A stretch of 63,775 nt of DNA, counting the filler, from Craspedostauros australis (Eukaryota), in assembly GCA_030167865.1 (NCBI GenBank). It is 10 parts of 10 records of this genome, joined end to end, with 100 filler letters (N's around TTAATTAATTAA, not from the genome) between each part and the next. Parts side by side here need not be neighbours in the genome. Positions count along the whole stretch, not along the records: positions 47,931 to 52,111 come from JALAGF010000072.1; positions 52,212 to 57,687 come from JALAGF010000073.1; 8 more parts are not named here. The stretch is one strand, 5' to 3'. The notes beneath the pieces are model-generated. The model had not been told where the DNA came from. It ran no database searches and was given only the letters and a program-made list of their open reading frames with translations. The translations under genes were made by a program, and so were the position numbers. Shown here piece after piece: positions 1 to 63,775 of this stretch. Position 1 is the stretch's first letter. Every line of letters begins with the position of its first letter.

Positions 1-398
1 ACTGTTACTGTTGTTGCTATTGATTGTTGGTGAGCGAGCGTGGGGTATGAGATGATCAAGATGCTCTCTTGATCCATCTCTTCCCTGCTCTCATTGCTTG
101 GTGCAATCCTCTTGCACCTCCATGCACATTGCTCTCATGTTGCTCGTTGATGTTGACTTGATCGTTAACGTTGTCGTTTCTCTCTCGTTGTCTCGTCGTT
201 GTTCCGTTCTCGGGTTTTGTTGAATCTGATGATTGATCGAATCTGATGGAATATTCACAACATATTTCATTCCTGTAGACCTGGTAGTTAAGNNNNNNNN
301 NNNNNNNNNNNNNNNNNNNNNNNNNNNNNNNNNNNNNNNNNNNNNNNNNNNNNNNNNNNNNNNNNNNNNNNNNNNNNNNNNNNNNNNNNNNNNNNNNN

Positions 399-823
399 TG
401 TGACGTCATAGTTTTGTGTCGTGATTCCGCCACCGAATAGTCTAGATGGCGGCAAGCAAGTGTGACTGATGCATACACATCCGAGTACACACATTCCGAC
501 ACCGGTGAATCCACGGTCGCGCCGCGAGCGTGGAACTTCTGCGTATGCTGTCGGGTCACCTCCCATCCAGACTCGTGTACAATGTCGCCGTCCGCCCCTG
601 AGTCTAGAATGATATAGCCATGGCTACTATTCGTTACTCTTGCCCGTCGAATCGTGTGCTCTGTATGTGGGTGGGTTGTGCTGTGACGCGACACCTGTAG
701 CGTATCCGGGGCTGTGGCCGCCGGCTTACTCTCCGCAGTATCATTCTCCAGCTCGGTGTTCTCCCGATCCTTGACACGAATGCTGACTTCCGATTGACGG
801 CGTGTGACGGCCGCCGGTGGTTG
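399..823 (-). CDS. pol: Pol N-terminus (aspartic protease), same frame as gag, truncated by N gap
   Basis: Manual translation after the gag TGA is open: QPPAAVTRRQSEVSIRVKDRENTELEND...LQVSRHSTTHPH...GYIILDSGADGDIV. No in-frame ATG precedes the DSG motif. Confidence 0.7.
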
Positions 824-2203
824 TCAGGTACTGTTGTCGCACGGTCCGTACTTCTTGACACGATCGGTCTTGTTGCCGAATCTCGCGCGCTTGTTGGACT
901 TGCGCTGAGCTTGTTGCTCTTGGGTTTTGGCGAACTCAGCAGGCTTGGCGCGCTTTAGCGCGGCCTCGCCCATGAGCTCTCCGGTGCTGCGGAAGTGGCG
1001 TGAAGACTCCACCACGAGCACTTGTGCTGCGGGAGGGAGGCTTCGGAACACCACGTCCGGCAGACGATAGTGGGAGGACTTCTTGCGGTCGCCGGCCACC
1101 TTGTCAAACGATCGCTTGCGATCTGGACGGCTGTCCCTCTGGTGCATGCGGCGGCTCCGTCCTGGAGACTTGTCGAGGTCGGCGTTGGCGAGGATCTTGT
1201 CGTGGCGCATGAGCGTCTCGCGGACCCAGGAGAAAGACTCCTTGGTCTGCTGCAAGCTCGTGATAACGCTGGCAAATCGCTCGTCGCGGATGTTGCGGAA
1301 GAATCTTGCAATCTTCTCCTGATCGTTCATGACCTTCCCGTTGTCCTCGATTGCGTGGAGAGACATGGAGAAGTCGTTGACGAACGTTCCGAATGGACCG
1401 TCGCCAGTGTAGATGAGCTTGGAGAGTCTTGCTTCCTCCTCGGCCACGATTCCAGCCCAATTCTCACTGGACTCGTAGATCCGGATGAGAGCCTGGAAAG
1501 CAGCATGGCCACTGGGCTCCTCTGCCGTGACGATGTACTGCGCGTCTCCCTTGCACGTCTTGGACTTGAAGACCGCGTAGAACTGAGCGTCCACCGACGC
1601 GCGGTAGTGTGGTGGTCTTTCTGCCTCCATGTAGTAAGCGTATCTGGTGGTGACCAGCTGTCGCATGAAGTCTGTCTTCCACTGGTACCATTCGATGTTG
1701 AGACCGCTGAATGGCTCTGCCTCGGGCATGGTGACTTTGTCATACCGCCATCTGGTTGGAGTCGACTGCGATCGGTTGAGCTCCTGCTGGCGTCGTGGCG
1801 AATGTACCACGACCTCGCGGCTGGCAGCCTCCGTGAGTTCGCGACTTGCTGCCTTCATGTCTGCCTCCAATTGCAACTGGGTTGCGCGGAGTGCGACCGG
1901 AGTCTCGATGGTGGGCACTTCATATCCAGGGGACTTGATGAACTCGTCAATGGCGTCCCAATCGGTGGCTTGGTCGATTTGTTGCTCTTTCGCGAAAGCA
2001 AAGATGCGAAGGATGTTTTCGATGTTGATCGAAGTGAGGGTTGGTGAGAGAGACAAAGTCTGAATGATGTTCTTCTCTGGACTCTGGATGGCACGTTCAA
2101 TCCTGCCAAGCTTCTTGCGGATGAACTCCATGTCAGCGTCTTCAAGCTCAACGAGCTCCTTGATGACGGTCGTCCAGGTACGGTTGTTGATTGGTCTCGC
2201 CAT
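824..2203 (-). CDS. gag: Retrotransposon Gag (459 aa from ATG at 2203)
   Basis: EPFSGLNIEWYQWKTDF...FYAVFKSKT.KGDA...SGHAAFQAL resembles Copia capsid. Basic C-terminus has no CCHC knuckle. First ATG is in ACCATGG context; stop TGA at 826-824. Confidence 0.75.
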   Translation of the reverse strand: MARPINNRTWTTVIKELVELEDADMEFIRKKLGRIERAIQSPEKNIIQTLSLSPTLTSINIENILRIFAFAKEQQIDQATDWDAIDEFIKSPGYEVPTIETPVALRATQLQLEADMKAASRELTEAASREVVVHSPRRQQELNRSQSTPTRWRYDKVTMPEAEPFSGLNIEWYQWKTDFMRQLVTTRYAYYMEAERPPHYRASVDAQFYAVFKSKTCKGDAQYIVTAEEPSGHAAFQALIRIYESSENWAGIVAEEEARLSKLIYTGDGPFGTFVNDFSMSLHAIEDNGKVMNDQEKIARFFRNIRDERFASVITSLQQTKESFSWVRETLMRHDKILANADLDKSPGRSRRMHQRDSRPDRKRSFDKVAGDRKKSSHYRLPDVVFRSLPPAAQVLVVESSRHFRSTGELMGEAALKRAKPAEFAKTQEQQAQRKSNKRARFGNKTDRVKKYGPCDNST

Positions 2204-2279
2204 GGTGGTTGGTGTTGTAACGTGATAAGCTTGATGGTAGATCACGACTCTTAATCTGTCAAAGTGCACAAGTAACTAC

Positions 2280-2428
2280 TGTAGACATATTGGCCCGTTG
2301 TTGCGTGCCCTGGTCGGAGCTCTTGTTCTTTATTTGTGAGTTGTCCGAAGACAAACCCCCGACCAGTATTTGTGACTAATATGATTAGTAAAGAGGTAAG
2401 AAGGTACAGAGAAAGTTGTCATGAAACA
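2280..2428 (-). repeat. Putative 5' LTR (about 150 bp, TGT...ACA)
   Basis: Minus strand reads TGTTTCATG...AATAAA...ATATGTCTACA and ends about 75 nt upstream of the gag ATG. No second copy in the window, so boundaries are tentative. Confidence 0.3.
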
Positions 2429-3380
2429 CAGCGGAACAGTTCGGCTCCAACCCGCAGCAACCGTCGCCAGCACGACCTTCCCCTCCACCCGACGACCGCT
2501 TTGCACCACATGAAGCGAGGGCGAGCCAGGAGCAACGACAGCAGCGGCAATGGTGACAGATCTCTTTTGCTGACCATGTCTTGTTGTCGCGCAACCATCG
2601 CTTTCTGCTTCGCTGTAACCATTGCACTCGTCATAGTTGTGCGCGGCAGCAGCACCTTCTTTGGGGCCAATGCATTCTCGTCATGATGGTGGAATCGCCT
2701 CATTCTCCATGTGTATGCTTGCCTACCATTCCCACGCACTCTTCAAAGATCTCCAAAACAGGTGAAAGACCAAGGGAAGCAAGATTGAGAGTTGTCGTTT
2801 GCCCATGCTGACCAACCATGAAGTACAGTGAGAAAGCAATCCAATTGCTCCCGATTGCCGATTGCGCGTCTGCGCGGAACTTAGCTTTGTTTCCGTTATT
2901 GGCATCTTCCGCTTCACTGTGGGCGTGGCCATTTGAACCACATGTATCGACCAGACATTGCACGAACGAGATTGTATCAACCGGACTGGTCATCGTGACG
3001 GTACTGGTGAGCGTCACTGCATCTGCGCGCAGAAGTTCCACTGTGCGGATCTGTGCTGACAAAAATGATGTCGGTCAATAGTCACAATTTTGGCGTTAGA
3101 ACGACACGTGCAATTTCCGTTATTGGATTCAGCAGGCCGACTGATCTTCCGATGGTCCCTATTTGAATTTTGTCGCACCTGCCCAAAGGTGTCTGTTGTG
3201 ACCAAATTCAGTCGTTGTTGGAATTCTTTGTGGTAACTCCTCGTTGGATTGTTTGGCCGCAAAATCTCCGCTGGTTGTTGTGGCGAGGTGACGAAAGGTG
3301 TTGTTGTTGTGCACAACAGGCCCTGGTCTGCACTGCAGCGCGCTTCGACGGCACGACGGTGCCATGATGGTGTTCAGAGC

Positions 3381-3480
3381 NNNNNNNNNNNNNNNNNNNN
3401 NNNNNNNNNNNNNNNNNNNNNNNNTTAATTAATTAANNNNNNNNNNNNNNNNNNNNNNNNNNNNNNNNNNNNNNNNNNNN
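3381..3480. other. Artificial contig linker N44-TTAATTAATTAA-N44. Also at 34420-34519, 35614-35713, 37448-37547, 42641-42740, 47831-47930, 52112-52211, 57688-57787 and 61013-61112
   Basis: Identical 100-nt spacer with stops in all six frames occurs nine times. Confidence 0.98.
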
Positions 3481-6400
3481 AATTAACGGCAGGTTGAAGC
3501 AGTGGGGCTGTTTGGGGCAGAAGTGGCGTCACCACGTGGACAAGCATCACACAGCCTTTCATGCAGTGGTGGTCATCACCCAAATCGAGCTCTCTAACGG
3601 CTACCCAGCGTTCGACGCCGACAAGGCGCTGGCCACAGCTCGGCAGCGAATGGGTCACGACTAGACTGCATGTTTCATTTAAAGTAGACACACGTTTCGT
3701 ATTGAAGGCGTTGCTCTAACAATTAAACGTCTCTGCCATCGTGTCCGCGATTGATACGCCGCAGGGCCAAACGAATGTGACCGACGAGTGTACTACTATT
3801 AGCCTGATCGATGAAGTTGCATCTCGACCACCAGTGTTGTGTGATGGTAACAGGCAAAACTTCATTAACACACAACCAGTACACGTAAGTGGGTTGTTTG
3901 CGCGTGTTGGCATCAAATTTGGGGCGTAACAACAATTTCCCGGAGGCACGATCAACGGAGGAAACAACAGGTGCTGAGAAGGCACGAACATTGTTGGACT
4001 GTTGCGTTGGCTGTGTCTCTGTTGCGCTTTCGTGTAATGGAAGCGATGGAGCGCGAAGGAAGATCGGCCACGCAGACTCCGTCAATGGGAGGACGGCAAC
4101 AACAGAAACACGGACGAATCGCTGTGCGATCGTGCAGAGTGGAAAGGCCAAGGTCGATGAACGGGAGCACAGACGAAACAGCTGCAGGAATGACGACGAA
4201 AAACCACGGCACACCAGCCCCCGTCTTGTGCTTCCGCGCAGTCCAGCACACCAGCGCACGTCTTGTGCCTCCGCACAGGCGACAACGAGGCGACAACGAG
4301 GCGAAGTCCAACAGCAACAACAACTGTACTGTGGAGGAGTGGTGGTGTGTTGCTTTATCACCAAGCCACAATGGTGATGTGTCAGTGTTAGTACAGACCG
4401 GAGAGGCCAAAGGCAGCAGATGCCGCAGACGACCATTCCAACGTCAATGGCGGAGAGACAAGGAACGACGCAGGCAGAAGCGCACCCTGTGATGTCGTGG
4501 GCAAAACACAAAAAATTGTGAGCGAGACAATCACCGAAGCGTCGGCACATCAGCGACGATCGCATCGCAAAACTTGGCGTGTCCGAAAGCATCCGGAATT
4601 GTGATTTAAATTTTTTAGAAAAAAGGTGAAGGACACCGTTTTGTGACGAAAAATGCCCTTTGTAATGCACCACTCAAATGGATTACCGCGCCTCCCCGAT
4701 GCGCGCTTTGTCCGCAACATCGCGTCGGCATCCCCCAAGGTTGATGTTGAAATGCGACATGGAGCAATACGATGCATCCAAAGTTCATAACCTCCATCAC
4801 AATGGACACTCACATGTTCCAACAAGTTCCTCACGATGGTCTCTGACTGGAGAATGAGCAGCCACAAGCATGCCTCTCATACCGTCGTTGGTGAATGAAT
4901 GGGATGGACATGCAAGCCCCCTGATCTTGTTGACATTGGAAAATGAAGCTCTGGATCCACCAGACCCACAGCGGAGCAATGTACTATTACTCTGCTGGCA
5001 CTCTGCTCTGCTCAACACCAAACCGACAGCTCGTATTATAAAATGCAGCCACGCCGTCTCACTATCGCTGCCTCAGATCCAAGATGAAGCAGAACAACAC
5101 ATTCTGCCGACAATCAGATGACGAATCTTGGTGTGAAAGTCAAAGCACAATGAGGCTCTTCACACGACATGCGCACGATCTTCACCATCTGGAAAGCGCA
5201 GTTCGATCACACTCTCTTTCTCAACAAACACGTTTAAAGGTGGGACTGGAGATACTGACTTGGTCGCCGCAAGCATCATCGGCCATCCATTGTCCTTGAG
5301 CGGACGGATGGTGCCACCGGCAACGGGAGCGCAGCGGTGAAGATGGCGGATGCGGCTCGTCGTCGAGTTAAAACTTCCAAGCTCATTCGACAAGTTCCGG
5401 CCCGCTTTCGGAGTCGAAACAACGCCGATCGAAGGCGCGGCAACATCTCCAGGAGTAGCTCGGTACCAACCTCATGACATGTCCATGTCCATGATCATCT
5501 CCAATCCCGGAGAATTGCCGGCCCGAGTGCAACATGGCTATCGCAACATCATCCGTGCACGACCGAGGAAGGAGAAGAAAACGGAGGGCCTTGGGAGTTT
5601 GAATTCGGTTCGTCTCGTGCTCATCCAAACAAGACCGACCAAAGTCGTGACCAACGCTGCCGCGCTACTTCCTCTGCGGAAGAATGAAAGGCCTATTGAG
5701 GCCTACCCTATCATTCGTGACAAGTCGTGTTCGTCAATTTAAATCGACATTGTATTAGTCTGTCAGGCGTTGGGGCGACATCAACAGAATCGCATCAGGT
5801 CGACCGTTTGCGCATGATACCATGACGCGACAATTTCATGAAGTTCATGGGATGATTCTGTGAGTTTGCATGCTACGACCACGACCGTGGTACGAGTACG
5901 AGTACGCATGCGGATGGGTAACAACGAGTATGCAAGGTAGTTCTGGGCATCCATCGATGTGTTGCCATCAAACCGCTCCATGCAATGTCGTGAGATACGA
6001 ATGCCTCAGTGATGCGTTTGCAATGATTAGCTCGGATAATATATTTCATGCAATATTGCGAGTGTTCAAGCCCACCAATGCGATCTCTCCACTACCTGGG
6101 AGGATGCTGGCCAGCACTTGTGTTGCGATCTGCATAGCCAATGGGGCACGTTTGCAAGTCGTATTCCTCCCACTGCACCAAACCCAGAGAGGTGCAAACA
6201 AAACCTGATGATGCCTGGATCCTGATTCCTTCAAATGCTGCACGAGCTTTGGGAGTGCTCATGCGATACTTACGCGTACTCGTGCGAGTGTACCACTATG
6301 GTATTGTCTAATATCAAACAACAGAGTACGGATGTATCGCTGCAAGCTGCGGCGCCTTTGACCTTTGCGGCACCCGATGCTGGTATTGCTGTGCTGCGCG

Positions 6401-7718
6401 CGCTCTCATTCTCATGACTACGACCAGGTCGTATGACTACGATTCCGAGTGGTCTGCTCTTCACGAGTGCACCCTTGTTGATCAGCGGTATTAGTATTGT
6501 ACGAGCCATGGCACAAGCCACCACAAGACGAACTTGTCGTGAACAAAAACCTCCGCATCCCCACAAACACGAATGCAGGCGCCCACCAGATACAGAATGT
6601 CCATCCACGACATGACCCGGACTAAATTCTTAGCACGAGCAAGTTGACATTTTTGGTTTCGCCAAGCAGTCTAGCTTAAATCCAGATAGATATCTGCTCC
6701 TTTGGAAGGATTGTCTGAGCACAAGCTTCACGTAGCTCAGCAGAAAACATGCTGAAGCTTGCAAATGAACACAATTCTCCTGATCCATGCAGCGCTGAAC
6801 AACGGACGTGGACTAAGCCAAACCTAACACGCCCTGAATGTAGCACAGCGATGATCGCTTGTGCTGTTTCCTCTCGTCGGAGTTACGAACGCAATGCAGG
6901 TTGTGGCGATGCGAGTCACAGTTCTGGCTGTTCGCTCAAACCAGCCACAAAGCAAACAGTCACCACAACAGAACACACAACGGTGGAAATCAATACCAGG
7001 GAGGCCTTCCATTCCTGTCTCCGCCGTCGTGCTATTCCGCATCATCCTGCTCACCACCGCGCCAGCACGAGCTATCTCGCTGGAAACGCTTTCGGGTCGA
7101 ACAACATTCGGACCAGGGAGGGCGAATGCACCATCGGGCGACTGTTCCGAGAGCAGATCTGCGATGGCCAATGGACAACAAGCAATGACGAACGCTGAAC
7201 AAAGGACAAGCCGAGGGGGCGAGACAGGTTGTGACGAGAGACGAATGCGATACCAGTCCTCGTATCCGTGTAGTGCCAGGCCGCAGCTCTCACAGACCCA
7301 AGAGTCACAACATTGGACATCAGCGACCAGCCTGGGCCGCACCATCATCAAAGCCCTTCACCAGTATCATCATCGTCATCATCGTCATCACCGCATCCCT
7401 GTTAACACTTAAAGCAGGCCAGGGCAAGTTGATACAATCCAACATAAGAGGAGCCAAGATCCAGCATTGGAAGGATTCTTCACAACATCGATGCCCCTTG
7501 AGCTCACAAAGTCAAATCTGCACAACAACAGACGTCACGCCACACCACATCACGACGCGCTGCAATTCCATCGACGAAATACGACACAGCACAACGCAAC
7601 AACGCAACAGAAAAGAATACAGGGCTCAATCACCGCACCTTGCAACACCGTACTATACTATTTTACAAAACAGTGTACAATAGCAACAAGCATAATCTGT
7701 TGCATCGGACAAAGAAAA

Positions 7719-8948
7719 ATGGCGACACCCCACACAGCGATTCACCAGAGCTTTGAGCAGCCGCAACCACAGCAACCGGATCCGCAGCGACGCCGCATCG
7801 AATCCTTGGTGGCGCTGACGCACGAAATGCACAACTACGATCCCATCATGTACACACCCGTCGACCTCGAGATCCTCATGTCCGACTTTTGCACAATCGC
7901 AAATTCAATAGCATCATCAAAGAACTCCTCCACAGCGCAAGGCGTGTCGATCAGGGACGTGCTGACGTATCTACAGCAACAGCATTACACGATGGATGCC
8001 ATCCTCAGCATTCTGGAGCAACCCCATGAAAACCCTGCGATTCACAAATGGTCGCTGACTGCATTGGTTTGGTTCGTCTGCACGTGCAGCGAGCGGGCCA
8101 CCCGGGCTGTGAACATGGGTGCGCTCAGCGCGATCGTCCGTGTCATGCGGCGGCACAGGCACGGCCAAAGTATCTCTGCCAAGCACCAGCGCTGCTCCAG
8201 CCACAACGGCCATCAAGGCAAGGAAGACACTTTGTTCTGCACGGCAATGTCAGCCTTGGTTCAGCTGCTTGGCCATGCCGATCCTGCCGTCCTCCGCCGC
8301 AGCATCCAGTTTCGGTTGGAAAAGGAGCTCAAGAGACGAGGCAGAAAGGTCTCGCTGTCACGCACGGCCCCAACATTCGATTTCGATGCTGGCATGCAAG
8401 TTGAGCATGACAAAGACAATGACGACGAATCAGTATCCACAGCTTCATCGTCGTCATCATCGGCCTCCTTCTCCTCATCCCATTGGTACGACGACGACGA
8501 CGACGACGACGATGGTGACAGCATGTGCGCTGAGTCCACCGACAACTTTGAAGGTGGCTCACCGCTTTTCCTTCTCGAAGATATCGTGCTGACCATGGAA
8601 ATGTTCCCATCCTCGATCACCATCTACAGAGAAGGCTGCGCGTTGTTCGGTAGCATCTACATGTTGTTGGCGAACACCCAGTTGACACCATCAACATCAA
8701 CACCGTGCGCAAGTTCGAATGGCCCGGCGCAGAATGTGCTGCTCCTGCATTCTCCAGACACGTGGTGCGCGCTGAAAGGGCGCGTGGTGAATCGCATCTA
8801 CGATGATGGGCTGCTCGATCACAGAATGTCCGACCAGGAGGCGCGAAAGATCAGTCACTCCTTGCTGAGGCTGCTGGTGGGTGACGCGGTGGCGCAGACC
8901 ATGATGAGGGTGGCGGACAACCAGGTTTGCTTTGGCGCGGCAGCATGA
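7719..8948 (+). CDS. Hypothetical helical (ARM-like) protein, paralog of 15696-16928
   Basis: Long ORF with likely start MATPH at 7719. Shares blocks KW..ALVWF...ER.TRAV..GAL..IV..MR.HR, FLLEDI...EMFPSS..I...GCALFG and terminal C.GAAA with the paralog. Confidence 0.8.
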   Translation: MATPHTAIHQSFEQPQPQQPDPQRRRIESLVALTHEMHNYDPIMYTPVDLEILMSDFCTIANSIASSKNSSTAQGVSIRDVLTYLQQQHYTMDAILSILEQPHENPAIHKWSLTALVWFVCTCSERATRAVNMGALSAIVRVMRRHRHGQSISAKHQRCSSHNGHQGKEDTLFCTAMSALVQLLGHADPAVLRRSIQFRLEKELKRRGRKVSLSRTAPTFDFDAGMQVEHDKDNDDESVSTASSSSSSASFSSSHWYDDDDDDDDGDSMCAESTDNFEGGSPLFLLEDIVLTMEMFPSSITIYREGCALFGSIYMLLANTQLTPSTSTPCASSNGPAQNVLLLHSPDTWCALKGRVVNRIYDDGLLDHRMSDQEARKISHSLLRLLVGDAVAQTMMRVADNQVCFGAAA

Positions 8949-10652
8949 TGTGCGAGCGCGACCATGAGTAGAGAGAGAGCCCACCAATCCACAACCGCGA
9001 AAAATGTGAGGCGGTGCACCATGTCTCCAATCAATCAGTTGGATACGCGCAGAGTATTATCATAGAATAAATCGTATAATAACCACCAACTTCGACTCAC
9101 GGACCTGAAACCGATGGCAATGTGGAGCAAGTTGTTCGTGCGTGTTGTTGAGGTTGATGTTTGTGCTCTTCTTTGGAGTTGTTGTGGCTGGCGTCTTGGT
9201 TGCGGTTGTGACATGGTTCTGTCTCCAATAATTTCGGAGGTGGCGGTGTCTTGCTCGTGTCTTGGTCACATCTTGCATTGAAGCAAATGGAGTCCGCGGC
9301 AAGGGGCGAGAGACAGAAGAGCTTTCTCTTCTGTGACTGCGCATTTGTCATCCACATGGTTGCTGTCACCATTCCGTGTCACGTTTCGATGCCATTTTGG
9401 TAGAATAGTTCGGACGTGACGTTCTTCATTGCCGGGTGAGAATGGTTGAGGGACACCGAGGCAGAAATGCGCAATCGGATCAAACACGAAGAAGTGCAGC
9501 GCAGGTTGTGAGCGAACGAATGCAAGAACGCATGTGGAAACGGTGGAGGATTGCATCATCGCAACGCAACATCTTCGAATGCTGTACCCACAACAGCCGC
9601 AACAAGAGCAAGGGCAAAGCATGCACCCAGTGTGATGGTCAACAACCTCAGTCAACAGGCATGGGAGCCCCCTTGCCATAGATGCTGCACTCCCAACACA
9701 TGTTCCCGTGACAACATGTGACTCGGACCATCGCGTTCCCATGCACTTCGTGAACATATATCTTGACAGATGCACTCACGACACACATGGATGCGGGGAT
9801 TGTGGGAACCAAAAAGGTATCTTTCGGATTGTCCTTGATCTTGGTGCGACATACAAGTAGTCCAGATACACTTATGGTAATGACTGGCGTGAACAACGAA
9901 ATGTCTGAGGTTCACAAAACAGAGGCCACCCAAGACCGGACAGAACACGAACGAACGAAATGTCTTTGTGGCGGCCGAAAATGCTTCGGCAGTTGATGCG
10001 TGGTTGATGTGTCGTTGATACGTCGTTGATGTTGCATTTCTGTGTCGCCGGCTCTGTTTGCGCCCATGCGGAGTCGATGAACGTCACCAATGATGCAAGC
10101 GAGGATGCGTTGTTCTGTGGTGGAGGGTGTCGCTCCTCTCCACTCACATGTATCCAGAGGTACGGACAACTGATGTGTGCAGAGGGAACACACAAGACTG
10201 CGATCACTGACGCTGGGTGCATTGTTCATGTGATCTCCCTCACTGACGATGAACCCAACCACAACCCTTCCAACACAATCAATTCTCACCAAAGCAGCTG
10301 TGCCTCCTCTCACGAGTCCAATCCGCAACCAGACTCCTCCACAAGGCTCCCCTCGTGTACTGTACGAGCTGGAGGACAACCCATACAATCATAATCTTAT
10401 ATTCTATTATATAATACAATACTTGGCAAGTAGACACCGACCATACACATTCCCAAAGGAGAAAGGCAACACCGCACAACCCAAGTCACAAGAGAGAGGG
10501 TGGCGCATCCAGCTCACTATCTCGGCCAGCGACCAACAACTGTTCACTGAAGAACTCGGGTGCTCGATCCATCGATCAGGATCTCTTCACATCTTGCAGT
10601 CGTACCATACTGTCATACTCGCATCGTATCATAGCAGTACTCCAGTTAAACC

Positions 10653-13358
10653 ATGAACCCGGTCGTCATGAGCCACAACGCACATCTGGAGGATCCATTC
10701 CATCGCCCGCAGACGCCAACCGATGTCGACCATGTTGGCGAAGACACTCCAGCAACCCTCGTTGGTGTTGCCGCTGATGGGCACGGCATCAGCAACGATG
10801 ACCTGATGACGAACCACCGGCGGCCTGGCTTGGACACCTACTTCCTGCATCACCAGAACGAACGTCAGCACCAGCAACAGCAGGGACAGATGGACAATGC
10901 CAACGACCCATGCAACTCATCCGTCCCATCTGGTTGCACCACCATCACCAGCGTGAGCAACTGGAATGCCGGCAGCCACTACCACCCTCATACCACCGTC
11001 ATCAGTGGTCGCACGATCGCCAGCAACAGCAGCATGGCGAGCGAAGATATCTCCTACCCATCCTCCATCGATGAGAACGGCACGATGTTCGGGCAGCGCA
11101 AGCGCGATCAACATCAGAATCAGCACGCAGCGTATCCATCCAGCGGCGACAAGATCACGCAGTCACCCACCAGCACCACGACAAGGTCATTCACTGCCCA
11201 GCAACATCTGCAGCCCCAGCCTCCGCAACATCTGGGACCGCGATCTGACATCATCGATTCCGACAGCCTGGCCGCATCCTCCATCGGCAAGCCTCGGAGC
11301 CGAAGCCGCACCAGACGCCGCAGTTCCATGGACACGGCTTCGACAAACCGAAGCGGCGCATCCAAGTCCAGGTCCACCTCGAAGACAAACGCAAAGGGAA
11401 GGGCGAGGACAAGGACGGCATCCAGGCCAAGATCCAAGTCCAGATCGAGGTCCAAATCGAGATCAAAGTCCAAAGCCAAGGCCAAGACAACGACGAAGCC
11501 CAAGTCCAAAACTCGTTCTTCATCCACCAAGCCGCCCAAAACACCTGGCAACAGCTCACACTTCGCACCCAGCAATAGCCACCATCACCATGACGATCCC
11601 TACTTCATGGGATCGGAACACCGCTACTCGTCGGACACGCCGACGCATCCCGACACCGAGAACCTGGAGAGCTTCTTGGAGACTCAGAGGATGGCAGAAA
11701 AGTTCCTCAACCAGCTTGCACTCAACGGCCGTGGCAACGGTGGCAGGGCATCCGCAGGACGACGCAGCCCCACGCCCAAACAGCGGAGGCAGAGCAGCGA
11801 AAGGCGCCGCCGTTCCCAAAGCCGCGGCAAGAGACGATTCGCATCCTCTTCCTCGTCTTCCATGTCCCTTTCATCCACTGATGCCTCCAACAACAGGAGC
11901 AGCAGCAGCATCGCGGACGACCACTTCCACAACCATTACTATCCGCCATTGCCCATTGGAGTATCGGGGGGCACATCTCTCAGCAACAATGGAAGTTACA
12001 CCGACGTGTACGGCGCCCTGGATGACCCTAGCGCCGTCACATACCCAGACGAGCTCGACTCGCTGCCATCGATCGGTGGCACAACCATCCAGACGCGTTC
12101 CACCGCGATGGGCAGCGGCTCAGTGGCAAGTCAGAATTCGTATTCCTCACGCAAGCTCCATCGCACCCGGGTTTCCAGCACCCGAGGTAGTGCCAACAAC
12201 AGCAGCGGCACTAGCAGCGGCAACAACAACAAAGACGATAAGAGTGTTTCGTCTGGCAGAAAGAAGAACGTGAATCGTTCCAACACGGATCCATCGATCA
12301 CCATCTCCATTCCGAGATCTGCGAGGACCAGCCGTCGTAGAAGCACCGGCTACACGATGGACCATTCACCACCGAGACCCAAAGCATCATCATCGTCGTC
12401 GTCTTCCAAGAAGAAGGGATCATCGTCTTCGGCTTCCGTGGCATCAATGCGTTCAGCGATGCCGAGATCCAAGCGTCACACCTACTCCAAAAGTCATTCC
12501 GAGCGACACCTCACAAGCAAGGCAAAAAGCGAGCGCGGTGAGCAAATGAGCCGCCGCAACGACGACAAGGAGGACGACCAGCAACCCCACCGCAGTTCGC
12601 AATTGCAACGCCAACTCTCGTCGTACTCCAAGAGCAGCAGCATGAAGCAGCGCTCGGATATCTCGCCACATCGTTCCAAATCCTCTCGATCTCTGGCATT
12701 CCTGGATCAAGCCAACCGCAGCTGTCCAACATTCGACAGCGATGACACCTCGTTGATCTCCTCAACAAATGATGTCGTGGATGCACCCACCATTGACGGG
12801 CAGGGAAATCCTGGCACCTACACCGGAACCATCCAAGCAAGCACCCAGGTCCCGCACGGATACGGTCGCATGGAGTACAATAACCACCCTTCGTGCTACT
12901 ACCACGGACAGTGGGTGAACGGCATCCGTTCCGGCCACGGCAAGTCCAGCAACGCCCTTGGCGATCTGTACATCGGAACGTTCTGGGATGACAAGGAGCA
13001 TGGTAACGGCACCATCAAGTTCCACGACGGCCGTGTCGTCCAAGGCCAATTCGACAACGGACAGCTCCACAACGGTGTCATGAACTACCAGGATGGCAGC
13101 AAGTACAAGGGCACCTTCAGCAACGGAAAGCGTGACGGCGGAAAGTACTACTTCGTGGATGGCAGCATCTACGAAGGCCAGTTCAAAAACGACATGATGG
13201 ACGGCCACGGCACTCTGTTCTGGTTGAACGGCAGCAAGTACGTAGGTTCCTGGGAATGCGGCGTGCGACAAGGAGAAGGTATCGAATACCGATCCGACGG
13301 CACGACGCGTCATGCGGGAACATGGTCCAATGGCAAGATCATCAAGAAGGACAAATGA
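10653..13358 (+). CDS. MORN-repeat protein with long Ser/Arg/Lys-rich disordered N-terminus
   Basis: 901-aa ORF with C-terminal Y.G.(W/F).....HG.G repeats (YHGQWVNGIRSGHG, YEGQFKNDMMDGHG, YVGSWECGVRQGEG). No kinase domain seen. Confidence 0.9.
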   Translation: MNPVVMSHNAHLEDPFHRPQTPTDVDHVGEDTPATLVGVAADGHGISNDDLMTNHRRPGLDTYFLHHQNERQHQQQQGQMDNANDPCNSSVPSGCTTITSVSNWNAGSHYHPHTTVISGRTIASNSSMASEDISYPSSIDENGTMFGQRKRDQHQNQHAAYPSSGDKITQSPTSTTTRSFTAQQHLQPQPPQHLGPRSDIIDSDSLAASSIGKPRSRSRTRRRSSMDTASTNRSGASKSRSTSKTNAKGRARTRTASRPRSKSRSRSKSRSKSKAKAKTTTKPKSKTRSSSTKPPKTPGNSSHFAPSNSHHHHDDPYFMGSEHRYSSDTPTHPDTENLESFLETQRMAEKFLNQLALNGRGNGGRASAGRRSPTPKQRRQSSERRRRSQSRGKRRFASSSSSSMSLSSTDASNNRSSSSIADDHFHNHYYPPLPIGVSGGTSLSNNGSYTDVYGALDDPSAVTYPDELDSLPSIGGTTIQTRSTAMGSGSVASQNSYSSRKLHRTRVSSTRGSANNSSGTSSGNNNKDDKSVSSGRKKNVNRSNTDPSITISIPRSARTSRRRSTGYTMDHSPPRPKASSSSSSSKKKGSSSSASVASMRSAMPRSKRHTYSKSHSERHLTSKAKSERGEQMSRRNDDKEDDQQPHRSSQLQRQLSSYSKSSSMKQRSDISPHRSKSSRSLAFLDQANRSCPTFDSDDTSLISSTNDVVDAPTIDGQGNPGTYTGTIQASTQVPHGYGRMEYNNHPSCYYHGQWVNGIRSGHGKSSNALGDLYIGTFWDDKEHGNGTIKFHDGRVVQGQFDNGQLHNGVMNYQDGSKYKGTFSNGKRDGGKYYFVDGSIYEGQFKNDMMDGHGTLFWLNGSKYVGSWECGVRQGEGIEYRSDGTTRHAGTWSNGKIIKKDK

Positions 13359-13916
13359 ATGCGCAAACTTACTCGTAGCCAGTTTGTTCTACGATACGAG
13401 CTCGTACACATACCCTACATAAAACTCGAATGCAATACTCTAGAGATGACTCTCATCTTACAAATATAATAGCTCGTACCCTACTCTATTGCAACATTGA
13501 ATGCCTCCATGCGTGCATGCGTGTGCGTACGTGTGCGCATTTGTGTCGAGGCTCGCCCTCGGCTTGTCTGTCGTTGACGAGCAGAACAAATCGCAATCTA
13601 GACTCGACGCGTAGCTTGACGTTACCACTTTTTTGGACTGAAATGACCGATAAAAACGGGAAAGGCCAACAATCCCGATTTTGTTCGCCACGTCTGGTTT
13701 CCCTGAAGCGAGTGTAGTGGGTGGAACATGACCGCAAAGGCGCCACAAGATCTCCTACTCCGCACCGATACTCTCTGCCGTTGGTGCTGCCGTTGATGCT
13801 GCCATCACTGCCACCGCCATCACTCTATTCCTCTCTGCACCATCGAGCCACAAGTCGATCTCCGCACAAGTCTCGGCAAGGCCACTATCCGTACATTGTT
13901 TACGCACTTCAACAAC

Positions 13917-15395
13917 ATGACGTCCGACCGGCCAGACTCGGCGCAACGCGCTCTGGAAGACTTCTTCGAGCTGGAGGCGACGCTGCTGCGATCCTACGAT
14001 TGCATATCGAGCGACAATGACGCCTTGCGCGATGCGACGCAACAATCGCGACGCGTCGGATACCTGAACCACGGAGCGTTCGGAGACCCGCATCCATCGA
14101 CGCTGAAGCTGCGCGGCTACGTGACGGATGAGCTGTGCTACCGGCAGCCCATGGTGTACCATCGTTCGCTGATCCCGACGTTGGTGCAACGCGCCAAGCA
14201 TCGCGCCTGCGAATACCTCAAGATCGGCAAGGAATACGACTTCAACTTCGTCAACGTCACGGGCGCCTTGTTCGCCGTGTTGCGCAGCGTCCAGTTCGAG
14301 CCTGGTGATACCGTCGTCACGTCCGACATGCTCTACCATTCATTGACGGATGCCTTGATGCATCTGCAGCACAAGCACCAGCTCAACTGGGTGATCGTCT
14401 CATCGCCGCATGGTTGCAAGCAGGATGATATCTACGACAGCTTCGAACGCACGATCCAACGCGAGTCACAACGCATCAAGCTGGTCATCGTCGATCACAT
14501 CTCCAGCAAACCGTCCGTCGTCTTCCCCGCGCGACGCATCTGCAAGCTGTGCAACGCATTGCGCATACCGACGTTGGTGGACGGCGCCCATGTGCCGGGA
14601 TCGATACCGAGCCAATTCATCAACGTGGTCGGTGCGACATTCTACGCCGTCACATTTCACAAGTGGGTCAACACGCCACGCGGAGCATCGGGCGCGCTTT
14701 TGGTCAATCGCAAGATCATTCAGGAGCAGTACGCGTCGTTCATCGACGTATCGTGCTTGGTGGTGCACGGCGGATGGGCCGATCAACCGATGGGGGCTGT
14801 TCCGAATGGCGGTGCCGCAACGTCAGGCGCAGCAGCATCGGCGACAACCACAGTGGAACTCTATTTGGACGACGCCAACAAACCAGGAATCTTCACGGAT
14901 GGCCTGACGCAAGGGATCTACGACGAAAGCACGCGAGAGTACGAGAACGTCGTCGTCCTGCCGCACTGCCTGGATTTGGTGTTGAAGTTTGAGACGGAAT
15001 TCCAAAATCACGTCATCGCCCTGCGACAACGATCTTTGCAGGTGCTGCAAGAGCTGTGGCAATTGGAACCGTCCGCGGCGCGCATATGGTACGGCGAAGC
15101 GTCGCCGCCGTATTGCATCCCTTTGCTGTCCGTGCCGCTGCCAACGCACCGATTGTTGCAGGCCGCCCGTTTCGATGCGCCGCGCGATATGTCCTTGAGT
15201 CAGAAGCTGCGGCGCATCAAAAAGAAGGTGAACCTGCAGCTGTGGGATGGTCATGGGATCGAGGTGCCCGTCTTTGTCTTTGGCGGCCAGCATTTGGGTG
15301 TGCGCATCAGCTTGGGACGATTCGTCACGATGGAGGACATTCGCAACCTCGGCCTTGCCGTCAATGCCTTGATCGATCAAGGTTTCGCAGCGTAG
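13917..15395 (+). CDS. PLP-dependent class-V aminotransferase-fold enzyme (Egt2 C-S lyase / CefD / L-cysteine desulfhydrase-like)
   Basis: Motifs YLNHGAFG, VDHISS, LVDGAHVPG, FHKW (PLP lysine), GIEVPV and VRIS. First ATG at 13917. Confidence 0.88.
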   Translation: MTSDRPDSAQRALEDFFELEATLLRSYDCISSDNDALRDATQQSRRVGYLNHGAFGDPHPSTLKLRGYVTDELCYRQPMVYHRSLIPTLVQRAKHRACEYLKIGKEYDFNFVNVTGALFAVLRSVQFEPGDTVVTSDMLYHSLTDALMHLQHKHQLNWVIVSSPHGCKQDDIYDSFERTIQRESQRIKLVIVDHISSKPSVVFPARRICKLCNALRIPTLVDGAHVPGSIPSQFINVVGATFYAVTFHKWVNTPRGASGALLVNRKIIQEQYASFIDVSCLVVHGGWADQPMGAVPNGGAATSGAAASATTTVELYLDDANKPGIFTDGLTQGIYDESTREYENVVVLPHCLDLVLKFETEFQNHVIALRQRSLQVLQELWQLEPSAARIWYGEASPPYCIPLLSVPLPTHRLLQAARFDAPRDMSLSQKLRRIKKKVNLQLWDGHGIEVPVFVFGGQHLGVRISLGRFVTMEDIRNLGLAVNALIDQGFAA

Positions 15396-15695
15396 AGTCG
15401 TTGCGGTCGTGGTTCCTGGCGTGCTGCTGCACCATGCTGGTATGATCGGCGCAGAGATGCAAGCGAGGGCTTCGATCAAGATGTCGGCCATTTGTAGTAT
15501 CACTTGTGCAGTCACTCGATCGTCAGTTGACGGCGGCGCCGTCTCATCACCATCACCATCACCATCACCACCACCGATTCTTCAGATACACTCATCAACA
15601 CATACGCACGCGTTTACCTATATATGGAGGAAGCGAGCGAGAAGATGATGACAGATTGAATATGCTACTCGATGGTTATGGTGCAGTGGAGCAAT

Positions 15696-16928
15696 TCACG
15701 CTGCCGCGCCGCGGCAATACTCGTTGTCCGCCTGCGCCACGATTTTTCTGGCGCAGACCTTGCCCAACAGCAGCCTCAGCATCGACGTGCTGATCATCTT
15801 GGCATCAGCATCCCACATTCCATGATCCAACAGACCGTTGCGGTAGATGCACTGCGCCGTGCGACCTTTCAGCATGTGCCAATCCGTTGGCGCCTTCTGC
15901 AGCATGACATGGTGCAAGGCGGGGCTTGCCGTCGTCGTCGTCGTGGCTGGCGTGGAGGGCTTTGCGTTCATCAGCAGAATGTGAAGTCCGCCGAAGAGAG
16001 CGCAACCCTGCTTGAAGATCGACACGGAGGAGGGGAACATCTCCAACGCCATGGTGATATCCTCCAAGAGGAACCATGGCGATGGTTTCTGCTGGGATGG
16101 AGGAGTCGCGCGGCCGTCGCTTGTGGCTTGGTCTGGTGTCACGGGGCGAGTGTTTGGCGTCGTCTCATCGGCGGTCGAAGTTGACCTCGTGTCGACTTCT
16201 TCCTGCAGATGGGCTTGAAGTGTCCGTCTCAGCACGTCCGAGTCTGCGTTGCCGAGGAGCTGCACCAAAACAGAAAGCGCCGCGGAATACAGCTTCTCTT
16301 CTCGGTTCGGGATTGCGGCCTCGGTCGGTTGCGGCCGCGATTTCTGCTGAGGTTGGCTGCGGTGCTGTCGCATGATCGCGACGATGCTATCGAGGGCGCC
16401 GGTGGAAACGGCACGCGTCGATCGTTCGCCGGGCGTGAAGATGAACCATACCAATGCGGCCATCGCCCACTTGTAGGTTTCCACGGTGTGGTGCGGCTGC
16501 GAGAGGACGTTGAGAATGACATCCATCGCGCCGTGCTCCTCGTGCAGGTGCGTGAGGATGACATGCAGTTTCTTATCCGAGGTCTGGCTGGCATTGTGAT
16601 GCGCGGAGAACGAACGGATCGCATTGCAAAAGTCCCCCAGCGTGATCTCAATATCCGTGGCTGTGCAGTGGGTCGATTCCGAATCCCTCATGTCCTGTAC
16701 CAAGGAGGCGAGGTATTGTGTGTACTGCTTGTATTGGTTAGCTCCGTAGTCAATGCTGCTGCTTCCGCTGCTGTTGTTGCCTTCATTGCTACCATCATCG
16801 TCTCTATGTGCTGGTGGCACATCTTGACGCTGGCGTTTTCGTGGTGCGGACGCCTGCTCTGGAGATTCCTCTCGTCTTTTGCATCCAGCCCGTGTCTGCT
16901 GGGTCGGTTGAGATTCTGAGAGGTTCAT
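15696..16928 (-). CDS. Hypothetical helical (ARM-like) protein, paralog of 7719-8948
   Basis: 410-aa ORF with the same conserved blocks, an NLS-like PRKRQR, and terminal YCRGAAA. Confidence 0.82.
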   Translation of the reverse strand: MNLSESQPTQQTRAGCKRREESPEQASAPRKRQRQDVPPAHRDDDGSNEGNNSSGSSSIDYGANQYKQYTQYLASLVQDMRDSESTHCTATDIEITLGDFCNAIRSFSAHHNASQTSDKKLHVILTHLHEEHGAMDVILNVLSQPHHTVETYKWAMAALVWFIFTPGERSTRAVSTGALDSIVAIMRQHRSQPQQKSRPQPTEAAIPNREEKLYSAALSVLVQLLGNADSDVLRRTLQAHLQEEVDTRSTSTADETTPNTRPVTPDQATSDGRATPPSQQKPSPWFLLEDITMALEMFPSSVSIFKQGCALFGGLHILLMNAKPSTPATTTTTASPALHHVMLQKAPTDWHMLKGRTAQCIYRNGLLDHGMWDADAKMISTSMLRLLLGKVCARKIVAQADNEYCRGAAA

Positions 16929-17982
16929 GATGTTGGAGTGGTGGTGGTGGTGTGAGTGTCGATTGTGCAGTTGTGCAGTAGTGAAGTTGTGTGATGGTTG
17001 AGTTTGATTTTGTGAGTGTGGCGATCCGATCAGCAGGAGCGCAGTATCGGTGTTGGTGGAGGGGAGGCTTCTTTGCGGTCACAAATTGCACAACTGTGGA
17101 TGGTTCTGTTGGACCGGATGTTTGACTCCGATACCACTTTGGTGGATCGGTCGAGAAGTATGTGTGACAGCTCGTACCAGTCCATCCTTGCAACAAGGCA
17201 ACACGAAGTGCTCGTACGCACCATGTCAAGACAAGACTGCACATGCCATGCAGCGACAAAGAACTGGAGCCGCCCATCGTGGTTGCCATCAATTCACACA
17301 TGGCTCCTGCTCGTTCATCTGCACTTTTCGCCGCGTCACAATTCTTGAATGCAGGAAAGGCACCTGCGCGAGATGTGTGATTGAGGTTTTTGCTGGTCCC
17401 TTTTGTGAATCACACAACGCGAAGATTCCCGAGCTTCGACTACTTCGACCACATGGACAACCAATACCAGCGACAAGAGATAGCCGGCGACCCTCTGGGA
17501 CATCGGCAGAGTGGAGAGCAACATGGTTTGTCTATCTTGTAGTAACATACGACTACGACACGGTGCATGTTGTCATACTGAAAGCAGCGCCGCTAGCAGA
17601 TGCGATGGAGAGTGCGAGTGTACAAGCAAAGCAGCATTTCTAGAGATGGCATGCGACTGGAAACACCTGGCTCGACAACTAGATGGAGGCAACAACCTCG
17701 CCGCGATCACCGTTGTTTTTGGTCGCGGCTGTCAGCAGCTATGTTAGGGGCTTGGAGCTGCCGCTTTCACTTTCGCTGTGGCCTCTCGTGAACCATGTGT
17801 GAATACCCCCTTGTCTGCTTACCTTCTACACTTGTGTGAGGGTGGTTTGATCTGGCAACCAGCATGAACAAAATCGCGCAACATTGCCAAGGTGCTCGTA
17901 GTCTAAACGTGGTTCCCAATTCGGTTCGAAGGCGAAAGGGTGAGCTCTTCGATCCTTTGATCCTTTGACCAGTCAATAGAAA

Positions 17983-18022
17983 CCAGCCAACCAACCAACC
18001 AACCAACCAACCAACCAACCAA
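17983..18022. repeat. (CCAA)n microsatellite
   Basis: About nine to ten CCAA-type units visible directly. Confidence 0.85.
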
Positions 18023-18900
18023 ACAAAGAGGGAGAGAGAGAGAGGCCAAGACACACCATGACACCTTCGCCGCCACCACCATGCCAACCTGTGCGGTTTC
18101 CAAGGTGGATTCATTCGTGGTTTGAGAAAATGGCGAAACTGCATGCGTTCTTTCGCTCTGCACAGTTCTCTGATTGTTGAAGTGTTCCACACAATTTGGT
18201 GGGGTCGTCGGAACCTGTGACTCACAACAAACAACCAATGCTGCATGACGGAACCCAACCCTGTAACACACACACCGACGCACAATCCGAAGCCCACAGT
18301 CTTGTCTGTGTGGCTCATTCTTGGTCTTGCCCTTCGTCGTGTTCCCATGCTGGCTTCCTACCTCCGCACCTTCTGAATTTGCTTTCCCTTCCTTCCGACG
18401 GTCTCTTTCCTCACGTGTGTTTGCCCAAATGGTACTCTTCCATTTACGTCCGCACTCTTGCGGAAACGCAGCTACCATACTCGCACGCATCTACGTGGTG
18501 TGATACTGGCAAACGATGGGCGCGGATGCTCCCTATTCTCGATTGACAGCCACGCATCAGCGGATCCCACGAAACAAACCTTCTGTGCCACACTCTACCG
18601 CGGAAGGCGCGAGTACGAGCACCAGAGGAAGAGCAGAAGGCAGGCGTAGATGCACGGGAAGCCGCTTCCATCACACTGCGTCGCCTACGGCACCCTCTGT
18701 TGGTGTGGAAGCCACATCACCAATGCGATTTCTTCCACCCAGCGTAGTACAAGTATGGCATGATAAGAACACGACGCTTTCTCACTGTTCTGCTCTCTCG
18801 ATTGGTTTCAACTGTAGCATTACTTTGGTCTAACTTTAGTACACGCCCTCAATTGCACATATGTCTGTCGACACAATTATGATCATGCAAAAATCTTCTA

Positions 18901-21042
18901 TTACGTCACTCCATTGATGTCATCCTCTTCCACTGGAAGGCCTTGGATCCATCTACCTTGATGCTCGATCGCACCATCTTCGTTGAAGTGCGTTCCGAAC
19001 CCATCCATCTGACCATTCTTCCAGTCGCCATTGTAGTGGCTGCCATCCGACCACTGCATGCGACCACGGCCATGGACTTGATCATTCTCCCATTGCCCTT
19101 CGTAGTACGTGCGTTCGCTGGCATCGAAGAAGTATGTGCCGAAGCCATGCCGTTTGTGATTGGCGAAGAGGCCGATGTACTTGGTGCCATTCGCGAATTC
19201 CATGGTGCCATCCTTCATGGCGTTGTCTTGGAATTGACCATCGAAGACACGGCCATCGTGAAAGCGGTATGTGCCGGTGCCATGCTTTTGGCCATTGAGG
19301 AATGCCCCGGTGTATTGATCATCGGAGGTGAGTACGAGAATGCCGTGACCATGGAACTCGCCAGAATGCCACTCCCCCGTGTACGATCCGTAGTGTTGTT
19401 GGAGATGGACTTGTTGCGGCTGCGTCTGGTCTTGGAGACAACGGACACTGCGTTGGTAGACGATGGTGCCATAGCCTTCTGGGAGCTGTGAATTTTGGGA
19501 CAGCGCTCCACTGTACTGACCCTTTCGACCCTTGGCATCGCGCAGAGGTCTGTCCTGGACTTGCTTCAAGCTCGGCGTAAGCCCAGTGGATGCTAGATGC
19601 TGCAGATGCCGTGACGGAGATGTTTCTTCCCCATGGGGGCTGACAATGCTGCCATCGCTGCCTCCTCTTTCACCATCACCTCGTTCTGTTCGTTCGGCTG
19701 CTTCCGCTTCCGCTCTCGCTCCCGCCACTGTCGACGATGACGTCCACTCGTCAGGCCCCGAATTCAGATCGCTCACAAGATGCTTCCCGGACTGTTCCAG
19801 CTTCGCCAACGACATTTCTCTGGGGAAATTGACGAATCTCCTCGAGCTGACGCGGAGATTCCGAGGGTTCGCACCATCCGCTTTTGGCGCATCGATATGA
19901 ACGTCGCCATCGGATGGTGCTCTGTTCCGGCTGCTCCGTTTCGTTTGGCGTTGCCTTGTGAATCGGAATGGGATATCCGGAATGGACTGTGGCTGTCTTG
20001 CCTCGGATGTGCTTTCCTGTTCCGGCATGTTCGGAGGTGAGTCCAACGGTGCTGGTGGGTGATACTCGTGCTTCATTCGGTTGGGCTTTGCTGCAGGCAG
20101 CGATTGAGCCCTCGCTGATTCATGGCGATGATGATGATTCTTGCCGATCGTTTCGATGGTTCGTTCACTGACGGAGAGTCGGTCTCCACCAGCCTCATTA
20201 TTTGATGCGAAAGAGCCGTACTGATCCAGCACTGAAAAACTCGGTTGAGGCCGCAGCATCTTTCTGGGGGTGAAGGATGATTCCGCCGCAAAGCTCACAA
20301 CTGTTTCGAGCTTTGCTCTCTTCGGCTCGATGGTTTCCATGCGGGTGGTCCTTGCATGCTCATTCTTGTGAATGGTCTGGTCTATGTCACCCGTTCCCAC
20401 GATGGACTCATTCAACGTCGACCCCAACGTCAGGCCGGACACGACGCTTCCTGGCATGCGGTCGCGATCCCGGAAGCCGATAGTTGTCCCAACAGGCTCA
20501 TTTGTTCGATTGCTTGTGGTAGGCAATCCAATCTCTTCCAGTGGAGGCTTGGTTGCGGCAGCGCTGCGTGCTGCTTGGTTGCGCGCAATCGACATTGTCG
20601 TGAGTTTGTAGAGGTTGTTCGCGATTGGCGTGGTTGGCAGGTAGGATACGTAGCGATCCTTCTTCGTTTGCTGCGGTGTCGCCTGCTGCCGGTGCTTCTT
20701 CTTGATGGGCGCATCTTCTCTGAAATCCGGACGAAAACTAACAGAATCCCTGCGTCCTTCCTGAGCCTGTAGTCGACGCTCCTGATCGGACATCATCTTC
20801 TGCATGCGATGGAGTTCGGTTTGCAGATGCTGGATGTACGAATCCTTTTTCTGGACCTCCTGCCTTAGGGTCGTCAAGACGATGGATGACACATCAGTCT
20901 CCGGTCCTACGGAAGGCGAACGAGAAAGGCGCTGCGAGACGCGAGGCATCGGCGGCACTGAAGTCACCGATTCCGAAGAGCCGCGCTGCCGTAGCGTCTT
21001 TCGTGATCTAGCCCGCGTGAGAAGTACGATGGACCAAGTCAT
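18901..21042 (-). CDS. MORN-repeat protein with N-terminal coiled coil and disordered linker
   Basis: 713-aa ORF; coiled-coil-like LRQEVQKKDSYIQHLQTELHRMQ and C-terminal MORN repeats (YTGEWHSGEFHGHG, YEGQWENDQVHGRG). Confidence 0.9.
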   Translation of the reverse strand: MTWSIVLLTRARSRKTLRQRGSSESVTSVPPMPRVSQRLSRSPSVGPETDVSSIVLTTLRQEVQKKDSYIQHLQTELHRMQKMMSDQERRLQAQEGRRDSVSFRPDFREDAPIKKKHRQQATPQQTKKDRYVSYLPTTPIANNLYKLTTMSIARNQAARSAAATKPPLEEIGLPTTSNRTNEPVGTTIGFRDRDRMPGSVVSGLTLGSTLNESIVGTGDIDQTIHKNEHARTTRMETIEPKRAKLETVVSFAAESSFTPRKMLRPQPSFSVLDQYGSFASNNEAGGDRLSVSERTIETIGKNHHHRHESARAQSLPAAKPNRMKHEYHPPAPLDSPPNMPEQESTSEARQPQSIPDIPFRFTRQRQTKRSSRNRAPSDGDVHIDAPKADGANPRNLRVSSRRFVNFPREMSLAKLEQSGKHLVSDLNSGPDEWTSSSTVAGARAEAEAAERTERGDGERGGSDGSIVSPHGEETSPSRHLQHLASTGLTPSLKQVQDRPLRDAKGRKGQYSGALSQNSQLPEGYGTIVYQRSVRCLQDQTQPQQVHLQQHYGSYTGEWHSGEFHGHGILVLTSDDQYTGAFLNGQKHGTGTYRFHDGRVFDGQFQDNAMKDGTMEFANGTKYIGLFANHKRHGFGTYFFDASERTYYEGQWENDQVHGRGRMQWSDGSHYNGDWKNGQMDGFGTHFNEDGAIEHQGRWIQGLPVEEDDINGVT

Positions 21043-22135
21043 GGTTGTCTGATGCTCAGCGTGTTTGATTTATGACTCAAGTGGAAGCCGAGCGAAGTAT
21101 CATAGATTTCTATGTTACGATACGGATATGCGATACGTTAGAAGTTGGAGGTGGAGTCGTTCGTATAATACTATTACAATTTTATATTAAGATCTTCTAC
21201 TCTACTCCTCAAGCGCCTGATTTCCTCTTGTCTAGTTCTTCGGGCTCACGAGGTTGCCGGTCCAACATGTGTGCGTTTTCGCCTTCGTGTGAGAAGTTGG
21301 CATAGCTTTGGCTGGCTTGTTTGTTCGCCAGCGTGATGAGAGAATCGAAATGTGATTGTGGTCGACATCACAAAGCCCTCCAGCACCTGAGAGATTGTGC
21401 AATCGCTGTTCTCCGCGACTAACTTGTGGCACATCATCAAGGACATGAAAGCCCGATTGCTGCCTGTCAGATGTCAATGTCATAGTTGTGTGTCTTGCGC
21501 GAAACGGCCGCGTCGCGACCAATCGTGACAAATTTTGTTTTCAGACGTGGAAGTTAGCCATTCATCCACGACATCCACGAACCAATTTGTGTTCTTCCTG
21601 TCGTGGCAATCCCAGTCCCACAAACGCCACCCGGACGAAACACGTATTATCGATCGACGGGGCTTGGTTGATTGTCAGTTTGGAGTATGTGCAAGAGGCA
21701 TATGTCTGTTTGGTAAATCGTGTGTTTGAACTGACTGTTTGAAAATGGCGAAGACATGCGCATACTTTTGATCATATTAATCGTAGAATGGAAACAGACA
21801 GGAATGACGAAGCAAGGGAGGAATGACTGAAACTTGAGCGGCGATGGATCGAGGCTCCAGATGAAACTTGGACTTCAAATCGAATCGGACATGCAGCAGT
21901 CTATCCACAGGATGGGTGAGTATGCGACGCGGACGATGGACTTGTTGCGGATGCGCTTTCAGAATGAGCGGAAGCGGAATACGCGACATCAACGCAGATT
22001 TTGCACGCACTGCCTTGTCCCGCTCATCTCGAGCAGAGCTGTTGAAGTGCGCACCGGGGTGTCGTACATTAACTGCACACTAATATATATTCGTACTAAT
22101 CTGATATAATGCATTGCGGTGAGACGAGGTGGCAA

Positions 22136-24772
22136 TCACCTTGCTTCGGTGCTGGATGTGTGAAGCTCAACATCTTCCACCACTGGGAGGCCTTGGACCC
22201 ATCTACCTTGATGCTCGATTGTGCCATCTTCGTTGAAGTGCGTTCCGAACCCATCCATCTGACCATTCTTCCAGTCGCCATTGTAGTGGCTGCCATCCGA
22301 CCACTGCATGCGACCACGGCCATGGACTTGATCATTCTTCCACTGCCCTTCGTAGTACGTGCGTTCGCTGGCATCGAAGAAGTATGTGCCGAAGCCGTGG
22401 CGCTTGTGATTGGCGAAGAGGCCAACGTACTTGGTGCCATCAGTGAATTCCATGGTGCCATCCTTCATGGCGTCGTCTTGGAATTGACCATCGAAGACAC
22501 GGCCATCGTGAAAGCGGTATGTGCCGGTGCCATGCTTTTGGCCATTGAGGAATGCCCCGGTGTATTGATCATCGGAGGTGAGTACGAGAATGCCGTGACC
22601 ATGGAATTCGCCAGAATGCCACTGCCCCGTGTATGATTCGCACTTTGTGCAGTCCCGAGGAGGTTGGGCGTTGTGTTGGTATAGAATGGTGCCGGAGCCT
22701 TCGGGGAGCTGCGAGATGCGGCACAGCGTTCCAGTGTACCGTCCCTTGCGGCCGTCGGCGTCGCGCAGAGGTCTGTCTTGAACTTGTTTCAAGCTCGGCG
22801 TATTGCCTTGGCTGGCTGAATTCTGCGGATGTTGCAATGGCGCGAGCTCATCGATGCTGTTCACGTTGTTGTGACCATCGCCTGATTCTCTCCACGAGAA
22901 TTCAATGTCCGCGCTTGTGCTTGTTCTTGCCTGGGACTCTTCAAGCTTCATCAAGGAAGCTTCTCTTGGGAAGTTGACGAACCTCTCGGAAGTGACGCGG
23001 AGATTCCTTCGGTTTGTGCGGACTGCTGCGCTTTCGTTGTTGATGATGCTTGCAGGAGCGGCATCATGCACTTTCATGTCCGGGAAATGGGTTGGAGGCT
23101 GAACAACGGGGGCGGTGGTAGTTGGTTGCTCGACGACGGGATGGTAGACGGATGGGCGGTGCACGTTTGGCGAGCCAGCATCAGAATCAGGACGGCGATC
23201 GCCATACGATGTTGTTCTATTTCCGCTGTTTCGCTTTGGGCGGCGCTGATTTGTTTGTTGGAATGGGGCGGTTTCGATGGTCTGAGGACCCTTGTCTTCC
23301 CGCGGAATCTGGAGAAAGGCTGGCAGATAGACCTGATCGCCAAAGCTATGTGCCGAGGCATCCATGGTTTGGGAAGATACTTCGGCATTTAGCGGCGCTG
23401 GTGGACGGTATTGGTGCTTGCGTTGACGAGTCCTTGGCGTGGACAATGACAGCTCAACGTTTGTGGTTGCATCGTTGTGTGTGGCGTTTGCATGGCTTCG
23501 CCTGTCGCTGCTGCGAACGGCCGGGTTGATCGTTCCGTTGCGAGAAAACGATGCGATCTGATCCATCGCGGAGAAACTTGGTTGGGGCAGCAGCATCTTT
23601 CTTGGCGTGAAAGGAATCTTTGCCGTAGTAGCCGCGGGTCCATCGGGCTTGGTCTGATCCTTGTCTGCACTGATGCCTTCAGCACTGGTCCTATCGTTCA
23701 CATTGTCGGCGTTGGCGTCGTCACTGCCATTGCCATCACCATCATCGACAACGGCTTCGTCGGAATCGAATGTCTTCGTCGACGGTCTCTTCAGTGCCGA
23801 CGCAAGCGTGAGACTGGATATGAGGCGCGCGCCATGAAGAGCATGCTGATGGACATCGATGGTGGTACCGACGGGGACATGCGGAAGACCCTCCGCACAA
23901 CACACGTCGGCTGGTGAGCCGGCCCTGGGCACCCTCTTGCTCGGGACAGCTGAGGTCGAAAGCTTCTTGAGGTCGTTTGCTGCTGGCAGAAATGAGGTGG
24001 TGGTGACCCTCCGAGCCGGTTCCTGCGGTGGAGAAGGATCGTCATCTCCATCACAGCGACGAATGTTGCGAGCGTCCGCTGGCATGCTTTCGTCTCTCGC
24101 GCCATCCGAGCAGAGTTGCATATCACCATCGGACTGGTGGCGGCAGTTCTTCGCACGCTGGATCATTCGACCGTTGATGGGTTCCACCGTATCAACCGCA
24201 CTGTCGGCATCGTCGCCTTCTTCCCTTTTCTTCGTGCTCTCATCGATCTGAAGCAGGTCATGCTCATCTGCTGGAGTACTAGCAGGAGGGACCTTGGCAT
24301 CAGAACCAGCATTGTCAACATCAACAACATCGGCATCGTTTCCGATTCGTGGCGTTGGACTTTTGGGCGGCTTTGCTGCTGCTGCTGCTGCTGAGTCCAG
24401 AGTTTGGATGATCCCTTGGTCAGCGTTGAACACGAACTGGCAATTTGGACAGCGCAGGTTCGTGTGGGCCGCACCCGGTGGCGTGTTTGCAGCCGCATGC
24501 TCGTGATCATGCTGGTGCTGAGCTCGCTCTTGTTGCAGCGCTCTCGTTTGCAACTGCTGGAGCTCCGCTTGGAGATGCTCAATGTAATTCTCCTTGCGGC
24601 GCAGCTCCTGCCTCAGCGTGGCCAGCAAGATGGCGGAGATTGGCGAAGAGTCCGAACCAATGGATGACGATAGGGACGAGTGTTGCGACACGCGCACAAT
24701 GGGCGACGACGAAACGACGAGGCCTTCTTTCGTCCTTTGAGACGTACTCGTGATGACGGAGGTTGTGGACAT
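22136..24772 (-). CDS. MORN-repeat protein, tandem paralog of 18901-21042
   Basis: ORF open from 24802 with first ATG at 24772. MORN block is nearly identical to the neighbour. Confidence 0.9.
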   Translation of the reverse strand: MSTTSVITSTSQRTKEGLVVSSSPIVRVSQHSSLSSSIGSDSSPISAILLATLRQELRRKENYIEHLQAELQQLQTRALQQERAQHQHDHEHAAANTPPGAAHTNLRCPNCQFVFNADQGIIQTLDSAAAAAAKPPKSPTPRIGNDADVVDVDNAGSDAKVPPASTPADEHDLLQIDESTKKREEGDDADSAVDTVEPINGRMIQRAKNCRHQSDGDMQLCSDGARDESMPADARNIRRCDGDDDPSPPQEPARRVTTTSFLPAANDLKKLSTSAVPSKRVPRAGSPADVCCAEGLPHVPVGTTIDVHQHALHGARLISSLTLASALKRPSTKTFDSDEAVVDDGDGNGSDDANADNVNDRTSAEGISADKDQTKPDGPAATTAKIPFTPRKMLLPQPSFSAMDQIASFSRNGTINPAVRSSDRRSHANATHNDATTNVELSLSTPRTRQRKHQYRPPAPLNAEVSSQTMDASAHSFGDQVYLPAFLQIPREDKGPQTIETAPFQQTNQRRPKRNSGNRTTSYGDRRPDSDAGSPNVHRPSVYHPVVEQPTTTAPVVQPPTHFPDMKVHDAAPASIINNESAAVRTNRRNLRVTSERFVNFPREASLMKLEESQARTSTSADIEFSWRESGDGHNNVNSIDELAPLQHPQNSASQGNTPSLKQVQDRPLRDADGRKGRYTGTLCRISQLPEGSGTILYQHNAQPPRDCTKCESYTGQWHSGEFHGHGILVLTSDDQYTGAFLNGQKHGTGTYRFHDGRVFDGQFQDDAMKDGTMEFTDGTKYVGLFANHKRHGFGTYFFDASERTYYEGQWKNDQVHGRGRMQWSDGSHYNGDWKNGQMDGFGTHFNEDGTIEHQGRWVQGLPVVEDVELHTSSTEAR

Positions 24773-25979
24773 GGTTGAGTTGGTTTGGGTCGATGTTTTC
24801 ACAACAGATATGTGATGGCGTGGGTAGCGATGACGGTGGTGGCGATGACGGTGGTGGCAAGGAGGTGGGGGAGGGTATCAGTGTTGGTTTCAGTCCGGCT
24901 ATAGCTGTGGGCACGTGCTTTGATGCAATTGCCCGAAAGGCAAGATGGAATAAATGAGAGGAAAGTGTCCATGACTCGGATGCTGCTATCCATCGTGTCG
25001 ATGTCACTGATGGCGCTCACGATGATGGCAGCAATGAAGAAGTGCCGCGTTGGCACACGATTGTCGCGCCCGACTCTCATCCGCGCTCTGTTGGCGGGTT
25101 GTTTTGCATTTCCGCCACCACCTCGTTCGATTTGGTCTTGGGTCGCGATCTTGGGAACGCTCGCACTCCCTTCGCCGTGTTGGTGTCACGTTTCAATAAT
25201 CAGAACACCCCACAAGAAGATGCTGTTGTTCACGAGGAGGATGGTGGGACAAAGAACCCACAAAACGAGAACAGTGACACGGCGTGAGCATGTGCATCGT
25301 GCGAGTGGTACACACTTTGCTTCCGTTGCAACGAAGTGATAACAAATGTTCTTGGATGTGCCAACAGCACAACAAAGCAAAGTGCGGCTTTGCTTTTCAT
25401 GTGTGTGATTCGGATTCAACCAGAACCACGACTCCAGCACTTTTTCTTGGATCTTTTCGTGATGTTGTGACACGATGTGACAAAATATTCGAAAGCAGAT
25501 ATCCAAACTAGACAACATCCGATCACACGCAAATGCTCGTACATATGGAGTGCTCAAGGCTCAAAGCGACCTGAGAGCGCATGGTGAGTCCCAGTGGGTA
25601 TGAACAACTCATACCATGTGATTCTGATCAGCCATGTCGTCTCGCAGCTCTCAATATCGGCGTACCTGTGTGTCGCTGTTCCCACAATGCCTGTAGAAGC
25701 GTTGTCAGAAACAGTTGCTTCACATCCTGGGACGGTGGACTCTGCATACGTACGACTATGTGCGGCCATTCTGCGTTCACATGAACCAAAGCAAGGTAGG
25801 ACATCGCCAATCAAAGCACGAATACCAGGTGATTCAACCCATCCACAGCCGGGCCTCCAACCTGAAGATGAATGGAGCCAAGGAAAGAAGAAGAGAAGAT
25901 GACCGTGCAGAGGAAAATATCCAAAATGGTACGGCGAAATGAACAAGAATATGAGAGGGACATACTCTGTAGTATGTCC

Positions 25980-26057
25980 CTTTTCCAACCCAATTGAATT
26001 GACTGTTGCTATCGCTTCCTTTTTCAACCCAATTGAATTGACTGTTGCTATCACTTT
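25980..26057. repeat. 39-bp tandem duplication
   Basis: CAACCCAATTGAATTGACTGTTGCTATC occurs twice at a 39-bp period. Confidence 0.85.
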
Positions 26058-27042
26058 TTTTGCGCGCTCCCACATGAAAATCTGTTCATGGTTGTACCGA
26101 GCGGCAGGTACACATTCTGGTCGTTCCACGGTTTCGATTTTGTCCCAAGATTTTCATTGGACACTTGCTCCAACTGCCTCGACAGCCAAAACGCCGCTGC
26201 ATTTTCGCCTCACAAGACCATCACCCAGCATGCAATATTCCACTATTATAGAACAAAAGATGTAGTGAGAATCACACGGAGAATGGATGACCATACTCGC
26301 ATGCCTGCGGAAACTAAGACAACAGCTGCGAGGAAAGAGAGAAAAGAGCAAAGACGCCGGTTTGACTAGATGGACCACAGTATGCAATTGGTTCCATTAA
26401 TTGAGAAGAATATATAATCACCGCAACTCCGTTATCTTGTTCTCCCACGATCACTTTGGTTCGTTTAAGAATCCCAAACTCAAAGAGCACCACAAGATCC
26501 AATGATGTTGGCGTGACATGATTGTCGGAGATGATACAGTTGTGAGGAAACATGAGAAAGTGCGAAACTCACGAAACAAGATCAAAGGCAATGAAAGAAC
26601 AGAAGGGATGCGAGCGTGGGGAAACAGAGGAGCGTCCTCCCCGATGTGGGGTGATATGTCTCTCTGTCAACTCTCTCTATCAGCTCTCTACGAGCATCAA
26701 CGCGCAAACTCGTAGATTTCGATCGTCCTCGTGGCTGACCTTGACCATGCATTTCAAGACGTCGCAGAATGGATTCCACGATGAGTGGAGACACACAACT
26801 GAACTCAACTGAACTCAAGCCAACCAGGTACGGCAAGGCGCACAGCACCAACAGTATGGGGTCCCACAACTGCAACCTGCGGGGTCCCCTGGCTTTTGGC
26901 ATCGTTTGAAGGTGGGACGGGAGGAAGGAGCATCATCACCATCATCGCCCTCCTCACAAAATCAACAAGCTCCAATTCGAATTGAAAACGACAGCACCAG
27001 CAAACTCCACCACTCAACGACAAATAATCCATCACTGCAATC

Positions 27043-29781
27043 ATGATGATCAACACCAAGACAATCGCAACCACCGCTACTCTCCTTGTCATCTTCATGG
27101 CAATGACCGAAGCTCGCCTCAATGGACGCAAGATTACAGATGCAGCTGATGAAATGCACCTGGCATTGCGAGCCACTCGCAAGCTCAGGACTGATCTCGA
27201 CGTCGGCAACACCAAGACTGGGAAGAACAACAAGTTCAACCACGCGTCACCATCGGCACAGCCGACTGACATAGAGGTGTCCGAACTAACCTCATTGCCG
27301 ACTGGACCACCGACCGCCAGCCCGACCACTACCAGCTCCACGGGTCCCCCGACCTCATCTCCCACAGATGAGGCGGGCGCGTCACCAACAGGCCCACCGA
27401 CCACCTCGCCAACCGAGATGCCCTCGATGCCACCGGCCACCCAAACAGTCTCTTCTCCCACCTCCCAGCCCACTCTCATGCCAGCATCCAAGCCATCAGC
27501 TGCCCCAATCGCAATCACCTTCGACTCCACCATCGAAGTCTCTTGCCAACCAGATGGCGACACTGCCCTCACGCCAGAAGAAGCCAGTACCAAGACCATC
27601 ATCTGCAATCCCGCCAAGCCATCCTGCCGCGAGGCCGTCACCGCCGTCAAAGAGTCCGCAGATTTGCAGAACTTCTTCGGATGCGCAGGAGACCTCGGCG
27701 AAGGAGCGGCACGCAAGCTCTTCAACCAGTACGCATCCAGCGATATCCTTGCTGGCCAATTGACCCTGGTCGCTACCACCAAGCCGACCCTCATCACCGA
27801 GAGACCGGACGCGATGAAGGCGACCTGCATGGCCATCGGGATGGCCCAGTCGCCACCCGCAATCGATCCATGCTGCCAAGGATCTTCGGGATGCACCTCA
27901 GCCACCGGTTCTGCCTCCGACTCTCCTCCATTCATGACCATCGCAGTCACTGCATGTACCGGCGACAGCGCTTGCAAGGACATGGGCCCCAATCCTCTCA
28001 TTCTCGATTCCTCCTGCACTGGCGTGAGTGCATGTGAATTGATGAATGAGAACGAGATCAATCCCTTCATCACAGGAGTCACCTTCGTTGGCGAGATGGC
28101 GTGCACCAGCTCTCGATCTTGCGAGGGAGTGGGACGTCGATCCCATGGCGATGTGACCATCCAGCCTGGCGCATGCATCGGATCTGAAGCATGTAACTCA
28201 GCTGGACGCCGTGTGGAACAATCAGGCCCGTCCTTCCGCTTCCGCAGCCACATCCACATTGGCTCGAATGCTTGTGTTGGCAGCAATGCCTGCAAGGATG
28301 CCCATTCGACCGTGAATCACGGTACTGGTGGCAAGCTTGCAGGTAGCTTGGCCATCGGCGATGGTGGCTGCGCCGCTGATGGGTCATGTGAGAAGATGGG
28401 TTTCAACGACAGGATGAAGACGGACATCATTGTCCCTCCTGGTGGATGTAGCACTGTTGAGAGCTGCAGAGGATGCATGACGAACACTGAATGCGCTATT
28501 GATGAGGTGTACCTTATCAGTGACGTTGATGGTGCCTGTCCCAAGGGAGGAAGCGACACCAACTACAATCCAACAGGAGACAAGGTGGATGAGTACTGTG
28601 TTGGCAAGGATACCTTGCCCACAGACTGTCCGACTTTTTCCCCCACTCCTTTTCCAACACCTCTCACATCCAGTCCAACGAGCAGCCCCACCAATTTGGC
28701 ATCTGCTGTGCCAAGCGCCCAGCCAATCATCCCCCGAACCTCTTTGGAAGTTGGATGTCTCGCGGGTCCGGGAGATACGGGATCGACGTTCAATATCATT
28801 ACCACTGGTGAGGTCTTCTGCGATGGTACAACAGACACATGTACAGAGTTTGTGGCCGCAATCGACAGTCTTGGTGACAAGGGGAAGATGATCAAGAGTA
28901 TCTTTGGATGCAACGATGAAGCAACTCCCAACATCGTGACGTTGGATGTGGCACAGAAACGTTTCAACAAGATCAAGAACGATGCGAGTGTGACCAATGC
29001 GTTGTTGGACACAGTGGCGACCATGAAGCTCTACACTGGAAGTGGGCCTGCGGTGAGTGCAGCTTGCAATGGCTCATGCTGTGACGGTAGCAATGTGTGC
29101 ACCACCTTGCCTACAACTGGCGTGATGACGGTGAGCGACGGGTCTTGCAATGGCTCCCGTGCTTGCGGCGCGATGCGCCCCGACACAATCATACTTGAAA
29201 GCTGCAGTGACAATCGACCTTGTGAGGCACTGGGGTGGTTTAGCCCGATAGAGCCAGCTGCTGATGTCGAAGTCGGATACAGGGTGATTGGACCACGAGC
29301 TTGCAACAATGCATTGCATGCTTGCATCAGCGTTGGAAAGAATGTCTTTGGCAACATACGAGTGGAAGAAGGAGCATGCATTGGCGGTACAAGCGCCTGC
29401 AACAATTTAGGTTCCCGCACTAGCCAGGGGGCTACCACGTCACCGATCGTGGCAAATATCTTCATTGGAAAGAATGCATGCCAAGGGACTTTCACTTGCA
29501 ATGTGCTGCATGCAGAGTTCGCGGTTGGTCCAAAAATCGCAGGAAATTTGATCGTTGAGGAGGGTGCATGTATCGGAGAAGAAGCATGCGTAGGGCTTGC
29601 CAACAATAACGCCGCAGTCAATGATATCCTTATCAAGAAGGATACCTGCACACCAGGCAACGAATGTAAACGTTGTGCACAGGCAGAGCTGTGTGGTGGA
29701 GATGCGACAAAGACGTACGTGATCGACGACGCAAGCGATGACTGCCCTGGGCCAAACCCAAACGCTTGCGAAGTCCTGTAA
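27043..29781 (+). CDS. Secreted Cys-rich repeat protein with Pro/Thr/Ser linkers and two homologous modules
   Basis: 912-aa ORF; signal-peptide-like N-terminus, RKL site, PTxSPT repeats and many Cx5C units (ACTGDSAC, SCTGVSAC, ACIGSEAC, SCNGSRAC, ACIGEEAC). Confidence 0.88.
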   Translation: MMINTKTIATTATLLVIFMAMTEARLNGRKITDAADEMHLALRATRKLRTDLDVGNTKTGKNNKFNHASPSAQPTDIEVSELTSLPTGPPTASPTTTSSTGPPTSSPTDEAGASPTGPPTTSPTEMPSMPPATQTVSSPTSQPTLMPASKPSAAPIAITFDSTIEVSCQPDGDTALTPEEASTKTIICNPAKPSCREAVTAVKESADLQNFFGCAGDLGEGAARKLFNQYASSDILAGQLTLVATTKPTLITERPDAMKATCMAIGMAQSPPAIDPCCQGSSGCTSATGSASDSPPFMTIAVTACTGDSACKDMGPNPLILDSSCTGVSACELMNENEINPFITGVTFVGEMACTSSRSCEGVGRRSHGDVTIQPGACIGSEACNSAGRRVEQSGPSFRFRSHIHIGSNACVGSNACKDAHSTVNHGTGGKLAGSLAIGDGGCAADGSCEKMGFNDRMKTDIIVPPGGCSTVESCRGCMTNTECAIDEVYLISDVDGACPKGGSDTNYNPTGDKVDEYCVGKDTLPTDCPTFSPTPFPTPLTSSPTSSPTNLASAVPSAQPIIPRTSLEVGCLAGPGDTGSTFNIITTGEVFCDGTTDTCTEFVAAIDSLGDKGKMIKSIFGCNDEATPNIVTLDVAQKRFNKIKNDASVTNALLDTVATMKLYTGSGPAVSAACNGSCCDGSNVCTTLPTTGVMTVSDGSCNGSRACGAMRPDTIILESCSDNRPCEALGWFSPIEPAADVEVGYRVIGPRACNNALHACISVGKNVFGNIRVEEGACIGGTSACNNLGSRTSQGATTSPIVANIFIGKNACQGTFTCNVLHAEFAVGPKIAGNLIVEEGACIGEEACVGLANNNAAVNDILIKKDTCTPGNECKRCAQAELCGGDATKTYVIDDASDDCPGPNPNACEVL

Positions 29782-30045
29782 AGTCCCGTAAAAGTACGGT
29801 GAGTGATAAGATTAGATTTGACCAAACACGATTCAGTCTGCTCGTACCCCCGCTCTCCCTAGTATTTTCTACTCGCAGAATTGAATCGATTCAAACCACC
29901 CGTCGAACGATACAACATCATCGGTGTCCTGTTCAAATCAGATCCGTATGCATCTCCAACGAACAAAGACAGACACCGTTGGAAGCGGGGAGCAATCGAT
30001 AACTTGTTGTGTTCGTACGAACACTCGTAAGGCAGAATATTGACA

Positions 30046-32346
30046 TCAACAAGTGAGAAAATCCTTGGATTCTCCCAGCAGAAAGTTGATTTCATCCATG
30101 GTGAGCGGTTCTCCGGTCCCTTCAACATACTCTATCGGATCCACGTGATCTTGTGCCAGCGTTCCATCGGACATTGGCGCGTCAACTGGCGGATTCTGAG
30201 CGGCTCTGGTCGCAACTGGTTGTGCCGTTGGCTTTGCACTCTTTGTATTGCTGCGCTTCGGTTTCGCCGTTGCTGGCTTTGTTGCCATGGAGTTGCTTGA
30301 GTTCCTAGCCTTTGCACGGAGAAGATGCGAGATCTTCAAACGCGCAGCTTTATCATCGACCACCTCCCACAAACTGGGTAAGGACGCCGTGTTCTCCACC
30401 GGCATTCTGCTGGCTTGGGCACCGCTGGCCTCATCCAGGCTGGCTGGGACGCGTCTCAAGAAACGCCCACCTGTGCTGTGGATGTGACGGATGACATCGA
30501 TGGTCACGGCGTACTTGGCGCGTTGGTCGCTTCCCTTCTGCGCGTAAATAGGGCGGTAATGGGTGTCGATGAGATTGGTCAGTTCGATGTTTCCCGGCCA
30601 GTCCTGAAAGGGACGCCCCTTTCCCAACACAACATCCAACGAAGTGGGGAAATCGATGCCTGCTACCTCCTCAGTGCTCCTATCGTCTTCCTTGTTTTCG
30701 CCTTGTTCGCAGGCTATGCGTGCGATCGTGCGGGGGCTGTGAACCTCGTTCGCGATGAAGCGCTCTGCCTTCCTCTGAAAAGACTCCTTCATTATTTCGC
30801 CATGCTGATTGACGGGAAAGCTTTGGGGTGGCACTCCGAACGACAGCAGATGATACAGGCATTCCTGATGGGTGCCGAAATGGCTGCGGTATCGAACCCT
30901 GGTGCTTCTCTCAAAGGCCAGCAGTATGAGCGCAGATGCTCTCATCAGAGTGCTATCAGTGGAGCAACTGTGCAAAACAGCATAGCGTATTGGCAGTACA
31001 TTCTTGAGCTTGGGCGCGTCGATTAAGAATTCCATGGTCACCAAGTGGCGATAATCATCCAAGTTGACGCAGTAACAGCACCCTACGACGCCCTTGGACT
31101 GCGCAACCTCTGAGCGGTGCATCGCCTGCATGATGGCGTACCAAATCGCGCGCAGCTATCATGCGATTGCGCATTCGGCGGTTGGATATAGACGGAAGGA
31201 TGGAATGATGGATGGGTGAGTGAACGAGTGAGTGGACGGTATGGAATCGACATCAATAAGTCAGGTGGGTGGCTTGGAACATGATTACGAGTACCAGTAA
31301 GGCATGGAAGGGCCACAACGTGACAGGACATAGGTAGCAAGACGATTGCCACGGCGTGCTTCGATAACGCAATGATGTTCTCCGCCGTCGGTCGGTCGGT
31401 CGGCCACCGGGCCATGGGTCATGTCTGGACCACAGCGAACAGCACAGCAGTATCGCATGCAAGTGGCACACAATCATGCAGCGCATGGGGATGAACTCAC
31501 GTAGTTGTCGTTGTTCCTGAAGACGATTTCAGTGAAGATACCGTAGTAGAGAGCGCGGCCCATGCTATCCTTGGTATCCGGAAAGAATTGGCAGCACCCG
31601 CTCATGTACACTTCTCTGTCTTCTTTCGACAGATCAGCGTACACAATGTTCCGCGCCAGCTTGTCCACGCCCCACAGCTGAAGCTTGAATTCGAAGAAGG
31701 CCACGAAGTTCTTCGCCGCTTTGTCTGGTTCCATATACGTGGAACGCAGGAACATCAAGCGCAGCTTGCGGTCGTTCGTGTACCTCGGATTCATGAAGTG
31801 CGCCTGCGTGTACGCCTTCTTCGTGCGGATCTTGTCGATGCGGTCCTGCATGAGCTGGAACTTGGTCCGTAAGATTTCCGGCGATTCATCCAAGTCGGGA
31901 GCGACGCCGTGGATGTCTTCGTACATGTGGTTGCGATCTTCCAACGTCATCTGGTTGAGCTCGGCGATCATTAAACGCTCGCCAGTGGACGGATCCATCG
32001 TCTTGAGCTGCCGGTAGCTGTACGAGTCCAGCACGCTGACGCCCGGTTTTGGTGCGTCGTTCTCCTTCTGTGGCAGCGGGGCGTTGGTCAAAAACGGCGT
32101 CGATCGCGCATTGGTGGTTGCGCGCCCGTCCAAGGCAGCGGCGGCGGTCATTCCACCAGCAGCCGTGGTTTTGGCCGGCACAGCTGTTGCTCCAGTGAAG
32201 ATGCTGGCAGTGGCCCTGTTGGTGAGAAGACTACAAGAAATGCCATCTCCACAACGAGGATGTGCCTGTGGGTAGACGAGGCCTCCCTCGCGGCTGTGTT
32301 TGCTACTGCCGACAGCGCCTACAGGACTGGATTTCGTCAAGACCAT
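30046..32346 (-). CDS. Two-exon DUF6824-type diatom protein with CRAL-TRIO-like N-terminal region; exons 32346-31501 and 31155-30046
   Basis: Exon 1 has LRLMFLRS...AAKNFVAFFEFKLQLWG. A phase-0 intron GTGAGT...ATAG (31500-31156) joins NDNY to LRAIWYAIMQ in frame. Exon 2 has DVVLGKGRPFQDWPGN...GGRFL...WEVVDDKAARLKISHLLR. Confidence 0.85.
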
Positions 32347-33204
32347 CGTGCTCTGAGTGTTCTGCGAGTATCCTTGGTATGTTTATATTCGTGTGATATG
32401 GTTTGTGTATGGTGTGTGTTTGTGATCGGTGATGTCTGATGACGTCTGCTGGTGTCGCGGAACTGCTCGGACGCCATTCGATTGAACAACCTCGGGTTTG
32501 GGCGAGCAAGGAACTGGAAGATGTTCACATTCCTTCCCACACGGTCCTCTTCCTTCGTCGCTTGTGTGGGCCGTAATGTTATGACGACGCGTATTTGGAC
32601 TGTGACATCACCTCCCGTATCGGTATTGCCTCTCTGCGCACACATCTTCGCGCCATTCCAGTGATCAAATGTGTTGTGGAGCGGCGGCAGTAGAGAGGTT
32701 TCGCATTCCACTCAGCCATTCCCGCGAGGGAGTCATAACCTGATAGCGACATTTATCCGGGGGTGGCGAGAAATCACCCCCTCGCTCAGTGGAATTGATT
32801 TCCATTTCTGGTGCAGAAATGGAAATCAATTCCACTCAGAGAGTCCCGGAAAAAGTGTCACTTCCACATGGATAATAGACTTTGGCCAATCATGTTGTGT
32901 TATTTCGTTCTAGTTTAGTCCTTCTTGTCCTCCACATCNGTCTACNTTGGCCGCCATCGTAGACTTTTGCGTTCGTTTTGGAACAACAAAGAGAAAAACA
33001 TCATCCATCACATCGCCATCACATCACCGTCACATCACCATCGTTCGATTCTCTCATCTCAAGACAATCATCCATCACAACCCACCTTATGACTATACCT
33101 CGATGCTCCACATCGACCAACACCTTGCACGAGACATCAACATTCCCACCACATACCACCACACGTGTCGCTTCTGACGCGTAGTCTTCTTCCTGCTATT
33201 CGTC

Positions 33205-34419
33205 ATGGACGGCTCTCCTCCTCCCACGGATCCATCCATTGCTCCGTCGGAGACCAACAGCGACAGCGAGGTCACACCAAGTGGAACGACTGGCACACCA
33301 GCGACCTTCGTCTTCCCACCATCAGTGTTGGGCAAGGATGAGAAACTCCCACCTGGTTTCGAACGCTGCACTTTCAGGTTCACGGTGGCACAGCCTCAAG
33401 CCAAAGTTGGTGCTGCCTTCGACGCGAGCAACGGCGACAACGTCGACGCGATGACCGACTCTGGCAAGCCTCATACTTCGCCATCAGTCACCCATCAGCC
33501 TCCGGCGGAACCATCGCCACCAAGCAACAGCAACAGCAGCAGCAGCAACAAAAACAAGAAGCGGGCGTACCGTCGCAAGAAGGCACCTGCACCTTCCATA
33601 TCGTCTGCGGTGGCGACAGCCAGTGATGGCAACACGCCAACCTCTCCCATCGTCCGCAAATCCAGACGAAAATTCTTCCCTCCCATGTACTACAATCTCA
33701 AGGGGAAGGTGGACCACTTCCCATGGCTCGTGAACCCCCAGCCATGCGACCGAATCCTCATTGACGTTGTCACCAGGACTCTGAAAAAGCCTTGGATACC
33801 GCCAATCGGAGTGGCATGGAGCGCGATCCGCAACGCGGTGCACGTTGAGAATTCGACAGTCTTCCCCACTGTCCCACAAGAGAAAGGGCTGAAGGGGAGA
33901 TTCGAAAATCTCATGAAGTTCACAGCTCTGTACAATCACACCCATCCTCGCAGGAGCGGCATGGCTGAGAGTGTGAAATTGTGGCTGGACGACCTCACTG
34001 CCCTGCAGCAGGAGCGCCAGGAGTACATTGACGATGTCATTGCATCGCAGACAAGAATTGCTGGGCGCAAGAGGATCACTGCAAGGCAGCAGTATCGCAT
34101 GCTAGGACTGCGCCCTCCTCAAACGCAGACACAAGCTGGAGCAGCAGCAACGGCGCGGAAACAGAATGTGGCTGCGCGTGGAGCAGCGGAAACGGCGCGG
34201 CAACAGAATGTGGTGGCGAGCAATGGCGACGACACGACCTCGAGTTTGTCGTCTGTGGAGGTGGCGACTTCCCCGAACCAAGTGCGAAATGCCAAGCAGC
34301 AGATCCAGTGCACAGTTGGTCTCCTGGAGAAGCTCGACGAAACTCAGCGTCAGTTTCAGGCATGGCTCGCTACGGCCACGCCTCCGATTCGTGCGGAACG
34401 CGGAGAAAATTCTCCGATT
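33205..34419 (+). CDS. Hypothetical protein, 3'-truncated, with possible Myb/SANT-like domain
   Basis: Open frame of more than 400 codons to the contig end; WSAIRNAV...LKGRFENLM...RRSG motif and NLS-like KNKKRAYRRKK. Confidence 0.55.
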
Positions 34420-34519
34420 NNNNNNNNNNNNNNNNNNNNNNNNNNNNNNNNNNNNNNNNNNNNTTAATTAATTAANNNNNNNNNNNNNNNNNNNNNNNNN
34501 NNNNNNNNNNNNNNNNNNN

Positions 34520-35613
34520 CGAGGATGAGTCATTCAAGACTTTCAGCTCGGAATGCGGCAAATCGAGGGCATCCACCATCTTCAGCATCCAGGAATCCAA
34601 AGATGACAGCGCCGAGATCAAAGAAGACAAGCTGGCGACAGCCATGCGGCAAGCAAGGGAAGCACAACAAGCAGAAGCCAACAGAAAGAAAGTGGAGGAC
34701 CAGAGGCAGGAACTCATCAAAAAAGACAGAATCATCGAGGAGCTGAGAGCCAAACACGCAGAAGAGGAACCCAGGAACTCAAACTCCCCCGGCTTTAGCA
34801 CGGACGGGGGCCAACAAACTGATTAACACAAGGCTGGAGGAAGGGGAAGCATCAACACCCACCTCCGCAAGCCAAACGGATGCTCTCAGGGAGGAAGTGC
34901 GTCGGAATGAGCACAACCTCCAAGTCTCTTACTGGGGAGACAACCCACGTGACAAAGGACGCCATACTATACGCATCGGCGCCCTCAACGTGGGCTGTCT
35001 ACTGGAAGAGACAGGGCATTGGAAAAACAGAGACACTTGGGAATGGACAAAGAAACTACAACTCGACGTGGCAATGTTTTCCAAAATCGGGCTGAACTGG
35101 TCCAAAGTAGCGAAACGCCACTCATGGCACTCGCGGATCAAAGGCCAATACAGCTCATGGCGCCAAACGATGGCGTACAACAAACAAGAGAAGATGGGAC
35201 CCGTACGACAATGGGGAGGCACGGGCTGCCTGATTATCAACGAAACAGCTGGGCGACACAGGGGATCAGCAGAGGATCCAAGGCAGCTAGGACGATGGTC
35301 AAGCATGGTGCTCCGCGGCAAAGACGACGCTATTGTGAGAATTGTAAGCGTGTACGTTCCAACCACATCAGGGAAAGGACCTCGCACGGTTGCAAACCAG
35401 CAATCAGCCTGGTTAGAGCTGCAGGGAATCACCGCCCCACCAATAGCCACCCTCATCGACGACCTGGAAGCAGAAATACAGCAATGGCACACACAAGGCG
35501 AAACGATCATACTGGGCGGGGACATCAACATGCAGGTTGCACACTCACAAATGGCAACAATGCTCGAGCGACAAGGCATGAAGGAAGCCATACTCAGCAA
35601 GCATCCCCAACAA
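34520..35613 (+). mobile_element. Non-LTR retrotransposon (LINE) fragment: ORF1 end (34521-34826) and ORF2 apurinic-like endonuclease (frame open 34747-35613)
   Basis: EEP-type motifs IGALNVG, WGGTG, DPRQLGRWS, IVSVYVP and ILGGDIN. The upstream frame is coiled-coil-like. Strand is A-rich. Confidence 0.85.
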
Positions 35614-37162
35614 NNNNNNNNNNNNNNNNNNNNNNNNNNNNNNNNNNNNNNNNNNNNTTAATTAATTAANNNNNNNNNNNNNNNNNNNNNNNNNNNNNNN
35701 NNNNNNNNNNNNNATATATGGTTAAATTTTAGTCTCCATAGGAGCCCATTTTTTCAGAATCCTGCCGTGGTCGTACGGTCATTGGCTGACGTGGGTCTTA
35801 ATTTGTTCAATACGTGATTTCTGAGAAAGTGTCAAAGTTCCACAATTCCTCGTGCGAAACCAACCACGCAATCCCACCGCCTCTGCCAGCGTTCACAACG
35901 AGAATCGATCGGACAGGGAACAGATCGTCTGCGTCACATGGTTCCAAATGAGAACCCCAAGCGCAACAAAGCTCGGGAAAATTGACTCAATCTCCCCTCA
36001 ATTCACCCTTCAATGGGATGGCTTGCTCGTAGCAGTGATAAAGTCTAAGACATTTGATTGGCTGGGGTCGCCGGCCATGCCAAAAAATAGCCACTCGAAC
36101 CCCTCTATTAACCAATCAGAAACAAGAAACACAACATTGCATACAGAGTTCTGTCAGTCAACATCAAAGACGTTTCTCTTTGTTCCCGAGTCTTTGTCAC
36201 GGATGCATTGAAGAATTAACGACGATATGTCTGAGTCGCTCTTTCGTGGCCATTGTTTGGAGTCGCTCGTCTGTCCGAACTTGTTGTCGTGGCTGTCTGC
36301 CAAGCACGAAGCAAATGCTGACCACCACACAAGCGTATGATGCAAACGACACAGACTTATGAATCAAACACGAACACGGAGTAGCGGCAAAAACAAATAT
36401 TGTGGACAAACAACACATGTCATCAAGCCAGAAGGCTACCTCTGACTCTCTAGATGGACAGACAGACAGACAGACCACATATGTACATTTCCTACGTGAA
36501 ACTCTTTAAGAGTATAATGGCTTACTTGTTGAGTAGCAACACAAAGGGGACAACACAATCGCAGCACCAAATAGTCGGCATGCATGTTGATGTGTGTGTG
36601 CATCACTCATACAATTGTCCTCTCAATAGGGTCAGGCAATGGTTCGTGAATGAAAAAGAGGAAGAGGAGAAAAAGGGTGTTGTGATCGTCGGAGTCGGAC
36701 GATTTCGCGCACGCTGATTTTCGAGCATTGGGGTGGGACTCCATAAATTCGGAATCAGTCCGTCACTCATTTGATTGCGGCTATATCCCTCTATTCGGTT
36801 GCGCGGCAGTCCTGTGCAGTTTCGCTGCTCGAAACTCAATGTGGGCCTTCACAGGGGCTGGTGGCTGAGAAACTGGATGCGATAGTCATAATGCTCCGTA
36901 TGAATCTCGTGTTGCCGATGACGGTCTTTTCGGGATGTTCTTGGCAGGACGTGAGGGACAAATGCTCTTGAGCCGAGTTGACCAACTCGTTTCCGTCTTG
37001 ATCGGAAACTGTGTCAACTGTCAGTGATAACCAACCAACAGGGACAAACAACAATGGAATCGCAGTGGATGGTCACAAAATGAAGAAACAGAGCAAATCC
37101 ATCTCGCATAATCTAATATTATACGACTATCTGTTCACATACCCACCTTCTCTCCCTCCATC

Positions 37163-37447
37163 ATGCGCGACGACGACCATGATCAAACGACCGAAGACAG
37201 TTCTGGCGATGTCGCAACAACCGCATCCGATACACCCAGAGGCAATGATGAGCACTCTCCTCTGCCAGACATCACAGATGATGTCGAAGCCGGCATCATC
37301 AAGCCACAATCATTGCCTCCGTCGCAGGCATCAACGACATTGGCTTCGTCCGACGGCATCAGCAGCCCTGCTGTCATCAGCGAGCATGATGTCATCCACA
37401 AATCCATCCAAAACAAATCCTTCCTCGACCATCTCAAGTTCGTCGTC
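37163..37447 (+). CDS. N-terminal fragment of an unknown protein, cut by contig end
   Basis: ATG-initiated acidic, Ser-rich frame open to the linker; function not assignable. Confidence 0.45.
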
Positions 37448-37738
37448 NNNNNNNNNNNNNNNNNNNNNNNNNNNNNNNNNNNNNNNNNNNNTTAATTAAT
37501 TAANNNNNNNNNNNNNNNNNNNNNNNNNNNNNNNNNNNNNNNNNNNNTCGGGTGCAATCCCCGGGCATTCCAGATTTCGTCGTCTGGGGTTCGATTCCTT
37601 TCTCTTTGCCATTTTCTGTTTATCCTAACACACACATCTCCAGGTGTGCAACTGGAATTGAAGGAGGCAAGTCTATTCCAGAGTGCCGAGAGGATCGTAT
37701 TGGCTTTGCGATGGAATGTATTACAATGCAATGTGAAT

Positions 37739-40537
37739 TTATGGATATGATTCATCGAGACCAAGCTGTTCGTTGACACACTTCACGATCTCGTGCTCGA
37801 AAGCCGATAGGCTTGCCGGGAGGTCATCCGTACTGCTGACGTCGCAGTAGCAGTTTTCGCTTTCGTCATCGTCGGCGGCAGCGTTGTCGCCATCGTTGTC
37901 GGCGTCCAGATTCCGGCCGCGACCTCGGACCATCGACGGCGACGTTGACGATGGCTTCGCCGGCTCTGCCATGGATGCAGATTCCAGCCTTTCGCTTCGT
38001 TCTTGGCGGATGCTCTCGCGAGCCAACGCGCGTCGTTGGCGTTGATTCTCAGCTGAATCATCCATGGCGAATGTACCCACGGACGGATTCCTGAACTTGG
38101 TATTGCTTAGGTCTTGTGTCCACCGATCCTTCTGACCCATTGCAGCCACCAGAGCGCGGTTGCGGCTCCGATTGCGACGACGATCACCCCCATCCAAAGT
38201 GTCGAAGAGCTGCACCGTGGATATGTTGCATCCTCGGCACTGGGCCTTCACGTCGTACGTGATCGTCGGCGTCGTATCCGAAGCAGACGTCAACGTAGCC
38301 TCCATGATCGACACGAAATTCGAATCGCACACTTCGAGCGATGCGACTTCGTATGCCACGATGGCGCATTCCTCGAACGCCTCTCGCTCTTCGTCTGACA
38401 GCACGTCCACCGACCTTCCGTTGAGGAAAGAGGCGAAGACATTGTCAAGGGAGATCGTGGCATTGAATGGTGTGGGCTTGCTGGGGCAGCTCGTCTCCTG
38501 GACCTCCTGGATGATTTCGAAGGTGTTACTTGCATCTTCATCCAGCAGTGCGAGGGCTTCCGATGGCAGAGGAGCACGGTTCGCCAGCTTGTTCGAGACA
38601 GGACAGTAGCATAGCTTGGATGACACATCAGATATTGGTTCCCCTGGTGGCGGTAGCGACGACGATGGCGGCGGTGGTAGCGGCAAGCCAGTGTTGAGTG
38701 ATCTTTGGACAGCACTCGTCTGCCATTGGACATCGTCTTCGTCGAAGCTGTCCCAATCGATCTTGTACCGTGGGTCGCTTTCGAGATGTCGGGCATAGTG
38801 GAAGGTAATGTCATCGGAGAAGCTGAATGAGTTGGCGCAGCTGATACAAATCCCAGCCAATGCGTACAGAAACATACTGTAGCCGATGGAGCCTGAGAAG
38901 TCAGTGGAGGTTTGCAGATGGCGTGTTTGTTCGCGTTCCTCGAGTTGCTGCAACATGCGCCTTCGCTTGTCGGAGGCTCCGGTGGTGTCGCGCCGTTCAA
39001 TGGCTGTGAGCTGGCGATGGGTTCTGTCGCAGGTATCTTGAGAGAAGTAGTTGAGTTCGTTGTAAGCGGCGAGAATGTCTTGTTCCAGGTCGGCCATATC
39101 ATCGGCGTCGGATACATTGACTTGATTTGTGTTGATCAAGATGGCGACGGTGCTGGTGAATGTTTCGAACAGATCCGTAGTGTTGGTGCAAGCAGGATCT
39201 TCCTGGACTTGGANNNNNNNNNNNNNNNNNNNNNNNNNNNNNNNNNNNNNNNNNNNNNNNNNNNNNNNNNNNNNNNNNNNNNNNNNNCTCGTCTTCTCGA
39301 GTCCGGCTGCCGTGCTGGCGTCACGTTGCAATGCCCGGGATCGCCTAACTTCTGCCATCTTCTGTTCCAACACGGTGATAAACTCATCCTTGAAGTCGCC
39401 CCGACGGGGACCACGGCAATCCTGGCATGCGCTTTCGGCTTCTGTGCCAGCATCCTCTGGTGTCACTGTCTTGCTGAGCGATTCGAGGGTTGGGTCAGCG
39501 ATTGTTGTAGGAGTGGATGGTTGCACTTCGTCCGAGTTCTTCGTGGTCTTCACCGTGGCAGGTTCCAATGTGTGCTTCTTGAGCATACGGTGCGTCGCAA
39601 ACGACAGACGTCCGCTTGAGTTCTTGTTGGCATCAGATATTGGCGAATGAAGATCGAGATGGTCGGCTGTACGCTCAGCAGTTGCGCCTTTCTTCTGTGG
39701 CATGTCTTTCTTTGTAGGTGCGTCTCGTGGTTCGGGGTGTTGTCCTGGATGAGCGATGGAAGGTTGGGCAGCACTGTCCGAGTTATCAGACAGGAGGACG
39801 CCACGGTCCTCGGCGGTGGCCAGGATATCAGTCAAACGAAGTGTGGCGTCGCCATCATTATTGTTGTTCCCATCAGAGATATCAGCCAACCGCCGACGAG
39901 CGTCGTTGTCGCTGTTGTCGTTGGCATCGACGTCGAAGTCGATGTCCTCAAAGAAGAGCTCGGCGCGTTCGAGGCCATCGACATTGATGGTCTTGCAGCT
40001 GTTGCATTCCAGGAGCATCTCCAGAACCAAAGTCATCTTTCGAGGCTTCTTCTGTTCCATCTTCTTCTCACCAGATGTCCCAGCAAAGCCTTTGACTTCT
40101 GTCGATACGTCGGCGACCCTGCAGTTCTTGACCAACCTCACAGATCCCTGCTGGGGACATGACGCCAAGTTGTTGTAGGCGATCTCAAAGGACTCCGACA
40201 GCATTTGCTTATCTTCGTCGCTCAAGTCTTCTGGGACACCTTTAAGACGAACGAACGCAGCCGTTTCGAAAACCTCAGGCGTCGCCTCGCAGATCACGGA
40301 GGTGTCCGTTTCGTTGTCTTCATCCAGCACATCCCATGTGTCGCCTATGGGCTCTTCCACTGGGCCTTCGAGCACCTCCAGGGCATCCTCATCGAGGGAG
40401 GCGGACACGAAAGTAGTGCCACCCGTACCGTTGCCTGGCATAGATTGGCACAACAGGAGCAGGACCAAGACTATGGTGGTGACTACAAGTCTATGTTGCC
40501 AAAGGCCTCCTCGTTGTCGTTGGTATGTCACCCTCAT
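37739..40537 (-). CDS. Secreted acidic protein with many RxL sites and three Cys-containing repeats (copy A; N gap 39214-39287)
   Basis: Hydrophobic N-terminal segment; three repeats of AY(N/E)...C ... CxxC ... (L/S)F; more than ten RxL motifs. Confidence 0.85.
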   Translation of the reverse strand: MRVTYQRQRGGLWQHRLVVTTIVLVLLLLCQSMPGNGTGGTTFVSASLDEDALEVLEGPVEEPIGDTWDVLDEDNETDTSVICEATPEVFETAAFVRLKGVPEDLSDEDKQMLSESFEIAYNNLASCPQQGSVRLVKNCRVADVSTEVKGFAGTSGEKKMEQKKPRKMTLVLEMLLECNSCKTINVDGLERAELFFEDIDFDVDANDNSDNDARRRLADISDGNNNNDGDATLRLTDILATAEDRGVLLSDNSDSAAQPSIAHPGQHPEPRDAPTKKDMPQKKGATAERTADHLDLHSPISDANKNSSGRLSFATHRMLKKHTLEPATVKTTKNSDEVQPSTPTTIADPTLESLSKTVTPEDAGTEAESACQDCRGPRRGDFKDEFITVLEQKMAEVRRSRALQRDASTAAGLEKTXXXXXXXXXXXXXXXXXXXXXXXXXXQVQEDPACTNTTDLFETFTSTVAILINTNQVNVSDADDMADLEQDILAAYNELNYFSQDTCDRTHRQLTAIERRDTTGASDKRRRMLQQLEEREQTRHLQTSTDFSGSIGYSMFLYALAGICISCANSFSFSDDITFHYARHLESDPRYKIDWDSFDEDDVQWQTSAVQRSLNTGLPLPPPPSSSLPPPGEPISDVSSKLCYCPVSNKLANRAPLPSEALALLDEDASNTFEIIQEVQETSCPSKPTPFNATISLDNVFASFLNGRSVDVLSDEEREAFEECAIVAYEVASLEVCDSNFVSIMEATLTSASDTTPTITYDVKAQCRGCNISTVQLFDTLDGGDRRRNRSRNRALVAAMGQKDRWTQDLSNTKFRNPSVGTFAMDDSAENQRQRRALARESIRQERSERLESASMAEPAKPSSTSPSMVRGRGRNLDADNDGDNAAADDDESENCYCDVSSTDDLPASLSAFEHEIVKCVNEQLGLDESYP

Positions 40538-42931
40538 AGTTGCTGTAGGCTACTGATGGTTGCTGATGGTGAAATGTGTTGCGGTTGGTTGAGTGTTGTA
40601 TTATGTGATTTGATGGTATTCGCAGAATGCAAGATGTGGCTACTTGTGGCGATTGCGTGTCGGCCACCTCTTTCTCTTTGAGTTCCTCGCTGTCTTGTTA
40701 TTATGAGTTACTTGTGTTCGGATGGGGAGGTCCTTTGGGAGGTGCCGCCCTGTCTTCCTCGTCTTCTTTGCACCGCCTCACTTTTTGTTCATCGCAACAA
40801 GTATCAGCCCAAGCATGCATCATGGTGTGCACAGTATACATGAGATGGATTGCCTTCGCGATAGTGCCGACAACGAGAACGACGGCGACTTCACTCGTCT
40901 GCTCTCTCCAGACAAGCGACCCAGAGATCGTGCACAAGTGTTCGTGGAGGGATACGGAAACCGGGAGCGGGGCTGTTGCATGGTGGTAGAGCAGAACAAG
41001 AAGCAAGAAAGACGACAGCCCATGAATCGGTACTTTCGAGTATGCTCCGATACCCAAAGCAGACAAACGCCCCGTTTTTTCTGTTGTCTTGTCCCTCTTG
41101 TTGCGCTCGCACAAACTCTCTACGGCAACTCTTGACGAGAAAAGGTGACATTTGCAGAGTGTGCCACTTTTTGCGATGCGGCCCAAGCAGACTCGGAGGG
41201 TATCAAAGCCAGCCGACCTCAACGTTTCGTCTCAGAGAAGGCGACTGAGCATTCGCGTCAAAGGTGTTGCAGAGATAAAAAAGTGGGCTCAAATGTTTCA
41301 GCACAGCTAAGAAAAGGTGACACACGCAGGCAACTTGATCGTGCAGCGAATACATCGAATCACGAAGACATCGGTCTTGGGCAATACCAATACATCACGA
41401 ATCGTGCATTCTCCGATCACGAGAGGGGCGAATGGAGCGGGGACGTCTTGGATGCGGGTGCAACTTGGAGAGCTCTTGCCCACAAACTGGGACGAAACGG
41501 ATGGACGTCGAGCGCGCGTGGTCCGAGCACAGCATCGAACTCTCTCTTCCGTACAACAACTCTTGTGCAATCGCGTGTGCAGGTGTGAAGGTTGATGTGG
41601 TCTCTGCCATGCTCATCCTCGCACGAGCGGGAACCGCACCAGCAAGGAGAATGTGCGAGATTGTGGATGAGCGTCTTATCTGGCGATGTTGGACCGACGC
41701 AACCTCCTCGGTCCAATGTCTTTGATGTCGCTTTTTGTGCCCTTCGGCGTCAAGAGCGGTGAACATTGGGCATGATCTGCCTCGTGCACGTATCTCTCAT
41801 GCTCGCATGTAACTCCAGAGATCCCAAGGGAGTTGCTCTCTCTCTCTCTCTCTCTGTCTGTCTACAGGTGACTCCAGGTCGCACCACGAGGCCCCCACGT
41901 CACCTCTGATTGCGATTTGTTTGGGAAGTGAGGGGGAATGCAACTCGGAGAAGTGATCATCCCACAGGGGCAGACGCACCATTCCACGCAAACCTTGCAG
42001 CGCGCCTCCAGGGTCGCGACTGATCATTGAACAACTGTCCTGTAGTCGTGCAGAGCAGATCGTTCTTTGCACCACGCCAAGCAAGCTTGAACCTGTCCTG
42101 ACATCACGATGAACTCGTGCGTCGGCACTCTTTCTCAGTTCTTTCCATGTCTATCTCCACAGAATAAGTATTCGCAGAACAGAGGAGACAAGAACAGAAA
42201 CAGAGGAGATAGTGCGTGTCTGTGGAAGTCCGCGCGTCAGCAGTCTTGGATCAGCATGATCTTGTGCGGCCGATGGCGTGTCGCGTCTCGAATGTGCGAT
42301 TGACAATGGGAAGCCTCACGAACCTGTCTCGAGAGTATCCTTTCTTGACAACAACACATGCTTCGATAGGACGGTACAGCAACAGTAGTACCCTCGAAAG
42401 CACTCGGCTCTGTTCTGCCATTCACTATGACTCCACTCTCCAGTTTCAAAAGTATACATTGTTATTGTGCATGTAATTGTGTGTAGAATAGGCAGGCCAT
42501 GCCATTGTCTAGTATGCTCTCCGCGTGTTCAATGTGTGAATGGACGATTCAACTCACTGCAGGGCTCACTGTTGACCGTTGACCAGGTCCCGCCACTCCT
42601 CCCTGTTCAGTCGATCCAGCTTGTTAATCTCATGCTTCAGNNNNNNNNNNNNNNNNNNNNNNNNNNNNNNNNNNNNNNNNNNNNTTAATTAATTAANNNN
42701 NNNNNNNNNNNNNNNNNNNNNNNNNNNNNNNNNNNNNNNNTCGGGTGCAATCCCCGGGCATTCCAGATTTCGTCGTCTGGGGTTCGATTCCTTTCTCTTT
42801 GCCATTTTCTGTTTATCCTAACACACACATCTCCAGGTGTGCAACTGGAATTGAAGGAGGCAAGTCTATTCCAGAGTGCCGAGAGGATCGTATTGGCTTT
42901 GCGATGGAATGTATTACAATGCAATGTGAAT

Positions 42932-45727
42932 TTATGGATATGATTCATCGAGACCAAGCTGTTCGTTGACACACTTCACGATCTCGTGCTCGAAAGCCGA
43001 TAGGCTTGCCGGGAGGTCATCCGTACTGCTGACGTCGCAGTAGCAGTTTTCGCTTTCGTCATCGTCGGCGGCAGCGTTGTCGCCATCGTTGTCGGCGTCC
43101 AGATTCCGGCCGCGACCTCGGACCATCGACGGCGACGTTGACGATGGCTTCGCCGGCTCTGCCATGGATGCAGATTCCAGCCTTTCGCTTCGTTCTTGGC
43201 GGATGCTCTCGCGAGCCAACGCGCGTCGTTGGCGTTGATTCTCAGCTGAATCATCCATGGCGAATGTACCCACGGACGGATTCCTGAACTTGGTATTGCT
43301 TAGGTCTTGTGTCCACCGATCCTTCTGACCCATTGCAGCCACCAGAGCGCGGTTGCGGCTCCGATTGCGACGACGATCACCCCCATCCAAAGTGTCGAAG
43401 AGCTGCACCGTGGATATGTTGCATCCTCGGCACTGGGCCTTCACGTCGTACGTGATCGTCGGCGTCGTATCCGAAGCAGACGTCAACGTAGCCTCCATGA
43501 TCGACACGAAATTCGAATCGCACACTTCGAGCGATGCGACTTCGTATGCCACGATGGCGCATTCCTCGAACGCCTCTCGCTCTTCGTCTGACAGCACGTC
43601 CACCGACCTTCCGTTGAGGAAAGAGGCGAAGACATTGTCAAGGGAGATCGTGGCATTGAATGGTGTGGGCTTGCTGGGGCAGCTCGTCTCCTGGACCTCC
43701 TGGATGATTTCGAAGGTGTTACTTGCATCTTCATCCAGCAGTGCGAGGGCTTCCGATGGCAGAGGAGCACGGTTCGCCAGATTGTTCGAGACAGGACAGT
43801 AGCATAGCTTGAACGACACACCAGATATTGGTTCCCCTGGTGGCGGCAGCGACGACGATGGCGGCGGTGGTAGCGGCAAGCCAGTGTTGAGTGATCTTTG
43901 GACAGCACTCGTCTGCCATTGGACATCGTCTTCGTCGAAGCTGTCCCAATCGATCTTGTACCGTGGGTCGCTTTCGAGATGTCGGGCATACTGGAAGGTA
44001 ATGTCATTGGAGAAGCTGAATGAGTTGGCGCAGCTGATACAAATCCCACCCAATGCGTACAGACCCGCACTGTAGCTGGGGGTTGCGTCGTAAGTGTAGG
44101 TTCGCAGATGGCGTGGTTGTTCGTGTTCCTCGAGTTGCTGCAACATGCGCTTTTGCTTGTTGGAGGCTCTGGTGGTGTTGCGCCGTTCAATGGCTGTGAG
44201 CTGGCGATGGGTCTTGTCGCAGGTATCTTGAGAGAAGTAGTTGAGCTCGTTGTAAGCGGCGATAATGTCTTGTTTCAGGTCGGCCATATCATCGGGGTCG
44301 GACACATTGACTTGATTTGTGTTGATCAAGATGGCGACGGTGCTGGTGAATGTTTCGAACAGATCCGTAGTGTTGGTGCAAGCAGGATCTTCCTGGACTT
44401 GGATGATGCTCCCGATTTCGAAAGTGGTTGGTCCCGGTCCTGGAGGTGGTGGGGGCTCCGAAAGACCGCGCAAGGCCCTCGTCTTCTCGAGTCCGGCTGC
44501 CGTGCTGGCGTCACGTTGCAATGCCCGGGATCGCCTAACTTCTGCCATCTTCTGTTCCAACACGGTGATAAACTCATCCTTGAAGTCGCCCCGACGGGGA
44601 CCACGGCAATCCTGGCATGCGCTTTCGGCTTCTGTGCCAGCATCCTCTGGTGTCACTGTCTTGCTGAGCGATTCGAGGGTTGGGTCAGCGATTGTTGTAG
44701 GAGTGGATGGTTGCACTTCGTCCGAGTTCTTCGTGGTCTTCACCGTGGCAGGTTCCAATGTGTGCTTCTTGAGCATACGGTGCGTCGCAAACGACAGACG
44801 TCCGCTTGAGTTCTTGTTGGCATCAGATATTGGCGAATGAAGATCGAGATGGTCGGCTGTACGCTCAGCAGTTGCGCCTTTCTTCTGTGGCATGTCTTTC
44901 TTTGTAGGTGCGTCTCGTGGTTCGGGGTGTTGTCCTGGATGAGCGATGGAAGGTTGGGCAGCACTGTCCGAGTTATCAGACAGGAGGACGCCACGGTCCT
45001 CGGCGGTGGCCAGGATATCAGTCAAACGAAGTGTGGCGTCGCCATCATTATTGTTGTTCCCATCAGAGATATCAGCCAACCGCCGACGAGCGTCGTTGTC
45101 GCTGTTGTCGTTGGCATCGACGTCGAAGTCGATGTCCTCAAAGAAGAGCTCGGCGCGTTCGAGGCCATCGACATTGATGGTCTTGCAGCTGTTGCATTCC
45201 AGGAGCATCTCCAGAACCAAAGTCATCTTTCGAGGCTTCTTCTGTTCCATCTTCTTCTCACCAGATGTCCCAGCAAAGCCTTTGACTTCTGTCGATACGT
45301 CGGCGACCCTGCAGTTCTTGACCAACCTCACAGATCCCTGCTGGGGACATGACGCCAAGTTGTTGTAGGCGATCTCAAAGGACTCCGACAGCATTTGCTT
45401 ATCTTCGTCGCTCAAGTCTTCTGGGACACCTTTAAGACGAACGAACGCAGCCGTTTCGAAAACCTCAGGCGTCGCCTCGCAGATCACGGAGGTGTCCGTT
45501 TCGTTGTCTTCATCCAGCACATCCCATGTGTCGCCTATGGGCTCTTCCACTGGGCCTTCGAGCACCTCCAGGGCATCCTCATCGAGGGAGGCGGACACGA
45601 AAGTAGTGCCACCCGTACCGTTGCCTGGCATAGATTGGCACAACAGGAGCAGGACCAAGACTATGGTGGTGACTACAAGTCTATGTTGCCAAAGGCCTCC
45701 TCGTTGTCGTTGGTATGTCACCCTCAT
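42932..45727 (-). CDS. Same secreted RxL-rich protein (copy B, 931 aa, complete)
   Basis: Translation identical to copy A except in one central block. Confidence 0.87.
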   Translation of the reverse strand: MRVTYQRQRGGLWQHRLVVTTIVLVLLLLCQSMPGNGTGGTTFVSASLDEDALEVLEGPVEEPIGDTWDVLDEDNETDTSVICEATPEVFETAAFVRLKGVPEDLSDEDKQMLSESFEIAYNNLASCPQQGSVRLVKNCRVADVSTEVKGFAGTSGEKKMEQKKPRKMTLVLEMLLECNSCKTINVDGLERAELFFEDIDFDVDANDNSDNDARRRLADISDGNNNNDGDATLRLTDILATAEDRGVLLSDNSDSAAQPSIAHPGQHPEPRDAPTKKDMPQKKGATAERTADHLDLHSPISDANKNSSGRLSFATHRMLKKHTLEPATVKTTKNSDEVQPSTPTTIADPTLESLSKTVTPEDAGTEAESACQDCRGPRRGDFKDEFITVLEQKMAEVRRSRALQRDASTAAGLEKTRALRGLSEPPPPPGPGPTTFEIGSIIQVQEDPACTNTTDLFETFTSTVAILINTNQVNVSDPDDMADLKQDIIAAYNELNYFSQDTCDKTHRQLTAIERRNTTRASNKQKRMLQQLEEHEQPRHLRTYTYDATPSYSAGLYALGGICISCANSFSFSNDITFQYARHLESDPRYKIDWDSFDEDDVQWQTSAVQRSLNTGLPLPPPPSSSLPPPGEPISGVSFKLCYCPVSNNLANRAPLPSEALALLDEDASNTFEIIQEVQETSCPSKPTPFNATISLDNVFASFLNGRSVDVLSDEEREAFEECAIVAYEVASLEVCDSNFVSIMEATLTSASDTTPTITYDVKAQCRGCNISTVQLFDTLDGGDRRRNRSRNRALVAAMGQKDRWTQDLSNTKFRNPSVGTFAMDDSAENQRQRRALARESIRQERSERLESASMAEPAKPSSTSPSMVRGRGRNLDADNDGDNAAADDDESENCYCDVSSTDDLPASLSAFEHEIVKCVNEQLGLDESYP

Positions 45728-47930
45728 AGTTGCTGTAGGCTACTGATGGTTGCTGATGGTGAAATGTGTTGCGGTTGGTTGAGTGTTGTATTATGTGATT
45801 TGATGGTATTCGCAGAATGCAAGATGTGGCTACTTGTGGCGATTGCGTGTCGGCCACCTCTTTCTCTTTGAGTTCCTCGCTGTCTTGTTATTATGAGTTA
45901 CTTGTGTTCGGATGGGGAGGTCCTTTGGGAGGTGCCGCCCTGTCTTCCTCGTCTTCTTTGCACCGCCTCACTTTTTGTTCATCGCAACAAGTATCAGCCC
46001 AAGCATGCATCATGGTGTGCACAGTATACATGAGATGGATTGCCTTCGCGATAGTGCCGACAACGAGAACGACGGCGACTTCACTCGTCTGCTCTCTCCA
46101 GACAAGCGACCCAGAGATCGTGCACAAGTGTTCGTGGAGGGATACGGAAACCGGGAGCGGGGCTGTTGCATGGTGGTAGAGCAGAACAAGAAGCAAGAAA
46201 GACGACAGCCCATGAATCGGTACTTTCGAGTATGCTCCGATACCCAAAGCAGACAAACGCCCCGTTTTTTCTGTTGTCTTGTCCCTCTTGTTGCGCTCGC
46301 ACAAACTCTCTACGGCAACTCTTGACGAGAAAAGGTGACATTTGCAGAGTGTGCCACTTTTTGCGATGCGGCCCAAGCAGACTCGGAGGGTATCAAAGCC
46401 AGCCGACCTCAACGTTTCGTCTCAGAGAAGGCGACTGAGCATTCGCGTCAAAGGTGTTGCAGAGATAAAAAAGTGGGCTCAAATGTTTCAGCACAGCTAA
46501 GAAAAGGTGACACACGCAGGCAACTTGATCGTGCAGCGAATACATCGAATCACGAAGACATCGGTCTTGGGCAATACCAATACATCACGAATCGTGCATT
46601 CTCCGATCACGAGAGGGGCGAATGGAGCGGGGACGTCTTGGATGCGGGTGCAACTTGGAGAGCTCTTGCCCACAAACTGGGACGAAACGGATGGACGTCG
46701 AGCGCGCGTGGTCCGAGCACAGCATCGAACTCTCTCTTCCGTACAACAACTCTTGTGCAATCGCGTGTGCAGGTGTGAAGGTTGATGTGGTCTCTGCCAT
46801 GCTCATCCTCGCACGAGCGGGAACCGCACCAGCAAGGAGAATGTGCGAGATTGTGGATGAGCGTCTTATCTGGCGATGTTGGACCGACGCAACCTCCTCG
46901 GTCCAATGTCTTTGATGTCGCTTTTTGTGCCCTTCGGCGTCAAGAGCGGTGAACATTGGGCATGATCTGCCTCGTGCACGTATCTCTCATGCTCGCATGT
47001 AACTCCAGAGATCCCAAGGGAGTTGCTCTCTCTCTCTCTCTCTCTGTCTGTCTACAGGTGACTCCAGGTCGCACCACGAGGCCCCCACGTCACCTCTGAT
47101 TGCGATTTGTTTGGGAAGTGAGGGGGAATGCAACTCGGAGAAGTGATCATCCCACAGGGGCAGACGCACCATTCCACGCAAACCTTGCAGCGCGCCTCCA
47201 GGGTCGCGACTGATCATTGAACAACTGTCCTGTAGTCGTGCAGAGCAGATCGTTCTTTGCACCACGCCAAGCAAGCTTGAACCTGTCCTGACATCACGAT
47301 GAACTCGTGCGTCGGCACTCTTTCTCAGTTCTTTCCATGTCTATCTCCACAGAATAAGTATTCGCAGAACAGAGGAGACAAGAACAGAAACAGAGGAGAT
47401 AGTGCGTGTCTGTGGAAGTCCGCGCGTCAGCAGTCTTGGATCAGCATGATCTTGTGCGGCCGATGGCGTGTCGCGTCTCGAATGTGCGATTGACAATGGG
47501 AAGCCTCACGAACCTGTCTCGAGAGTATCCTTTCTTGACAACAACACATGCTTCGATAGGACGGTACAGCAACAGTAGTACCCTCGAAAGCACTCGGCTC
47601 TGTTCTGCCATTCACTATGACTCCACTCTCCAGTTTCAAAAGTATACATTGTTATTGTGCATGTAATTGTGTGTAGAATAGGCAGGCCATGCCATTGTCT
47701 AGTATGCTCTCCGCGTGTTCAATGTGTGAATGGACGATTCAACTCACTGCAGGGCTCACTGTTGACCGTTGACCAGGTCCCGCCACTCCTCCCTGTTCAG
47801 TCGATCCAGCTTGTTAATCTCATGCTTCAGNNNNNNNNNNNNNNNNNNNNNNNNNNNNNNNNNNNNNNNNNNNNTTAATTAATTAANNNNNNNNNNNNNN
47901 NNNNNNNNNNNNNNNNNNNNNNNNNNNNNN

Positions 47931-49990
47931 ATCGCTTCGTTTCCAACAACGACATCGATGAGATGCTGCACACGTGCGAGCAGGAAGGTCTCGTGGAGAT
48001 GTCGATGGGATTCAAGCGTGCGTCCAGCCACCCTCCGACTACGTCAGACAAACTCCCAAGCAGAACGCTCAGTGGGATCAAGGGGCACAAGAAGAGGAAG
48101 AAGNCCAAATCNTCCACCATCTACAATTTCAGCCACGACAAGGTCCAGGAAGCGGCACTGGCCATGCTGGATCAAGAGCAGCTGTCCGAGCTGAAGTACC
48201 GAGTTGGCGAAATTCTGCTTTTCGGTCTTCCCGATGACGAGCTCACCGAGCGCATCTTCATGGTCGCCAATCTCGTCAACACGAGGTTCGACCTCATCCC
48301 TGATACCAACAAGAGCGAACGTGGCAAGCGTGTCATGATGCTGAACTTCGATGCCGGAAGCAAGGCGGTGGGCTGCTCTTCGTTCCACTTGGCATCTCGG
48401 TACTTCAGGAACGCCATCAATCTGCTTCCCAACGGTCATTGGGAGACGATGCAGGAAGAGACGCTTGAGATCTACTCAGCCGCGGCCGAATGCGCATACG
48501 TCACGTCAAATCTTGACCGTGCCCGCCGATATTGCAACGAGATCATTGAATCCAAGTGTGACATCCTGGACAAGGTCGCTGCGTATCACACTCTCATCGA
48601 CGTGGCAGTCGCCGAGGTGCAGAAAGACATTAGTGGATCCACAGCGATTCAGCTCTGCGTGCATCTTCTGGCTCAGCTTGAATGCAAACTTCCAAAGCCC
48701 GGTATCAGACGGACACTGAGCACCACCTTTGGTCTCCTGAAGCTTCAGCGCGCAGCTCGCATGTTGACACAAGACATGATCAATGATCTTCCTTTGGTCA
48801 CCGAGAGGAAAGACGATGCCATAATGAAGACGTTGGGAAAACTGCTTGCAGTGTGCTACTCCCATGATCCCGAAATGTCGCCCGTCGTGGCGCTCCGCAT
48901 GATGCACGCGACATTCAAGAACGGGATTTCCGAGATCTCTCCCGTCGCCTTTGTTTCGCTAGGGATTATCGCAGGTATGGCCTTCGGGGACGGCGAGACA
49001 AGAGGTATATTCGGTCGATCAGCATTAGGCATACTAGCAAGGATGGATCAGCCAGCCACAGCAGCAAACATCATTTTCCAGTACCATGCATTGATACTGC
49101 ACTGGAGCCGGCCGATCGAAGAGCTCAAAGAGCCATCATTGGAGACATATCGACAGGGGATGTCTGTAGGAGACGTGGAAACTGCTGGGTGGAGCATCAC
49201 TACATACATATGGTTGTGCTTTTCCACCGGAGATTCGTTGCAACAAGTCGACGCAGACTATGCAACGTACTCGAAAATCCTGACGGATTTCAATCAGAAT
49301 GCGCAGGTGAAGTTCTTCCAATGCTGGTGGCAGGCTGTGCTTAACTTGCGAGGGGCTTCCAGCCACCGCATCTTGCTCATCGGCGATGCATTCGACGAGC
49401 GCGATAACACGAATAGCGACGGCAACGCCGTCAGTGCCATGCACAAACGAGGTGTCAATATCTCCAAAACTACGCTGTGCGGATTCTTTGGAGAATACGA
49501 AGAGGGAGCAAAGCTGTCCGCTCACAGCGTCGATCAGACCATCGCCGATTACCCAAGTTCGCCCTCCATATCATCGATACTGTTCCGAACAGCGTTCTGC
49601 TGCTTTGCTGCCTCGCATTCAGCGACCGCAGATCCCAAGTACCGGAAGATCGGCAAACGGTGCCTCAAGAAACTCAAGGGTTGGAGCAAGCGTGGGCATC
49701 CCAACTGCCATCACTACATCATGATCCTCGGCGCAGAACGACAGTTCTTGCGTGGCAACCACGACGGCGCCACCAACTTGTACATGAAAGCTATCGACAG
49801 CGCTGGCGGACGTGGATTCATCCAAGATCAAGCGTTGGCAAATGAACGACTCGGAGATTGTGGTATGAAATGCGGGAAGAGCGAGGACGCGAGATGTCGA
49901 TACGAGGAGTCGAAGCGGCTCTACGCTCTGTGGGGAGCAACGAGGAAGGTGGATGATCTCCAATCAAAGATGCAACGCATCTTCGGATAG
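47931..49990 (+). CDS. C-terminal half of STAND/AAA_16-type ATPase with TPR-like helical region (variant A)
   Basis: YNFSHDKVQEAAL, NFDAGSKA, GFIQDQALANERLG and YALWGATRKV, typical of the region after the ATPase in HstK-like proteins; 5'-truncated. Confidence 0.87.
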
Positions 49991-50988
49991 GTTTGCTGTG
50001 ACGAGGAGGCTACGGGCAATTGCCAAATGTAAATAGAAGTTCGGCAGAGTTAAGTTGAGTGGAGTAGTGGTAGAGTAGAGTGGAGTGGAGTGGAGTGGAG
50101 TACTTTGTTGTACGACGTGACAGCGGCTGAGATGCGTGAGGACAAAACACGCACACATTCATCCAGACAGATACAGATATGCAAACAAACAGACACATCG
50201 ACATACATACACCGTTGATTCAAAGTGACACACAGCCAATCGTGAAAATCATCTCCAATGAAAGAAGTCTGGCGAATTCATGATCTCTTGTTCGTCACAA
50301 TTTTATCACCAACAACGTCGAGAAGCGGATGATAAAATCGACAGTGGGCACAGAGGCAATCCTACTTGTGCGTACGACTACCGGTACGACCGTGCGAAGT
50401 TCAAATGTGTTATGACTTCGACGAGGAACGCAACGAACAGTTTATCTATGATCCTTCGCAGAAGTGGATGGACAAGGGAACAACCGCGCCCTGGCCCCAC
50501 ACCGCCAGCGAGAAAAGGAGGATCGGACCCGCATCATTCTCGTTCAGCATGAATGTGAATGACTGGTAGCTCTTGTTTATGGCCAGGTTGGTCCTTAACC
50601 TTGTAGTTGGCCGGTCACAACCCAGAACGCCCCGGCGGTTCCGCACCTCGTTTTGTTTGCACGATCAACATGGCAAACGTTCGCGAAACAATCGCAAGAA
50701 GGAGATTTCTGGACGCGGGTGCTGTCATGCATGCGGATATATATTAACTTCGGGAGAGTGTTTCGGCACTGTGGCGGTGATGGAGTTGGCATTGGACTGC
50801 GAAAGTGTCGAAGAGAGGAAGCGCAAACAACAATCACCCCAAACACAGAGCACATTACGTCACCACACCACCACGCCTCCGAATAGGACCTGCGAGTACA
50901 ACCTACAGAAGAGATCTATGGGGAGATCTGGGACCATATTTTCTCATCAATCATCTCGGATTGTTGCAATAACCCAAGGACGTGCAAC

Positions 50989-52111
50989 ATGACCTCCGTC
51001 CACGACATGAAGCCACACACTGCCACCGTTGGAGCCATCGCCAGCACCCTGAGCCATCAGGGCGCGGCCTCGAGCAACGCCAACCATCAAGCCGACCTCA
51101 TGAACAAGTTGCCGCCCCCAATTGCGCTGACCTCGGATGAGACAAGCATGAGCGATGGTAGTTCCACAATCTACACTGAGATCGATGGGCATTATGACAA
51201 CTTGCCGTTTCACAGCGTCGGGTTGATCGGAAGAGACCAGGAGCTCCGGTTGCTCCGCAAGGCATTCCACTCAACATGTCTGCACGAGAAAGACGGGTTC
51301 CAATCCACCATCAATAATGGTGGCGTGCATGCCTCCTCCAGTACCAGTCAACGCTCAGCGATAGCATCCTCCATGATGATCTCAACCTCGAAAAGGACCC
51401 TCGTTCTCATCTCCGGACATTCGGGAAGCGGGAAGACTGCCCTGGCCATGCAGGTCAAGCGATTTGCATCTGCTCAAGGCAATGACACCCACGACGACAA
51501 CCGCCAGCATCGCCCCTTCCACGGATTCTTCGTCTCTGGGAAATGTGAGATCTCCAAAATGAACGCGGAACAACCATACGCCGGTATCAAATCAGCATTG
51601 GCGGATCTCTGCAACCAGATCCTTTGCCTGCCGAGAGACGAACATGACCTCGACCACGCTGTGGAAATCACAGTGCCATTGATGAAGTCTGTTGGAGAAT
51701 CCACATCATCGGAAACAGCCACAGGCTCTACGGCGGCCACCTCATCCTCGTCGAACTCATCATCGTCAATGGGCGAAGCAGATACAGATGCAGATGGGGA
51801 TGTTGGCACACCTCAGAAGCGCATGCCGCACCAAACATCTTCAACCACGACTCCGGAGTACTCCTCTGCTTCCGACACGGCCGCCGGTGGTGGCAATCAT
51901 GACGATGGCGATGACCACCGTCGTCTGTCCATCCTACGAAAGCTCCTCAAGAGAGGACTGACGAGAAGTGAGATACAGGTACTCTCTAATGTCATCCCGG
52001 AGCTACCTCAAGCCGTCTATGGGAAGGAGTACATCAACCTGGTTGTTGGTAACGGTCTACAAGGCAACACGGAGGGTAAGGGCGCCAGCGACGAGGCTTC
52101 CGTCATGAGCG
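50989..52111 (+). CDS. N-terminal part of STAND/AAA_16-type ATPase (3'-truncated)
   Basis: LIGRDQELRLL, Walker A LISGHSGSGKTALA, FVSGKC and QPYAGI. Confidence 0.87.
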
Positions 52112-52211
52112 NNNNNNNNNNNNNNNNNNNNNNNNNNNNNNNNNNNNNNNNNNNNTTAATTAATTAANNNNNNNNNNNNNNNNNNNNNNNNNNNNNNNNN
52201 NNNNNNNNNNN

Positions 52212-54271
52212 ATCGCTTCGTTTCCAACAACGACATCGATGAGATGCTGCACACGTGCGAGCAGGAAGGTCTCGTGGAGATGTCGATGGGATTCAAGCGT
52301 GCGTCCAGCCACCCTCCGACTACGTCAGACAAACTCCCAAGCAGAACGCTCAGTGGGATCAAGGGGCACAAGAAGAGGAAGAAGACCAAATCATCCACCA
52401 TCTACAATTTCAGCCACGACAAGGTCCAGGAAGCGGCACTGGCCATGCTGGATCAAGAGCAGCTGTCCGAGCTGAAGTACCGAGTTGGCGAAATTCTGCT
52501 TTTCGGTCTTCCCGATGACGAGCTCACCGAGCGCATCTTCATGGTCGCCAATCTCGTCAACACGAGGTTCGACCTCATCCCTGATACCAACAAGAGCGAA
52601 CGTGGCAAGCGTGTCATGATGCTGAACTTCGATGCCGGAAGCAAGGCGGTGGGTTGCTCTTCGTTCCACTTGGCATCTCGGTACTTCAGGAACGCCATCA
52701 ATCTGCTTCCCAACGGTCATTGGGAGACGATGCAAGAAGAGACGCTTGAGATCTACTCAGCCGCGGCCGAATGCGCGTACGTCACGTCAAATCTCGACCG
52801 CGCCCGCCGATACTGCAACGAGATCATTGAATCCAAGTGTGACATCCTGGACAAGGTCGATGCGTATCACACTCTCATCGACGCGGGAGTAGCAGAATTG
52901 CGGAACGATGGGAATGAATCCACAGCTCTTCGGTTGTGCTTGGATGTCCTGTCGCAACTAGGCTGCCAACTTCCAAAGCCCGGTATCAGACGGACACTGA
53001 GCACCATCTTTGGTCTTCTGAAGCTCAAGCGAACTGTTCACACCTTGACGACAGAATCGATCGATGACCTTCCTCTGATGACCAACAGGAAGGAGGATGC
53101 AATCATGCAGATGCTGCAAAAGCTGATCATCGTAGCATATTTTGCTGATGCGAAATCCATCCCGTGCATTTCGCTAGCAAGCATGAAGCGGACGATCAAA
53201 CATGGCGTGTCTGAGCATTCTGCTATGGCTTTTGTCTACCTAGGCTTAACCATGGGGGCCTTCATGGGCGACTTTCATGCCCGAGAAGTTTTTGGACAAG
53301 CAGCTTTCGACATCTTGGAAAGGGTGAACGAGCCAGCTTCAGCAGCGACCGCAGTTTTTCAGTGCTGGGCACTGGTTCGGCATTGGAAGCGACCGATTGA
53401 ACAGCTCAAAGAGCCATTGATGGAGGCCTATCACATGGGAATGTCGGTCGGTAATGTATACGCAGGATCCTGGAGCATCGCCATCTACTCTTTGGTCAAC
53501 ATCATCATCGGAACCCCGTTGTCAAAGATCGATGCGGACTGCGCCACGTATTCAAAAGTTCTGCTCGATTTCGACCAGAATGCGCAGTATGCCTTCTTCG
53601 CCACGATGTGGCAGGTCGTGCTCAACCTGCGCGGAGCCTCTAAACATCGCATCTTGCTCATTGGTGATGCATTCGACGAGAGAAGCGATTTAAATGATGG
53701 TGACAGCACGATCAATGCTGTTCACAAGAGATCAGTGCAAATGGCCAAGCTACAGTTATGCGTCTACTTCGAAGACTATGGACAGGGTGCAAGCCTTGCC
53801 ATCGGCCTCGTTGACCACGTAATGCGCGATTTTCCCGGCTCGCCTTCTTTGCCTCCGGCATTATTCCGAATGGCCCTTTGCTGCCGAGCGGCATCGCATT
53901 CGAAGACCGCAAGTCGCAAGTACAAGAAGATCGCTGTTCGTTGCGTGAAAGACCTCAAGGCTTGGAGCAAGCAAGGTCATCCAAACGGCCATCACTACAT
54001 CATGATCCTCGACGCAGAACGTCACTTCCTGCGCGGAAATCACGATTTCGCCACCAAGATGTATCTGAAGGCTATCGAGAGTTCTGCCGCTCGCGGGTTC
54101 ATCCAAGACCAAGCGTTGGCAAATGAACGGCTCGGAGACTGTGGCATGAAATGCGGGAGGAGAGAGGATGCAAGATCCCGATACGAGGAATCAGAGCGAT
54201 TGTATACCCTGTGGGGAGCAACCAGAAAGGTGGAAGATCTTCAATTGAAGATCCAAGGTATCTTCGGATAG
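52212..54271 (+). CDS. C-terminal half of STAND/AAA_16-type ATPase with TPR-like region (variant B)
   Basis: Same motifs as variant A; first about 205 aa essentially identical, remainder diverged. Confidence 0.87.
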
Positions 54272-55219
54272 CTTCCGACTGTCCAAGACGCACTGAGTTG
54301 TATGGAGGACGGAAGATGGAAAACCGTCTGATAATTCATACAACATACCGCAAAACAACACATAACAATCTTCCGTTTGCACGGGATGATCCCCGAATGG
54401 GATAACTTCGTAATACTATGAGCTAGCGAGTGCTTGTGACCTCTACCCTTGATCTCGTTCGCGCATCTGCTTACACGCCTTTTCGCGAATTTCTCAGATC
54501 GCGTGGAAATATTCCTATTCGTACTTTCAGCATAGTACTCCAATACCTGTTCGTGGGCAGCATGGCGGATAGCGTCTGCACAATCTACATAGAAGACTTA
54601 GTCTGGCATCGACTCATTGGATTGCACAAATGAAACGAACACCGTGTTGCCGGTCAGACGATACATCGTCTCCCCTGTTGATGGATCAGCCACGATGGGT
54701 GGTTTCTGACAGATTGCCATCACGCCACCACCACACAAATACCGCCAATCAGTTCCTCATGTTTGGGCCTTTTGTTCCTCTCGAGTGGCATTGACATTTA
54801 TTTGCAAATCAGACGTGTGTGAGTGCATACGCTTGTTGGACGTGTACGGATATTTTGGGGCTGTAAAGTAGTCGTCAATATCGGATCATGCCCTTGTGAT
54901 ACAATCACACCGCACAGCGCCAATCAAGACCAACAAAGAAAGGCGAGTAGTCGCGGGTGACATCATCATCCTCACAAAGTCGAATTGCTTCCAGTCCTCT
55001 CCCAAAACTTACACTTTCTCCGCGGAACAGTTTCGTGCGCTGGTGTGGGTCAGCACCATCGAATCCGTCCATAGGTTGAACCGGATCCTCGAGACACATC
55101 TTTCAACAACAAGGCCTCTCTTCTTTTCTCTGCAACACCACAAGCACTTGACCTCGATGCCAAGATTCCAACCAGAAGAGGCGCAAAAATCGACCAGGAC
55201 ATCAACGTACCACATGATC

Positions 55220-55445
55220 ATTGTACCATAGCATCGCTGCACCTCGGCATCACTGTTTTCACGGCACATTGTTTCACGGCACATTGTACCACGGCACCAT
55301 TGTACCACGGCGCATTGTTTCACGGCGCATTGTACCACGGCGCATTGTACCACGGCGCATTGTTTCACGACACATTGTACCAAGGCATCAGTGTACCAAG
55401 GCATCACTGTTTCACGGCATCATTTCACCACGGCATCACGGCAGC
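55220..55445. repeat. 15-bp minisatellite CACGGC(A/G)CATTGT(AC/TT)
   Basis: About eight well-conserved units plus degenerate flanking units. Confidence 0.9.
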
Positions 55446-55523
55446 ACAGCATCATATAATACAAGCAAGCAAGGCAACCAAGGACTCGGTCAACCCCTTC
55501 TGCGAAACTCATCGACGAAGAAC

Positions 55524-57687
55524 ATGTTGCGGACAGCAGTGACAAACAATGATTCCAAGCCCGCGGCTGGCGGAGCAAGCCGCAGAGCACCAAACTTTCA
55601 CGATGCAACTATCGACACCAGCAACAGCCATCGTCAGGAAGCTCTGAACAAACTATTGCCATCGATTGGACTAGTCTCCGTTGACACAAGCATGTTCAAC
55701 GGTAGTGACACATTCCAAAGCGGAAGTGACAGCGACGGAAATAATGAGGATCTGCCATTCCACAGCGTCGGGCTGATTGGAAGAGGCAAGGAACTCCGGT
55801 TGCTGCGCAAGGTATTCCACTCAACCTGCGGACAGGTGCAAGGAAGATCTGTGTTCGGTCCTATTACCAGCGACAGAGATGGGAGCAACCATTCCGCAGA
55901 TTTCCTGAGAGTTTCCACAACTAGTGCTGCAACTGCCACCACTAATAACAGTGGCACTAATACCTCTGACGAATTCCGTATGTCACCGATGATCCCATCC
56001 TCGAAGAGGAGCCTCGTTCTCATCTCCGGACATTCGGGAAGCGGGAAGACTGCCCTGGCCATGCAGGTCAAGCGATTTGCATCTGCTCAAGGCAATGACA
56101 CCCACGACGACAACCGCCAGCATCGCCCCTTCCACGGATTCTTCGTCTCTGGGAAATGTGAGATCTCCAAAATGAACGCGGAACAACCATACGCCGGTAT
56201 CAAATCAGCATTGGCGGATCTCTGCAACCAGATCCTTTGCCTGCCGAGAGACGAACATGACCTCGACCACGCTGTGGAAATCACAGTGCCATTGATGAAG
56301 TCTGTTGGAGAATCCACATCATCGGAAACAGCCACAGGCTCTACGGCGGCCACCTTATCCTCGTCGAACTCATCATCGTCAGTGGGGGGAGCAGGTACAC
56401 CTCGGACGCGCATGCCGCACCAAACATCTTCAACCACGACTCCAGCGTACTCCTCTTCTTCCGGCACAGCCGCCGGTGGTGGCAATCATGACGATGGTGA
56501 CGACCACCGTCGTCTGTCCATCCTACGAAAGCTCCTCAAGAGAGGACTGAAGAGAAGTGAGATACAGGTACTCTCTAATGTCATCCCGGAGCTACCTCAA
56601 GCCATCTACGGACAGAACCGCATCGATGCTATCGCCAACGACTGCAACGAGAAGCCCAAAGACGACACATCCGTCATGAGCGCATCCACCATGACCATGC
56701 CATACAAACAGAGCAAAGCCAGACCATGGAACGAACGCATCGGATATCGAGCACACGGTGACAGACTCAAGTTCGCTCTGCGAAAGCTCATTCAGATCAT
56801 CTGCAACTACTGCCCCCTCATCTTCGTCATCGATGATCTACAATGGGCAGACAAGGCATCGCTCGACATCCTCAAGTCATGGATGCTGGACAGCAAGAAC
56901 TCATCGCTCATGATCATCGGATGCTACCGATCCAACCTCCTGGAAGAGAACGATGTTCTCAAGACTACGCTGACATCATTGGATGAATCCAAGCGGGAGC
57001 GTGCCCTCCGCATCGTCAAGCTTCCCATCCAAGATCTGGAGGTGCATCACATCAACGAGCTGCTGTGTCGGCTGTTGGCTGTTCCAACGGATGGTCACGC
57101 ACTCAATGACCACAGTGCTAATGGCGCTGACAATGCCGACGATGTGGACGATGCTGATGATATTGATGATGCTGACGAGATGAATGGCCGATCGAAGGTC
57201 GTGAAGGAGCTTGCTGATGTGGTACATCAAAAGACGGCTGGGAATCCCTTCTTCGTCCAGCGCTTCCTTCATTCCTTGGTTGACGAAGGCCTGCTCAAGT
57301 ACAACGGAGCGAAGCAGCCGTCACCGCCATCACTATCGGCATCGGCAGCATCCAACACCAAGAACGGTTTCTCGTGGGCATGGTCGTGGAACGATACCGA
57401 CATTCGATCCAAGTCACCATCCACAAGCAACATCATCGATCTCATGAAGGACAAGCTGCAGCAGGTGCAGAATGCTCGTCAGATCCTGCCCATCGCAGCA
57501 TGTCTGGGCGCATCTTTCTCACACTCGACCATCTGCATCGTGATGCGTGGTCTATCCATCCATTCGGCACACTCCGCGTTCGTCCGCAAGCTGTTCGGCA
57601 TCAATCGCTTCGTTTCCAACAACGACATCGATGAGATGCTGCACACGTGCGAGCAGGAAGGTCTCGTGGAGATGTCGATGGGATTCA
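55524..57687 (+). CDS. N-terminal half of STAND/AAA_16-type ATPase
   Basis: Walker A GHSGSGKT, Walker B FVIDDLQWAD, IIGCYRSN and KTAGNPFFV (GxP). Last 84 nt equal the first 84 nt of both C-half contigs. Confidence 0.9.
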
Positions 57688-57787
57688 NNNNNNNNNNNNN
57701 NNNNNNNNNNNNNNNNNNNNNNNNNNNNNNNTTAATTAATTAANNNNNNNNNNNNNNNNNNNNNNNNNNNNNNNNNNNNNNNNNNNN

Positions 57788-60700
57788 TCTCTACCTCGAA
57801 AGCTGCGTCGAAGGACGCCAATCCTTCTCCCTCCAAGAAGCAGCATTTGCCATCCTCTCCATCCGTGCGCCTCTTCCCATCCGATCCGAATGATCACAAA
57901 GAACTGTTTGCGCCATTTGCTGCTGAGAATCTGTTGCCTCCACTGGATGTAGATGGTAAGCAGCACATTACGACATCTACAACAGACAAGCTTTTGCCTC
58001 CTGTGCTGAAAGGCACGACCTTCGNNNNNNNNNNNNNNNNNNNNNNNNNNNNNNNNNNNNNNNNNNNNNNNNNNNNNNNNNNNNNNNNNNNNNNNNTCTT
58101 CGTTCGCGTGCACATCACCACCAACAATGGCATGATTCTTGACACCTCCAAGGTCACAGTGTAGGCCTTTGGACAGGGCTCCAACACCGGGACAAAAGTG
58201 CAGGTCAAAGTCTGTGTCCTGACTCCTCCAACTTTCCCTGCACTCCTTCCTGCACCCCTTCCCGCACCAACTATCCAAACCAGCAACGAAAGGCAAGTGC
58301 ATGCAACGCCGCAAGGCTGACAACGACAAAGCCTTCCGCCCCAACGGACGCAAGAAAGTCAAGAGCGGGAAATCTAACTCCGGAAGATTCCAACCCAAGC
58401 ACAACATGAACAAGACAGATGCGTTTCAAATCATGTGTGAGGTATTGCAGGAGCTCGGAGTGAAACAACTTGCGACTATGCTGGCCGACTTTCCTCGTTG
58501 CGGATTTGTATTGGGGCGCAAATCCGACAAGCAAGTGTGGAGCAAAGCGAAGAAGATCTTCGTGGTGGCCTCCAATGCGCTGTGGAAAGCCCTGATTCCG
58601 GCAATGAACTTGCCAGTTCCTCAAATGGAACAGGTGGTGGCATTCGTGCGCGCGGGGGTAGACTTGCTTCCTATCAAGCTGGCTCCCAACCTCTACACGA
58701 TTTGCCTCGTCGGCGAGAAGAACATTGCACGCACAGCAAGGTGCATTCTCGCCATGTCTGCCTCGCCACGCCAATGTACTAACCTCCTCTAGCGACACAA
58801 GAGCGAACTTCCTGACGTTCAGCATCTCGGCCTCTTGCCAGAGCAATACACCATCACGTGGGGCCAGCTCCTCACTCTGCGCAACTACTACGAGCTCTTG
58901 CGCAAGGGCAACGTGCTTGGTGCTGCTGTTCATGACTATCGCGTCAGCGCATACAGCTTGGCCTGCGTGGTGTCTTTCATCAGCAACACAACCACATACA
59001 AGTCAGGCCTTTGTCACAGCATCAAGTGGGGAGGGGTGATATTTGAAAACATGCCAGTATTCGAATGTGGCAGAACGAGTGTGGGCGAGCTGTTCCACAT
59101 GTACAAGACTACGACGAACATTCCAGTCGGTGAGCCAGCATTCCGAGCAATGACGGTCCTGCTCACACGCAGAGGCAAAGTGATTACTGGTCTCTCCTCT
59201 TTTGAAAACTACTTCTGGATGGCAACCAAGACGCTGAAGGAGATGCCCGTGTGCTTGAATACCCTACTCGAGGATTCATTCAACAGTGATGACGGACATG
59301 ACGACCTAACCGTGGAGCATATTCAAACCTGTGAGAAATTGTTGCGCGATCTGGACCTTATGATCACATTCCTCAAGTGGGAGTATACCACGCCGCACAT
59401 GCAGATCAAGTGCGAAGAAGACCTGATGCACTGCACTCATTTCGCCCTTCGCAAGGATTCAAAAATGAAGCAGGCTAAGTCTACACTCGGCACCGAAAAC
59501 ACAACAGCGCCTGCCAGCACCACACAACATGCACGGCCATTGATCCTCCTACAGTAACCACAGAGTGTGATGCCAACGCCCTTCCTCTCATCGCTCATGA
59601 TCAACAAGGCAAAGTATGCAACAGATGTGGACAAGTGATGCGATTCATGGATGATCGCATCGCACCATTCATCGAGACGCTCAAGGCCAATCATCTATGC
59701 GACCACGCAGATGAACTACACACGATGCTGGAAGCGGTACCAGGCTTCAACAACGAGATCACTGCGTACATGGCACACCAAGTTCGAGCAAAGGTTCAAT
59801 TTGATCAGATGAACGAGTACAAGGCCAAGATCAACAACAATGATAAGTGTGCCTACGTTGTCATCGACCATAAGCAGAAGATTCTGCCGATGGCACAAGG
59901 AGAATCGCAGACAGAGTACTGGGGCAAGAAGGGCATGTCGCTGCTTGGTGTCATGATTGTCACTTGCAAAAATGACAAATTCACCTATCGCTTTGTGGAC
60001 ATAATTGTTCATGGCCGTCCCACCCAAGACACGCTTCAAGTTGGAGGACTACTCAAAATCATCCAGAAGAAGGTACGCGATCTCCTGCCATCAGTGACAG
60101 AAATTATCCTGCAGTCGGACAACGCAGGCTGCTTCGCCAGCCACGAGCACATCGCGCTTGTCTCATCACGGATTAACAAGGATGCGGCAGCCAAAGGGCT
60201 TCCCCAATTCATCATTTGGATCTACACAGAAACCCAAACTGGCAAAGGGCGAATCAACACTCACTTCGCCTACATCGCTATCATGCCATGATCCTACATG
60301 CAAAACGGTGGCAAAATTCAAACTGAACATGAGATCTTCGACGCATTGCAAATGGGAAATATCAGAGGTACTACAACTGTCTTGGTTGACACGTCGGATT
60401 TGGAAGGTTGCTGTGTGATGCACAAGACGAATGCACACATGAGGTTCCGCGCAAAAGGCATGAATGTGCGATCAACCCACGAGGTCCGGCACGGAAACGG
60501 CTACTCAGACTTGCTTGTGGCTTCAAATGTCACTGCTCCAGTACGTGTGGAGGAAGCTGAATGGGAAGACTGTGGCATCATGAATTCTGACGTTCCTATC
60601 ATGATAGAACGCCAGTCCACACAGGAGCCGCTCGCAGCAACATCACCGAGGAAGGAGAAAAAGACTCTCAGGTTCGCGAAGAGTGCCACCAAAAGCAAGG

Positions 60701-61012
60701 CACTGACGTACCTCGAAGCAATCAACATGGCAGCCTTGGAGACCCCTGATGTAAGTACTGTGCTACAGGACACCACAGCAACAANAGAACACCCGCAATT
60801 GGCTGAACCTGGCTGGGCTGCAAAAGCTGTACAACGAAACGAGCCCATTCGCCCCTGCCTTGTGAACGTGCTGGAAGAGGCTTGCAGAGTGGCACGCGCG
60901 GATCCGAAGAACAGGCCAACGGAGTACAAGGGATACCAGCGGTGCATGGAGACCACGGAAATGAAGACTGACTGGTATGCACGGGTACACGTGAACCCAA
61001 TGCGAGTGAAGC
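57788..61012 (+). pseudogene. Decayed DDD-type DNA transposase, Sola3-like
   Basis: Collinear motifs HCTHFAL, H....CNRC, IDHKQKILP...ESQTEYWGKKGMS, LQSDNAGCF and TETQTGKGRIN, split by frameshifts (about 58790 and 59500) and in-frame stops (58162, 60289). Sola3 assignment is from recalled motifs. Confidence 0.7.
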
Positions 61013-61114
61013 NNNNNNNNNNNNNNNNNNNNNNNNNNNNNNNNNNNNNNNNNNNNTTAATTAATTAANNNNNNNNNNNNNNNNNNNNNNNNNNNNNNNN
61101 NNNNNNNNNNNNTG

Positions 61115-61405
61115 GTGCCCATTCAACGAGCAAGGGTGGAACGAAGACAATTGGTGGCAGAGAACGTGGCACCCATGGTGATTTCCGCGAAGTCTGGTCG
61201 AAAGCGCAAAACTACCAACAGCGACAATCCATCAACAGCCGGAGGAGTGCGACTGTGCCCAGGATGCGGCGAGCTCGGTCACTTCCTTCACAGTTGCCCA
61301 AAACCAATTCCATCCACCCTTGTGAAGAGCAAAAAGAAACAAGTTGATAAGATTCTGCCCCAAGTGATGGAACAACTGGGAGGCAGCGTGCAGGATGAAG
61401 AATAG
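61115..61405 (+). CDS. C-terminal fragment with CCHC zinc knuckle, probably transposon-derived
   Basis: CPGCGELGHFLHSC matches C-x2-C-x4-H-x4-C; basic GRKRK precedes it; 5'-truncated. Confidence 0.6.
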   Translation: MPIQRARVERRQLVAENVAPMVISAKSGRKRKTTNSDNPSTAGGVRLCPGCGELGHFLHSCPKPIPSTLVKSKKKQVDKILPQVMEQLGGSVQDEE

Positions 61406-61654
61406 ACTAACCCATCATAGCACAATGGCATAGTTCGCCATANCATTCCCTGTAGATAACACTCTGCAATGCAATGCTGATGTATAGTAGTCTGTTGCAT
61501 CATCATGGCTCCAGAAGTATCTCATGCTCTCCACAGTGTGCTATGAATTGGCAAGGTATGCATTAGAAGGCCCAAGATGATGGCATTTGAACACTTGGAG
61601 CGCATCAAGGGCGTTCGACTGGGTACACTCCCAGCTTACCAGGACCAGGATCCT

Positions 61655-63225
61655 TCTGGAAGGGACTCAAATCTGAGTTTGTAGATATCGAGTGCTGTGG
61701 GTGACAGTACTGTGACCTACGCGCCATAGTGTACAGTAGATTGCCCATATGTGCATAGCAAATGTCAACCACAATGAAATCCAACCCGGCGGGAACTTAC
61801 AACACATCCCAAAGTGTCTGGTCACGAAGTATGAGGTCCTAGATCCGTCTGGAAGGTAGTCAAATCGATGGATCTAGATTTCGAGTGGTGCTGTGGGTGG
61901 TAGTGCGATGACCTACGCACAATACTGTGCAGTAGATTGCCCATATGTGCATATGAATGTCAACCACAATCGAATCCAACCCGGCGGGAACTTACAACAC
62001 ACCCCAAAGTACCTGGTCACGAAGTATGAGGCCTCCAATCCATCTGGAAGGCATCCATATCTGAGAATCTAGATTTCGAGTGGTGCTGTGGGTGGTAGTA
62101 CTATGAGCTACGCACAATACTGTGCAGTAGATTGCCCATATGTGCATAGCAAATGTCAACCTCAATAAAATCCAACCTGGCGGAAACTTACAACACACCC
62201 CAAAGTGTCTGGTCACGAAGTATGAGGTCTCCAATCCATCTCGAAGGCATCCATATCTGAGAATCTAGATTTCGAGTGGTGGTGTGGGTGACAGTACTGT
62301 GACCTATGCACAATACTGTACAGTAGATTGCCCATATGTGCCTATAAATGTCAATCACCATGAAATCCAACCCGGCGGGAACTTACAACACACCCCAAAG
62401 TACCTGGTCACGAAGTATGAGGTCTTAGACCCGTCTGGAAGGTAGTCAAATCGATGGATCTAGATTTCGAGTGGTGTTGTGGGTGGCAGTACTACGAGCT
62501 ACGCACCAGAGTGTACAGTAGATTGCCAATATGTGCATATAAAATGTCAATCACCATGAAATCCAACCCGGCGCGCACGTACACCACACCCCAAAGTGTC
62601 TGGTCACGAAGTATGAGGCCTCCAATCCATCTCGAAGGCATCCATATCTGAGAATCTAGATTTCGAGTGGTGGTGTGGGTGGTAGTACTGTGACCTATGC
62701 ACAATACTGTACAGTAGATTGCCCATATGTGCATATAAAATGTCAATCACCATGAAATCCAACCCGGCGCGCACGTACACCACACCCCAAAGTGTCTGGT
62801 CATGAAGTATGAGGCCTCCAATCCGTCTGGAAGGCATCCATATCTGGATGTGGAGATTTTGTGTGGTGCTGTGTGTGGTAGTACTGTGACCTACGCGCCA
62901 TAGTGTACAGTAGATTGCCCATATGTGCATATGAATGTCAACCACAATCGAATCCAACCCGGCGGGAACTTACAACACACCCCAAAGTACCTGGTCACGA
63001 AGTATGAGGCCTCCAATCCGTCTGGAAGGCATCCATATCTGGACGTGGAGATTTTGTGTGGTGTTGTGGGTGGTAGTACTATGAGCTACGCACAATACTG
63101 TGCAGTAGATTGCCCATATGTGCATATAAAATGTCAATCACCATGAAATCCAACCCGGCGGGAACTTACAACACACCCCAAAGTGTCTGGTCACGAAGTA
63201 TGAGGTCTCCAATCGGTCAGGAATG
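61655..63225. repeat. Tandem satellite, 195-196-bp unit, about eight copies
   Basis: Anchor CCAACC(C/T)GGCG at 61781, 61976, 62172, 62367, 62563, 62759, 62954 and 63150. Confidence 0.95.
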
Positions 63226-63289
63226 TATCGGTGTGGAAGGGTCAGTCTAGCCTGATGCCAAGGTCACCGTGCGGCCTCACAAGGGACCG

Positions 63290-63418
63290 CTCGAAATCTA
63301 GATTCTCAGATATGGATGCCTTCCAGATGGATTGGAGGCCTCATACTTCGTGACCAGACACTTTGGAGTGTGTTGTAAGTTCCCGCCGGGTTGGATTTCA
63401 TTGTGGTTGACATTCATA
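63290..63418 (-). repeat. Inverted partial copy (about 130 bp) of the satellite unit
   Basis: CTCGAAATCTAGATTCTCAGATATGGATGCC...CCCGCCGGGTTGGATTTCATTGTGGTTGACATTCATA is the reverse complement of the unit. Confidence 0.93.
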
Positions 63419-63775
63419 GGCACGTATGTGTTGGAAATCCGGGGTGGTATGATAGTAGAGAACTAATCGTTTGTTAGAATCTACTTCTCTGAACTGTGAG
63501 CTCTTCATCGCTCTCAATTGCAAAGTCCAATCTCCTCCTGAGATTGCCATGGGTCCCTCTGTTGGTCTAGCATGCATCCATCTTGCATTCATTGCAAATT
63601 CATCATGGACATGCATGCTCCACCGAGTACCCCATGTTCGTGCACAAAAGCTCGTTGTCCTCCGCTGATAGTTTCGATGCTTTAGACATCACCGAGTCGT
63701 AGGCATCACACAGGTCGGTCCATTCAACCAGATCACGGTCTCCCATTCGTCACGGGAACACCTCGGTTGGGAGCT

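Follow-up and report, generated by a model that had tools for sequence, protein, structure and literature searches.

A single in-frame TGA between the gag frame and the protease-like frame of a Copia-like retroelement raises the question of whether the stop is occasionally read through, so that Gag and Pol would be produced in a set ratio, or whether it is an accident of one copy. The window, i.e. the whole stretch of DNA analysed here, is 63.8 kb long and consists of ten small assembly pieces chained by N44-TTAATTAATTAA-N44 linkers. The gag-pol junction of the element sits in the first of these pieces (positions 1-3380, which ends at the linker at 3381), and all of its features are read on the minus strand. 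Translation gave a gag ORF of 459 codons from an ATG at 2203-2201 (827..2203), assigned to Copia-type gag via transitive homology as detailed below. In the frame set by this ATG, the TGA at 824..826 (codon 460) is the sole stop across 601 codons, and frame 0 reopens directly after it. The post-stop frame (399..823) then stays open for 141 codons up to an assembly gap of 106 N (293..398) that removes the remainder of pol, and piece 1-3380 contains no integrase or RT and no recognizable LTRs.

The stop is directly followed by CAA CCA (818..823), which corresponds to the CAR-YYA type-I readthrough context and places a C as the base after the stop, and then by a short GC hairpin (796..816). Thirteen codons past the TGA begins a linker motif, VSIRVKD, with an acidic run (767..787), which by eye is common to relatives of the element. 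Further downstream, at codons 533-537, the frame encodes LDSGA (593..607), an aspartic-protease-like active-site motif that aligns with the IIDPG and DSGG motifs of relatives. A preliminary description of this DNA had reported a single TGA at 826-824 separating gag from a protease-like frame in the same frame, no ATG ahead of the protease motif, CAACCA directly after the TGA as a match to CAR-YYA, and a 5-bp GC stem (CGGCG 816-812 / CGCCG 802-798) with a 9-nt loop, beginning at the eighth base after the stop. These observations and their coordinates were confirmed: sequence and translation agreed on the position and uniqueness of the stop, an in-frame check of the minus strand found no Met between the TGA and LDSGA, the hexanucleotide was read at 823-818, and the stem was present as given.

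The identity of the two frames was examined by homology. Searched with phmmer against 1.84 billion representative proteins, the read-through protein returned only 27 matches, the best of which (P0001, E=8.4e-27) shared 29% identity, so that this library holds no close relative. Pfam gave no match for the window gag, even at E<=5, nor for the PR piece or the read-through protein. Among the relatives, P0001, P0003 and P0022 matched PF14223 (Retrotran_gag_2) above the gathering score and P0016 matched it below that score. Because the window gag is homologous to P0001, and P0001, P0003 and P0022 match PF14223, the predicted protein is, by transitive homology, a distant and divergent Copia-type Gag. 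Homology also continued beyond the stop. The alignments of P0011 and P0026 span the codon 460 TGA in the same frame (phmmer, tblastn), and the post-stop piece alone matched the PR-like motif region of these two proteins with BLASTP E values of 1e-4 and 3e-4; comparison with a six-sequence profile in hhalign gave a weak match (E=0.001, probability 21%). In P0038 (1497 aa), the PR-like motif region is followed by precomputed Pfam matches to PF00665 (rve) and PF07727 (RVT_2), which is the Copia domain order. P0026 had no Pfam match and no PDB sequence match, and an AlphaFold model of the PR piece from six sequences was unusable (mean pLDDT 41). The alignments thus show the predicted downstream frame to be homologous to the region after gag in relatives, and its LDSGA motif and weak homology make it a putative protease-like frame. 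What lies beyond the TGA is an in-frame and startless coding frame, as judged from its 141 open codons, its homology to the PR region and the lack of Met before LDSGA.

With regard to the stop itself, type I readthrough is defined by a stop codon followed by CAR-YYA, a context that raises readthrough of UGA and UAA as well (PMC3542737), and UGA and a C after it have been described as the most permissive choices for readthrough (PMC10085805). At the gag-pol junction the arrangement takes the form UGA CAA CCA, with CAR-YYA directly after the stop. Within the gag-PR frame, just one of the 599 in-frame codons is followed by CAR-YYA, and that codon is the TGA. Across the window (both strands, any frame), this context was found after 4 of 2245 TGAs and after 5 of 3311 stop triplets, the four occurrences of TGACARYYA comparing with 6.1 expected. 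The CAR-YYA context after the gag TGA is therefore not a feature that the surrounding sequence offers freely, and it is unlikely to be there by chance.

The preliminary description had proposed a readthrough signal made up of CARYYA plus the hairpin; the hexanucleotide, a rare context, stood up to this analysis, but the hairpin proved ordinary. ViennaRNA favoured a shifted 6-bp stem (815-810 / 801-796), the minimum free energy structure, over the 816-812 / 802-798 pairing. The 93-nt junction fold had a z of -1.0, with 30 of 200 shuffles at least as stable, and folds at least as stable were found within the element in 4% of 30-nt, 19% of 40-nt and 32-51% of 50-120-nt windows. The junction hairpin is indistinguishable from background and adds nothing statistically, and it is probably irrelevant to any bypass of the gag TGA. 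The same description had drawn an analogy with MuLV, in which an 8-nt spacer precedes a structure. MuLV, a type III case, does share with this junction an in-frame stop between gag and protease and a structure about 8 nt downstream, but its own stop is UAG, followed by a spacer rich in purines and then a compact pseudoknot (PMC3542737). The spacer of the window junction, CAACCAC, is not purine-rich (the 8 bases after the TGA, CAACCACC, include 3 purines), and it leads only to a 5-6 bp hairpin of ordinary stability. No pseudoknot is evident at the junction. The analogy fails on the spacer, and a MuLV-type pseudoknot mechanism is rejected on that ground.

Taken with the layout of the junction, the hexanucleotide points to the gag TGA being a leaky readthrough signal of the TMV type. 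This is the single most likely explanation, and its chances of holding are about evenly balanced. Under such a mechanism, the TGA at 826-824 would be the element's own gag terminator, at which most ribosomes would halt to yield Gag. A few ribosomes would insert a near-cognate amino acid at the UGA, owing to the weak context formed by the C and the CAA-CCA hexanucleotide; the near-cognate amino acids at UGA are Trp, Cys or Arg. These ribosomes would proceed in frame into the protease and the remaining Pol, and a low Pol:Gag ratio would be set. We infer, on this explanation, a native and conserved stop, a context that is leaky in the host and the production of the fusion protein. In its favour are the position of the stop in the gag-PR linker, the 1/599 context with its weak base at +4, flanks that are intact, the homology of the downstream frame, the use of TGA as a normal stop elsewhere in the window and the relatives in which the gag ORF is closed; against it are the single copy truncated by a gap, the fused relatives, the mismatched stop position and the ordinary hairpin. 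The earlier proposal that the element sets Gag:Pol by readthrough thus keeps its arrangement and its type-I context, both of which are real, and loses ground on the hairpin, which gave a null result, and on the stop position, which is unlike that of related gag ends. In the literature searched, no relevant paper was found on CARYYA function in stramenopiles or on readthrough in diatoms or their retrotransposons. The wider proposition, that a stramenopile, probably diatom, Copia-like lineage sets its Gag:Pol ratio via UGA leakiness driven only by CAA-CCA, is offered as tentative and a little short of probable.

Readthrough of an in-frame stop at the gag-pol junction is a known strategy, and several systems can be compared with the window element. 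In signal, the comparison is with tobamovirus type I readthrough, which follows the same hexanucleotide rule and relies on a local signal needing no structure (PMC3542737); its natural cases are mostly UAG in plant RNA viruses, whereas the present candidate concerns UGA in a protist retrotransposon. In architecture, it is with Tca2 of Candida albicans: this element too is of Copia type, its gag is separated from a protease-first pol by one UGA in the same frame, and its Pol must come from the gag-pol RNA (PMC2194720). What sets Tca2 apart is a purine-rich spacer of 8 nt with a putative pseudoknot in place of CAR-YYA, and no close sequence relation between it and the window element was detectable. 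The preliminary description had cited Tca2 as precedent, and it is one insofar as it is a Copia element with a UGA between gag and pol; it is a weaker one than supposed, given that the Tca2 junction alone gave no readthrough in S. cerevisiae and that Forbes et al. describe the bypass as non-canonical (PMC2194720). Fission-yeast Ty3-type elements carry an in-frame TGA that is conserved along with its neighbouring bases and is required for Tj1 transposition (PMC10085805). Tj1, Tosmo1-3 and Tcry1 resemble the window element in that the TGA at their gag-pol junction is in frame and has C as its next base (PMC10085805), but they are Ty3/Gypsy and not Copia, their context is GAA-TGA-CT, and conservation is seen across several elements where here there is one copy.

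Within diatoms, the comparison is with the CoDi elements of Phaeodactylum and Thalassiosira, since diatom proteins are among the relatives of the window gag. Maumus et al. (PMC2806351) had already noted that gag and pol can be interrupted by a stop or a frameshift in diatom Copia elements; their main text gives neither a mechanism nor a context.

Should the leaky stop be borne out, it would extend the leaky gag-pol stop of MuLV, Tj1-type elements and possibly Tca2 to diatom mobile elements, among which no recoding signal of the readthrough type would have been documented before it. In addition, the tobamovirus-type CAR-YYA would have a natural case in which it acts on a UGA between gag and pol, here in a stramenopile retroelement, and the CAR-YYA signal would then work across plants, fungi and stramenopiles. 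As a simple six-base signal, it could perhaps be put to use in diatom expression systems, as a tunable leaky stop. For annotation, retrotransposon copies with one in-frame stop at the gag-pol junction would not automatically be counted as dead.

The main alternative is that the TGA is a private nonsense mutation (e.g. CGA or TGG to TGA) in a fused gag-pol copy. The copy would then be dead, the CAR-YYA coincidental and the locus an ordinary broken transposon fragment. This is a substantial possibility, if on balance a doubtful one. Nonsense mutations most commonly take the form of CGA to TGA, and the one copy visible is truncated, offers no LTR pair for dating and has an unremarkable hairpin at the junction. 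Such a mutation would, however, need to strike the one codon in 599 with CAR-YYA after it, inside the linker, and to do so in a copy that is otherwise sound. The 1.8 kb of gag-PR frame shows no frameshift or other lesion, CpG is undepleted over this stretch (observed/expected 1.08), and the 46 other codons that a single transition would turn into a stop (9 CGA, 10 CAA, 19 CAG and 8 TGG) are intact. Judged by these features, the copy is a young or selected sequence and not a decayed relic.

The junctions of the relatives bear on both explanations. The named gag relatives belong to two diatoms, Mayamaea pseudoterrestris and Pseudo-nitzschia multiseries, with one further sequence taken from an MMETSP transcriptome; for the source of the window itself, comparison with a protein atlas indicated a eukaryote and nothing narrower. 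Gag and PR are fused in one ORF in P0003 and P0022 (both Mayamaea), P0011, P0026, P0037 and P0038, so that an in-frame stop is no requirement in the family, and the frequency of such fused ORFs is a point for a private mutation. Other relatives have a gag ORF that closes before PR. P0001 and P0028 share a length of 436 aa and are identical at 430 of 436 positions, one being from a transcriptome and the other on a 5877-bp contig. A length of 355 aa is common to all six proteins of the P0015 cluster, whose contigs measure 3.3-5.5 kb, and one of 466 aa to P0027 and P0029; the ORFs of P0006 and P0008, on contigs of about 5 kb, are likewise gag-sized. No longer, fused form of P0001 turned up in a dedicated search, a result that counts as weak evidence. 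From these predicted ORFs, a separate gag ORF is stable in several (at least three) related lineages, including that of the nearest relative, P0001.

Where these closed ORFs end is a different matter. As judged by eye, P0001, P0006, P0008 and P0015 have closed gag ORFs that end 7-19 residues past the linker motif, unlike the window TGA, which is placed ahead of it, and this displacement again favours a private mutation. The motif across relatives consists of alternating hydrophobic residues and then an acidic run, as recognized by eye and without statistical support. Local alignment of the window linker with that of P0001 was not significant, so the stop positions of the two cannot be equated. 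The position of the stop appears not to be conserved among the closed-gag relatives. In Pseudo-nitzschia, gene model P0023 stops where its sister model P0037 continues; ORF ends therefore vary between copies among these gag relatives, as a private mutation in the window element would lead one to expect. Other copies of the element were not found within the window (tblastn, blastn), and searches for the relatives' DNA returned none from metagenome contigs (queried with the window protein and alignment A2), viral contigs (alignments A2 and A4) or prokaryote genome contigs (alignment A4 and P0001).

It is also conceivable, but improbable, that the stop is native and that Pol is reached by an in-frame splice, an internal promoter, non-AUG initiation or a long-range RNA signal. 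As to splicing, 150 frame-preserving GT..AG pairs span the stop, but the best donors match 4 of the 6 bases of GTAAGT, the splice donor consensus, and the skipped segments would delete the linker motif that relatives retain as coding. Nor is there an AUG ahead of the PR motif. The precedent for this kind of expression is again Tca2, where the bypass has to be non-canonical and a promoter lies at the junction (PMC2194720); an internal promoter or non-AUG initiation has been suggested for that junction.

An error of base calling or assembly, in a fragmented, repeat-collapsing draft with duplicate contigs, is very improbable as the source of the TGA. The junction does lie in a small, gapped piece among redundant ones (positions 37548-42640 and 42741-47830 of the window match at 97.7-100% identity), but no ambiguity code occurs nearby, the flanking 1.8 kb is clean in frame, and the error would have to fall on the one CAR-YYA position.

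Decoding of the UGA as selenocysteine, or a host that reads TGA as sense, has nothing to recommend it beyond the in-frame UGA itself and is extremely improbable, given that Rfam found no SECIS match in 1-3380 (the 3' UTR being outside the window), that TGA terminates 6 of the 15 long ORFs in the window and is thus an ordinary terminator there, so that a changed genetic code is no explanation, and that the frame uses TGG for each of its 8 Trp codons. The base after these six terminal TGAs is A or T and in no case C. Apart from one chance sRNA, the Rfam scan of 1-3380 at E<=5 gave no match, and a tRNA scan gave nothing relevant.

Upstream of gag, the region at 2204..3380 (minus strand) would comprise the 5' UTR and possibly the 5' LTR. 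Self-BLAST of the window gave self matches only, leaving this region unrepeated and with no repeat partner in the window, which lacks the element's 3' end. Within the upstream region, a TGG-led candidate PBS was noted at 2365-2352, by eye only.

The window is composed of ten small assembly pieces separated by linkers of the form N44-TTAATTAATTAA-N44, located at positions 3381-3480, 34420-34519, 35614-35713, 37448-37547, 42641-42740, 47831-47930, 52112-52211, 57688-57787 and 61013-61112. Sequences on either side of a linker are thus not adjacent in the genome, and the window does not represent a single contiguous locus.

Around the gag ORF of the Copia-like element, a TGG-led 14-mer was spotted by eye at 2352-2365 (-), with some 150 nt between it and the downstream start codon of gag. 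The 3' end of a tRNA might anneal to this 14-mer as a candidate primer-binding site; the window contained no tRNA gene for comparison with it. In addition, the 9-base string CCGGCGGCC, coding for Pro-Ala-Ala, occurred in two copies about 93 nt apart on the minus strand, the first (809-817) within the hairpin region right after the stop and the second downstream (approximately 716-724). This twofold occurrence may be due to chance in GC-rich coding sequence.

Among the related Gag proteins outside the window, one subfamily (including P0015, P0019 and P0025, retrieved in protein searches) showed a Met-Gly start, with N-termini such as MGISYSKK, MGNNYSKK and MGQINTRP. This start may constitute an N-myristoylation signal resembling the one in retroviral Gag. 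Unlike this subfamily, the window's Gag does not begin with Met-Gly.

Pieces 37548-42640 and 42741-47830 were near-identical, sharing 3353 bp at 100% identity and 1666 bp at 97.7% identity, and probably reflect redundancy in the assembly or two alleles. Both contained an ORF of 931-932 aa, for which no clear Pfam family was found. Pieces 47931-52111 and 52212-57687 showed approximately 93% identity over stretches of 0.6-0.9 kb, and both contained a 675-aa ORF followed by an ORF with AAA_16/STAND-NTPase-like domains (50989-52167 and 55221-57743, respectively). Lastly, MORN repeats closed each of three large ORFs, at 10653-13358 (+), 18901-21042 (-) and 22136-24802 (-), together spanning <15 kb, which suggests a local cluster of paralogues.

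Follow-up and report, generated by a model that had tools for sequence, protein, structure and literature searches.

Two contigs from the diatom Craspedostauros australis probably carry pieces of at least two paralogous genes, neighbouring and head to tail, from a diatom family of MalT-like switch proteins; in these copies the core would have been homogenised and the ends have anciently diverged. The window, i.e. the whole stretch of DNA analysed (63,775 nt), consists of 10 contigs joined by artificial N44-TTAATTAATTAA-N44 linkers. The locus occupies contig A (47931-52111, 4181 nt) and contig B (52212-57687, 5476 nt). On the + strand, each contig runs from the 3' part of a gene through a spacer of 1.0-1.25 kb into the 5' part of a gene, in agreement with the order of C-terminal half, spacer and N-terminal half given in the original prediction:

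47931..49990, + strand: contig A, 3' part of a family gene; 5'-open ORF of 685 codons plus a TAG ending at 49990
49991..50988, no strand: spacer A, between two family genes; 998 nt
50989..52111, + strand: contig A, 5' part of the next family gene; ATG at 50989, 374 codons, 3' open
52212..54271, + strand: contig B, 3' part of a family gene; 5'-open ORF of 685 codons plus a TAG ending at 54271
54272..55523, no strand: spacer B; 1252 nt
55524..57687, + strand: contig B, 5' part of the next family gene; ATG at 55524, 721 codons, 3' open
56670..57687, + strand: segment common to the copies, present once in the window; the 3' end of contig A rejoins here
57604..57687, + strand: 84-nt end of contig B, the same as the starts of contigs A and B; closes the graph cycle

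An in-frame stop precedes both ATG codons. The 84-nt string is found in three copies of 100% identity (47931-48014, 52212-52295 and 57604-57687), as had been noticed earlier, and all three share one common reading frame. The rejoining of the 3' end of contig A with contig B at 56670 is an addition to that description: the final 13 nt of contig A equal B 56670-56682, and therefore contig A represents an alternative path to B 52212-56682. The two contigs form the arms of a bubble within a cycle and have ~1.5 kb of identical sequence in common (56670-57687 together with the first 440-600 nt of both contigs). Reading the 5' part of contig B through the 84-nt overlap into either 3' part yields 4140 nt and the expected 1379 aa (704+675). 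Full-length diatom proteins of 1133-1352 aa align colinearly with this joined frame; in the alignment to P0271, the N-part extends up to residue 595 and the C-part starts from residue 575, which fits the 28-aa overlap. Each gene would encode ~1370-1380 aa, apparently without introns, although small in-frame introns are possible. The 5' part in contig A is incomplete, and the Walker B motif and the remainder of this gene are assumed to be those of the shared segment.

Contigs A and B are the only basis for the gene order and copy number given here. The suggested presence of at least three genes is plausible; the graph is also compatible with two diverged haplotypes of two genes each, or with an array of higher copy number. 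It is very improbable that contig B is a complete unit of 5392 bp (gene plus spacer) in a high-copy array or an extrachromosomal circle, with A as its ~5102 bp variant: the end of B does overlap its own start by 84 nt in frame and closes on itself, but contig A begins with these 84 nt as well, and the overlap is therefore not specific to a B-to-B join, and the spacer ORFs and tRNA scan revealed nothing like a replication or maintenance function in the repeating unit. The two spacers are unrelated, as the first reading had it, with no blastn HSP between them at E<=1e-5. Neither contains a detectable tRNA, none of the 8 spacer ORFs tested (including the four longest of spacer A) has a Pfam match, and spacer B includes a 15-nt tandem repeat at 55260-55402. 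A further alternative is an assembly artefact, in which dispersed paralogues are represented by contigs chimeric at shared repeats and no real tandem exists. In its favour, the contig breaks coincide exactly with repeat boundaries, ambiguous bases (N) occur in contig A at positions 48104 and 48112, and another block common to both contigs (51375-51674 = 55988-56287) shows 99% identity. The link from 3' part through spacer to 5' part, however, lies in copy-specific sequence (48600-51374 in A and 52880-55987 in B) with no internal repeat for a false join, which makes such an artefact hard to credit.

The 3' parts of contigs A and B display 72% amino acid identity, with 685 codons aligned and no gap or stop. 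Identity falls off gradually along the gene: in the first 300 nt, 99 of the 99 third codon positions are identical, and the longest identical run between the 3' parts reaches 442 nt, whereas none of 2000 column shuffles gave a run longer than 55. The identity of the 3' parts is far beyond chance. Outside the shared block dS is ~1.15 and dN/dS is 0.26; in this pairwise comparison every 50-codon window yielding a ratio has dN/dS <=0.49, a weak test, since dS is near saturation. Both copies read as functional from the uninterrupted codon alignment and the overall ratio, and selection in the diverged sensor part looks purifying. The window also includes a haplotype-like contig pair (contigs 5 and 6; 37548-42640 and 42741-47830) with 97.7-100% identity. 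We rejected contigs A and B as alleles on the comparison of their dS and unalignable spacers with the difference of <=2.3% in this pair. The same comparison supports the copies outside the shared block as probable old paralogues, and an arrangement of tandem paralogues that lie head to tail and have their core homogenised or collapsed, largely as originally predicted, is well supported.

The bubble could in principle also reflect two genes per chromosome. A and B would then represent one and the same intergenic junction in two strongly diverged haplotypes, or in the homeologous subgenomes of a hybrid or polyploid diatom. In the case of contigs 5 and 6, the assembly retains alternative paths as individual contigs with common ends, the bubble of A and B is of this type too, and an allopolyploid diatom is on record (bioRxiv 10.1101/2021.11.10.468027). 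We nevertheless consider this origin unlikely: the clear haplotype pair differs by 0-2.3%, far from the divergence between A and B and their spacers of unequal length, and a 1.5-kb block identical at synonymous sites in old homeologues would need recent conversion. Under the preferred reading of tandem paralogues, the central ~1.5 kb block, identical even at synonymous sites, would have arisen through recent gene conversion or unequal crossing-over, and the N-terminus and most of the TPR sensor would be anciently diverged and kept under purifying selection. The assembler probably broke the locus at the shared block into two circularly permuted contigs. Collapse by the assembler, as had been proposed, is plausible and perhaps exaggerates the identity of the block, the exactness of which could be partly a consensus artefact.

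The HMM search suggested in the original prediction placed AAA_16 (PF13191) above the Pfam cut-off of 32.6 bits in the 5' parts of both contig B (4.8e-14, 53.6 bits) and contig A (9.8e-10, 39.6 bits); the TPR-like tail emerged from searches with predicted folds. The predicted P-loop, DDLQWAD and GxP motifs could all be located: Walker A GHSGSGKT at 56028-56051 (B) and 51415-51438 (A), and, in contig B, Walker B DDLQWAD (in the context VIDDLQWAD) at 56832-56852, GCYRS at 56919-56933 and GNPFF (KTAGNPFF) at 57240-57254. In the family alignment of 38 rows, GxxGxGK and DD..W.D are invariant or nearly so, and R463 and T565/G567/N568 are nearly invariant. We take R463 of GCYRS to be the sensor-1 arginine, and KTAGNPFF to be the GxP-type motif of the helical domain. 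Among the features reportedly laid down as defining for STAND NTPases by Leipe, Koonin and Aravind in 2004, the protein has Walker A GxxGxGK[ST], Walker B hhhhDD, the sensor-1 arginine and the GxP-type motif, and the predicted models add the winged helix followed by a repeat superstructure. The 5' part of contig B starts with a disordered N-terminus, has a Ser/Thr-rich insert between Walker A and B, and includes winged-helix elements; the 3' part of contig A continues from the winged-helix end into a disordered loop with KKRKK (48089-48103) and a TPR-like solenoid. The complete protein would thus consist of a disordered N-terminus of ~70 aa, an AAA_16 (MalT-clade) STAND module with the Ser/Thr-rich insert, winged-helix elements with the disordered KKRKK loop, and a TPR-like superhelix of ~600 aa, and would have no enzymatic or DNA-binding output domain of its own.

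Structural models agree with this layout. The AlphaFold2 model of the C-terminal half, made from the 3' part of contig B, is all helical (pLDDT 88.4), and TPR proteins rank at the top of both fold searches with it. It matches APC 4ui9_O with Z 17.7 over 421 aligned residues, APPBP2 with Z 17.4 and NprR/Rap/PlcR with Z 12.6-14.5, and its Atlas neighbours include clusters with TPR_MalT. The long helical tail of the original prediction is in this way given a TPR-like model. The N-terminal half model matches Cdc6/ORC (Z 13.8-12, aligned over 306-323 residues comprising AAA+ and the winged helix) and MalT 8bob_D (Z 11.1, rmsd 5.2, 284 aligned), but Cdc6/ORC, MalT, Avs5 and many other AAA+ proteins are tied at Z 10-14, and these matches do not discriminate between them. 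Foldseek finds weak AAA+ matches for the same model, the best being ClpC at E 4.6e-4, and sequence searches of the PDB give matches at the P-loop level only. Helix-hairpin elements are modelled in residues 548-616 of P0001 and residues 5-66 of the C-terminal half. Together with the Pfam matches, the models support the assignment of the protein as an AAA_16 (MalT-clade) STAND-type NTPase followed by a TPR-like solenoid that is predicted with confidence.

The NTPase module and the helical region following it are homologous to those of hstK (Ser/Thr kinase-AAA_16-GAF-His kinase) and PknK, and the relation to the HstK-like ATPase module stated in the original prediction is borne out: ~113 of 120 long matches listed combine PF13191 with a protein-kinase Pfam, their identity being 23-31%, and the C-terminal half matches a PknK at 1.2e-25. 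The AAA_16 STAND module is of the kind that bacteria fuse to kinases. Unlike hstK and PknK, which carry an N-terminal Ser/Thr kinase, the diatom proteins lack kinase, GAF, His-kinase, cyclase and PP2C domains. The Pfam scan found none of these five in the window protein, and no kinase, GAF or cyclase domain turned up in both gene parts, the 8 spacer ORFs tested or 40 of 40 relatives scanned, so membership in HstK/PknK does not hold and the early claim of no kinase, GAF or cyclase does. The upstream kinase or cyclase exon that might have overturned it was not found among the spacer ORFs. More broadly, no effector domain was found in the protein, the spacers or any of the 40 relatives scanned (E<=1e-5), and NCBIfam returned only a far sub-threshold TOMM_kin_cyc match covering the Walker B region.

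TPR-sensor STAND proteins such as E. coli MalT and PH0952 have a layout in common with the window protein: a NOD, then helical and winged-helix domains, and a sensor of the TPR-like type. MalT/LAL proteins, however, end in a C-terminal LuxR-type helix-turn-helix, whereas the window protein ends in TPR-like helices and has no GerE/LuxR-type helix-turn-helix match in Pfam; its host is eukaryotic, and no PDB match to its sequence extends past the P-loop. Animal, plant and fungal NLRs and bacterial Avs proteins share the logic of a STAND NTPase with a repeat sensor, and tandem paralogues. They differ from the window protein in that its NTPase is of the AAA_16 type rather than NACHT or NB-ARC, and in that it has no LRR or WD40 repeats, no CARD, TIR, PYD or nuclease effector and no match to a PADLOC Avs model. 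NACHT is sub-threshold (E 0.0099, with 16.2 bits where the cut-off is 26.7), NB-ARC does not appear among the matches, and no LRR family matches either gene part in Pfam. A strict NLR combines NACHT or NB-ARC with LRR; neither component is found here, and the sensor model is all-alpha and TPR-like.

The family is old, diatom-wide and multi-copy, as judged from sequence comparison. All 18 of 18 organism-named relatives without an effector come from diatoms, with several paralogues per species. Among them are Seminavis robusta CAB9530260.1 ('Transcriptional regulator') and a Cylindrotheca closterium 'Orc1-like AAA ATPase domain-containing protein', both automatic names, and Stauroneis constricta MMETSP transcripts. 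Like the window copies, these homologues are ~1070-1350 aa long, with a colinear AAA_16 and helical tail and no other Pfam domain; their identity to the window copies is merely 25-45%, and the collections searched include no close relative. In the tree, a clade of 35 rows (SH-aLRT 100) unites the diatom proteins and separates them from five named bacterial rows, and the window copies are sisters (SH-aLRT 100) within a clade with Stauroneis paralogues. Deep paralogue clades are common to several diatom genera and accompanied by close cross-taxon pairs, and are not only species-specific bursts. A single scan of viral contigs found no relative, single-protein scans of metagenome contigs with the window C-terminal half and P0130 gave no confirmed locus, and our literature search found no study of the diatom homologues. 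The family is an uncharacterised one of a known kind, the STAND switch proteins, and we assign it no role, immune or otherwise.

The original prediction of a diversifying sensor cluster, possibly of innate immunity, found no direct support in the analysis. It would see here NLR-like diatom immune receptors with TPR tails positively selected for viral, bacterial or oomycete molecules. STAND and TPR architecture is typical of many immune sensors (PMC13581612), the locus combines tandem genes and gene conversion with a conserved NTPase core and a variable sensor and N-terminus, diatom species have several paralogues, and Avs5 is among the fold matches of the N-terminal half (Z 10.6). Against this, dN/dS in the diverged sensor is low in every window that yields a ratio, if only by a test weakened by near-saturated dS; the NTPase and sensor match no PADLOC defence model (a Cas2 match at E 0.0059 on the disordered N-terminus is spurious); NACHT stays below threshold and LRR is absent; scans of the protein and of 40 relatives revealed no effector domain for cell death or signalling; the viral scan was empty; and the old clades across genera do not resemble lineage-specific bursts alone. 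Such a role appears doubtful. We give similarly little weight to a broader speculation, in which raphid pennates would have their own NLR-analogous surveillance by effector-less AAA_16 STAND sensors, evolving by tandem duplication and gene conversion and signalling through partners, possibly in the nucleus via KKRKK, with the array here as a recognition locus.

For the MalT-like switch that we favour, a mechanism may be proposed by analogy with MalT and other TPR-STAND proteins, as outlined in PMC4381067, PMC6468293 and PMC10427625. The protein would rest as an ADP-bound, auto-inhibited monomer. A ligand, most likely a peptide or protein, would bind in the TPR groove, upon which the module would open, swap ADP for ATP and multimerise; multimerisation that depends on ligand and ATP is a feature of STAND NTPases. 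The output would come from a recruited separate partner, because no effector is fused, and the two paralogues would differ in what each senses.

Short-read assemblies break and permute loci of this type, and their genes are missed or split in annotation as a result. Diatoms are major primary producers, and to our knowledge almost nothing is known of how they sense pathogens or intracellular signals. The analysis defines a diatom-wide, multi-copy family of large STAND switches with a confidently modelled TPR sensor and no built-in output, and indicates that in one genome its copies probably lie in tandem and exchange sequence. The family thereby offers concrete candidates for knock-out, localisation and interaction studies.

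The window is assembled from 10 contigs separated by artificial linkers (N44-TTAATTAATTAA-N44), and the locus analysis is based on two of them, contigs A and B, together with relatives in other organisms. Both contigs run from a 3' gene part through a spacer to a 5' gene part:

47931-52111: contig A (contig 7), 4181 nt
to 49990, + strand: 3' gene part of contig A, ORF open at its 5' end, ending in TAG at 49990
from 50989, + strand: 5' gene part of contig A, ORF open at its 3' end, ATG at 50989, in-frame stop upstream
52212-57687: contig B (contig 8), 5476 nt
to 54271, + strand: 3' gene part of contig B, ORF open at its 5' end, ending in TAG at 54271
from 55524, + strand: 5' gene part of contig B, ORF open at its 3' end, ATG at 55524, in-frame stop upstream

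The start of A and both the start and the end of B carry one and the same 84-nt string (three copies, 100% identity), in the same reading frame each time. Read across this overlap, the 5' part of B continues into either 3' part as 4140 nt encoding 1379 aa. This join is biologically right: full-length diatom proteins (1133-1352 aa) are colinear with the 5' part followed by the 3' part. In the relative P0271 the alignment of the 5' part stops at residue 595 and that of the 3' part starts at residue 575, in keeping with the 28-residue overlap. The two spacers (998 nt in A, 1252 nt in B) have no blastn match to each other. All elements described in the original prediction were recovered: the 84-nt repeats, the order of parts, the frame, the length and the unrelated spacers. 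Spacer B contains an imperfect tandem repeat with a 15-nt unit (CACGGCACATTGTTT-like, 55260-55402) just upstream of the B start codon, which inflates several spurious ORFs.

Absent from the original prediction is that the final 13 nt of contig A equal B 56670-56682, where the two protein sequences reconverge. Contig A thus runs parallel to B 52212-56682 as a second path; both paths begin with identical sequence, and B 56683-57603 is present only once in the window. The two 3' parts share an identical run of 442 nt (2000 column shuffles gave at most 55), past which identity falls gradually from 99% through 96, 87, 80 and 72% to 56-66%. Third codon positions are identical in 99 of 99 cases in the first 300 nt, and the identity of the block is thus not due to constraint at the protein level. 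It reflects recent homogenization, through either unequal crossing-over or gene conversion, which consensus collapse may have sharpened. Two ambiguous bases in contig A (N at 48104 and 48112), in the two codons directly after a KKRKK motif, suggest unresolved variation among copies. A second shared block surrounds the P-loop (51375-51674 and 55988-56287, 99% identity). Outside the shared blocks the copies are old: codons 215-685 of the 3' parts give a dS of 1.15 and a dN of 0.30 between A and B, and their N-termini are barely alignable.

Allelic divergence can be gauged from contigs 5 (37548-42640) and 6 (42741-47830), which have the same 40-mers at start and end. Identity between them is 97.7% in the initial 1666 nt and 100% in the other 3353 nt, and they resemble a pair of haplotype paths that the assembly left as two contigs. 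This pair sets the allelic scale at no more than 2.3%, by which measure of sequence divergence A and B are paralogues. In both contigs 5 and 6 the minus strand has an ORF of 935 aa that gives no match in Pfam. In both A and B the 3' part, spacer and 5' part are linked through copy-specific sequence, and the head-to-tail adjacency of family genes is therefore real. The graph would look the same for a single array of at least three genes, for two arrays, for a two-gene locus with two very diverged haplotypes, or for an array of higher copy number. The predicted copy number of at least three and collapse by the assembler are plausible.

Elsewhere in the window, the 31-kb contig carries large ORFs with MORN repeats at the end of each (Pfam E 1e-17 to 1e-20), and the three look like another local paralogue group:

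10650-13355, + strand: large ORF ending in MORN repeats
18901-21066, - strand: large ORF ending in MORN repeats
22136-24874, - strand: large ORF ending in MORN repeats

A satellite of ~196-nt units occupies 61692-63233 (at least 7-8 tandem copies, 66-95% identity), and a block in inverted orientation at 63256-63428 shows 79-88% complementarity with these units.

The 5' part matches Pfam AAA_16 with 53.6 bits against a threshold of 32.6, the NACHT and nSTAND families staying below the Pfam threshold there. The motifs GHSGSGKT, VIDDLQWAD, GCYRS and KTAGNPFF are present and kept across the family alignment of 38 rows. AlphaFold2 gives the 5' part a mean pLDDT of 69.4, with a well-folded core and disorder at residues 1-66, 107-147, 245-314, 381-398 and 516-525. 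The best structural alignments of this model are to Cdc6/ORC (Z 13.8-12.0 over 290-323 residues). Others are to MalT (8bob_D, 284 residues aligned at rmsd 5.2, Z 11.1), Avs5 (Z 10.6) and two archaeal ATPases, 2fna and 2qen; Foldseek alone returned only weak AAA+ matches. Many further AAA+ proteins score at Z 10-12, so the fold search backs an AAA+/STAND-type NOD with a winged helix, with no finer discrimination. Between Walker A and Walker B lies a disordered, low-complexity Ser/Thr/Gly-rich insert of ~70 residues (51670-51950 and 56280-56530), in which an 8-residue indel separates the A from the B copy; relatives carry a long insert at the same site, their AAA_16 match extending over ~200-300 residues for the 167 profile positions.

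For the 3' part the predicted model has high confidence (pLDDT 88.4, pTM 0.82) and consists of ~30 helices besides one disordered loop (residues 27-59), which bears the KKRKK cluster, resembling a nuclear localization signal:

48089-48112: KKRKK loop of contig A, within the winged-helix region, pLDDT below 50
52370-52393: KKRKK loop of contig B, within the winged-helix region, pLDDT below 50

Both fold searches with this model give TPR solenoids. The first returned TSK/BRU1, TTC7B, Tom70 and APC subunits; the second returned APC 4ui9_O (Z 17.7, 421 aligned) and APPBP2, a degron receptor (Z 17.4), as well as NprR, Rap and PlcR, which bind peptides (Z 12.6-14.5). Its protein-atlas neighbors are clusters from bacteria and diatoms that belong to no family, along with clusters bearing TPR_12 or TPR_MalT.

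Among 1.84 billion representatives searched exhaustively, 9297 proteins match at E<=0.001, of which 2940 reach E<=1e-10 and 32 reach E<=1e-30. The top relatives (1075-1352 aa) are 38-45% identical; none in the searched collections exceeds 45%, so the organism of the window is absent from them. All 18 organism-named relatives without an effector are from diatoms, with at least 4 in Seminavis robusta, at least 3 each in Stauroneis constricta, Cylindrotheca closterium, C. fusiformis and Bacillariaceae sp., and at least 2 in Epithemia clementina. We scanned 40 of ~160 matches, picked from the long, high-ranking ones. AAA_16 is present in all 40, and kinase, GAF, cyclase and His-kinase domains in none at E<=1e-5; additional matches were AAA_22 (7), NPHP3_N (2), SNAP (1) and, in one protein, more AAA-type matches. 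No effector domain was found in either gene part, in the eight spacer ORFs tested or in the scanned relatives. About 113 of 120 proteins over 1252 aa among the matches listed combine a protein kinase with AAA_16, mostly also with GAF and His-kinase; these kinase-AAA_16 proteins, one of them named hstK, are 23-31% identical to the window protein, and the 3' part matches PknK too. This bears out the proposed link to HstK-like kinases.

A quick maximum-likelihood tree of the sensor region (45 rows, LG+G4, SH-aLRT support only; the relatives P0292, too short, and P0122, redundant, left out) pairs the window copies (100) within a clade containing the Stauroneis paralogues (95). A single clade of 35 rows (100) holds all diatom-type rows except three, and the bacterial PknK-like rows are separate. 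Seminavis paralogues are scattered across deep subclades. Close pairs across taxa link C. closterium with Bacillariaceae sp., two taxa that may themselves be very closely related.

The locus had also been read as a diversifying immune receptor system, the only points in favor being its architecture and tandem arrangement. Such a role is unlikely: the family is old and common to several genera in the tree, known defence models gave no match, and the single possible comparison, A against B, has no signal of positive selection, a weak test because dS is near saturation. The immune and diversifying claim is unsupported; what the interpretation says on structure and evolution is supported. The two intact paralogues have a dN/dS of 0.26, and all 50-codon windows yielding a ratio stay at or below 0.49, a pattern that indicates purifying selection on both.

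The protein is an intact P-loop NTPase of AAA_16/STAND type with a long TPR-like solenoid and no fused output. MalT and other TPR-sensor STANDs, as described in PMC4381067, PMC6468293 and PMC10427625, offer a model for its mechanism. By analogy with MalT, the resting state would be an ADP-bound monomer auto-inhibited by its sensor; ligand entering the TPR groove would open the NOD, and ATP binding would lead to multimerization. Because no output domain is fused, output would have to come via a recruited partner, which might dock at the disordered N-terminus or on the TPR surface; the KKRKK loop hints at putative nuclear import. A search of the open literature found no study of this diatom branch. 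The branch, which spans the diatoms, is uncharacterized, and these genes add new members to it; the kind of protein as such is known.
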